A stretch of 60,796 nt of DNA, the filler included, from Hausera hauseri (lineage: Eukaryota), in the NCBI GenBank assembly GCA_046269625.1. It is 11 parts of 11 records of this genome, joined end to end, with 100 filler letters (N's around TTAATTAATTAA, not from the genome) between each part and the next. Parts side by side here need not be neighbours in the genome. Positions count along the whole stretch, not along the records: positions 21,414 to 31,003 come from JBJURY010336603.1; 10 more parts are not named here. One strand, given 5' to 3'. The first letter of the stretch is position 1. Each line of letters begins with the position of its first letter. The position numbers and the translations under genes were made by a program. This document shows, piece by piece, positions 1-60,796 of the stretch. Under the pieces are notes generated by a model. That model was not told the origin of the DNA. It made no database searches and worked only from the letters and a program-made list of their open reading frames with translations.

Positions 1-12749: not shown

Positions 12750-15700
12750 ACATGCCGATTGCGTCAGCAAACGTGACGCCATCATGTACTCGTCTTACAA
12801 AGTCCATTCGACGTCCAGACTCATTCGTTTTCTACGAACCTGTTCGTAACTCGTATTTGTTCGAATTTCTGCCGCCCGGTTACACGTACGATCAGCATGG
12901 TATTCCAGCTCGTCAGCCTTGGCTCCACACACGCGGCATGTTGCCTTGCCATTTTCCTGTGTCGAGATCTCCAGACGGATGCGACAATATTTATGACGAC
13001 ATTCTTTATTATCTGCTTTCACATACAATTCTTGTCCTGTATCGATCTCAGTCGGGAATTTGTTCCTCCTTTCGAAATGTCTCGTATTGCTTCTTAATTA
13101 GATCCGTAAAACCAATCTTTCATTCCTTTTTGATCGACAAATCGAGGCTAAATATTTTCCTAGTTTCGGGTTATCCCAAATACATACTTGTCTTGTTTCT
13201 GCTGTTCACTACAATGTTCCGTCATGACCAACATTTTCGGGGTCCGGATATGGAATATTGGGCAGACGGTTCCGATATCTCTATTTCCTTGCGACTATCC
13301 TTCATATTTACCTTTTGGGAAATTTTACTAAATACGCCTTTTTTATTCCTACTATGCGAGTTTCCATTTCCTTTTTTCGTCTCGGCGAGCTGTCCTTTCC
13401 CTTTACTGCCCACAGCCTCTAACATTAATTTGAAACATCCTTCTGGAATAGTAGATAAGGGCGCATTCTTATCCAGTAGGGATTTCGCCATCTGCTGCGT
13501 GACGATCGGATGCGTTTCAATTTGTCGTATTCCTCGGTATTCCTCTAATGCCCATCCATGATGCTATTAACCCCATGTCCGGTAAGGATAAATGCATACA
13601 AGCAGTGATGGATTTCTGCTCGGGCGTATTTAACGTCCTTCCGAATTCCCGCAACAGCGGTATAAATCTCAGTTCCATCCATTTGTCGCATGGAAATCCT
13701 AACGTCCTGTGGATTTGTAACCTGTACCATTCGATAGAGCTCGATAAAGCGGAACGTTTTTCATTTGCCAACGGAAATTATTCGGAAACTCGAGACTTGA
13801 AAAAATACACAATTATTGAAATGTTGCACGAAATTCGAATAGATTTGTTCCGGTGGCAATTATTGGTTTTCAAATCGTCAAATGGGAATTAGGAGGGATA
13901 AAATGTACGAGAAATTAATCGGTAACAAATTGTCTGCAGTTCGTGCTTGACAATTGTACCTGATAAGAAGAAAATGAATCAAATCAATAATCGAGCCGAA
14001 ATGCTTGTTCAACAGTAATTACTCAAATGGACAATGGAAATTTCAGCTGCTGGCTACTGTGTACTTTTATCTAAAATGCAACGTGCCAAATTGTTGTTGT
14101 CCTATTAAATCTCAGCATTCGAATCATCTAACCGAAATTGAACTTCAGCGCCGGCCTGACGTGACAAAATACTCAATCAAATTAATTCAGCCACGCGCGC
14201 GCACTAATCGAACTATTTCACAACACATGCAAAGTAACATGCTGAAATATCAAAATTATTTTGCTTCTTTGCTCTGACTTGACCTTGCATGTATTTAAAG
14301 TAATGTTCAGCTTTGAAGAAAGATTCGCTTTAACGGCGCCTGAATTATGCGGCAACAGTTTCACGACACACACACGCACACACACACGTACAGTACGTTA
14401 TCAATTTCACCACAATCATCAACTCAAATTTCACCCCCCCACACACACACATCAGTCACCATTTATTCACTTTACCAATCGAATATTCGATTGATAAAAA
14501 GCGCAGCATTTGTCAAATGTCAAATAAACGAAAATCCAGTCAAATTGAAAATTCGTCATTTTGTATCGGTCAAAAAATAGACTACTGCAATTGTAAAATG
14601 AATTTATGGATGATTATTGTCACAATTGGTGCCATGGCGATTGGGCAAGCAGTTTACGAGGTCAAAACCTCCCAAAAGTTGAGTAAAATTGCGAATCGTG
14701 TATACAACAAGTGCCGTAAAACAGAATTTACATGGGGGGGGCGGGGGGGAAAGGAAACAAGGCAATTAGAAAATCATTTAGCAATTGGGAACAGTCATTT
14801 ATTCAGTGGGACGGATGTGACAGCATATGTATCGGTACATAAGAAAATATGCGATTGTTAATTAAACGAATTCATCAATGCTATGAATTGAATATTGAAA
14901 CCGAATATTTCAAATGGTTTGTTCACAATCCAAACATGTCCATAAAATGCATCTAAAACAAAAAACAACGCGTCATTCATCAAGAATTTCTCTATGATTC
15001 TTGCTCGTTGTCCATGTTCCATTTCTCCGCATCTATAGCCTGTGATACTGTGAACAGTGGTGTGCAATTTCATTCAGTATTTCAGTCCATCATCTACCGG
15101 AATCCTACCTTTCATGCGAATACAAAACAGTCTCTAATCGTTCGAAACTGCCTTTCAATTAACCCATTTCCACTGTGATTGTGACGACTGCAATAGTTGG
15201 CCAGTTTTTTCATCATTCGTCCATCGACAGAACGTTCAAATAAGCGGTCCAGATGTATGACTTTTGTATGAAATATTTGGGATTTGCCTTCAAATGCTGG
15301 ATATAACGGACTACAAATAATGATTCTATATTCTTCTCGCTGTGTGCTTCCCGTTGTTGACAGTTAGTATAACTTTGAATAACAGTTCAATCGATCCATG
15401 ACAAATGTGTTGCGAATCTATTTCATTACTTTCCGAACTACAACATGACACAAGTCCCTGTGAATGTTTTGCATAAAGTTTTGACCGTTCACTTGCGCAT
15501 CGTGATAGTGCATCCAGGACAGAAATTGGGATATTGTTCGTTTCTTGGTAGTCAAATCAGAAAATGCCAAAACTGGTATCGTAGTCAATGCTCATTTTAA
15601 AGATTCGAAGGATATCTTCCGAATTGTCTAACACACGATGGTTTTGCAAAGCTCGGTATGGCGTCTGTTCTACTTGGATCTGACCATATTCAATCACTGC

Positions 15701-16696
15701 AAGATTAATACGTAAATCTGCCAAATGGCATTCTTGTGAAACAATATTTGCCGGTCTTTGTTGAGAATGCCGTTTTCCGCTGCGAATCTTCAAATAACGT
15801 TACTTGGTAATAGGTGTTCAATAGTTCTGAGTCATTAGGAGAATGGGACAGCTTGGTCCATTCATGTTACACGTGGAACGTCGGACGTACGAACAATCTG
15901 ATCTCGAATGGCATATTCTGGTGCCCTCATCAGAACATGTCTAACATTTACGTTGCAAAATCCTGCTTTTATTCCTTATTGCTGCAATTTCATTGGATCC
16001 TATCTCACTTGTGGCGCAGTTTTCTCAAATCATACTTCGGCATATTCGACATCCATTCTTGTAATGGAAGTAATTCCATGAAATGTGCGATCGGTGACGT
16101 AGGTTTAGAAAATGTTTTCTGAGCCGCACACCTCAAATGTCGTAATTTTTCAAATACCTTTTAATACGTTGATGCGGCATATTGGACTAGAAATGCAACG
16201 ACATATGTATGCATCGTGTTTCTTCAGAGTGCTTGAAACGGTAAAAAGCCGACGATAATCTGTATCTGGAATCCGTCGTAGGCTTCTGGAATTGCGTTTG
16301 TGAATATATTCGGCTTGGTTGCCATGTAAATCTCAAAAGACGACTTAATATTTAGTAGAGGATAGCCACTGCCTGGATTCCATGAGGCATGCTCTATTAA
16401 CAAGATGTAGGAGAAGGCCAATTGTTCGTGAACTATTGGCTGACAAGCTTACTTGAGCCTTGTTGGAAAACTGATGCATGAAGCCTTTTCAGAGAGGTTC
16501 AATGTACCGCTCAGCATTCATTTTCTCCTTATTCAATTATGGGACAAGATCACCGGAACCTGAAACACTGATATCACCCCAGCACATCACCGAACGTGGA
16601 TGTTTTACAGTTGTAACTGCGTATTTTCCATTATACCGCTGCTCGGGTGACCGACAATCATAAGTGGATTCCGGGATGGACAACGGGCTGGCATAT
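12750..16696 (-). mobile_element. Possible highly decayed non-LTR retrotransposon (RT and C-terminal Zn remnant)
   Basis: CRVCGAKADELEYHADRTC resembles the zf-RVT CCHC motif. FFVLDAFYGHVW...FGFNIQFIALM resembles the LINE RT AFD.V...GF...FI motif. No YADD recovered. Confidence 0.3.
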
Positions 16697-16796
16697 NNNN
16701 NNNNNNNNNNNNNNNNNNNNNNNNNNNNNNNNNNNNNNNNTTAATTAATTAANNNNNNNNNNNNNNNNNNNNNNNNNNNNNNNNNNNNNNNNNNNN

Positions 16797-19016
16797 AATT
16801 TTTATCATTTCCGTCAAGAGAGGAATATCTATCGGGTCTACACCCAATATTTCTAATTCATTTCCATCTCCTTCGTAAACTGGTTTTTCTCTAATTCGAA
16901 TAATCATTCAGATCTAATTTCGACCATTGCGCGTTCTAAATTACATCTTAATCTTTTCAGTTTTCGATTTGAATTTAGTATGGCTAACAATTTCAGAGCT
17001 TTAACCACTTTTACATAGTGCTGTTTTCTTTTTTCTCCATCTTTCTGAAAATTCGACTGCACTTTTTATCCATGATTCCAATTCATGTTTCCACCTTGAT
17101 AACACTTCTGCAGGTACTTCAGGTTAATCTAGGTCTTAACCGAATTCGGGTGTATTTAAGCCAAGTTCTGCTAACTAAGTTCTAAGTCGCTTCCTGCAGC
17201 GATCTCTAATTTCTCTCTAATCATTGGAGATCGTGAACGATTTCCGCATTTCTGTTTAATTGAAGGACTTCGTCCTCTATTTTTCGTTATTTTGAATATC
17301 AGTGGTTCCATAAAACCCTTTTCATCCGTGTCAATTCCTGTAGTTTTAATCACCTTTTCGACAGTATATCCAGGCTCTGCATGTAGGTCAACTTCTGCTG
17401 AAGTTCCGTTCTATCTGTCTCACTCATTGTTAGAACATTTATATCCATTCGTTTTGGCGCTATCGCATATCCATATTCCGTTTGCGGCTCTCTTATCCCA
17501 TGGTACATTTCCACTAATCGTAATTTATTTTCATATTCATTTTGAGCCTTTAAAACGTGTTGATTATTTTCGCTCCTTGACTTTTTATATATCTTCGTAG
17601 ATCTTTCATCTAGATGACCATAGTTGTATCACTCCGAGTACCATAAATTGCTTCTGAATTCTCGTTAGTCTCGATCATACTAGTTTTATTGGGTTCAGAT
17701 AACGCACCGTTGCGTGAATTAGAACATGACCTTGCAACGTGTCCTTCCTTACCGCATGTACAGCAAATTAAATTACCATTTCTGTCGATTGTTTGTCGAC
17801 CATCTTCATTTACGGGTGATTTTGCTTCACACATATTTCTATTATTTTTATTTGACGAATATTGTCTACTATTTCCATTTTATCTACTATTGCTATTTCG
17901 GTTATCATTATACCGATATCCGTTAGTTCCGTCATTAAAGCTCTTATAGCTATCCTGATTTCTGTCTGTAGAACCATTTGACTTATCAGTTGTGTTAGTA
18001 GATCGCGTCTCTACTATCCCGGCCTGAACATCACTCGATAATTGTAAGATAGAATTATCCATACGAAATTTCTTATAAAAGTTTATATAACAGTTTTCTC
18101 CCTTCACACCGGAAATGAAGCTTATTTTCCTTTTTTCTGAATGTCCTGATTTTCTGCTGGCTATTTACTGAATTATCTTTGAATTAAATTTAAAAATTAA
18201 TATCCGTCCCAATTCCTCCTCACAAGTTAAACTATTCGTATTTCGGTCATTGCCGTAGTTTCTATTGCTATTTCTATTATTTATGTAGTCATTATTAAAT
18301 CTCTGATTTCTATTTTCATAGTTTCTATTACTGTTACCTCGTCTGTTGTCTTTACCACAATTGTCATTCCGGATCCTATCACCAAGATCGTTTCGATCGT
18401 TATTTCTATAATTTCTATCGCTTTGTCTAGCATATCTATCAAGTGCCATTTCTAAGTCTTGGGCTAGATGTAATGTATTCTCAAAATTTTCTGGTCGAGC
18501 TAAAATTAACTCTTTCACTATATCTCTAGACCAAATACCGTTTATCAAGTTCGTTGTCATTATGACTTCCAAATCTAGAGACTTGCCTTCTCTTCGACGT
18601 CGCGTTCTGCATCCGATTTGGCTTTAGCCACATTTACAACTCTTTACGTACTTACATAATTATTCGCAAGTTTCTTCAATACAAAAGCAGACTGGGTTAC
18701 CGATTCACCCCTTTGTTGCATTCTATTTTGAAATGTCATCAATTTTTGCTGAAGTGTTACTGTCCGCAATAATTTACGATTTAAGACTCGTACTAAAAAG
18801 GACCACAATTTCTTTTCATCATTAGTGAGTTTTCCCAGGCATAAAGTCAGACATCTAATCATCAGCTTAGGAGTAAGACGGGCATCTTCTGCATGCAGCT
18901 TATAAGTTCTCAGGAATCCATTCAATCCGTCCGGGTCACCATCGTACGCCGGCAAGTTATGAGTCAAAGGTAAAGATGTCTAACTTCTGTGCCACTGCTT
19001 GATTATCTGCTGCCAT
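16797..19016 (-). pseudogene. gag: Second copy of gag + extension (paralog of the 1179-3400 region)
   Basis: MAADNQAVAQKLDIFTF, LPAYDGDPDGL, QQRGESVTQ, GIWSRD..K.LILARP.NFE, intact CCTCGKEGHVARSC knuckle. Confidence 0.85.
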
Positions 19017-19397
19017 ATTATTATTTACGTTATTTAACTTATTTACGTTACAATGTTTGTTACTTGGCATTTTGGAACTTTAACAATTTTTAATTCTATA
19101 TTATTTAGATTAGCTTCGGATAAAGAATGTTTATCAATTATCATATTTTCACTGTATAACATTTCTTTTTTCTCGTTGATTCAATTTTTTTTTGCCGTTA
19201 ACGATTTTTTTAAGCTCTCGTAAGATATGTATTTATCAATATTCGTTCTGTTAAAAATTACTTTTGTTTATAGGTTTTCCTATATTCCGAATTTTAAAGC
19301 ATTCCAACTGTGTTTCAATTGCTCCGTGTAAATGGCACTGATCGCCGGTACGTGGTAAATTAACTCTGAGAAGTAAAGTCTAGCGAGGCACAAACTG

Positions 19398-19414
19398 TCC
19401 TGCTAGGGTCGTCA
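19398..19414 (-). promoter_or_regulatory. Primer-binding site of second gag copy; putative LTR begins at 19417 and runs rightwards
   Basis: Reverse complement TGACGACCCTAGCAGGA after TATAACA-TT; downstream leader resembles 860-925. Confidence 0.7.
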
Positions 19415-20039
19415 AATGTTATAGTTAGGATAAGCCCTAAGCAACTCCCACTATAAGTATTAATTCGTTAAAGTTTAGTTTTGCAAGTTAGGTTTTACCG
19501 TTTTCAGTAAAACATTTTTGTGCCTTATAGAATTTAAAATCAAGTTGAGTATGTGCGAGTTCTGTTTGCGATCCTTTGCAATCAGATTAAATAGATCTCG
19601 TCTTAACTGTGGTGTTTATCAATTTCAAGGCACCTTTATCAGACGACGGAAAACTATATACAGAAGTTAGATAATGTAGTAATAAAATATATTTTAATAT
19701 ATCATAAAAGTTGTCGACCACTTCAATTATATTGAACTCAGTAACGACTCTGTATCTTGAATTGAGAATATTCTATGTCTAACGACGGACGGAATTCGTC
19801 TCGGCACTACGCGAACATTTCAATAAACCTTGGTTTTGAAACATCGAATTTTTCTTGTTTTCTCGAATCGGCGTTCGCAGTTAAAAACAACTTAATGCAT
19901 CTAACATTAATGCAGCTTTTTATATATCCGATTCGTTTTTGACCATTCTGCCGAATATGTGAAATTTTCTAATTACTGTTCATTATTTTGACATTTCTGA
20001 TATTTTAATTAGCATTTCCATGTTATCTAGACATCGTTT

Positions 20040-21313
20040 ATTTTTCTGGATTCATTGCCTTTTATCATCAAACGGATCCAATGCTTTCTTTTTTGATCCT
20101 ATTGTCAAAAGCTGATGATTTATGGTCCCAATTCACTCCAGATCAACTATAGTCGCACAACCTGTTTCGTATGCTTGTAAGTAGTTGTCGAACAGTAGAT
20201 CTTTCGTTTCAGGTCTGTCTGCATTTGAGGACTTACTTGCTTTTGGTTTTAAGTGCATATGATTTCGGCCGTAGGAAAATCGCCTCTTGATACAGAACAC
20301 TGCCCTTACTCTCGTTTTTAAATTTCCCAATTATGGCTGTAAACGAGTCAAGTACAGCGGATCACTCTTGTCATAGTTCGACGTATCTAACTCTTCGTTT
20401 GCCATCATTGCCGGTAATTGTTGTGTTCGTAAGTTAACATCACAACATTCAAGGAAGAAGCTATCTGTGTCACCAGCAACAATATTTAGCTCACAAATAA
20501 AACTGGTGCCTATAAGTCTCCAATTCGATGTAATTCAGCTCATACATTCTTAAATTGGACAGATCAAGTACGGCCTTACCGATGTATAAGAGCCTATATA
20601 AGGTGGCCATATCTTTATCGAGGAGAAAGGAAACTATATCATCGGCTATAATAATGCTGTCCTTAAGCTGTGCCTTGCTTGTGTAAATAACAAGCTTTGT
20701 AGCATTATTACACTATCTTAAATTTGACCTTTTCAGAAGATTTTAAACTGTTTTGCCGTATAAGCTATTGTTCTTAAGCTTTAAAAAGTCTTTCGCAAAA
20801 AGATTATTTGCCGCAGCCCTCTTTGCACTGTTTAGACCGATATAATCCTTAAAGACATAACCATGGTCAAACTCAACAGCCCGACGTACCTTTTCAACTC
20901 TACCGCCTAACTCGATGTACAACTGTGATAGCCGATAGTGAACAATATAGTTGGACTTACGCTCATGTGTAATCAAAAATTTCTTAACTTTCCAGCCAGG
21001 AGGACATTTATTAACTGGAGCTAGAAGCAATTGGTCCAACTTGTGTTTTTCAGCCGGAATGCTTAAATCAACCTCAAACACTAAGCCTCGTTTTCCCTAA
21101 AAGTGTCAATAAAGGAAATTGCTTAATCAGACTATTTAATTTATCTTTATCATAAATCCAAGTCAAATTCGCAAATGGCAAAGGTTGAGGTAAAGCTAAG
21201 CCTTATCAATTATTTACATATATATACAAGAGACTGGTGCTTTCATCAGCGGTAACCCTATGCTTAATTACAAAAGTCATAACACCCGGAATACCTGATT
21301 GGAAGAAACTATA
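20040..21313 (-). pseudogene. Protein-primed PolB remnant (polymerase domain)
   Basis: FAKDFLKLKNNSLYGKTV (motif B), IYIGKAVLDLS, AGDTDSFF (motif C), LDTSNY, FDDK; similar to the PolB at 31450-34652. Confidence 0.85.
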
Positions 21314-21414
21314 NNNNNNNNNNNNNNNNNNNNNNNNNNNNNNNNNNNNNNNNNNNNTTAATTAATTAANNNNNNNNNNNNNNNNNNNNNNNNNNNNNNN
21401 NNNNNNNNNNNNNA

Positions 21415-23777
21415 AAACGACCAGTCGGAAGACCAAGAAAAATAAAAGAAGTAGACTATAACGCAGATCTGATTAGGGAACTGAGACAACTATGAGTACC
21501 CACTCCAAGTTCAGATAACGAAGAATTGATAGAACTAATGAGAGATTTAATTAGGATAGTTAATTATACGGGACTACAAGGTGACATACTATCCGAGAAA
21601 GAAAGACTAATATATAATATAGCACGGACCATAAAAACTTCGCGATTTAAATTATCTAAAAGCACCCTCTCTGACGAAACAGTGATCAACAGAATTATGA
21701 CAGATAATACGACGGAAGAATTAAGGAAAGTCTTCATATATTTGGCAGTAAAAACTAATCCTCTCCGAAAAAATGAAATTGAAAGATCAATCGGGTTAGC
21801 TAAGAAAGCTGTGAGAAGGGTGCCTAAAGAAATAAAATGGGCCAAACTGTTTGAAAAAGAGTACAATGTGAAAAGGACTAATAACTTAGAAGACATGGTG
21901 CGGAACATCTCCTCACGTAAGGGGAACGAATCTAATTGGTTAGTCAATCTATTAACAATAATGATGCTAGTAAAACAAATAGGAGCAGTCACTATATACG
22001 ACTGCAATAAATTCAAGATGGGTCAGAGATATTCTCTAATGGATCTGGAGGCGTGCGAAGATGCCCGACCACACAAATTAGAAACCAGGGAGAAGAATTA
22101 CTTCTTATATCAACAACAAGAGCTGATATCATTAGACAGAATGGAATGCATGTTGCGACGATCTCGCAGAATCTTCCACTATGGGTTAATACACGGACAT
22201 TCTTCAATAATCAAACCGACAACTCCTCCAGTTCCCATGAACTTGGAACGACAGCACTGCAAACAAGCTAAAGAGACTGGAAGAGTACAATGGGACAATA
22301 TGGAATTAGAAATGCAAGCTGGTAAAATAATTAGAGCATACAAAGTGGTAGCCGGAAGGTTAGACATGCATACTGGACACTGTAGTGGAGCTGAATATGA
22401 TACTGGCAAAGGATTAGAACCAAATGTAGTAGTTGTGGATTTCTACGAATCAGAAATGAGAACACAGAAAGTAATGTTTCATAGCGTCACCAAGTTATAT
22501 ACGGAGAATCAGAAATGCCATTTACAAGATGGAACCTGTGCTTCTAGGAGCTCGGTTATAATATGGGAACCTCCCTCAGGAAGAAGCTGTAATTTTAAAA
22601 TTAAAGAACTTAAGTTTAATGAGACCACTGGAAAACGATACGTGGATAAACTGGATACCAACTCAAGGAAGCGTGAGGATGTATTGGAACATCTTACGCC
22701 CACCATATTAATCGCCGATCAACATGGACTAAAATTTATCAAGAATGAAATGATGTCACGTTGTTATGTTGTGATGTTTGCTACTAACTATGAAGCGTTC
22801 TTCGTAGCCGAGACTGAGATAAATGCGAGGACTTATAAGCTGGAAACACAAGATATCCGGATTGAGGACTATTTGGAAAATATAGACGATTATTCCTATT
22901 ACAAAGGACAAACTGTAATAACTGAGTTATACCACAAAATGATAACGAATGACTGTAAACTGGATTCTGAGATCATGAGGACAAAACGGGCTCTTACATA
23001 TGCCAATCCAGAACTGGCTTCTCCAATAATTCCCATGAAAGAAGGAATTTTCGGCCGAGTTATAGGCGAAGTACTATTAACTTATGAATGCGAAAAGAGA
23101 GATGTACCTATCAATGTGGAAGAGAAACGATGCATCCAGGAACTCCCAGTTATTTATCAGAACGTTCCTAGCTTATCTACACTATTAACGAGAGTATTAT
23201 TGGATAATGCAACCCAATTTACTGTCCTTAAAGATTGTAAAGCGAGCTTAGGAGAACCCAGGTTTAGACGTAGTGAGACAGACTGGGTCAGTTTACCGAA
23301 TGGAGGTATTACTGCCACCCCGAACAAATTAACAGGGACAAATCTTGCAAAAGAAATTACGGACGATAAATTTCAGGACACTTCATCGAAAGGCATATAT
23401 AGGCCTAAGGAGATTGAAGCCTTCAGACAGTTTCTCGCCTTTTCATAACAACGAACACATGAATTAAACCGAGCCATGGCCTCCGTAGTAGATGATACCC
23501 GATATCAAGCTAAGTGGGAATTTCTCCTTGGTGCTAATTACTACCAAAGAGTGACTTCAGAAATGTTGTACAAGATTTGGGAAGATTTTTAATTTTCGGT
23601 CAAGCTGCATCTGGATTCTTAGCCATCTACTTCTTAGTACAGTTAATTAAAGCAGTAATCCAGGCTATTATAAACGGATACGAAATATTCACATTGACAG
23701 GATTCTCCTGTAAGATTCTAATTGCAATTATCACACCTTTCGGAAAAATGCTCAAAGCTTACGAAGAAAACCGATGA
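21415..23777 (+). pseudogene. env: AT-hook + helical region + chuvirus/Monjiviricetes-like envelope fusion glycoprotein
   Basis: KRPVGRPRK in frame upstream of ORF 21526; hydrophobic LLTIMMLVKQIGA then IYDC...YSL.DL..C; GRVIGEVLLTYEC, CIQELPVIY, GIY, and TM FGQAASGFLAIYF. Stops at 21493 and 23446, frameshift near 23570. Confidence 0.8.
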
Positions 23778-24419
23778 AAAAACTATGTAGAACGCCATTT
23801 CGGATACTATAATCGCAAACGACGAGGAAAACCGTCAAATCTTTATGGACGTAAAAATAAAAGAATGGTAACACGAAAAAATGATTCGGATGATGACGAG
23901 TTCAAGGGAGGAGAAGGGAATTCTAGAGTAATGCTACACAGGACTTACGTACCGATACCTATCATCCCACCAACTGAGCCAATACAGGAAGATTGCTATC
24001 AGAAATCAGTCATATTCTATAGATCTGATATCTACCGAAAACCCATGGACCATGAAGACCCTTATGGGAAAACAAAACAATATGGGGTATTACGGAAAAT
24101 GAACGTTATCAACATGGTACCAACAGAAAACGACCACGGAATATTATACTCAAAAAGTATACCTCGTCACATAGAATCGAAATCAACGATTTAGGAGAAC
24201 CCGAGGTGATGCTCAATCTCAGGTCCCTTACCTCAAGAACCGCTCATTGACGACCGCGTCACGGAAATAACAAATAACGATTTGTACCCGAATGGAAAAT
24301 TAAGACAATTAAGGCAGGATATCATTTTATCACCAAAAATAACGATAATTGGACACTGAGTCTCCACTATCAAACGGCCAAAGATAGGTTCGAATTTCTA
24401 TGGAACAGTAGCGGAAGGG

Positions 24420-24720
24420 AGACCTTTCGCTAAAATACACATCGAAGATTGGGAAGTGTACGCACTAATCGACACAGGATCAGAAAAATCGTTTATAAAA
24501 TATGAATCGATACCAACCACATTGCGAGATCAGTTATGTCCACCCGCATCATTGGATCCCGGCAGCGTAGGAGCATTCGGACAGGTATCAAAGCCGAAAT
24601 TTAAGTGGACCCCTACAGTTTATATGATGGGCCAAGCAATTCCACATGAATTTGCAGTAACGGACTAATTAACAGATGACGTAGTACTGGGTTGTGACGT
24701 ATTAAAACAGATACCAGGTA
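24420..24720 (+). pseudogene. Retropepsin aspartic protease
   Basis: ALIDTGSEKSFI ... VVLGCDVL; one internal stop. Confidence 0.88.
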
Positions 24721-25139
24721 TGGCAATCGATGTGCATAATGGAAAATTAATTGAGCTCGAACCAATAAAAGGAACCATAGTAATAAAGGAATGGAAATCA
24801 GGCGAAGTATGGATTCCAGTAGATGAGGACATTCCGCCTAGAACTGAAATAATAATTTTTGCGCAGATTCGTCAAGATGAAGATCTACTGGTATATTTCA
24901 AACTGCAAGAGAATATCGATCCAAATATCATGCTTAGTAATATTCTATGTAGAGTAGTGACGGGACTAATACCCATCAGATTAGTGAACTGTGCACCAAC
25001 TCCCGTACGATTGCACTGTAACACTACTCTAGGTCACACTTGTAGGGTATCGGCGATAACAATTGAAGAAAAACCATACAAGTGCGCTGAATTTTCACCT
25101 CATGTTGAAACCAAATTCTCTTCCAAAGTGTATTGCAAA

Positions 25140-26530
25140 TTCTACGAATTATTATGTAAGTATAGCTCAATAATTGCACAAAATGAGGAAGATATAGGCA
25201 GAGCAAAAGTCCTGAGATTAACGATTCCATTAAGGAAGAAACCCGGCTCAAATGACAAAATCGATCTAGAGAAACAGAAAATGCCCAAGTGGTACCCGCC
25301 TCCTCATTCATTGAGACTAGAGATAACTAAAGAAGTAGAGCGAATGTTAAAGGCCGACATAATTCAACCAAGCTACGGATCATGGTGGTCGTCCATACGT
25401 ATGGTTAAGAAGAAAGGAACTACAAAACATAGGTTTTGTATAGACTATCGGGCGCTGAACACGCTGATGATGAAATACTCGTTTTCCCTACCATCAGTAA
25501 ACTAAGCTTTAGATAGACTATCAGGAGCAAAATGGTTTACCACTCTCGACTTACAGTCAAGATACTGGCAAGTGCAAATCGAAGAAGATCGATATAAGAC
25601 AGCGTTCAAAACACACGATGGTGTATACGAATTTAATGTTATGCCCTTCGGCATCACCACAGGACCAGCTATCTTTACTAGAATGATGAATAAGATGCTC
25701 ATGGGACTTGATCATGCTTTCGCGTACTTAGACGACGTGATGATAGCATCAAAAACAGAAGAAGAACATTTAAAGGACATTGAAGACACGCTTATGCGAT
25801 TAGAACAAGCCGGATTAAAACTAAATCCGAAGAAATGTAAATGGGCACAGAATGCAGTATCGTACCTCGGACATAGTTGGAGAAGGAGGATCGAAACCAG
25901 ACAAATCTCTACTAAATAAGATATCCGATTGCATGGAGCCGCAGAACCAAAAAGAACTAAGACATTGGTTAGGCCTGTGTGGGTATTATGCCACTTACGT
26001 ACCAGACAACTCAAAAATTAATGCACCATTATATCGCTTACTCAAAAAAGGAACTAAGTGGAGATGGACAGAAGTGGAACAAAAAGCATTCGATGAAATG
26101 AAGAAAGTTCTGATAAGCGAACCAGTTTTAAGATACCCAGACTTTATCCTACCATTCATCATTAAAACAGATGCGAGCAAAGAAGGCATAGGATACAAAT
26201 CAGCTCAAAAACGCAAAGACGCAGAATTAGAACATCCAATAGCTTATGGTGGACGATCATTGAAGAAAGCGGAAAAAATTATTCAATCAGCGAATTGGAA
26301 ACATTGGCAGTTAAAGAAGCATTACGACACTTTAATGTCTATGTATATGGACAAAGGATTATCATAGTGACTGGTCACAAAGCAGTTACTACATTAAAAG
26401 GACGAGCTAATAATCCAACATGTAGATTAAATCGTTGGATCGCGGAAATTTCACGATATAATATTGAGTTCCAATATAAACCAGGTATCAAACACGTTGA
26501 CGCCGACGCTTTGTCAAGATTAAAAACAAA
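25140..26530 (+). pseudogene. pol: Reverse transcriptase + RNase H
   Basis: RFCIDYRALN, LDLQSRYWQ, KTAF, MPFG, AYLDDV, TDASKEGIG, ETLAV, HVDADALSR; stops and frameshifts present. Confidence 0.95.
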
Positions 26531-26779
26531 AACAAATGCAATAACCACATTGAAGAAACCACAACTCGAACAGTTGATCGAACGACAAAGAACTCTAATA
26601 TTGGACAAGACGATTAGAATTACAGCTAAGCAGGCTAAAGATACGGTTATTCAGCAAATTATCGAGTTCGTACAAAACGACAAAATACCAAAAGGATGAC
26701 AACTAAAAAAGCAACTACAGAAACATGGACATAAATATCATGCAACGAATCGAGACAATATTTTGTATTACGAGCAAAA

Positions 26780-27900
26780 AGGAAAAAGATTAATAGTTAT
26801 TCCGAAAGGGTTGCGCATAGAAGTACTTATGGCCGAGCACGATTCGTATTTAGCCGGACATGGCTTGGAAGAAGACATTAAAAAGGATATTAAATAAATA
26901 TTACTGGCCAAGCATCTATATTGATGTAAAGAATTGGGCAGGAGCGTGCGAAGTCTGCGCAACAAAACAAAAGAAAACAAAAGGCTACGTAGCAGAATTA
27001 AAACCCATAAACGTACCAGATAGGCCTATGCAAGCCATGTCTATGGATATAGTAGGACCCTTGCTTAAAACTCACAAAAATAAGAGATATATTTTGACAT
27101 GTGTGGACCGACTAACGCATTTCGTAGAACTAGTGGCATTATTAGATCAAAAGGCAGAAACTTTGGCCGACGCAGTAGCAAGAAAAATCATCTGCAGATA
27201 CAGACCACCAGAACAAATTTTGACGGACAGAGGAAGGAACTTTACAAGCGAATTATTTGAAAAAATTACCAAGATATTTAAAATTGAACGATTAACTACT
27301 ACCGCGTATCACCCCCAATGTAATGGGATGGTCGAGCGAATGAACGCAACAGTTATTCGGATTTTATCAACAGTAGTGGCAAAGGACCAAAAAGATTGGG
27401 TGAATTCTTAGAAGGAACACAGTTCGCGATTAATACGACCCCACATCCAGCAACAGGATTTACGCCGTTCTTTATGATGTATGGACGAGAAGCAATGTTA
27501 CCTACCGATCTAGGCATGACCCCATACGAGAAAAACCTCGAAGATTTGGAGCAAAACTTTGCCGAAGTCTTGCAAACAAGATTGCAGAAATGTTGGGAAG
27601 TTGCGAAAATATTATCACTTGAATACCAGGAACAATTTAAAAAACACTGTGATAAAAAGATTAGACCTCATGATCTGGAAAGGGGAAATGGGGTTTATAT
27701 ACATTACCCAGTTGCAAAGAAAGGTACATCCTTAAAATTGACACGTACCGGAAGAGGACCGCATGAAATCGTCCGTACAACTCCAAACACAGTCTATGTA
27801 AATAGAAATGGTAAAGAAGAAGTCGTATCGATTCAAAGAGTAGTTAATACAGATATAAGGCCATCTAAACATTACAATCTAAGACCGCGAGAAAACCTCA
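26780..27900 (+). pseudogene. Integrase (HHCC + DDE core + GPY/F-like tail)
   Basis: HDSYLAGH...CEVC; MDIVGP, TDRGRNF, YHPQCNGMVERMN; TPFFMMYGRE; GRGPHEI; YNLRPR. Confidence 0.95.
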
Positions 27901-28143
27901 TCAATTATCACCAGACCAATATCATACGTTCAGATAATCCTAGCACTATCGCTAATCGCCTCTTATTTTCCAAAAACACAAGCTAGATGATGGTACGACA
28001 AATCCATCTTAGAGAATGGACACGAAACGCAAAAGAATGAGATAAATAAAACCCAAAGACAAAAAGATATGACGTCGTTACAATCCATCACAGTTCCGTA
28101 TTATTCGATGAACTCTACATGCGTTGAATTTACAATATAGAAA

Positions 28144-29293
28144 ATGTACCATGATTCCGGAAGATTTCAAATTGCCCTAGATGATATACTGAAAAAAGGA
28201 ACAAGGAATTGTGATTTCGGACCTAGAGAGCATAGGAAATATTGCATTACGGAATTCGGGAATACTTATAACCTTACTTATCTGCTGTATTCATCAAAAT
28301 TATCTGAAATCTATAAAATGAAACCGCAATTTCAATTAGTTATTACTGCTTGGAACAAGCATCATGGGATAAAACCTAACGAAATGCTCCAGTCCATCAA
28401 CCCAGTAAAGCGGATGCTAAAAGAAAATATTGCCAGTAATTCAGAGAACCCAAGGACAATTGTGTTCAAGTAAAAACAAAAGGACGACTAATTAATGGTC
28501 GAGTAATCTCAGTCCGGTTCCTGAAAGAAAACATACAAGCTCACAATCAACAATACTGCCAAATCGACGTCGAACAACCAACAATATGTTGCAAGTTACC
28601 ACAGAAATATGAGTATAGAATTCAGCTAGATTTATATAAAATCAGAACCAACCAGTCAAGTATTTATTTGGGAAGCTACCGACTCAGAAATCCAGTTAAG
28701 TCGAATTTATTTAATATGACGACGAATGCGGAAATAAAGCCCATTATTCCGGCATTAATGAGAATTACTGCAGCGAATAAATCATCTCAAAAAGAACTAG
28801 AAATAATTCCGGTAAAATACCGGACACAGCAGCGTGAAATAACTTTTGTAGTAGAAAAAGCACTTAATTACGACGTGAGGATAAGCTGCCAAACATCCTA
28901 TAATAATCAGAAAGTGATATTGACAAAAGGGAATGATCGAATCAAATGTGCTTACTTGAAGCCTGAAACAGATTACATTGTACAAATGGAAGCAGAGAAT
29001 AGACAAAGTAAACCGTTCACGGTACGGACCTTAAACAAAATTGTTTCAATAAAATATTAACCGAGGACGAAGCGGAAGATGAAGTGACAACTACTGTTAA
29101 ATTAAAAAGTTCGACCGAACAAGCAATTTTTCCGTTAATATCGATTATTGAAACATTAATGTTCGCTCTCATAATCTTAATTGCGTTTTGCCGATTGATT
29201 ACCAAAAACTGTTGTATTAAGCGACATAAAATCTATGAGAGGGAATTAAGGGTGATGTTACCACAGGATGAAATTAATGATGAAATAACCTGA
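28144..29293 (+). pseudogene. Post-integrase ORF with fibronectin-III-like motif and C-terminal TM segment
   Basis: YLKPETDYIVQMEAEN matches FN3 L.P.T.Y.V.V.A.N; IIETLMFALIILIAFC is hydrophobic and followed by basic residues. Confidence 0.5.
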
Positions 29294-29394
29294 AAACTAC
29301 AGATTGGGTTATTCCACCATCAAACAAAGAATTGGTTCAAATTTCGAGCAATACTTTGTTTTAGGATCGACCCTTATTTTGTATTTTTTTCAGA

Positions 29395-30921
29395 ATGGTA
29401 AGTACGAGCAGCCGACCTAGAATCGACAATTTCTTACAACAGTATGGAACAGTTCTTATTCCAAAATCAAAAGGGATATACCACCGAATTAACGATGCAC
29501 TACGGATTGAAATACATGTCGAATACCGAAAAGTAACTGACATACCCAATGATCTAAAGGGTACTACCGAAGATAACCGCATGGTTTCACTATACGCAAT
29601 GAGAGATAATCACCAGGCTATGTCATATGACCTGAAAGAATTAATCCAAAGTAAAACGATCAGAATGGAAAACGTATTCATACACTTGGCAGACGGGGAA
29701 GTTTATTACAGAATTAAGAATCAACAATTGGACGGAAACGAAGGGCGCCAATATACATTCAGCACATTTAAAATAAGCGGAAAGGGTCTAGAAACCATTT
29801 ACTGCGGATTAGAATTTAGAGTAGCAGCGTTACCTGTCAAGTTGATGTTCGAAGTGACCTACAAAGAGAAGTGCAACTTAGGTTTGCCGGTTCTAGAATT
29901 TGAACAGACTCCAACAGAACAAGAAAAAGACAAACATAAGCAAGTGTATAGATTAGTTCAGGATGGACGTAATATAAGAATTATAGCAATAAATTGTGGC
30001 AGAGGAGATGATGGATATGGAATACCCATCGAGATATCTGTCAGAGAGAGAAATGGAACAGAGATATATTCAACGATCATAAACCCTCGAAAACATGTCC
30101 AGGAATCATATGCAGAAGTGACAGGGTTAAGAAAGGATCAGTTAATAAGCGGAACGGATATCTATCAAGTACGCTCAGAGTTGGAACATTGTCTGTATGG
30201 TTGCATGATAGCCGGCTATTACGTTCAACATGAGATGAAGCTATTAGGGATATCCGATGCAAATATTGCCGGATTTAGGGAAATAGCCTCTCATCCGATA
30301 GTCCAAGAACGAATGGAAAAGATTATACAAGAAAAAAACCGACCAACCGCACCAGAAGCCTTCTTTAAGATGACCATCGAAGCAATGAGCGACAACCCAA
30401 GTAAAATACCAAGACTTCTGACAGCTAGCCAACGGTCCAAATATTTACAAGAAATCTATCTCAAGCTGAAATGGGAACACGAATGGACTCCTAAGAACCC
30501 CACGCAAAATCTACGCAGCTCTATAAACCCTGAACAGATAGATGGAAAATATAGGAAAAATATAAAACTTTATTCCCCAATTCGAACCATTCAGTTTACG
30601 GACAAACATAGCCTCCAGATTACTGTACCAGAACAAAGAACTGAAAACAGGATGGAATCATTAACAATTAGAGAAAAGGAAAAGTTACTACCAGGAACAT
30701 CAAAGCCCCCAGAAGAACGAAGAGAAGAAATAGAACCAACAACAATAAGTAAAAGGATGAAAATAGAAGAGAAACCCAAACCCAGAAAAACATTATCCAT
30801 ATACAACTACCTATTCAAAAGGCGGAAGACAGACGAAGGACAAGAAATAGAAAACCCGCAGAATCAACCAAGCACTTCTCAAAACATTAAGCCGTTAAAA
30901 AAGGAATTAGGAATCCCATAA
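29395..30921 (+). CDS. 508-aa ORF containing a degenerate REX4/ISG20-like DEDDh exonuclease fold
   Basis: IIAINCG...EISVRERNGTEIYSTIINPRKHVQESYAEVTGL...L.GCMIAGY...HEMKLL parallels VAIDCE...RVS....G..IYDT.V.P...VTDY...VSGI...L.G.ILVGH....DL..L. Confidence 0.55.
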   Translation: MVSTSSRPRIDNFLQQYGTVLIPKSKGIYHRINDALRIEIHVEYRKVTDIPNDLKGTTEDNRMVSLYAMRDNHQAMSYDLKELIQSKTIRMENVFIHLADGEVYYRIKNQQLDGNEGRQYTFSTFKISGKGLETIYCGLEFRVAALPVKLMFEVTYKEKCNLGLPVLEFEQTPTEQEKDKHKQVYRLVQDGRNIRIIAINCGRGDDGYGIPIEISVRERNGTEIYSTIINPRKHVQESYAEVTGLRKDQLISGTDIYQVRSELEHCLYGCMIAGYYVQHEMKLLGISDANIAGFREIASHPIVQERMEKIIQEKNRPTAPEAFFKMTIEAMSDNPSKIPRLLTASQRSKYLQEIYLKLKWEHEWTPKNPTQNLRSSINPEQIDGKYRKNIKLYSPIRTIQFTDKHSLQITVPEQRTENRMESLTIREKEKLLPGTSKPPEERREEIEPTTISKRMKIEEKPKPRKTLSIYNYLFKRRKTDEGQEIENPQNQPSTSQNIKPLKKELGIP

Positions 30922-31449
30922 TAACAGAAATCAATGCCTTGATAGGAAAAAGAAGCAAAGAGGATGTACACTTTAAAACAAATCAAGAATTTCCGAGGAT
31001 GCTNNNNNNNNNNNNNNNNNNNNNNNNNNNNNNNNNNNNNNNNNNNNTTAATTAATTAANNNNNNNNNNNNNNNNNNNNNNNNNNNNNNNNNNNNNNNNN
31101 NNNTACGTTTGTCCCGGTTATTGTTCTATAGTTGATGAAATCAACTATGAACAATTTTATAACCAACACAAGGACCACTTACACCAGTTTTAGCGGTCCA
31201 AAAAGATAATATTGATGGCGGCAAGAAAAACCAGTATCCTCTCAACAAGTAGGAAACGTCAGGCCTCAACAAGTCTTGACGACTTAATCCGAAACAGTAC
31301 GAACAGAAGCAGCAGCAGATGCAACAGAAAAAACCTTCCATTGATATCCTGTACGATCTAAACCAATCATATGTGGACCTGAAAGTAAACATGTCGGGGA
31401 AAACATCAGTACAGCTAAGGCATGTTCCGTCCATTGTGAGCAGCCGATT

Positions 31450-34400
31450 GCAATTAGAGGTGGAGAAATTCAAACTCAACAACTGCAAAGCGCAATATTA
31501 TGCACTTGAAGAATTTGAAAAACGTTAAAGGTGACAGGAAACAATGGTATCTGTCACATTGAGCCGTTCCGTATTGGGAAGGTTTTATTGCCAATGTAGG
31601 CAAAAAGTTGAATGAAAAAATCGCCAAATATACCGAAAATGGGTAGTGGATGGCGAATTTTATGAATTCTTACACTCGGCTTTATCATAAAAAAGTCCAG
31701 TGACGTGGTGTATTTGTCTGGACGATCATTTGTCTCTAAAGCGGTCTCTGGCGATAGTGAATGTACAAAATACTGACGATGACGACGAATGCTGTTTTTT
31801 GTACAGTATTCCGGCTGTACTGAAGTACAGCGAAGTGAACCGATATCACGCAAATTGTCCAAATAAGTATCGGCAGTATTTTTCGATTTGCAATTTGATG
31901 AATGCTGGATGCCGATGAAACTGAAAACCATTCCGGCTTTTAAAAGGTGTAATCCGGCGCTGTCAATCAACGTAATATAAATAGTATAATATAATAGTAT
32001 ATATATAATAGTTGAAATACCGGAAGACGAAGAAATTTATAATAATCCCCATGTGGACATAATTTATCGCAGTCGGAACCGAACGGACGCTCGGGAAATT
32101 TGTTGCTGTTAGAGCAGGCGGAAAAATTTCATTATGCAGCAGTGACAAATCTGGATAGTCTGTTGAACGTGGAGCATGACCATTTCATCAAAAAGCAAAT
32201 ACGATGCAAATGGTGTCCTGTATGTCTGCATGGATTCATATCGGAAATAACTAGGGAGAAACACGTTACGCTATGCAGGCAAGAAAATGTGCATCATGCC
32301 TGTTAAAAAGGAGCTCGAATTCAGAGATAGGTCTAAAACGGACATTCCTGCATATATCGAAGCAGTTCTACCACGACACAATGTATACGATGAAAAGCAC
32401 GTTCCAATTGCCATTGGTACGTTGCTAGTACCAATAAAAACCGCCAGACAAACGCAGTATTGCATTTTCCATGGTTGGAACAGTGTACGTGATTTTCTGC
32501 AGCAGTTAGAAACCATAGTGGAAACGGAAGTCTCGCCGTGGTATCGCAACAATTGCAATAAGCCATTGATTTGGACAGACGAATATCAACCGTTGCTTTT
32601 CGCTGTCACCAACGAATGCTACCCGTGCCACATAATATTACCGTTTGATACACAGGAATGGCTCGTACGGGATTACGATCATTTTGCCGGTCGATACTTT
32701 GGGGCAGCATGCAATTCATGCAATTTAGCAAGGCGAGTGAGACCATTCCTGCCGGTGATCTTTCATAATTTCCGAGGTTATGACTGCCACCATATTCTCA
32801 AATAGGCAATTAACGGCTTTCCGCACTGGAAACTGTCCATAATTCCAACGACAATGGAGAAATACCTATCGCTGTCAGCAAGAGTAAACCGATTCCAGGT
32901 ATGCATACTTCATTTATTGCAATTTCTTAATGAATCATTGGCAAAGCTGGTAAACGCCTTGCCAGATGTGCCGATAGCACTTACGCAGTTCCCTGCACAT
33001 ATTGCAAGCAAAAAAGGCATATTTCTATATGACTTTACAACATCATATGAGCGACTCCGGAGAAGCATCGCAGGCATCGCAGATAATGAATATCGGAGAG
33101 CAGAAGAATCTTGAACAGAACTGGGCTATAGAAACATGTTGGATTACATGTCCAGTACCTTAAACTGGATGTGTACTTATTGTTCGATGTGTTTGAAGCA
33201 TTTCGGACCAAAGCGTTGGCGAAAGATAGGTTAAAGCCACTCAACTTTTATTCCATACCAGAAATGAGTTGGACGTCAGCTCTAATGTCACTGGATCGAG
33301 ACATTGAGCTGCTGCAAGACCCGGAAATGTACCGTCTGTTTGATGTTTGTATTCGCGGCGGCATGAAATTTGTCAACAAGCATCAGGTCCGTACTACCGA
33401 TACCGCATCACTGCTGAATATTGATATTAATAACCTGTAAGGCTAGGCGCTTTCGCAACCCTTGTCGTACGGTTCATTTGAATGGGTAGTCTACAGACAA
33501 GATCTGGACGACATAATTGTCAACCTACCACGAGCAGACATGTCAGGCTCAGTCGGATACCTGATAGAGGACGATCTCCAGACAGCAGATGATCTGCATG
33601 ACGTTTCGGACGATTTTCCGGTCGCACCATTTAACGAATGTCCGTCAGACTCAAAAGTGAAGAAACTGTTCATGACGCATAAACCGAAGTTGAATTACGT
33701 TGTCCATTGGCGTCTGCTACAGTTCTAAATGCAGCTCGGTGTACTCGTCACACAGTCGCATCGTGCAATCCGATTTTCTCAGGCTGCCATATTCAAGGCA
33801 TACATAGATGGAAATTCGGAGAAACGAGCCGCAGCTTGTATAAAGTTCGAAATGGACTACTGCAAGCGGAAAAACAATTCTGTGTGAGGAAAAACAGTGG
33901 AGAATCTGCAAAAGCCGCTCAGTGTACGACTATGCAATAGAAAAAAGCGGTTGGTCAAGTACACGATTAAGGCGCAGTTTCGGCGGTAAGTAGACTGCCA
34001 AAGGATTGGTTGCGGTGCTGTTAAACAGAGAAGAAGTCATTCTGTACCAGCCAAGTCACATCGCACAAGTTGTATTGGACCTGAGCAAGTTGCACATGTA
34101 TGAGCTACAGCATCGCGACTTGGCACGTTACCGACAAATGTCTGACGGCTGAAATATTGACATAATTTCCGGTGACACAGACAGTTTTATCCTGTTGCTG
34201 AAAAACGTCAATCGCGAACAGCTATTGCAGCAAATGCAGTCAGATGGATTACTGGACACTTCCAACTACTCACCGGATCATTCGTTATACAGCAGCGCGA
34301 TCACCAATAAAATCGGCTGCTTCAAGGATGAAAGTGAAGGTCGCGTTCAGTATCGGGAATGGATATATCTACGGCCAAAATATTACAGCCTTCTAACTGA

Positions 34401-34652
34401 CGGTGGATCGAAAATGCGCGCCAAAGGAATTCAGTTGGCCCAGATGGAAATAAACCACGTGATTATCGCCGTGTCTATGAAGAAGAAGAAGGCCAATCAA
34501 AGTCTATTGTGTCACAAACGATCATAAAATCGACTGAGCACCAGTTTTATAGTGTGATCAATACAAAAGTCGCTTTATCATGCAACGATGATAAGCATAA
34601 GCGGGTGTTGCGAAAAAAGAGTTGGGCGTACGGACATTGGCGTTTGGAATAA
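31450..34652 (+). pseudogene. Near full-length protein-primed PolB (Polinton/Adintovirus-like) with endonuclease-VII-like insert
   Basis: ENGSGW, IVNVQN..D..CFLYSI, RDYDHFAGRYFGAACNSCNL, FHNFRGYDCH, IRGG, DINNL, KNNS..GKT, SGDTDSF, LDTSNY, LRPKYYS, DDK...YGHW; many stops and frameshifts. Confidence 0.9.
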
Positions 34653-34882
34653 AACACGCATGAATTCGGTGATGATGATACAGACAGATCAAATTACTGT
34701 GTCAATTCATTGTGATCTGTTTGTTTTTTATAAATAATGTATATTATTCGTTGTTTTTGCCTTTTGTTTTATTATCATTTAATTTATCTATTTAACTTAA
34801 TGTGACGAGAAAACATATGAAAAAGAAACAAAATCAATAAAATTTATTATTCATCATAAGCTAAAATCAAAAACAAAGTAAG

Positions 34883-35347
34883 TCAAATCAGCGTAAACTT
34901 TACCAGCTTCCATATTGGTGATTTAACGCCATGCAGATTCTTGTATCCTTTAAACTTTAATTTTAGATGGCCTTTAGCTACTTCCGGTGGCAAAACTGCT
35001 GCTGCTCCTGCTGCTGTTTCGCCGCCATGTGAACTGACAATTTTTGTCATATTTCCTTGGGGAAAAATCCACGATGTATTTCGGATATCGTTACTCAACA
35101 CCAAATCACTGTCAACTTTTATAATTGTTTCTTCCATTGTATCCAAATCATCGTCGCTGATCTTTCTCAACAATAAACCGTATTGCACCGGTTTCATTTT
35201 GACCGTTTGCATCAATGGCAATTGAATAGTGTCGCGCAGATAATATAAGTTGTATCCATTATACAATTGGGAATTTCTGAGCGAATATTCGCTGTAACGT
35301 GGCTTTTTTGAGAGATTGTTACTTGTTGAATTGTTTTCCAAAGACAT
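34883..35347 (-). CDS. Hypothetical ~154-aa protein convergent with PolB
   Basis: Intact ORF from ATG MSLENN...; no recognised motif. Confidence 0.4.
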   Translation of the reverse strand: MSLENNSTSNNLSKKPRYSEYSLRNSQLYNGYNLYYLRDTIQLPLMQTVKMKPVQYGLLLRKISDDDLDTMEETIIKVDSDLVLSNDIRNTSWIFPQGNMTKIVSSHGGETAAGAAAVLPPEVAKGHLKLKFKGYKNLHGVKSPIWKLVKFTLI

Positions 35348-35384
35348 TTTTAAATAAGACAAATTTGAAATGAAATTCCATCCA

Positions 35385-35718
35385 TATATATTCGTTGACA
35401 CAAAACAATCCCCATTGTTGCGGTGATATTCCACTGAATTTCGCCTTTTCACAGCGAAGAAAAACGATTTGTGCGATTGCACTGTCTTTCGCAATATCAT
35501 ACAATAGTCCGGATTAGTTTTCCAGCAACACCTTAATTTCACCACGAAAGCCTGAATCAATAACACATCCCGCAACCGTCGGTTCGAGCTTTTCCAGTCC
35601 GCTTTTCGAAATTATCGTATTGACATTGGAACATCGTAGCCTACATTTTTGCTGTAACACATCTCGGTACAAAGGCATTTTCTTTTGTTAAGATAATCTT
35701 TACATTATTCCTTATCAT
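35385..35718 (-). pseudogene. dut: dUTPase pseudogene
   Basis: Manual translation: ENAFVP...VGYDV (motif I), ISKSGL (II), VIDSGFRGEIKVLL.N (III), AIAQIVF (IV), RNNGDCFVST (V-like). One stop, frameshifts and a deletion between motifs I and II. Confidence 0.8.
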
Positions 35719-35900
35719 TATTCTTATGACTATTTTTTTTAAAATTACACGTATATATATACTCGTTAATTGGGCTAATGAAAGAAGAAGAACGGTAAAA
35801 NNNNNNNNNNNNNNNNNNNNNNNNNNNNNNNNNNNNNNNNNNNNTTAATTAATTAANNNNNNNNNNNNNNNNNNNNNNNNNNNNNNNNNNNNNNNNNNNN

Positions 35901-36550
35901 ACTGCTGCCAACCTCTGTTTGTGCAACAAAGATAACGGAGTCTGTTGCATTCTTCATATGTAAGGATCTGCGGCCGTACAGTGTCGTGGAAAACGCAGGT
36001 TTTAATATATGCCAGTTCTGTTCATGGGCAAAAAAATAAATAATAAAAAAAATATCTACAAGGACTCTAATTTAAGTTTACACACATAGCTATACTTTTT
36101 TGTTAGTTTTACATTTGTTCTACAGATTCAAAGTATTACTGTGAAGAAGCTTTATTTTCAGAAGCATTACTGTTCATTTTTTCATTATTACATGTTACAA
36201 GAGGAAAGGAGAATCATTTAAGTTTACATGCACTTTATTTCAATATTTATTACAGTAATGTCCTTTTTTATGTTTGCACTCTGTTTTATTGTTAATATTT
36301 TTCAGATACTTTATTTTTCAATTATGTTAATATATGACAGTTCTGTTCATGGGCACAAAAATAAATATAAAAAAATTATCTACAGGGACTCTAATTTATT
36401 ATTTATGTATTTTTTGATTATGAAAGTGATTTTGAAGCAAAACTGAATCGAATTGCAACTGAATCAAATCGAATCGAAATTGAATCGAATCGTGACCCAA
36501 TGAATTGTAATTGAATTGAATTGTGAGGTTGTTAACAATACCCAGCCCTA
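35901..36550 (+). mobile_element. 3' part of an internally deleted hAT (ZBED1-like) DNA transposon
   Basis: KITESVAFFICKDLRPYSVVENAGF; subterminal GAATC/GAATT repeats; terminus ...CCCAGCCCTA. Confidence 0.7.
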
Positions 36551-38991
36551 GTCATTAGTCCATGTGGACACCAACCATAAGCTTATACGGTAAGGCATTT
36601 ATTTACTTAATTTTATCTTTATGCATCCATCCATTTAGGGTGCTAACTGCCATCTTTTGTTTCCAAGGTACAACATCGTGATATTTGGTGGAATAGATGG
36701 GTACTCAAGAAAGGTTTGTCACCTTTTATTGGAGTGTTTTATTATATACACGTTTGTGTTCATGTATTCACTATCTGTTAAATGCAAAGGAGTTACCCAC
36801 ACAGTTCACAGACATTAATAACAAATTGTTAAATTGGTCATAATGTTTTATTATAATTTACTCTATTGCTTCAAGTAGATGTCAGATGACAATGATAGGG
36901 ACCAATACTGGTTCACAGACCACTATCACTCCTGCTCAGTGGTCTTCTAGTGTGGTTTCCTGTATATACTCCTTTAAAATTAAAAAGGAAAAGGAGTCGC
37001 ATTTAGAAAGACTTCAGTATTTAGGAATACTGTATTAAGGAATACAGAATGTTTTTTTGAGATTTTGGTCAATCATATGTAAAGTAATATAGTGGTAAAA
37101 GGGAGGGGACAAGAAGATAATGAGAAGAATGAGAGGTCAAGAGTATCAGGAGGATGATAAAAGCAGGAGGGAAAAGGAATGAGAGCAGGAATTCAACATT
37201 CTACAACTTATATTCTGAACTTTAATCAGAATTTTGTTAATTCTAATTGATTTCTATGACTGTGAAAACCATGTACCCTCAAAGTACATGCTAAATCATG
37301 TATCAGAAAGCTTATTTCAATTACTACCATTATTTTTGTAATTATGCTTTTGGTTCCATATTTTTAACTATTCCCTATGTTGCTTGGACTTCTAAATTTT
37401 CTCCTTGAGATTAATGAAAAATATTTTTGTCTTTTTTGTTTTTGGCCTAAGTGTTCTGCGTCCCCGATTGAAAGAGTATTTTTAATTGTGTTTTTATACA
37501 GATTTTTTATCTGGAACCATCAACAAATAACCGCTCAAGCACTGCTCATTCATTTTTTATGAAGGGAGTTGAAAACTATGGCTGGCCTTCCAGGTAAAGA
37601 ATGATATAAACTTGGCCTATTGTTCCCATGCTCCATTTACTCGTTTCAGTACTGTCTAATGGAATATTTTGTTATGATGCAGATGACTGAACATTTTTCT
37701 CATGTATTTTCAAGGGTTAGGGCCGACGAAGGTGTTGAAAATGTCTCCATTGCTGAAACCATGTTCACTGTGAAAGGCACTGGAAGAGGGAGCTTCATAG
37801 CTGGGCGGAGTGTACATAATCAAAGGTTAGACTGTTATTTCACATAATTTACAGGATGTTGATAGTAAGATGTAAAATGGGCAATAATTATTGTAAAGTA
37901 TTTTCTGTAACAGTTGAAATGATCAGTTTTCAGTTGAATAATACCTGCTTCTGATCTAGAATTGAGCGCCTGTGGCGCGATGTCTGGACCAGCGTGACAC
38001 ACATTTTCTATGAAGTTCTGCACAGTTTGGAGGAAGATGGCCTGTTGGATTTGGCAGATTCTGTTCATCTTTTCTGTGTACACTACATTTTCGTTCCGCG
38101 TCTGGCAGAGGCCCTGCATACCTTCACAGAAGGCTGGGACAACCATCCCTTAAGGTCAGAAGGTGGACTTTCGCCAAACCAGCTCTGGGTTTTGGGTCAC
38201 ATGAAGAACCCTTGTGACCCCGACGAAGATCTGCAGGTTTGTTAAAGCTCAGACTTGGAAGTGCTGTGGCTAAAGGTTAAGTGCAGGGGACAACTTTTTA
38301 ACCTGTATATGTGGAAGCTGCAGTTTAAAAACAGTCACATTTATTTTAATTGGAATGGAATAAATATCTTCAAAAGTGTGAAAACAGTAGGCAACAAGAT
38401 AAAAATTGAGCAAATTGTTGATTGATAAACAAGCATGTTTGTGAAACTTTATTGAAGTGTTCACACAAACGGAGAAAGTCAGCAAGGCAAAATTTGATAG
38501 ATGTAACATGTATGATTGGTGCACTTTACTCACCGGTCAAATGGTTTTGGTGTCAATGGACTATTCCTGTGTTGGTCAGTATGTGCATTGATCTTTTTAA
38601 ATATTTTGTTTGTTTGGTAGCTTAATTGCCTCTATCTATATTTTACTTATACAGTCCTAATTCACTGTGCATTATTGTGCTGAAAACCTTTCAATGAGAT
38701 GGGCAGTTATTCTATGGAGCTAACAAGTGTTGTTTTATGCTTTTTTTTTGCTTTTTTTAGAACATGGAATCATTTGGAACTGACTGGGAGATGTTTGATG
38801 CTGTGCCTGAGGAACCATATGGAGTTCAAGTCCAGGAAACTGACTGTCCTCTGAATCCACATATCATGGAAAGTGTTCAGTCCATGATAAATCCATTGGC
38901 ATCTTCAGAATCATTTGGCAGAGACATTTACATAACAATGGTTCACTGCATAGAAAGTGTAAGGGCAACAGAAGAAATGTCTGAGATATAA
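36551..38991 (+). CDS. Spliced DDE integrase-core (rve / IS3-IS481-like) protein, 5' part missing or interrupted by the hAT
   Basis: Exons [13 protein letters not shown] | [15 protein letters not shown] | IFYL...YGWPSR | VRADEGVEN...[15 protein letters not shown] | IERLWRDV...[18 protein letters not shown] | ...; GT-AG introns. Confidence 0.8.
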
Positions 38992-40655
38992 CAAGATCTT
39001 GAAAATATTAAGCTGTTTGATAATTTTGCTGGGAATTGACTTGTTTTTTAAAAAAAGGGTTTGCTCTGACATCCGTTTAAATTTAACTTGAGACATGAGT
39101 CTCAAACATTTTTATTGAAAACATTTAAAAGTATTACATTTTCATTGCAGTCATCACAGAATTTATAACAAGTTACTGCAAGTACCCTGAAGAGAAAATA
39201 ATAAATCATTGCTAACAATGTTTTTTCAATAGTGAAAATAAAACTTGACTGGAACAGGAAATTGCCATGAAAGTTACAAGAGTAAAACATATGATTCAAC
39301 ATGCTATTGTGCCTTGGTTTTTTTCCTTTAAGGCCCTGTCACACTTGACAACTTGTGAAATATTTTTGTATAAATTGCTTAAAAGTTAAATTTTTTATCA
39401 ATTTGTTTGAATTACATTATGTACACACAGAAAATGCTTACAGATCATTTTTTTCAATTCCATCTTTAAAGTAGACTTCTTTAAACCGTTCATAATTTGG
39501 CACAAGTTGTCTAGTGGGACAGGGCCTTTAGACAGAGTGGCTTACACCCTGTCAAAACTTTGCCCGTGGCATATGGCTAGTGTTAAGATGTTTTTGAATT
39601 CAGCGAACGTTTTCAAGTGAGCTGAGGGGAATGTAACTGTACGACTACAGGCACTAACAGTTGGAAAACAAACTGTGTGTTGTGTATTTATCTGCAAGTG
39701 ATGAAGAACAAAGCAGAACTGATTGTAGAGAAGTTACTGATGGATAAGAAGGTTCTGATCTATAAAAAATACTATGAAGGCAAGAAGAGCTGCAGCTCCA
39801 CTAGAGATGTCCTGGACGCATCATCCTGGCTTCAAATCATCCATTGCTTACTGCTTTATGGCAGTATTAACAATAAAATCAATCTTTTTTTTAAATATCT
39901 GATTGTAAGGACTATTTTCCTTCAATCCAGCTTCTGCTGCAGCATATTTTACATCTGAGTTTCAGTCGCTGAAGCAGGAAATACACAACCACCTGAGACG
40001 GTTCATTTATGTCAAAACACATTTTAAACTATTCACCAGTTTTTAAATTGTGCTAAAAAGGTCATGTGAAACCAGAGTTATAATAAATAATTCACCAATT
40101 TTACAATTTTATTGTATATTTGCGTAAACTGCCTCCATCTACTCTGCTTTTATAACACTCCTTTCATCTCCACAGAGAAAAATAAACAATAATATGTTTA
40201 TTTATAGATTAATTCTTCCAGCTTGATTCTATATGCAATAAAACAACCAAAGCTGCTTTATTTCATGTGTAAAATTGTGTGTGTACTGTCATATTAATGT
40301 TCATTATTATACATTTAATTATGGAAATACCCCTTGGCTATGTGTCACAAAAGAAATCAATCAAAACAGCATTTATTGTTTGTTGTTTTGTAACCAACTC
40401 AGGGCACATTTAGACAAATAGGAGGTGTTATTTTACACCCAGGAGCTTTGCTCATGGAGTTTTACAGTTTTTTCAGGCCCTAACCTTCTACAGTTTCCGA
40501 ATAGAAGATTAGGCAAATGAGTCATAGTGAGGCGTGTGTTTGTGCTGAAGCTGCCNNNNNNNNNNNNNNNNNNNNNNNNNNNNNNNNNNNNNNNNNNNNT
40601 TAATTAATTAANNNNNNNNNNNNNNNNNNNNNNNNNNNNNNNNNNNNNNNNNNNN

Positions 40656-42199
40656 GGTTTATTCTCACTAATGTAGGGTGAGAATACCTCCAAAGCGAAA
40701 ATTACTGCTAATAATTCCTTTTCTATTACCGAATATTTCGTTTGATGTTTGTTTAGTTTCTTTGATGCATATGCCACAGGATGCTCCTTGCCATCCTTAT
40801 CTTTTTGCGATAATACTGCTCCAACTCCATAATCGCTTGCATCCGTTGCCAATATAAAAGGTTTAGTCATGTCTGGATACATGAGAATAGGAGCATTTAG
40901 CAATCTTTCTTTTAAATCATTGAAGGCATTTTGACAATCATTATTCCATAGTACCTTTTCTAGATCCTCCCGTAACAATTCGTAGAGCGGTCGAGCTATC
41001 TTACTAAAATTCTTTATGAACCTACGATAATAATTTACCAATCCCAGAAATTGACGTAATTCTTTTACTGTCGTTGGCTTTGGAAAATCTTTTATTTTTC
41101 CTACTAATCTATCCTGAGGCTTTACGCCATTTCTGTCCACTCGATGTCCGAGGAAATCCACTTCCGCTTGGGCGAACATACATTTCTTTGGGTTTATTTT
41201 CAAACCCATGATTTCACATCGATCAAAAAGGTCCTGTAAATCCTTCAGATGTTGTGGAAAGTCCGACGATGCTATTATCACATCATCGATATATACCATG
41301 GCATGTGGTGCATCCAAGAGTAATAGTTCCGTTCCTCGTTGAAATGTTGGCGGTCCATTTTTTAATCCAAATGGCATTCTATTAAATTCCCATAGCCCTT
41401 CTCCTATTGAAAATGCTGTTTTAGGTTTATCTTCTTCTCTTACCTCTACTTGCCAATATCCCTTTTGTAGATCGATGGTGGTAAATATTGTTGCACCATG
41501 TAACCTATCCAATATCTCATCGACCCTTGGTAATGGATAAGTGTCGGTTTCTGTTACCTCATTAAGTGCCCTATAGTCAATACAAAATCTCATAGTACCG
41601 TCTTTCTTTTTGACCATCACCACTGGAGCCGTCCATGGCGAGCAGCTTGGTCGTATTATTTTATTCTCTCTCATTTCTTTGATAATTTTTCGGGCCTCTT
41701 CCTTTTTATCGTACGCCAGTTTATAAGGCCGTTTTTTAATCGGCTTATCTTGTCCCTCCTTTAACTTAATAACATGTTGGATGATATTCATTGTCCCTAA
41801 GTCATAATCATTTTGGGCAAACCGGTTATTATTGTTTTCTAATAATTGGCACAGCATTTCTTTTTCGTCCTCTGATAATATCGTAGAATTTTGCAATTTT
41901 TCTCTCCAATTAATCATATTCATTTTCTTTTCCTTATTCCGGTTAACATCCAATTTTAATTTTTTTGACATCATCTTTTCTATCTTATCTGTATCTGAAA
42001 TAATTGACTTGGTCTCTTCTCTGTGTATTTCTTCAATTGGCGTTATTACCCCAAGTCTAGTATTCATTTTTAATCGTTTTTCTTTCGTTCCTATGTTACA
42101 GATTCTTAAGTGGACTCTTCCATTCCTTATTTGGTCCACATGTGGTGCCACTAAGATATCGTATTTCTCCATTACATAGAGAGATGGCTCAAAATACAC
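40656..42199 (-). CDS. pol: Ty3/Gypsy reverse transcriptase + RNase H (truncated by contig end)
   Basis: SPWTAPVVMVKKKDGTMRFCIDYRALN, IDLQKGYWQ, MPFGLKN, VYIDDV, TDASDYGVGAVLSQ, YSVIEKELLA; offset from the upstream ORF at an A8 run. Confidence 0.95.
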
Positions 42200-45100
42200 T
42201 GATCTTTCCGGGATTTTTTTTCTATTCTACCAGGCACTATTATTTCTGAACGTGGTGGGATGATACTATCTTCTATGAGTGAGACGGTTTCTTCGTATCT
42301 CTTTTTGTTAAACTTTCTAAGTTGGCCTGTCTTAACGTCAATATATACATCCTCTAACTGGTGCAATACGTCGCATCCTAACAGTATTTCGTTGGTTAGG
42401 TTCTCGGCTACTCTTATAGCATGCTTTATCACTTGGTCACCAATTTTAATCTTAGCATCTAAAACCAATTTTATCTCCTCCTCCATTCCAAATGCTCCTA
42501 CATTAATTAAGGTCTCTTCGAGCTTTCGTAGTTTACTTTTTAATTCTTTGGGAACTTGGCTTCTTCCCATAATTGTGGTTGTTGAACCCGTGTCTATTAG
42601 GGCAATTAATGGATGTCCATTTACTTCTATTTCTATCTCAGGTCTCGTATATAAGGCTTGGTTTTTCGAACTTACCGTACAAGTAACTTCACGATTATAT
42701 TGTGTAGGGTTCTCGTCGTAATCCTGTTTTATTCTTAGGATTTGATATGTGGGATACATTCCCCCGTGTTTTACATACTGCGGAGCCGAGGGGTTCATCG
42801 GCAATTGTTCATTGTATACCTGCCCGTGGTATTCATCCGCGGGATTTAACTGAGGTAAGTCGGTTACTAACTTCCTTTGGTATTTCTGTTTACGGGGTTT
42901 CAGCGACAACCTTTTTAATCCTTGAATGTACCTATTACTTTTAGGTCTCGTGTCTACATCATCGTCGCCGCTCCTTCCATTCAAGGTGCTGTAAGGCGAA
43001 TTGTTATCGGCCCTGTAATTTCCTCCTTTAGTTATTTTCTTCTTCCACCTTGCATCATGGTTTGCTAGAAAACAACTGGCTACTGCTGGTATCACCGCTA
43101 TAAGAATTTTCCACGAACATCCGACTGCTGCGTGTATTCCGTAGGCTTTTCCTAGCGCCGTAAATACTGTCCGTATGGCACTTATGATAAAATATATTGC
43201 CAAAAATCCCGATGCTGCCTGACCAAAATATAAAAACTTTCCCCACATTCTTTCCATCACATTTCTTGTAACCTTCTTCAAATAATCCTTTCCCATTAAA
43301 TTTTCCCAATGTGGGGAACCTTCTCCATCCCACATTACTTTTCTTGTTAGTTCCGTTATTATCCGTTGTCTTTGTTGAGGGAATAATAACATCCTTCGAT
43401 AATCCTCTAAATTTTGTTGCGTGTAAATACCTCCTTGGGATATACCCGTTAGTGGTTCGAATTTTTGATTTCTTTGTAAACTGATCAGACTTAAAGTTTC
43501 TGGTCTTGTCACTTCTTCTCGCTTTGGCATTCTAAACCACTTATCGTTTATCTTAAACATAGGTGACATATTAAATGTGCAATTGTCAAGTTGTGTGGGT
43601 CTTGCTTTAGCATCTAGTAATATACGAGTTACTGGTATTACATATCGAGGTTCCATATTATAGATCACCGGCAATTCTGAGGTACATTCTTCAGTCTCTC
43701 TAATTGCTACCTCTACCTTCTTGCATTCAATTGTTATTAATACTTCACCCATTACTCGCCCAATTACTCCGTCTCCGAAGGGCATTACCGGGGCCACCAT
43801 ATCTGGGTTCGTTATTACTAACGCCATCTTATTGCGTATTATTTCGTAATTCAATTTACATTCGTTCAGTATTATTTCTCTGTACAAATTTCTTATTTCT
43901 CGTCGTACATAATTAATCAAATAGTCTATTTTATTATCAAAATATTGGGTTACTTTTATGTCTTTCTTATCTATTTTTGTTTTTGCTTCTGCTACCTCTC
44001 TCGAAGAGAGATATAGTCCTTTGTAATTAGTCTTAAACATTTCTTCATTACATTTATTTATTACTCCCATAATTCTAAAACGCATCATTTCCTCGGGGTT
44101 CTGTGAATATACTACTGTTGCCACTTCCATCATTTTCACTTCTTTGACCCCTTCTCTATAAGTTGCTGTTTCCTTCTCAGCCGTTTTCCCAACCGTTTTA
44201 TTAAATTTCCCTTCTTTCAACAAAGTCAGGTGGCAACGGTTCGCGGATATTTCCCATGTCATCTTAGATTCCCCTGTATCACACTCTCCACTTTCGTATT
44301 CACATTCATTCATTATTGTCATGAGTCTCGTTTGTGAATCGAACAATCCTTCGTACTCCTTTAGTTGTACTTGATAATCCTCGATTGCCACCGTTCTTGG
44401 AGCAATTGTTCCTCCAACATCGTAATCTACTCCCTTACACGTACCTTCCATTGTCTTATCTATTCTTCCTGCTCTAAAAATTCTAGTATACTTTATCTTT
44501 CCTCGTACAGCTGGTATCTGAGCATTCTGTACTGTTATGATTCCGATTTTAAAAGCATCTTGGCATTCAGCCCGTGATATTATTATTGGCTCAAAAGGGG
44601 TCGTGGGTTCAATAATTGCTGAATTTCCTGAATAGTATGCGCAATTGAATAAGAAAAACGACTTCTTTACATAGCACTCTCGTATCTTAACTTTTATGAA
44701 TTCTGACTCCTGATACACCCAGTATCGGTGACCACTGGTTGTTGTTAATTGCTCTGGGTCCGCTTCAGGGCATTTCTCTAGGTCTATTAGCGAATACTTT
44801 TGCCCTTCTTTTGGCTTTGAACAATCATAAGCTACCATTCCCATAGCCTTAGGCATACATAGCGAGGCTATAAGTAATATTTGTAATACCTCCATAAACG
44901 ACATTCCTCCGAGACCGTGCTTATTAGCACTGGGTTGGGTTGTGGTTGGTCTCTCTGGTATTTCTCTCTCTGATCTTAGCCTGCCATTCATTAGACTAGG
45001 TATCCATCCTCCCCTGCATTGTGCCCAGTTTTCTAAAGTATCACGTAAGATTTTAACAGTGGTTCTTATATTTCGTTCAATTTCCTCCAGATTCTGTGTC

Positions 45101-45561
45101 TGATAATTTGTTACTATTACTTTATATATTAGATAAGCTATCACCGTAACAACTTTTTCCCTAGTGATCCCCGTAGCAAGCATCTTCTCTACTATATCCT
45201 GCTCATGTACTTCGTTAATTCGTTCCTCATTAATGTTTTCGTAAAATTGTCTGCTAACTCTCAGCATGCTATTCCGTAGCATTTGAAATAACTCGTCGGG
45301 GATAGTTATCTGCATATCAAATGATGCGAATGACGTATGAAGTTTGGCTAATAGCGTTCTTAGTAATGGATCTATATCCACCGATTCCGGTGTCGTATCG
45401 GTTCCTGCCAACAATAATCGTCGTACAATTTCCTCATTTCTATCCTTTTTATTTCTAATGTCACTTATCTTTGTTCCTTTTGGTCTTCCTTTTCTTCCTT
45501 TTTCTGTCTGTACCGTAACATCTTGAGTATCAGCGAACAATGGTCCTTCCCTTTCTTGAGG
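42172..45561 (-). CDS. env: Uninterrupted polyprotein: AT-hook - helical region - signal peptide - chuvirus-like fusion glycoprotein - TM - aspartic protease; open to contig edge
   Basis: KGRKGRPKG; LQILLIASLCMPKAMG|MVAYDC...YSLIDLEKC; GRVMGEVLITIEC, CTSELPVIY, GGIYT, FGQAASGFLAIYF; LIDTGS ... ILLGCDVL in the same 1122-aa frame. Confidence 0.88.
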   Translation of the reverse strand, partial: PQEREGPLFADTQDVTVQTEKGRKGRPKGTKISDIRNKKDRNEEIVRRLLLAGTDTTPESVDIDPLLRTLLAKLHTSFASFDMQITIPDELFQMLRNSMLRVSRQFYENINEERINEVHEQDIVEKMLATGITREKVVTVIAYLIYKVIVTNYQTQNLEEIERNIRTTVKILRDTLENWAQCRGGWIPSLMNGRLRSEREIPERPTTTQPSANKHGLGGMSFMEVLQILLIASLCMPKAMGMVAYDCSKPKEGQKYSLIDLEKCPEADPEQLTTTSGHRYWVYQESEFIKVKIRECYVKKSFFLFNCAYYSGNSAIIEPTTPFEPIIISRAECQDAFKIGIITVQNAQIPAVRGKIKYTRIFRAGRIDKTMEGTCKGVDYDVGGTIAPRTVAIEDYQVQLKEYEGLFDSQTRLMTIMNECEYESGECDTGESKMTWEISANRCHLTLLKEGKFNKTVGKTAEKETATYREGVKEVKMMEVATVVYSQNPEEMMRFRIMGVINKCNEEMFKTNYKGLYLSSREVAEAKTKIDKKDIKVTQYFDNKIDYLINYVRREIRNLYREIILNECKLNYEIIRNKMALVITNPDMVAPVMPFGDGVIGRVMGEVLITIECKKVEVAIRETEECTSELPVIYNMEPRYVIPVTRILLDAKARPTQLDNCTFNMSPMFKINDKWFRMPKREEVTRPETLSLISLQRNQKFEPLTGISQGGIYTQQNLEDYRRMLLFPQQRQRIITELTRKVMWDGEGSPHWENLMGKDYLKKVTRNVMERMWGKFLYFGQAASGFLAIYFIISAIRTVFTALGKAYGIHAAVGCSWKILIAVIPAVASCFLANHDARWKKKITKGGNYRADNNSPYSTLNGRSGDDDVDTRPKSNRYIQGLKRLSLKPRKQKYQRKLVTDLPQLNPADEYHGQVYNEQLPMNPSAPQYVKHGGMYPTYQILRIKQDYDENPTQYNREVTCTVSSKNQALYTRPEIEIEVNGHPLIALIDTGSTTTIMGRSQVPKELKSKLRKLEETLINVGAFGMEEEIKLVLDAKIKIGDQVIKHAIRVAENLTNEILLGCDVLHQLEDVYIDVKTGQLRKFNKKRYEETVSLIEDSIIPPRSEIIVPGRIEKKSRKDQCILSHLSM

Positions 45562-46019
45562 NNNNNNNNNNNNNNNNNNNNNNNNNNNNNNNNNNNNNNN
45601 NNNNNTTAATTAATTAANNNNNNNNNNNNNNNNNNNNNNNNNNNNNNNNNNNNNNNNNNNNGGGAAAAAAATTTGTTTTTTCCCACGCTCTACGGGCCAT
45701 GTTCCGCTCGTGGAACACTACACCCGGCCCGTACCGAGTCCGCCATACACGACCGTGGGAAAAAAACTGACCTTGTTCTCGACAACGCATAACCACCTAC
45801 TTCTCTCCAGTCCTCGGATTTCCATACAGGATACTTTAATCATCTACTAGTACTTTGGGCTAAAATTAAAATTACTGGTTCCCAAATGCTCTGTGATGTG
45901 TCATACTCAGGATAAACGGATACCCAGCGATATTTACAAGAATAAATGAAACTCCAATAAAACCATAAAATTTTGAAATCGTTTAATGAATAAAACTTTT
46001 GTTATGATTCTATTCCATC

Positions 46020-47900
46020 GAAGACAACTTTCACCTTTGAAGCCCTAAATTCGCCGCCGTATGTTGATGCACCACGTATTCAACTCCACGCGAGGAGTGT
46101 TCAACGTCTTTTCTCGTTCGTTAAATATTTGAACTTTCTTCTCCAATTCCTTCAGTTAGGCCCTTAGCTTCTCTCTCACCATCCGAGTGTCCCACAATGT
46201 TATACAGACATAGGTTCGAACCATATAAACATTCACTTGTTATCCGAAATCTTTTAGTTCTAACATCAGTTGACCTTCTCGACTCGGTCAAACGTTTTCT
46301 TATCTCACTTTTACTCGATTCAGAACCGTTCAATTTGGATTGAAGATTGTTAGTCAGACATTTTAAATAGACCACGTATTTTCGTTGTCTTCCTTATTTA
46401 ACTTTGTTATCAGGACCAGCCCTAGTTCTCCCTAACACATCCAATGTACTGCGAATCCAGAAGAATTGTGTCTTAGACTATTCGACTCGAACTATATATT
46501 AGGTTAAGTTCTCAACCACTACTACACCCTTATCAGCTATTTGGGACATAACAATCCGAACAACTCCCCGTGAAGACGATTGTACACCTTTGGGTAATTT
46601 GTTCAACCTTGATTTAATATAAATTTTTTATTCTTTCTCTTTTACTATCTCTGGAAATCCACTTTCTTTGCTGTTAGTATTCTCGTCACTCTCGCCTTCT
46701 TGCAACTCTCCTTCGTTTACCTAGATTCCATCCACCTTCTCTTGAACTACACATGGTACAGTTTTCGACTCTTCTACCTTTTCCATTTTTAGGTCTTTTG
46801 AAAGGCATTTTCGGACGTATGGCGTCGGATTTTTTCACTATCGTTTCCCATGTGTTCTCTACATTCGTACTTTTTGTTAACGTTTTCACAATGATGTGAG
46901 TTGTAGTCACTTCGGAATCAGATACTCTCCTAGGTGGTTGGAAACTCACCCAAAGTTTAAATTCAGTTAGACACCAATCCACGAATTTTATAAAGTTCCT
47001 ACGTTTGAGTTCAACAATCGATTGATTAACTTATTTTCGAGAGTTTTTCCCACGATACTAAATTTCACAACACATGTATTGACCATAACTCAAACCACGG
47101 GACACCATCTGACCACGTTTTTTAAACCACGACCTTGTGGTCACACTTGTGGACATGGCGTTATAACACATTCTGGATGTTGACAGTAATGATGTACGAC
47201 ATGTGATTGAAGAATGTATTTGGGAATAAGGAACAACTCCAGTACACAACTGATCGATGTCTGCATTAGGTGTAGGATCGAATCTTAACGAAACAATTAC
47301 ACAATTAATTTCTCGAGCCATAACTTGACCTAGATTAATGTAAGTTAGGCAATTTATGTCTAGAAAACTACGGTGAGTGGTACAAACGGCCTTGTTACCT
47401 ATTGTAATTGTGAAGATGCAATTCTGTACTGACCAGACGAAACCTAACACTTCATCACGAGGTTTAACTACTGAAGTTAACAAATTCGAGTTTAGGAATA
47501 CGATCAGCTGGAATCCGTTTCGTTTCGCGTAATCAAATGTCGATACTTCAAGTATTAAGGCTATAAAACCCAAATTTATAGATCCATGACAAATGAAAAT
47601 ATCACGTGACATTTCTTGATCTCACCAAACTTTCCCATAACATTTGCTATGATATCGATCTGGTGTTTACTAATTACGAAAAGTACCCTTGTGAAATCAT
47701 CGGCCCCATCGTCCAAGGATAGGAATAACTGAATCGGATGAGATAAACCCTTATATGACCTCGTTCTGGTTTCGTTAACCACTACTGACTCCATATCATA
47801 ACTGTGATGAATCAACTCAATTAAACGTTACCCAGTCCATGTTTTCGTTATCTTATTTGTCATCCTTATTTTCTGTGGATCATTATCAATGACCTTGTCT
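46020..47900 (-). pseudogene. Decayed coding-like region of unknown family
   Basis: Several minus-strand ORF fragments (47058-47612, 46686-46982, 46121-46375); no recognisable motif. Confidence 0.25.
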
Positions 47901-48347
47901 CCTAAGACTTTATGTGTCCATCCATGCTGGTTCGAGTGATTTTGAAGGCTGACAACAATGTTTTTCACATTATCTTCCTACCTCACCATTTCATATGAAC
48001 CACCAATAATTTCCTCGAATCTATTATAGAATTCATAAAATCTATAAACGATCAAAATAAAACGAAAATCTTCTACTAAGTTTTTACGTTTTCATCTTCT
48101 GATAAATTCTGAACTTCATTATGATAAAATAAATAAATTCCGAAAGGAATTTCTCGTAAACTCAACATATAATGGTATGTTTTTTCTTCATCGCTGTGAA
48201 AGAAATTGAAAAATTCCGCAATAATTTTATTTATTAAACTTCAAAATTTTTCCATTTTTTCCTCATTACCGCTTTCAAGCAGTAAAACAAAATGACACAA
48301 CAAGGGTGCTTCTAAAATTTCTAAAAACTGTATAACTTTCCGTTTTA

Positions 48348-48419
48348 CGACAGGTGTTCAAAAATTTTTGATCAAATGCATGAAAGCAATAGGCTACAAA
48401 AATTTTTGAATGCTCCTCG
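48348..48419. mobile_element. 72-bp mariner-type MITE with TA flanks
   Basis: TA|CGACAGGTGTTCAAAAATTTTTG ... CAAAAATTTTTGAATGCTCCTCG|TA imperfect TIRs. Confidence 0.6.
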
Positions 48420-48526
48420 TATTAAGCAACTTTAGAGAAATGTTATCATGAATTTTCACATTCTTAAAGCTTACCTTTGTTTAAATAGTATGCATATATT
48501 TATACTCTTTTGTTTTCTTTTTCAAA

Positions 48527-48885
48527 TTACGGATAAGTTGGAATATCGAACAGTCATTAAATTTCGCACCAAAAAGGGGTTAAACAGCAATGAAATCCTA
48601 CATGAGTTGGTGGTCGTATGCCAAGCTGAGGCTTCTTCAAGACACACAGTCGAGCAGTGGCATCATGAATTCCTACATGGCAGAGTCAACCTCCAAGATG
48701 ATGAACACACTGGAAGGCCAACCACCAGTAGTTCAGAGCAAAATGTTCTTGCTGTTCAGCGCATGGTGATAAATGATTCTCTGGTGAAAGTCAAGGCGAT
48801 TGTAGAGACTCTTCATATTTCAACGGGTACAGTTCACTCCATCCTCCATGATCATCTAAAGATGAGTAATGTTTGTGCCCAATAA
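48527..48885 (+). pseudogene. Mariner (Mos1-like) transposase N-terminal HTH fragment
   Basis: EYRTVIKF...W..EF..GR.NLQDDEHTGRPTT...LHISTGTVHSILHDHLKMSNVCA; catalytic domain absent. Confidence 0.85.
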
Positions 48886-49725
48886 TATGCCGATGATAAT
48901 ATTTGCCGTAATGATATTAATAATACAGTTGGTAAGAACTATACTAATGAATTGACATTAAAGTTGAATGAGCATTTAATATACGATCAATAATTATCGA
49001 ATTGAAATTAAAACTATTGATGAATTTGATATGCAGTTGTACGATAATTAAACATACAGCCAATAATTACCTATAGAGCCGTCAAATTGATGTAAAACTT
49101 TTGACAAATCTTTTGTGTAAGTTTGCTTGCTGTGGGGAGCAGCCATATGAAAAACAACATTCAAAACTCAATAATAAACGCTAAAACTACTGTTAACCGT
49201 ATAAACAACGATGTGGTTTGTTGAAAGTGCATTTCGGTGTAGAATGAGAGTCAGGATATCTCCATAACCTCATTGGATGTTTTCTACTATAATGGTCATC
49301 TACAAAAGAAATAAGAAAACGTAATGTTCTAAATTCTCTATTTCATTTTACATTCCATTTTAATGTTTTCAGTGCAAAGGGTTAAATATCAAACAATACA
49401 GAAGTTACTTCGACAGAATATCTGTCATTATCAGCAAACAAATCTGCTTACAATGAACAGGACATTACTGCTAGTCAGAGTTTTACAAATTCTACAAGTT
49501 CTACAAGTGCAAAATTTTAAGCTGATTAATAATATGAAAAATATTTTTTAAAACAAATATAAGACTACGCAGTATGGGATTCTAAATGTTATGTCATTTC
49601 GCACTTCTTAAATTTCCCCTCTTACNNNNNNNNNNNNNNNNNNNNNNNNNNNNNNNNNNNNNNNNNNNNTTAATTAATTAANNNNNNNNNNNNNNNNNNN
49701 NNNNNNNNNNNNNNNNNNNNNNNNN

Positions 49726-52700
49726 TCGTTCGTTCGTTCGTTTGTTCGTTAGACCCTTCTTTCGTTCGATTGTTCGTTCGCTCGTTCGGTCATTCGTTCG
49801 TTCTTTCGTTCGTTCGTTCGTTCATTCGTTCGATCGTTCGTTCGATCGTTCGTTCGATCGTTCGTTCATTCATTCGTTCGTTCGTTTGATCGTTCGTTCG
49901 ATCGTTCGTTCGTTCGGCCGTTCTTTCGTTCGGTCGTTCTTTCGTTTGTTTGTTCGTTCGCTCGTTCCTTCATTCTTTCGTTCGATCGTTCGTTCGTTTG
50001 TTCGTTCGTTCGCTCTTTCTTTTTCTCGTTTGATCATTCGTTCGTTCGCTCGTTTTTTCGTTCGTTCGATCGATGGACCGTTATTTCGTTTGTTCTTTCG
50101 TTCTTTCTTTCGTTCGTTCGTTCGATCATTCGTACGTTCGTTCGTTTGCTCGTTTGTTCGTTCTTTCTTTCTTTCATTCTTTCGTTCCTTCGTTTGTTCT
50201 TTCGTTCATTTGTTCGTTTGTTCATTCTTTCGTTTATTCTTTCGTACGCCCGTTCGTTCGCACATTTGTTCGTTCTGTCTATCTTTCATTCTTTCGCTCC
50301 TTCGTTCGCTCTTTCGTTCATTCCTTCGTTCTTTCGTTCGTTTGTTCCTGCGTTCGATCGATTATGCTTCGTTCGTTCGTTCGTTCTTGCGTTCCTTCGA
50401 TCGTTCGATCGATCGCTCGTTCGATCGTTCTTTTGTCCGTTCCTTCGTTCCTTCGTTCTTTCGTTCGTTCCTTCTTTCGTCCGTTCTTTCGTTCGTTCGT
50501 TCGTTTGTTTGTTTGTTCGTTCGCTCGTTCCTTCATTCTTTCGTTCGTTCGTTCGTTCGTTCGTTCGGTCGTTCGTTCGTTCGTTTGTTCGTTCGTTCGT
50601 TCGTTCTTTCTTTCTCTCGTTCGATCATTCGTACGTTCGTTCGTTCCTTCGTTCGTTTGCTCGTTTGATCGTTCTTTCTTTCTTTCATTCTTTCGTTCCT
50701 TCGTTCGTTCGTTCGTTCATCCGTTCGTTTGTTCATTTTTTCGTTCGTTCGTTCGTTTGCTCATTCGTTCGCACGTTTGTTCGTTCTTTCTTTCTTTCAT
50801 TCTTTCGTTCCTTCGTTCGTTCTTTCGTTCATTCGTTCGACCTTTCGTTCTTTCGTTCGTTCGTTCCTGCGTTCGATCGTTTATACTTTGTTCGTTCGTT
50901 CGTTCTTGCGTTCCTTCGATCGTTCTATCGATCGTTCGTTCGTTCGTTCTTTCGTTCGTTCGATCGATGGACCGTTCTTTCGTTTGTTCTTTCGTTCTTT
51001 CTTTCGTTCGCTCGTTCGATCATTCGTACGTTCGTTCCTTATTTCGTTCGTTTGTTCGCTCGATAATTCGTTCGCGCGTTTGTTCGTTCTTTCTTTCTTT
51101 TATTCTTTCGTTCCTTCTTTCGTTCTTTCGTTCATTTGTTCGTTTGTTCATTCTTTCGTTCGTTCGTTCGTTCGCTCGTTTGTTCGTTCGTTCTTTCGTT
51201 CGTTTGTTCGCTCGATCGTTCGTTCGAGCGTTTGTTCGTTCATTCGTTCGTTTGTCCGTTCTTTCGTTCGTTCAATCGATGGACCGTTCTTTCGTTTGTT
51301 TTTTCGTTCTTTCTTTCGTTTCTTCGTTCGATCATTCGTACGTTTGTTCGTTCGTTTGTTCGTTCTCTCGTTTGTTCGTTCTTTCTTTTTTTCATACTTT
51401 CGTTGCTTCGTTCGTTCTTTTGTTCATCCGTTTGTTTGTTCATTCTTTCGTTCGTTCGTTCGTTCGCTCGTTCGTTCGCACGTTTGTTCGTTTTTCTTTC
51501 TTTCATTCTTTCGTTCCTTCGTTCGTTTTTTCGTTCATTTGTTCGTTCGATCATTCGTTCGCACGTTGTTTCGTTCGTTTGGTCGTTCGCTAGTTCGTTC
51601 ATTCGTTCGTTCTTTTGTTCCTTCGTTGGGTCTTTCGTTCGTTCGTTCGTTTGCTCATTTGTTCGTTCAATCATGCGTTCGTTCATTCGTTCGTTCTTGC
51701 GTTCTTTCGTTCGTTGGTTCCTGCGTTCGATCGTTTATGCTTCGTTCGTTCGTTCGTTCTTGCGTTTCTTCGATTGTTTGATCGATCGTTCGTTCGATCG
51801 ATCTTTCGTCCGTTCCTTCGTTCCTTCGTTCGTTCCTTCTCTCGTTCGTTCGTTCATTCGTTCGTTCGTTCCTTCGATCGTTCGTTCGATTCTTCGTTCG
51901 TTCGTCCGTTCTTTCGTTCATTCGTTCGTTCGTTCGTTCGTTCGTTCGTTCTATCGTTTATTCGTTCGTTCGTTCTTTCTTTCGTTCGTTCTTTCGTTCG
52001 TTCGTTCGTTGGTTTGTTCTTTCGATCGTTCGTTCGTTCGATCGTTCGTTCGTTTGTTCGTTCGTTCGTTCTTTCTTTCTCTCGTTCGATCGTTCGTTCG
52101 TTCGCTCGTTCTTTCGTTTGTTCGTTCTTTCGTTCGTTCGATCGATGGACCGTTCTTTAGTTTGTTCTTTTGTTCTTTCTATCGTTCGATCGTTCGATCA
52201 TTCGTACGTACGTTCGTTCCTTCGTTCGTTTGCTCGTTTGTTCTTTCTTTCTTTCTTTTATTCTTTCGTTCCTTCGTTCGTTCTTTCGTTCATCCGTTCG
52301 TTTGTTCATTCTTTCGTTCGATCTTTCGTTCGCTCGTTCGTTCGCTCGTTTGTTTGTTTTTTCTTTCTTTCATTCTTTCGTTCCTTCTTTCGTTCTTTCG
52401 TTCATTCGTTTGTTCTTTCGTTCATTCGTTCGTTTTTTCGTTCGTTCTTTCTTGCGTTCGATCGTTTATGCTTCGTTCGTTTGTTCGTTCTTGCGTTCCT
52501 TCGATCGTTCGATCGATCGTTCGTTCGATCGTTCTTTGGTCCGTTCCTTCGATCCTTTGTTTGTTCCTTCTCTCGTTCGTTCGTTCCTTCGTTCGTTCAT
52601 TTGTTCGTTCCTTCGTTCGTTCTTTCGTTCATTCGTTCGTTTGTTCATTCTTTCGTTCGTTCGTTTGTTCGATCGCTCGTTTGTTCGTTCGTTCTTTCGT

Positions 52701-55700
52701 TCGTTTGTTTGGTCGATCGTTCGTTCGAGCGTTTGTTCGTTCGCTCGTTCGTTTATTCGTTCGTTCGTTCGTTCTTTCGTTCATTTGTTCGTTCGATCAT
52801 TCGTTTGGACGTTGTTTCGTTCGTTTGTTTGATCGCTAGTTCGTTCATTCGTTCGTTCTTTCGTTCCTTCGTTGGGTCTTTCGTTCGTTCGTTCGTTCGC
52901 TCATTTGTTCGTTCCATCATGCGTTCGTTTGTTCGTTCGTTCTTTCGTTCATTCGTTCGTTCTTTCGTTTGTTCGTTCCTGCGATCGATCGTTTTTCCTT
53001 CGTTCGTTCGTTCGTTCTTGCGTTCCTTCGATCGTTCGATCGATCGTTCGTTTGTTCGTTCTTTCGTCCGTTCCTTTGTTCAATTTTCGTTCGGCCGCTC
53101 TTTCTTTCGTTCATTCGTTCGTTGGTTCGTTGGTTCGTTCGCTTGTTCGTGCGTTTGTTCGTCCGTTCGTTCGTTCGTACGTTCGTTCGTTCTTTCGTTT
53201 GTTTTTTCGTTCCTTCCTTCATTCTTTCGTTCGATCGATCGATCTTTCGTTCGTTTTTTCGTTCGTTCCTTCGTTCTTTCGCTCGTTCGATCGTTCGTTC
53301 GTTTGTTTGTTCGTTCTTTCTTTCGTTCGTTCGTTCGTTTGTTCGTTAGACCCTTCTTTCGTTCGATTGTTCGTTCGCTCGTTCGGTCATTCGTTCGTTT
53401 TTTCGTTCGATCGTTCGTTCGTTTGTTCGTTCGTTTGTTCTTTGGTTCATTCTTCCGTTCATTCGTTCGTATGTTCGTTTGTTCGTTTGTTCGTTCGTTC
53501 GTTCCTTCATTCTTTCGTTCCATCGTTCGTTCTTTTGTTCGTTTATTCGTTCGTTCGTTCGTTCTTTCGCTCGTTCGATCGTTCGTTCGTTCGTTCGTTG
53601 GTTCATTCGTTCGTTCTTGCGTTCGATCATTTTTCCTTCGTTCGTCCGTTCGTTCTTGCGTTCCTTCGATCGTCCGATCGATCGATCGTTCGTTTGTTTT
53701 TACGTCCGTTCGTTTGTTCGTTTGTTCTTTCGTTCTTTCGATCGTTCGTTCCTTCGTTCGATCTTTCGTTCGTTCGTTCATTCGTTCGTTCGTTCGTTCG
53801 TTCATCCGTTCTTTCGCTCCTTCCTTCTTTCGTTTTTCTTTCGTTCGTTCGTTCTTTCTTTCTTTCTTTCTTTCTTTGTTTGATTTTCGTTCGGCCGCTC
53901 TTTCGTTGGTTCGTTCGTTTGTTGCTTCGTTCGTTCCTTCATTCTTTCGTTCGATCGTTCGTTCTTTTGTTCGTTTATTCGTTCGGTCGTTCGTTCTTTC
54001 GCTCGCTCGATCGTTTGTTCGTTCGTTCGTTCATTGGTTCGTTCGTTCTTTCGTTCGTTCGACCGATCGACCCTTCGTTCGTTTGTTCGTTTCTTCTTTC
54101 TTTCTTTCGTTTGTTTGTTCGTTCGATCGTTCGTTCGCACGTTTGTTCCTTCGTTCTATCGTTTATTCGTTTGTTCTTTCGTTCGATCATTCGTTCGATC
54201 GTTTGTTCGTTTGCCGTTCGATCATTCGTTCGTTCTTTCGTTGGTTAGTTCTTTCGTTCTTGCGTTCGATCGTTTTTGCTTCGTTCGTTCGTTCGTTCTT
54301 CCGTTCCTTCGATCGTCCGATCGATCGATCGTTCGTTCGTTTTTACGTCCGTTCGTTTGTTCCTTCGTTCATTCGTTCTTTCGATCGTTCGTTCCTTCGT
54401 TCGTTCTTTCGTTCGTTTGTTCATTCGTTTGTTTGTTCGTTTGTTCGTTTGTTCATTTGTTCTTTCGTTCGTTTGTTTGTTCGATCGTTCGGTCGCACGT
54501 TTGTTCGTTCGTTCGTTCATTCATTCTTTCGTTTGTTCGTTCAATTTTTCGTTCATTCGTTCGTTTGTTTGTTCGATCGATCGTTCGTTCGTTTGTTCGT
54601 TTTCTCGTTCGTTCATTCGTTCGATCTTTCGTTGGTTCGTTCGTTCGTTCCTGCGTTCGATCGTTTTTCCTTCGTTCGTTCGTTCGTTCTTGCGTTTTTT
54701 CGATCGTTCGATCGATCGTTCGTTTAATCGTTTTTTCGTCCGTTCCTTCGTTCCTTCTTTCTTTCGTTCTTTCGCTCGTTCATCCGTTCTTTCGTTCCTT
54801 CCTTCTTTCGTTTTTTCTTTCGTTCCTTCGCTCGTTCGGTCATTCGTTCGTTCTTTCGTTCGTTCGTTGCTTCGTTCGTTCGTTCGTTGATTCCTTCGTT
54901 CGTTCGTTCGTTCTGTCGTTCGTTCGTTTGTTTGTTCGTTTTTTCGTTCCTTCATTCTTTCGTTCGATCGTTCGTTCTTTTGTTCGGTCGATCGTTCGTT
55001 TGTTCGCTCCTTCGTTAGATCGATCGCTCGTTATTTCATTTGTTCGATCCTATGTTCGTTTGATCGTTCTTTCGTTCGATCGATCGATCGATCTTTTGTT
55101 CGTTTTTTCGTTCGTTCGTTCATTCTTTCGCTCGTTCGATCGTTCGTTCGTTAGTTCGTTCTTTCCTTCGTTCGTTCGTTCGTTTGTTCGTTCGCTCGTT
55201 TGTTCATTCTTTCCTTCTTTCGTTTTTTCTTTCGTTCGTTCGATCGTTCGATCGTTCGTTCTTTTGTTCGTTCGTTCGTTTGTTCGTTCGTTCTTTCGTT
55301 CCTTCGTTCGTTCTTTCTTTCGTTCCTTTGTTCAATTTTCGTTCGGCTTCTCTTTCGTTGGTTCGTTCGTTCGTTGGTTCGTTGGTTCGTTCGTTGATTC
55401 ATTCGTTCGTCCGTTCGTTCGGTCGTTTGTTTGTTCGTTCGTTCTTTCGTTCGTTCGAACTGTCGTTCGTTCGTTTGTTTGTTCGTTTGTTCGTTCCTTT
55501 ATTCTTTCGTTCGATCGTTAGTTCTTTTGTTCGGTCGTTCGTTCGTTTGTTCGTTCTTTCGTTAGATCGATCGCTCGTTACTTCATTTGTTCGATCATAT
55601 GTTCGTTCGATCGTTCTTTCGTTTGATCGATCGATCGATCTTTCGTTCCTTTTTTCGTTCGTTCGTTCATTCTTTCGCTCGTTCGATCGTTCGTACGTTA

Positions 55701-56677
55701 GTTCGTTCTTTTGTTCGTTCGTTCTTTCGTTCTTTCGATCGTTCGTTCCTTCGTTCGTTCTTTCGTTCGTTCGTTCATTCGTTTGTTCGTTCGTTTGTTC
55801 GTTTGTTCATTTGTTCTTTCGTTCGTTTGTTCGTTCGATCGTTCCTTCGCACGTTTTTTCGTTCGGTCGTTCATTCATTCTTTCGTTCGTTCGTTCGATC
55901 TTTCGTTCATTCGTTCGTTTGTTCATTCGATCGTTCGTTCGTTCGTTTGTTCGTTCGCTCGTTCGTTCATTCGTTCGATCTTTCGTTCGTTCGTTCGTTC
56001 GTTCCTGCATTCGATCGTTTTTCCTTCGTTCATTCGTTCGTTCTTGCGTTCCTTTGATCGTTCGATCGATCGTTCGTTCGATCGTTCTTTCGTCCGTTCC
56101 TTCGTTCTTTCGTTCGTTCGTTCGTTCGTTTGTTCGTTTATCCGTTTTTTCGCTCTTTTATTCTTTCGTTTTTTTTCGTTCGTTCGTTCTTTCTTTCTTT
56201 CTTTCTTTGTTTGATTTTCGTTCTGCCGCTCTTTCGTTGGTTCGTTCGTTTGTTGCTTCGTTCGATTGTACCTTCGTTCCTTCGTTCGTTCGTCCCTTCG
56301 TTCGTTTGTTCGTTTGTTCGTTCGTTCCTTCATTCTTTCGTTCGATCGTTCGTTCTTTTGTTCGGTCGATCGTTCGTTTTTTCGTTCCTTCGTTAGATCG
56401 ATCGCTCGTTACTTTATTTGTTCGATCCTATGTTCGTTTGATCGATCTTTCGTTCGTTTTTTCGTTCGTTCGTTCATTCTTTCGCTCGTTCGATCGTTCG
56501 TTCGTTAGTTCGTTCTTTCGTTCGTTCGTTCCTTCGTTCCTTTTTTCGTTCGTTCGTTCATTCGTTTGTTCGTTCGTTTGTTCGTTCGTTCATTCATTTA
56601 TTCGTTCGTTCGTTCGATCTTTCGTTCATTCGTTCGTTTGTTCATTCGATCGTTCGTTCGTTCGTTTGTTCGTTCGC
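49726..56677. repeat. Degenerate (TTCG)n satellite array filling a whole contig
   Basis: TTCG/TTTG/TTCT/ATCG variants throughout; all ORFs here are repeat artefacts. Confidence 0.97.
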
Positions 56678-56777
56678 NNNNNNNNNNNNNNNNNNNNNNN
56701 NNNNNNNNNNNNNNNNNNNNNTTAATTAATTAANNNNNNNNNNNNNNNNNNNNNNNNNNNNNNNNNNNNNNNNNNNN

Positions 56778-59004
56778 TCCGGATATAATAAAATGCTTTT
56801 TGCAGGAAAAAACTTTATTATAACCGATCATTTTGAAAATTGCAAACTTTGCGCAGTTGTACTGACTTGTTCCCATCGCTATATTCGATTCCCCGCTCCA
56901 AGCTTAACAGTAACTAAAGTGACAATCTGCACATTTTTGTAGAGTTTCGAGGACAACAGACTCAATACAATATTCAGTAGAGAACGGTAATCAGTCGCGT
57001 GTTAAAAATTTATCAAGAGTCGTTTCTATTTTGCTGTTAAATGTTGCATTAGTAACAGAAAATTGCAAATTGTCTAAATGATAAAAGTCGTCCACAGAAG
57101 AAGAATGCTTCAAAAGATAGAAGCGAATTTAATGTAGCATTTGAACAGTCTCAGCGTGTGAGGAAATATTTTCATCATCATGATCACAGGTACTGTTATC
57201 ATCAGAATGATCGTTCACGATGGTCTCACCAGTTGATGGCATCAGAGAATCGATGATGGCAGCTTCACTCGAAGTTTCTACGGTGGAAATGTCATCGTCA
57301 ATTGATGCGAACAGCCCTGTTCTCATTGTATCTGGCAAAGAGAACGCATCACGCAGGCGGTCAAAAATGTTTCTCACGTTAGCAGAATCATCTGAAGAAA
57401 CCGTTTTATCGGAGGAAGTTGTGAGAAGAGAAACGGAGTCATCACGAAAGCCAGCAGAACGGAAACAATTGACGATTGTTTCAACTTGAACGCGATTCCG
57501 TGAAGTTTTCGGCCAATGTAGTGTTCTCATAAGGTCTGTCTGGAAGGGTTGCTTGGCATCATGTGCAATGAGCAGCTTAACCATCAGCTGCTTGCGATAA
57601 TGCGTTTTCAGTGACGAGATAATTCCGCAATCTATTGGTTGCATCTTGAAAGTGGTGTTCAAAGGACGAAACACAAGGGTAACAGATCGAAACGAATCGA
57701 GTTTGGGATGGCAAGGCAGCTGACAACAATGGGAAGGATATTTCTATTAGCAGCACTAATTTGACAATCAATCCTTCGAATGTGTCTTCAAAAATAGCAA
57801 AAGTCATCCATGCATTATCATTGCTGGCATACTCCAAAAAAACGCGCTGATTGCAAAACGCTCTGGGATGCGCAGATTTACCGATGACCAGCAGTGGTAA
57901 TTTCTCGCCTGTCATGCTGGCAGCCACGAAGGCAGAGATCCTCTCTTTGGAATGCTTTCCTCCATGGCATTTCTCGCCGGCAAAGTCAAGGGTGCGCTGA
58001 GGAGTGAATTTCCAGAATATTCCCGTCTCATCTCCACTGAATATGTCTGCGGGGAGAAATGTTGCAGCAGACTGGGAATGACGCCTGAAAATCAGTTGTG
58101 TGAGGCTTCTTCAGAAACAGCACAACCGTCACCACACATCAGTTTAGATGTGACATTGTGTCGATGTTTTCATCTTTGGATCCACGACATGAAGATTGTC
58201 GAATCTCCTTCTGATGTTTTGCTGCTTCGAAGAGGAAAGAGAAACGACCGGGCCTTGGTCTTCAGAAACTCGTCATTAACGGCTATTTTGGAAGTGCCGC
58301 ACGTCTTGAACCATTGGAGAAGATCGTTATCAACTTCAGCGAACTTGTCTGCAGCACGGCATTTTTTGCCGTAGAGGAAAAACTGCCAGAAAAAATCTCT
58401 GGACTCAATCACTTCTCGCCATTTCACGATGACAAAAAGGATGCATTGCTTTATTCCAAACTCTTCAGCAATGTCACCCTGTTTCCTCTTGAGACATGCT
58501 GCTTTCTTGCTGTCATCTTCGACAGCTTGAAGAATTTTCAACTTTACATCAGTTTTTAGTGACTTTCGCTTGGTATCCATTGTGCAGTAAGAATGACTCC
58601 ATTTTTAAGATGAACATGGGCTGCTGGAACATAAAACTACTGCAGCACAGTGTATGTAAAGTTCGCATTGTCTGTGTTGGTACTTATGAGCTCATTGCTA
58701 AGCTATGCTTATATCATTGTCACATTGTTGAAGATCATAGCAATAAGCAAAACTTGAAGGCTTACCTGTAAAGCAAACTGAAAGTGATATACACAGCAAA
58801 TTTTATTATAGCCGATTGCATTTCTGTTTATTTTTGATTCAGCTGACAGAAAAAAAATTTAATATAACCGATTTTTATTATAGCCAATTTCATATTAACC
58901 GAATAAAATGCATGCATTGTTGTAGTAAGATGTTGTTGCCACCAAGTAATTTCACTACATCCAATTTTTATCATATCCGACTTTACTATATCCGGAAGTT
59001 ACTG
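56778..59004 (-). mobile_element. Tigger/pogo-family DNA transposon with decayed transposase (57129-58580)
   Basis: MDTKRKSL..KLKIL (HTH_psq), LLQWF (CENP-B HTH), DETG, GEKLPLLVIGKS..PRAF, NAWMT, PLNTT..MQPIDCGII. TIR TA|CAGTAACTTCCGGATATA at 59004, matching TCCGGATATA at the contig start; TTATTATARCCGA subterminal repeats. Confidence 0.88.
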
Positions 59005-59049
59005 TATATTTATTAATCTTCCACTGCCCACTATTTTTTCCCATACTCA

Positions 59050-59500
59050 CGATAATTCGACTTTGTAAATTATCATACACGTTGTATAATTGATCAGCAG
59101 TTATTGCGTTATTGGCATGACTCTATAGAAAGAAATCAATAGTAGTCAAATCTGGTGATCGAGGCAGCGATGGATGTTTTGAGTCTTGACCTATCCATCT
59201 TTTTGGAAATGTTTCGTCGAGAAATTTCCGTAGCACTGATGGAAACTGTCACAGAACACCTTCTTGTTGGAATATCATCGTATCTGCGATGCCTAACCGT
59301 CTGGATTTTGGGCTAAAAAGTTCTGCTGCATATCCAAATAATTATTTGAATTATCCGTAGGATCCTCGAAAAATATTCGGTCAATAATTCTTGATTTTCC
59401 CAAGCAGCACCAAACAGTGATATTCTGGGAATGAGCTTGATGTTTAGACATTCCACCGGACTTGACTGTTGCTCGCGTTCTTGTATTTTATTAGTAGTGG
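59050..59500 (-). pseudogene. Tc1/Tc3-like (IS630-Tc1-mariner) transposase C-terminal fragment
   Basis: FQQEG...VLRKFLDETFPKRWIGQ...PRSPDLTTIDFFL corresponds to FQQDGAP...FP.RWIGR...WPPRSPDLTP.DFFLWG. Confidence 0.75.
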
Positions 59501-60796
59501 AAAAACGGGCACTCTCATACAACCCCTGTTTCACCCCCTTTAGTTAAATGCATGTGTTAAAACAAAAGTCAATTTAACGATATGGTGAATTGGACTTGGT
59601 ACTTTTTGCATATCTCTCGATGGGATGAACTGGTATTTGTTCGTTAACCCTTGTCACATGAGGCCAAGGCCATTGAAGATCAAGGACCTTTAAGGTTAAG
59701 ACCATCTTTTACATGAGCAAAAAGGGTATGAACAAAATGTGAAAAAACATTCAAATAAACAAAAGAATGAAAGAATCTCACTCTTGTTGTACTTTATCAT
59801 CTGGTTATAAAATAAAGGTAATGCATAGGATGTATTTTTAATCACCCTATAATTTGTTTTTATTGTGATTTCGATTGTGTACAAGGAAACCTCTGTGGTG
59901 CCGTGGTCGCTCGCACCAGATGGCAGTGGTTGGGATGCGGTCAAGCCGTGTCCAGTCAATATTCTTCACTCAGAGTAACACTGAATTTGACCAGGCTATT
60001 CGTCAGCGGCGCACGTTTTCAAAAGACATTCAAAGTTTAAATGGCAGCAGAAATAAACAAGACCAATACGATTAAGTTCCGAATTTCAAATTTTGCCTGT
60101 GAAAATTACAAAACCTCGTTTTCCTATTCCATATACTTCTCATGAACTCCAACATATTCAAGATTCAAGACATGTTATTCACGTTACATGATCAGTAGTG
60201 GGCCCGACCTCCTCCTTTGTTCTGGATTTTTATCGTTCTGCTAGTGTTGATTTTTCCATTATTCTTGTGCAAAGTCGTGTATAACGAATACTGCCAGTAT
60301 CAAGATGATTACAATTTATCCATTTCCAATTCGGCAGGTCTCAATGAAAATGGACGGTCAAATTATTATTACATACCATCGACGAGGCAAACTCATTATT
60401 ATAGCAACTTACATCCTGTGATTCGTCATCAGTTCATTTGTTTTATTTAAAAATTGACAAGCTATTTATTTCTGGTTATGAATTATAAATTTTGCTTGAT
60501 TTTGATGTCTTGTACTTCTGTTTTTAAGCCTATTGGAATGTCTGCACAATATTCTTTTAGATTGTTTTGTTAAAGTACAGACTTTATTATAGTTTGTCTT
60601 CCAATATTTGTAAAAATCTCTTACTTCATTCTGCGGGTTGTCAATTTGTTTAAATGCACAAAAAAGTTGTATTGTAGTCATAATAAATTTTTATAGAAAC
60701 CAAAAGGACATCGATTTTTGTTGAATTATTTAAAATTGAAATATTTTCTTCATTGTTGGAATAAATTTGGTGTCAGAATATCAAATTGGTAAACCT

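Follow-up and report, generated by a model that had tools for sequence, protein, structure and literature searches.

A decayed Burro-type Ty3/Gypsy element in Hausera hauseri with a glycoprotein ahead of its protease and a likely second membrane protein behind its integrase

Two broken copies in the window

We analysed 60,796 nucleotides of Hausera hauseri DNA (assembly GCA_046269625.1; hereafter the window), composed of 11 contigs with N-spacers between them. Contig 5 (21414-31003, + strand) carries, in this order, an AT-hook, a helical spacer, a signal, a Monjiviricetes-type glycoprotein, a transmembrane (TM) segment, a protease, a reverse transcriptase (RT), an RNase H and an integrase. The Pfam order was Monjiviricetes_fusion (E 1e-40 in contig 5; 7e-95 in contig 8), RVP, RVT_1, RT_RNaseH, Integrase_H2C2 and rve.

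The AT-hook (GRPRK; 21415..21447, +) is open at the 5' end of contig 5, and an in-frame stop comes after it at 21493; such a motif was present in 8/18 sequences in one family comparison and in one of four in another. The helical spacer (21496..21906, +) stands where other family members have their Bcl-2-like domain and is degenerate in contig 5: its score against the Bcl-2-like profile (7.0 bits) was matched by shuffles, and a fold search with its model (pLDDT 48) placed Bcl-xL at rank 14 (Z 5.8), with no significant match. A BCL2-like domain lies directly ahead of the envelope glycoprotein (env) in contig 8 and in relatives; Pfam detected it in contig 8 (E 8e-6), and the family profile matched Bcl-xL over BH1 and BH2 (E 3e-5).

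An internal signal-peptide-like hydrophobic stretch (21937..21987, +), found at the same place in relatives, precedes the conserved [AI]YDC start of the glycoprotein ectodomain (PF24664; 21988..23580, +), which contains a stop at 23446 and a frame break near 23580. Fourteen cysteine columns were conserved across 15 envs (12 of them kept in contig 5), and an ectodomain of ~550 aa was maintained across relatives at 23-39% identity. No solved structure matched env by sequence. The membrane anchor (FGQAASGFLAIYF) and the hydrophobic helix after it (23595..23745, +) were assigned from sequence and Pfam comparison, as was the retropepsin (LIDTGS, D at 24471; 24420..24760, +). A conserved spacer between protease and RT (24783..25082, +) lies at the position of the dUTPase-like region of the planarian element Burro; Pfam gave no match there, and the best dUTPase match had E 1.4. 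RT (YLDD at 25725) and RNase H follow at 25250..26520 (+), with breaks near 25873 and 26275, and the integrase (H2C2, core and C-terminal part to YNLRPR at 27873) at 26800..27890 (+), with breaks near 26860 and 27400. The enzymes are thus in the order typical of Ty3/Gypsy (Metaviridae).

The first-pass annotation had described one frameshift in contig 5, followed by in-frame stops only. Downstream of the frameshift (~23580), the TM segment, linker, protease and RT core indeed share one frame, with six stops up to ~25872. Contig 5 also has the four further breaks listed above, and additional stops lie at 21493, 23446 and 26697.

On contig 8 (40656-45561, - strand), ORF1 (42172..45561, -), open at its 5' end, encodes an AT-hook, the Bcl-2-like domain (45297-45004), a signal, env (44892-43039), a TM segment and the protease. 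RT and the start of RNase H occupy 40657..42223 (-) up to the contig end, with one frame break near 42220. We rejected a programmed frameshift at this break, as the reading frame continues across that site in contig 5 and in eight outside proteins, and the two read-run contigs that bridge it are each gapped relative to the contig 8 copy. In the contig 8 env, 11 of 18 listed differences from other copies fell at third codon positions (p 0.014), in a test that drew on the best-supported 40 of 783 sites.

The motifs FGQAASGFLAIYF, GRV.GEVL and ELPVIY, reported as common to both contigs, were all located in both. The two polyproteins proved collinear in tblastn, with identities of 31.8% over 553 aa for env (E 2e-82), 31% over 168 for the protease, 35.7% over 353 for RT and 42.7% over 143 for RNase H; at the DNA level, a single 80-nt match (70%) was found. 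The order claimed for both contigs therefore holds as far as contig 8 reaches: it ends within RNase H, and only contig 5 has the integrase. The two had also been regarded as independent copies. They are diverged at the protein level, but both are covered by the same two sequencing runs and are therefore two subfamilies of probably one genome rather than elements of two hosts. Intact ORFs in near-identical copies are absent from the window, where both copies are broken, a statement that applies to the copies and not to the family. Contigs 5 and 8 are without Gag, and no long repeat was found in contig 5, which is cut at both ends; the relatives L001-L004 likewise showed no LTR.

Contig 1 probably holds the 5' half of a similar element (833..5284, +), which is only a candidate for linkage to contigs 5 and 8. 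It comprises an LTR-end/PBS-like site (833-850), Gag with CCHC, a long linker, and a helical and ubiquitin-like block (4814-5218; E 1e-11 for the ubiquitin-like domain). No MATH, BIR or midasin-like parts were seen here. Contig 3 carries an animal MBOAT gene; its best named matches are in flatworms (36-37%), and in the MBOAT tree it lies beside a long-branch cestode and away from the other flatworms.

The region behind the integrase

The element in contig 5 continues 3 kb beyond 27900, past the part covered by the first-pass annotation, which missed a signal peptide, FN3-like repeats, a TM anchor and a separate exonuclease ORF. Immediately 3' of the integrase, and at the same place in relatives, lies a second signal-peptide-like stretch (27916..27984, +). 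The ectodomain behind it (27991..29057, +) begins with a part that gave no match, as 461/500 shuffles scored equally well, and continues with two FN3-like repeats, one weak (28443-28730, +) and one clear (28731-29057, +), in profile, PDB and Atlas comparisons. A Thr/Glu stalk, a TM helix (about 29135-29195) and a short tail, read from the sequence, complete the protein (29042..29290, +).

A profile built from five relatives scored 28.5-29.9 bits on contig 5, compared with a maximum of 8.4-10.3 in 500 shuffles, and also detected L002 and L003, neither of which was among its building sequences. In two PDB sequence comparisons, the matches were FN3-containing or FN3-derived chains in 8/8 and 5/6 cases (best E 0.007 and 0.035). 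The top Atlas matches for the ectodomain were fn3 (0.90), at a low recognition value (1491), while the AlphaFold model had a pLDDT of 37 and Foldseek returned nothing under E 0.001. These scores are weak, and we use the term FN3-like in that sense. A signal and an anchor followed the integrase in all ten elements that reach that far, and the ectodomain was FN3-like in eight of them; in P0016 and L004, it is unrelated, and in L002 it is duplicated between protease copies. The membrane module is in frame with the integrase in nine outside elements. We consider this second membrane protein a likely attachment protein.

Further downstream, a splice-acceptor-like site (pyrimidine tract and CAG one base ahead of the ATG at 29395; 29376..29397, +) precedes an open accessory ORF of 508 aa (29395..30921, +) with an ISG20/ISG20L2-like DEDDh exonuclease domain at about 29980-30400. 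A YAG lay no more than 3 nt ahead of the first ATG in 6/7 3' ORFs and in 107/864 ATGs; this looser rule was chosen after a stricter acceptor rule, set first, had flagged 3/7. Open despite the breaks elsewhere in the copy, the ORF has homologues in the correspondingly placed 3' ORFs of the intact L002 and L003 (E about 1e-11). The ISG20L2 match reached E 0.007 in contig 5 and 3e-8 in L002, and the catalytic residues are present in L002 and L003 and replaced in contig 5. L004 has no such ORF in its 500-nt tail. In P0014 and P0016, inspection by eye suggested exonuclease-like motifs, but these did not exceed shuffles or profile thresholds and are not claimed.

Relatives, published systems and age of the family

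Outside relatives were picked by env. All 15 distinct elements that extend past env encode a retropepsin behind it within one ORF; another seven terminate within env. Unbroken single ORFs running from Gag through env, protease, RT and integrase to the signal and TM segment were found in P0002 (4057 aa), L003 (3703 aa) and L004 (2693 aa). Env is unbroken in frame between Gag and integrase in P0002 and L003, and env and protease form one ORF in contig 8. Gag is in frame in P0001, P0002, L001, L003 and L004; a ubiquitin/SUMO-like domain lies ahead of BCL2 in P0002, L001 and L003, at a position beyond the upstream ends of both contigs. Ankyrin repeats occur in relatives only (P0002, P0156).

The env and pol trees of 13 elements shared 6/10 splits without strongly supported conflict, and env and RT-RNase H distances were correlated (Mantel rho 0.81, 0/4999 permutations). 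The pol tree alone gives no support for contigs 5 and 8 as sisters, and this grouping was not rejected (p-AU 0.31). A grouping of contig 5 with P0008 in the first, RT-only tree (88/90, long branch) was gone when RNase H was added. In two sequencing runs, env and pol alike are covered by diverged contigs in their thousands, and many of them cover each of 30 bins of contig 5, tail region included, in both; as all are short and not one extends over the whole element, they show cover and not linkage or copy number. A search of sequencing runs gave two with the element, with no RNA run among the matches listed. Metagenomes (single-protein scan) and viral and prokaryote contigs (profile scans) gave no matches. 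On the env-retropepsin fusions, the env/pol distance correlation and the cover by diverged contigs, the family is supported as old and stable, neither a chance insertion nor a chimera, as had been proposed from the two window copies.

The layout with env ahead of pol has been published (PMC6431247, PMC13524379), and contig 5 is another member of that group. The available text on planarian Burro/GYPSM1 (Arkhipova and Yushenova 2019, PMC6431247) describes one ORF encoding Gag-Ubl-BCL2-env-PR-dUTPase-like-RT-RH-IN, whose env is akin to the fusion glycoproteins of mononegaviruses. Burro-type elements are giant Gypsy elements, exceeding 25 kb and carrying MATH, BIR and ankyrin cargo. Shared with the family described here are Gag-CCHC, the ubiquitin/SUMO-like and BCL2-like domains, env, and then protease, RT, RNase H and integrase in one polyprotein, as well as ankyrin repeats, accessory ORFs and very many copies. 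The same text, in contrast, names no post-integrase membrane protein and no exonuclease, although its Fig. 2A may show more.

Env also lies ahead of pol in the GAG-ENV-POL errantiviruses Smed_errantivirus_1-6, whose env is of the HSV/gB type, and env and pol co-diverge (accessible parts of Chary and Hayashi 2026, PMC13524379). A predicted gB-type ectodomain with the C1a cysteine pattern is present between signal and TM segment in our element (PF24664; comparison by eye, contig 8). By eye, six Schmidtea env rows of that article (C1a, HSV/gB) share YQE[ST], C.TG.S, [YT]NY.G and the cysteine spacing with contig 8, and eight cysteines and the motifs of its Platyhelminthes C1a segment match as well; the bryozoan env rows there share neither these motifs nor this spacing. 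Its main text, as available, differs in not containing the words "Bcl", "AT-hook", "accessory", "polyprotein" or "Burro", and the window copy differs in being broken.

A 3' accessory DEDD exonuclease ORF is shared with the Gypsy-like elements Juno and Vesta of bdelloid rotifers (Rodriguez et al. 2017, PMC5408684, as far as accessible). Their ORF3 is of the RNase D-like DEDDy type and replaces env, whereas that of contig 5 is ISG20/REX-like DEDDh and stands alongside env and a second membrane protein. In mosquito BEL/Pao elements with a chuvirus glycoprotein (Dezordi et al. 2020, PMC7642597), an LTR element reportedly captured the same glycoprotein Pfam family, but in another superfamily and 3' of the integrase, not ahead of the protease. 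One match, P0064 (with DUF5641), has its glycoprotein after the integrase, as in BEL/Pao elements. Within the reach of our literature search, outside which lay key Burro descriptions and figures, no report was found of an FN3 membrane protein or an ISG20-like ORF in such elements.

Proposed mode of spread and alternatives

From the observed domain order, its conservation and the breaks in contig 5, we consider contig 5 a decayed member of a Burro-type Ty3/Gypsy family with many copies, an element that likely spreads between cells as an enveloped particle, in which the first membrane protein would fuse and the FN3-like second would attach (probability roughly 0.8). It is best read as an endogenous, retrovirus-like element that combines a fusogen with a likely attachment protein and putative host-modulating cargo; its infectivity and all of these functions are what we infer from sequence. 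The polyprotein chain would enter the ER two times. Its internal signal, just ahead of [AI]YDC, would send the Env ectodomain to the lumen, and the anchor would bring the chain back to the cytosol for protease, RT, RNase H and integrase; the signal behind the integrase would then deliver the FN3-like ectodomain to the lumen. Signal peptidase and retropepsin would free the parts, and capsid, enzymes and both membrane proteins would thereby be produced next to each other on a single membrane. Once released into the cell, the Bcl-2-like, ubiquitin-like and AT-hook domains may attenuate apoptosis or stress responses and bind to AT-rich DNA. Spliced subgenomic RNAs would yield the 3' ORFs, including the ISG20-like nuclease, which is predicted from its motif to be active in L002 and L003, is probably an RNA-binding pseudo-enzyme in contig 5, and may trim element RNA or host defence RNA. 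The second membrane protein and the nuclease-like gene would likely help particles to attach and to blunt host defence.

To our knowledge, gag, pol and env are all that surveys of Gypsy elements with an env take into account. Herpesvirus gB-type fusogens require partner proteins for receptor binding. What would matter here is the tail rather than the order, which just enlarges an already published group: conserved, and with an ectodomain that can be exchanged, the second membrane protein is a candidate for how such elements choose target cells. We advance tentatively the bolder proposal that Burro-type elements are complex invertebrate retroviruses that enter cells by means of two proteins, a gB-type fusogen between gag and pol and an exchangeable FN3-like attachment protein behind the integrase, both released from one polyprotein, and that their spliced genes include a captured ISG20-like antiviral nuclease put to the element's own ends. 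If so, this accessory nuclease and the Bcl-2-like domain would point to host handling resembling that of complex retroviruses. The laboratory animal Schmidtea has hundreds of copies, natural intact ones among them.

It is possible, if somewhat doubtful, that the same element is intracellular only, with Env and the FN3-like protein tethering Gag-Pol to the ER or acting on the host cell (through adhesion or receptor interference, for example) while infectious particles never leave it. With a single ORF, Gag, Env and Pol are necessarily made 1:1 and tethered to the membrane; elements in such numbers may amplify mostly within the cell; and the passages available on known relatives report no transmission. 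The replacement of the second ectodomain in P0016 and L004 and its duplication in L002 are also what loosely constrained cargo might display. However, a full 550-aa Env ectodomain that keeps its 14 cysteine columns at 23-39% identity and tracks pol exceeds the needs of a tether.

It is unlikely that the gene for the FN3-like membrane protein and the exonuclease ORF are captured host genes or neighbours rather than working element parts. The loss of the catalytic residues in contig 5 and the missing 3' ORF in the tail of L004 are consistent with such an origin, but the in-frame junction with the integrase in nine outside elements, the matching position of the exonuclease homologues in L002 and L003, the cover of all 30 bins in both runs and the 508 codons left open in an otherwise broken copy argue against it. 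A chuvirus-like glycoprotein inserted by chance beside an ordinary Gypsy element, or a chimeric contig, is highly improbable: free PF24664 proteins of 600-700 aa are abundant among the matches and the assembly is fragmented, but this explanation is refuted by the in-frame env-protease fusion in contig 8 and 15 outside elements, the env and pol trees agree, and the envs nearest to contig 8 (24-39%) are retroelement-borne, compared with 22-24% for three free envs.

The second membrane module and the 3' ORF of contig 5

By its sequence, contig 5 (21414-31003, + strand) is a real Burro-type (giant planarian Gypsy; PMC6431247), planarian-C1a-like (HSV/gB-type env; PMC13524379) GAG-ENV-POL element. 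Its integrase ends with YNLRPR at 27873. Immediately 3' lies a module that the first-pass annotation overlooked, comprising a signal-like stretch, a beta-rich ectodomain of about 350 codons in three pieces, a stalk, a transmembrane (TM) helix and a short tail. A signal-like segment followed by an anchor-like segment was found in all ten elements reaching past integrase, i.e., contig 5 and the outside relatives P0002, P0004, P0008, P0016, P0156, P0160, L002, L003 and L004; in all nine relatives the module was in frame with integrase. A profile built from five of the relatives scored contig 5 at 28.5 and 29.9 bits, whereas 500 shuffles reached at most 8.4 and 10.3. It also detected L002 and L003; it found neither P0016 nor L004. 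L002 also carries a complete second signal-FN3-like-TM module inside the polyprotein, between protease copies (L002:4763-5300).

The ectodomain is weakly assigned to fibronectin type III (FN3), as all lines agree and each one is weak. Sequence matches in the PDB were EphA2, Tie2, PTPRF, IL-20R1, pikachurin and contactin (best E 0.007), and the top Atlas clusters were fn3 (0.90), though recognition was low. FN3 chains topped the Foldseek list obtained with a poor ectodomain model, none of them significantly.

After this module, contig 5 contains an ORF that stays open for 508 codons and includes a domain resembling ISG20L2 (E 0.007; Atlas RNase_T 0.91), and homologues occupy the same place in L002 and L003 (E about 1e-11). 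The L002 and L003 ORFs matched RNase_T (E 1e-5 and 1e-3), and that of L002 matched ISG20L2 at E 3e-8. In both, the D-x-E, D and H-x4-D residues are intact; in the contig 5 copy they are replaced. In the part of PMC5408684 considered, rotifer Gypsy elements with a DEDDy ORF3 are the nearest precedent. No report of an FN3 module or ISG20-like ORF in such elements was found in the literature searched, which did not extend to figures or to Grohme 2018, Jurka 2007 and Sacco 2022. The conserved second membrane protein and the 3' nuclease are what appears to be new here and merit specialist attention.

Six of the seven 3' ORFs in three elements start at most 3 nt from a YAG, versus a background of 107/864 (p 2e-5). 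Because this rule was relaxed after a stricter one had flagged 3/7, the result is a lead for spliced expression. At L002:12241-12665, L003:11375-12040 and L003:13589-13850 there are other short 3' ORFs of coiled-coil-like character, all of which begin directly after an acceptor-like AG.

Domains upstream of env and the proposed working

The contig 8 spacer before the env glycoprotein matched Pfam Bcl-2 (E 8e-6, under the curated cut-off) and BOK, and a seven-row profile of this domain matched Bcl-xL at E 3e-5, spanning BH1 and BH2. The domain was present in P0001, P0002, P0003, P0005, P0014, L001, L002 and L003 and was not found in ten other sequences of the same profile comparison. The contig 5 spacer aligned only marginally to the profile (7.0 bits, against up to 7.8 for shuffles), and the model predicted for it was all-helical but unreliable. 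Upstream of env, the N-terminal parts of P0014 and P0016 showed exonuclease-like motifs by eye, significant in no test.

Contig 1 (1-5284) carries an LTR-end/PBS-like site (833-850), Gag-CCHC matching the family profile at 80 bits, an unassigned linker of about 1000 codons and, at its 3' end, the family's helical and ubiquitin-like block (E 1e-11). These features probably make it the 5' half of an element of this kind. A related gag fragment, contig 4 (16797-21313, - strand), has 72-78% DNA identity to contig 1 in patches.

Order, conservation and breaks were read directly; the working of the polyprotein is deduced from signal and anchor positions. We postulate that the polyprotein would cross the ER membrane, placing both ectodomains in the lumen and leaving Gag, protease-RT-RNase H-integrase and the host-like domains in the cytosol, and that signal peptidase and retropepsin would release its parts. 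Budding particles may then carry a gB-type fusogen together with a receptor-binding, FN3-like partner, while the Bcl-2-like domain and nuclease may restrain host responses. In the main rival, which we regard as less likely, the element never leaves the cell and its membrane proteins tether or modulate.

Two diverged copies of an old family

The first-pass annotation had claimed that contig 5 repeats the AT-hook-Env-PR-RT-RH-IN order of contig 8 (40656-45561, - strand), implying an old, stable family. The three motifs said to be shared were present in both contigs, and the Pfam order agreed: Monjiviricetes_fusion (PF24664), retropepsin, RVT_1, RNase H, integrase. The AT-hook was variable (8/18 sequences in one set, 1/4 in another). 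In a check run, the polyproteins were collinear at 31-43% protein identity, despite next to no similarity at the DNA level. The reading of one frameshift near 23570, with TM, linker, protease and RT core thereafter in one frame interrupted only by stops, held: the break lies near 23580, and this stretch has six stops. Up to integrase, the copy carries another three stops and another four breaks. Contig 8 has a single frame break, and its end falls inside RNase H. At three of the five env-to-integrase breaks of contig 5, numerous contigs from two public runs disagree with it (12/28 indel rows listed), so its damage appears to be specific to this copy.

Contigs of the two runs, aligned at 80-85% likeness, covered all 30 bins of contig 5 (30,264 and 2,826 contigs) and of contig 8 (10,098 and 1,054), mostly at 80-95% identity. 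By these alignments, both belong to a large diverged repeat family; the depth is not a copy number, and no single contig spans the element. Searches with the contig 8 ORF gave 1258 matches; of the best 150 of these, the leading entries were long polyproteins and most others were free 600-700-aa glycoproteins (about 21-27%). One or more retropepsins lay behind env in all 15 distinct elements running past env, and seven others end within env. P0002, L003 and L004 were unbroken from Gag to past integrase.

In a check run on 13 elements with env and RT-RNase H, the env and RT-RNase H trees had 6/10 splits in common with no strongly supported conflicting pol split, and the distances correlated (rho 0.81, 0/4999 permutations); a smaller 10-element set agreed on 5/7 splits. 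Contigs 5 and 8 were sisters in the env tree (99/98), and pol did not reject this (p-AU 0.31). The set was picked through env, so the fraction of RT relatives without env is not readable from it. The in-frame env-protease of relatives and the tree agreement bear out the old-family reading, which, like the order, is already in print. A chance EVE next to a Gypsy element, or a chimeric contig, is excluded. In the part of PMC13524379 considered, six Schmidtea env rows had motifs and cysteine spacing in common with contig 8 by eye, whereas the bryozoan rows lacked them.

P0008, a full env-pol polyprotein labelled 'Flavobacteriaceae bacterium' (MAG) at NCBI, most likely comes from animal DNA that was wrongly binned as bacterial. 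In P0134, immunoglobulin domains precede a PF24664 glycoprotein within one fusion protein, possibly a domesticated or attachment-fused form. P0156 has up to six protease-like domains and an additional internal signal-like segment.

Surrounding DNA

The 11 contigs (4-10 kb each, N-spacers between) are animal DNA by sequence, because contig 3 carries an MBOAT (lysophospholipid acyltransferase) gene fragment (11247-11987) whose best named matches are flatworms, a nemertean and molluscs (33-37% identity). Two insertions that keep its reading frame, one of 14 codons (about 42 nt) and one of 17 (about 51 nt), are readable as very short introns. In the tree, its partners (97/92) are a cestode on a long branch and an unnamed protein, away from other flatworms. 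A likely Polinton/Maverick-like relic lies at 32251-34527, where broken pieces resemble a protein-primed-type DNA polymerase B and Endonuclease_7 (by eye; Pfam E 0.001). Decayed DDE_1 (Tigger/pogo-like) transposase (57129-58604, - strand) and mariner-like (48436-48885, + strand) sequences were also seen, together with a RING-finger-like ORF truncated by the contig end (9397-9855). One entire 7-kb contig (49726-56676) is a degenerate 4-nt repeat, consensus TCGT, in about 1740 copies.

Follow-up and report, generated by a model that had tools for sequence, protein, structure and literature searches.

A probable Burro-like Ty3/gypsy element from Hausera hauseri with a predicted class III fusogen in frame with its protease

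Overview

We analysed a window of 60,796 nucleotides from Hausera hauseri (GCA_046269625.1; 11 parts joined by spacers), in which positions 40656-45561 are a single contig between spacers. With a probability of about 0.8, this contig is an internal fragment of a Burro-like Ty3/gypsy element, present here as a slightly decayed copy, in which a Bcl-2-like domain, a class III fusogen and the protease (PR) stand in one frame, likely as parts of a single ER-threaded Gag-accessory-Env-Pol polyprotein. This reading is based on the domain order, on folds that are predictions, on the one-frame layout in relatives and on a multi-copy family in a read set. The layout with env and protease in frame is real but already described for Burro, to which the contig adds a divergent member.

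Organisation of the contig

On the minus strand, a frame without stops extends from the contig edge at 45561 to a stop at 42172-42174 (Table 1). The first-pass annotation had described a stop-free frame of 1122 aa with an AT-hook, a signal, a Cys-rich ectodomain and a LIDTGS protease, all of which were recovered; the length was corrected to 1129 codons, and a Bcl-2-fold domain at residues ~63-192 turned out to have been overlooked. The aspartyl protease occupies residues 972-1070 (Pfam E 5e-10). It had also been stated that reverse transcriptase (RT) and RNase H (RH) follow, and they do lie downstream, but in this copy they are found outside the long frame, in a second one (40658-42226) that overlaps the first by 55 nt.

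The order PR-RT-RH and the best RT matches, which are gypsy-type pol, class the pol of this contig by its sequence as Ty3/gypsy (Metaviridae). No gag, integrase (IN) or LTR was found within the contig, whose two ends fall inside ORF. The AT-hook-like motif is also present 5' of env in P0003, P0005, P0007, P0008, P0153 and L003, and at the beginning of a second contig of the window, contig 21414.

Table 1. Features of the element and of its relative in the window (positions along the window; residues of the long frame)
Feature	Position	Strand	Basis
Long frame, open at contig edge: AT-hook, Bcl-2-like, signal, env, membrane segments, linker, protease	42172..45561	-	Frame scan (1129 codons), Pfam
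AT-hook-like GRP motif, residues 21-31	45469..45501	-	Sequence
Predicted Bcl-2-fold domain, residues ~63-192; BH2-like W-x4-GGW, degenerate BH1	44986..45375	-	Pfam, phmmer, predicted model, Foldseek, VIA-align
Putative internal signal sequence, predicted signal-peptidase site before residue 242	44839..44910	-	Hydropathy, family -3/-1 pattern
Predicted class III (chuvirus G / herpes gB-type) fusogen ectodomain, residues 242-775	43237..44838	-	Pfam, AlphaFold, Foldseek
Membrane region: hydrophobic segments 785-803 and 815-833, then basic stretch	43063..43209	-	Hydropathy
Retropepsin protease, LIDTGS	42352..42648	-	Pfam PF13975/PF00077
PR-RT linker, possibly dUTPase-like, holding the frame break	42030..42300	-	tblastn frame switch at 42217
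Reverse transcriptase core (YIDD), second frame	41138..41614	-	Pfam PF00078, E 5.5e-33
RNase H, truncated at contig end, second frame	40658..40948	-	Pfam PF17919, E 6.7e-39
Second, decayed family member: AT-hook, weak Bcl-2-like, env, PR, RT, RH, IN, 3' ORFs including exonuclease-like	21414..31003	+	tblastn, Pfam

The env domain

PF24664 (Monjiviricetes_fusion) matches residues 224-841 with an E-value of 6.5e-95. The AlphaFold model of the ectodomain, which has 14 cysteines, reaches a pLDDT of 90.8 with a central helix of 48 residues, and its Foldseek matches include herpes gB in the PDB (E 1.2e-14) and chu-like G in BFVD (E 1.9e-38; best TMq 0.73). The predictions support a class III fusogen fold of the chuvirus/gB type, in agreement with the chuvirus-like class III glycoprotein proposed at first pass.

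A hydrophobic, signal-like segment covers residues 225-243. Across the family, the residue at -1 of the predicted site is small in 17 of 18 members and that at -3 is small or aliphatic in all 18, a pattern that fits the earlier suggestion that signal peptidase would release the fusogen. After the ectodomain, the first hydrophobic segment has a KD19 of at least 1.79 in each of the 14 members in which this region could be located; the second attains at least 1.6 in 2 of these 14. In P0001 the ectodomain is followed by two hydrophobic segments, and the protease would be lumenal if both spanned the membrane.

The Bcl-2-fold domain

Residues ~63-192 are predicted to adopt the Bcl-2 helical fold. 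Pfam PF00452 matches them with an E-value of 8e-6, under the gathering score, and the best phmmer match is BOK (E 1.3e-3). The predicted model has a pLDDT of 74.6, from an alignment in which one row (P0015) is misaligned. It turned out that all 41 of the Foldseek matches listed are Bcl-2 family members, at E-values above 1e-3 throughout (best 2.4e-3), and that ranks 1-30 in VIA-align are all Bcl-2 folds (Z 9.4 to 5.6). ESM Atlas matches likewise all belong to the Bcl-2 clan (score 0.79), which we take as a lead only. The profile of alignment A1 gave no match against the PDB, because env columns dominated it.

NWGR is the canonical BH1 motif of BH3-binding Bcl-2 members. It is not present in this element, which has TREK; WG is missing in 7 of 7 aligned family members, and so are the BH1 glycine and arginine, while BOK has TWGK at this position in the phmmer alignment. 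Since the glycine and arginine are missing, the domain appears more likely to bind proteins as a modulator or scaffold than to block apoptosis through a classical BH3 groove.

Relatives and affiliation

A whole-protein word search returned 1 relative only. Scans for the env family gave at least 4 loci from 595 stretches of metagenome_contigs, and none among the candidate stretches of viral_contigs (0 of 158) and genome_contigs (0 of 28). The nearest protein, P0003 (46% identity over residues 16-559 of the window frame), is a single chain of gag, CCHC, ubiquitin-like, AT-hook, Bcl-2-like and env. Gag, env and pol lie in one frame in locus L002 (3703 codons), locus L004 (2693 codons) and P0019, which fits the gag-env-pol polyprotein earlier raised as possible; env and pol share one frame in P0005, P0009, P0017, P0153 and L001. 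Besides, P0004, P0007, P0008, P0011 and P0012 finish after protease domains, and L003 has a stop codon 5' of env. Chains among the relatives measure from 2693 to 4844 aa. Integrase is found 3' of RH in contig 21414 and in relatives (Pfam). No LTR-sized repeat was detected in L001, L002, L004 or contig 21414, which probably do not extend to both element ends.

The env of contig 21414 is 32% identical to that of 40656-45561 (tblastn), and this contig is collinear with L001 and L002. In the env tree, the 17 envs of retroelements group together in a single clade (SH-aLRT 100) on a long branch, apart from 47 other glycoproteins. Contig 21414 is sister to P0001 in this tree, and in the RT tree the window RT groups with env-pol relatives, P0017 and P0019 lying outside, each with an SH-aLRT of 93, under the tool's mark of 95.

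The element is probably Burro-like, as judged from its architecture and from the resemblance, by eye, of its env to published Schmidtea sequences. An independent enveloped gypsy lineage, unrelated to Burro, which captured its own chuvirus G and converged on an env 5' of pol, is improbable. Chary & Hayashi 2026 (PMC13524379) reported GAG-ENV-POL elements with gB-type env from Nematoda, Bryozoa and Platyhelminthes, and the fact that these do not group as a single clade in the POL tree speaks for independent capture, as does the comparison with Burro being by description and not by tree. Yet not only the env position but also the BCL2 before env is common to Burro. Further upstream, in a part that the window contig does not cover, ubiquitin matches in Pfam are weak in P0003 (E 0.03), L003 (E 0.005) and L002 (E 0.018), and P0153 has ankyrin repeats in a chain of 4844 aa. 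By eye, the motifs of the window env and its cysteine spacing in domains I-II are shared with Smed_errantivirus_1-6 (Platyhelminthes C1a) and unlike those of the nematode and bryozoan groups, which again argues for the Burro-like grouping.

The frame break and the env-protease junction

The frame switches where the sense strand has eight consecutive A (42214-42221), and tblastn places the switch at 42217. For the linker, a profile from five members has a dUTPase as its best PDB match, a weak one (E 0.43), and no match in Pfam. All 10 relatives picked for having env, PR and RT read through this position in a single frame, and contig 21414 is likewise continuous. The break most likely reflects decay of this copy or a slip in its assembly. 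A programmed -1 ribosomal frameshift, lowering RT-RH-IN relative to Env-PR, would agree with the A-run, which reads as a slippery heptamer, and with a downstream frame that is -1 with the short overlap; nevertheless it is very unlikely and was rejected, since the switch lies within a conserved linker domain that these relatives cross unbroken, a stable downstream structure is absent (z 0.20), and one near-identical contig from another read run has a gap at the A-run.

The in-frame fusion of env and protease, noted at first pass, also exists in contig 21414 and, among the 17 nearest database representatives, in 11 (the remaining 6 stop earlier), and it is no misassembly. That a chance chuvirus glycoprotein EVE inside a gypsy copy, or a chimeric assembly, produced it is scarcely credible: chuvirus G EVEs are commonly found close to gypsy fragments (PMC10084718), and the contig is short, comes from a repeat-rich assembly and is spanned as a whole by no read-set contig among the matches listed, but the recurrence of the junction in many divergent relatives (30-46% identity), the separate env clade on its long branch and the near-identical read-set contigs bridging the env tail and linker (42767-43077) refute it in substance.

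Copy abundance

The element family is highly repeated and multi-copy in read run X1. Its summed depth over contigs of this run is 267-44,463 across 30 of 30 bins, compared with 5-10 along those portions of a host-gene contig that lie outside repeats, a comparison that mixes identity thresholds and is not a copy number; X1 is possibly the window's own source and so is not independent support. For the 40 listed out of 848 read differences, third codon positions account for 17 of 28 in the long frame and 3 of 12 in RT, a set too small and too selective to base a dN/dS claim on. Among the listed runs that contain the sequence none is an RNA run, which has no bearing on expression. Elsewhere in the window, contig 9956 carries an acyltransferase gene with short introns and 33-40% identity to its 7 best matches.

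Proposed polyprotein

In the Gag-accessory-Env-Pol polyprotein that we propose, the N-terminal Gag/ubiquitin-like/AT-hook/Bcl-2 portion would remain cytosolic, and the internal signal would start translocation. Signal peptidase would then cut before residue 242, and the cleaved signal would remain attached to the upstream product, anchoring its C terminus in the membrane. The ectodomain may fold in the lumen as a gB-like trimer, and one net membrane crossing would bring the chain back to the cytosol, where PR-RT-RH-IN would begin on the cytoplasmic tail of Env, from which the element's own protease would free it. The three products Gag, Env and Pol would arise in a 1:1:1 ratio and could meet at a membrane, and the resulting enveloped particles would be capable of fusing with other cells.

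More tentatively, Burro-like elements might be an obligately enveloped lineage beyond planarians, of which the window element would be a strongly amplified representative in an animal host new to the group. Pol might be packaged only via the Env cytoplasmic tail, since cutting by signal peptidase would part Gag from Pol while the chain is still being translated, and the cleaved signal might anchor a captured Bcl-2-fold domain, tying Gag to the same membrane. No published account of such membrane processing of Gag and Pol was found in our literature search, outside which lie the full texts of Grohme 2018 and Sacco 2022.

With this work, a family that a single paper in the literature searched mentions as GYPSM1 or Burro-like gains one divergent member and some twenty relatives. 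Structure prediction supports its env as a class III gB/chuvirus-type fusogen, its BCL2 motif is seen, in predictions, as a full Bcl-2 fold with degenerate BH1, and an internal signal-peptidase pattern is conserved across the family. How Pol is packaged when a membrane protein separates Gag from Pol is now a testable question.

Comparison with known systems

Smed_errantivirus_1-6, among the HSV/gB-type 'ancient errantiviruses', also have env 5' of pol and a gB-type ectodomain; the main text of PMC13524379 has 0 matches for in-frame fusion, Bcl or Burro. In Anakin, a mosquito BEL/Pao element, chuvirus G is described at the 3' end (Dezordi et al. 2020). Its glycoprotein belongs to the same Pfam family as the window env, but the window element has a gypsy-type pol with env 5', and P0065, a G linked to BEL/Pao and accompanied by DUF5641, lies outside the env clade of the window family. 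A Bcl-2 fold in a virus-like agent is likewise known from poxvirus and herpesvirus proteins (CNP058, BHRF1, A46/A52/N1), whereas the window element carries it as one module within a retroelement polyprotein, nearest BOK in sequence.

Burro/GYPSM1 is the closest system. According to the summary by Arkhipova & Yushenova 2019 (PMC6431247), which refers to Jurka 2007 and Grohme et al. 2018, it is a giant Ty3/gypsy element of the planarians Schmidtea mediterranea and Dugesia, of more than 30 kb, with one ORF of 4,900-5,100 aa in the order gag-ubiquitin-like-BCL2-env-PR-dUTPase-like-RT-RH-IN and an env resembling mononegavirus fusion glycoproteins. The layout, taken as undescribed in the first-pass annotation, is in substance that of a family already described, in Burro with env between BCL2 and PR and in the elements of PMC13524379. 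The window element differs in being known from a 4.9-kb fragment, in a copy broken before RT, and in having one protease where some relatives have several; MATH, BIR, Smc and midasin-like modules were not seen. Like Burro, it has an env of mononegavirus-type fusion glycoprotein kin in frame between a BCL2-like motif and the protease, PR followed, past a possibly dUTPase-like linker, by RT and RH, and high copy number; among its relatives there are ankyrin modules and weak matches to the ubiquitin-like one.

Domain structure of the element

The window consists of 11 contigs with spacers between them. The one at window positions 40656-45561 contains 1129 codons without a stop on its minus strand, from the contig edge to the stop at 42172-42174. 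The first-pass annotation had listed an AT-hook, an envelope and a protease followed by RT and RNase H. This anatomy is correct apart from two points: in this copy RT does not share the long frame with envelope and protease, and the list lacks a Bcl-2-like domain, which is sub-threshold in Pfam.

Domains on the contig 40656-45561 (residues numbered on P0001, the protein of the long frame)
Feature	Position	Strand	Pfam support
Monjiviricetes_fusion (PF24664)	long frame, residues 224-841	minus	E 6.5e-95
Retropepsin	long frame, residues 972-1070	minus	E 5e-10
Bcl-2 match	long frame, residues 89-186	minus	sub-threshold, E 8e-6
RT	second frame, 40658-42226	minus	E 5.5e-33
RNase H	second frame, 40658-42226	minus	E 6.7e-39

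Envelope and Bcl-2-like domains

The proposed chuvirus-like fusion glycoprotein, matched by PF24664, is supported by structure prediction. The AlphaFold model of the ectodomain (residues 242-775; alignment of 60 rows) has a mean pLDDT of 90.8, and its top Foldseek matches are herpesvirus gB among solved structures (E 1.2e-14, TMq about 0.4) and chu-like glycoproteins among viral models (E 1.9e-38, TMq up to 0.73). A midpoint-rooted tree was built of 64 ectodomains, with fragments of the family and seven members that are short or partial omitted. The 17 retroelement-borne envs form a single clade in it (SH-aLRT 100, branch 0.84), separate from all 47 other glycoproteins, one of which is BEL/Pao-linked. 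This separate placement points to an old capture, distinct from that of Anakin, the mosquito BEL/Pao elements carrying chuvirus G, and it disfavours a recent chuvirus insertion as the env source.

For the Bcl-2-like domain, BOK is the first-ranked PDB match (phmmer, E 1.3e-3), and for a model with pLDDT 74.6 (six-row alignment, one row misaligned) every one of the 41 rows that Foldseek listed is a Bcl-2-family chain (best E 2.4e-3). An exhaustive VIA-align search has nothing but Bcl-2 folds in its first 30 ranks (best Z 9.4, rmsd 3.0, 114 aligned), and as a Z of this size is modest for helical domains, the weight rests on the agreement of methods. The domain lies 5' of env, clearly in 7 of 24 family sequences (those that built the profile) and weakly in 2 (locus L002 and window contig 21414), while the profile search did not find it in the remaining 15, several being fragments. 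A BH2-like GGW is retained, and the BH1 Trp-Gly is missing in all 7 aligned domains; since the BH1 glycine is required for BH3 binding, a non-canonical role seems the likelier one.

Env-protease fusion in relatives

The in-frame fusion of env to protease, claimed from this copy, recurs in relatives: among the best 17 representatives of 1258 matches, 11 carry both in one chain and 6 stop short earlier. Five related database proteins (P0005, P0009, P0017, P0019 and P0153) run on through RT, RH and IN. Among the four loci examined, gag-env-pol occupies a single frame in L002 (3703 codons) and L004 (2693 codons). The frame of L001, open at its 5' end and 3426 codons long, covers env-pol, and in L003 a stop separates the Bcl-2-like domain from env. 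In the closest protein, P0003, one chain leads from gag and CCHC through a ubiquitin-like stretch and AT-hook to the Bcl-2-like domain and env. A second member of the family, in decay, occupies window contig 21414-31003; it shares the domain order and has, in addition, integrase and an exonuclease-like ORF on the 3' side. Placed in an RT-RH tree of 126 rows, the window RT clusters with five unnamed pol proteins as well as four env-pol chains (SH-aLRT 93), and two further env-pol chains branch apart from this group.

Several additional features were observed. One complete env-pol polyprotein of the family, P0009 (HBK71150.1), is filed under a Flavobacteriaceae MAG as a hypothetical protein, eukaryotic contamination being the most likely reason. 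Three to seven tandem protease-like domains occur in P0153, P0007, P0004 and L001; P0153, a chain of 4844 aa, carries ankyrin repeats and C2H2 fingers as well. Past integrase (C-termini of L001, L002, P0005, P0009 and P0153; window 28440-29060) comes a second, unexplained membrane cassette, in which a further signal-like segment is followed by beta-rich repeats and, at the end, by a membrane segment. A DEDD/RNase_T exonuclease is encoded in an ORF of its own on the 3' side at window 29365-30921 (+), L001:10617-12104 (Pfam E 1.4e-5) and L002:12085-13470 (E 1.1e-3), the window and L002 ORFs matching at E 1e-9; by eye, similar stretches sit 5' of env within P0015 and P0017. Two decayed gag regions, capsid-like, Asn-rich and with CCHC, lie at window 1-5284 (+) and 16797-19450 (-); their DNA is 72-78% alike. 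With E down to 3e-16 they match the gags of P0003 and of loci L002 and L003, and they probably represent 5' portions of this family. At 5018-5284 a stretch looks ubiquitin-like by eye, and Pfam gave no match there.

Frame break and proposed topology

Searching with relatives (tblastn) placed the frame change before RT at 42217, within a run of eight A. No break occurs at this place in contig 21414 or in any of 10 relatives chosen for env, PR and RT; five other relatives terminate elsewhere, past protease domains. A near-identical contig of read run X2 has a single gap as its difference within the A run, and no stable structure was found 3' of the break (z 0.20). The break is best read as decay or an assembly slip.

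All 17 computable members have a hydrophobic core ahead of the ectodomain. At the ectodomain start, 17 of 18 members have a small residue at -1, and all 18 have a small or aliphatic one at -3, the pattern of signal peptidase. The region downstream was located in 14 of the 18 members; its first segment is strongly hydrophobic in all 14 and its second in 2 of 14; in P0001 basic residues follow the second. The simplest reading of these sequences would be one net membrane crossing that leaves the protease cytosolic. With this crossing and the predicted signal-peptidase cut, the polyprotein would give three products: a Gag-accessory part anchored in the membrane, a class III Env in the lumen, and Pol attached to the Env tail until released by the protease.

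Read depth and other contents of the window

In run X1, possibly the window's own source, 10,098 contigs fall on the element stretch, with a summed depth of 267-44,463 over the full set of 30 bins, compared with 5-10 for the non-repeat stretches of a contig bearing a host gene; the sum is not a copy number, and thresholds differed between the stretches. This fits a large repeat family retaining env. A 311-nt contig (one difference, depth 146) spans the env tail and linker.

The window also contains a lysophospholipid acyltransferase (MBOAT) gene at 9956-12000 (+), with short introns, best matches 33-40% identical and a depth of 5-9 in X1. Decayed Polinton/adintovirus-type DNA polymerase B-like fragments were seen by eye at 19800-21200 (-) and 31104-33000 (+), with an endonuclease VII match at 32251-32805 (Pfam E 1e-3). 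The stretches 48436-48885 (+), 57132-58604 (-), 46686-47621 (-) and 9397-9855 (+) include remnants of Mariner-like and pogo/Tigger-like transposases, recognised by eye, together with a tubulin-like sequence in a degraded state (Pfam E 2e-5) and an ORF for a RING finger (E 6e-8). A degenerate TTCG-type simple repeat of about 7 kb occupies 49726-56677. Contig 35901-40555 looks unlike the others and may derive from another organism; its integrase-core-like ORF (37955-38245) presumably resembles one from fish genomes.

Comparison with known enveloped elements

GAG-ENV-POL elements of gB type are reported from Nematoda, Bryozoa and Platyhelminthes by Chary & Hayashi 2026 (PMC13524379). Compared by eye, the six Schmidtea env sequences of that paper share motifs and cysteine spacing with the P0001 env, whereas its nematode and bryozoan sequences do not. 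For arthropods, Dezordi 2023 (PMC10084718) reports that a clear gypsy capture was not found. That the element is real and a new member of the Burro-like enveloped Ty3/gypsy kind is well supported, with membership based on architecture and by-eye env similarity rather than a tree with Burro. An independently enveloped Gypsy lineage is an unlikely reading. The layout has been described before: the giant planarian Burro elements have one ORF with BCL2, then env, then PR (Arkhipova & Yushenova 2019).
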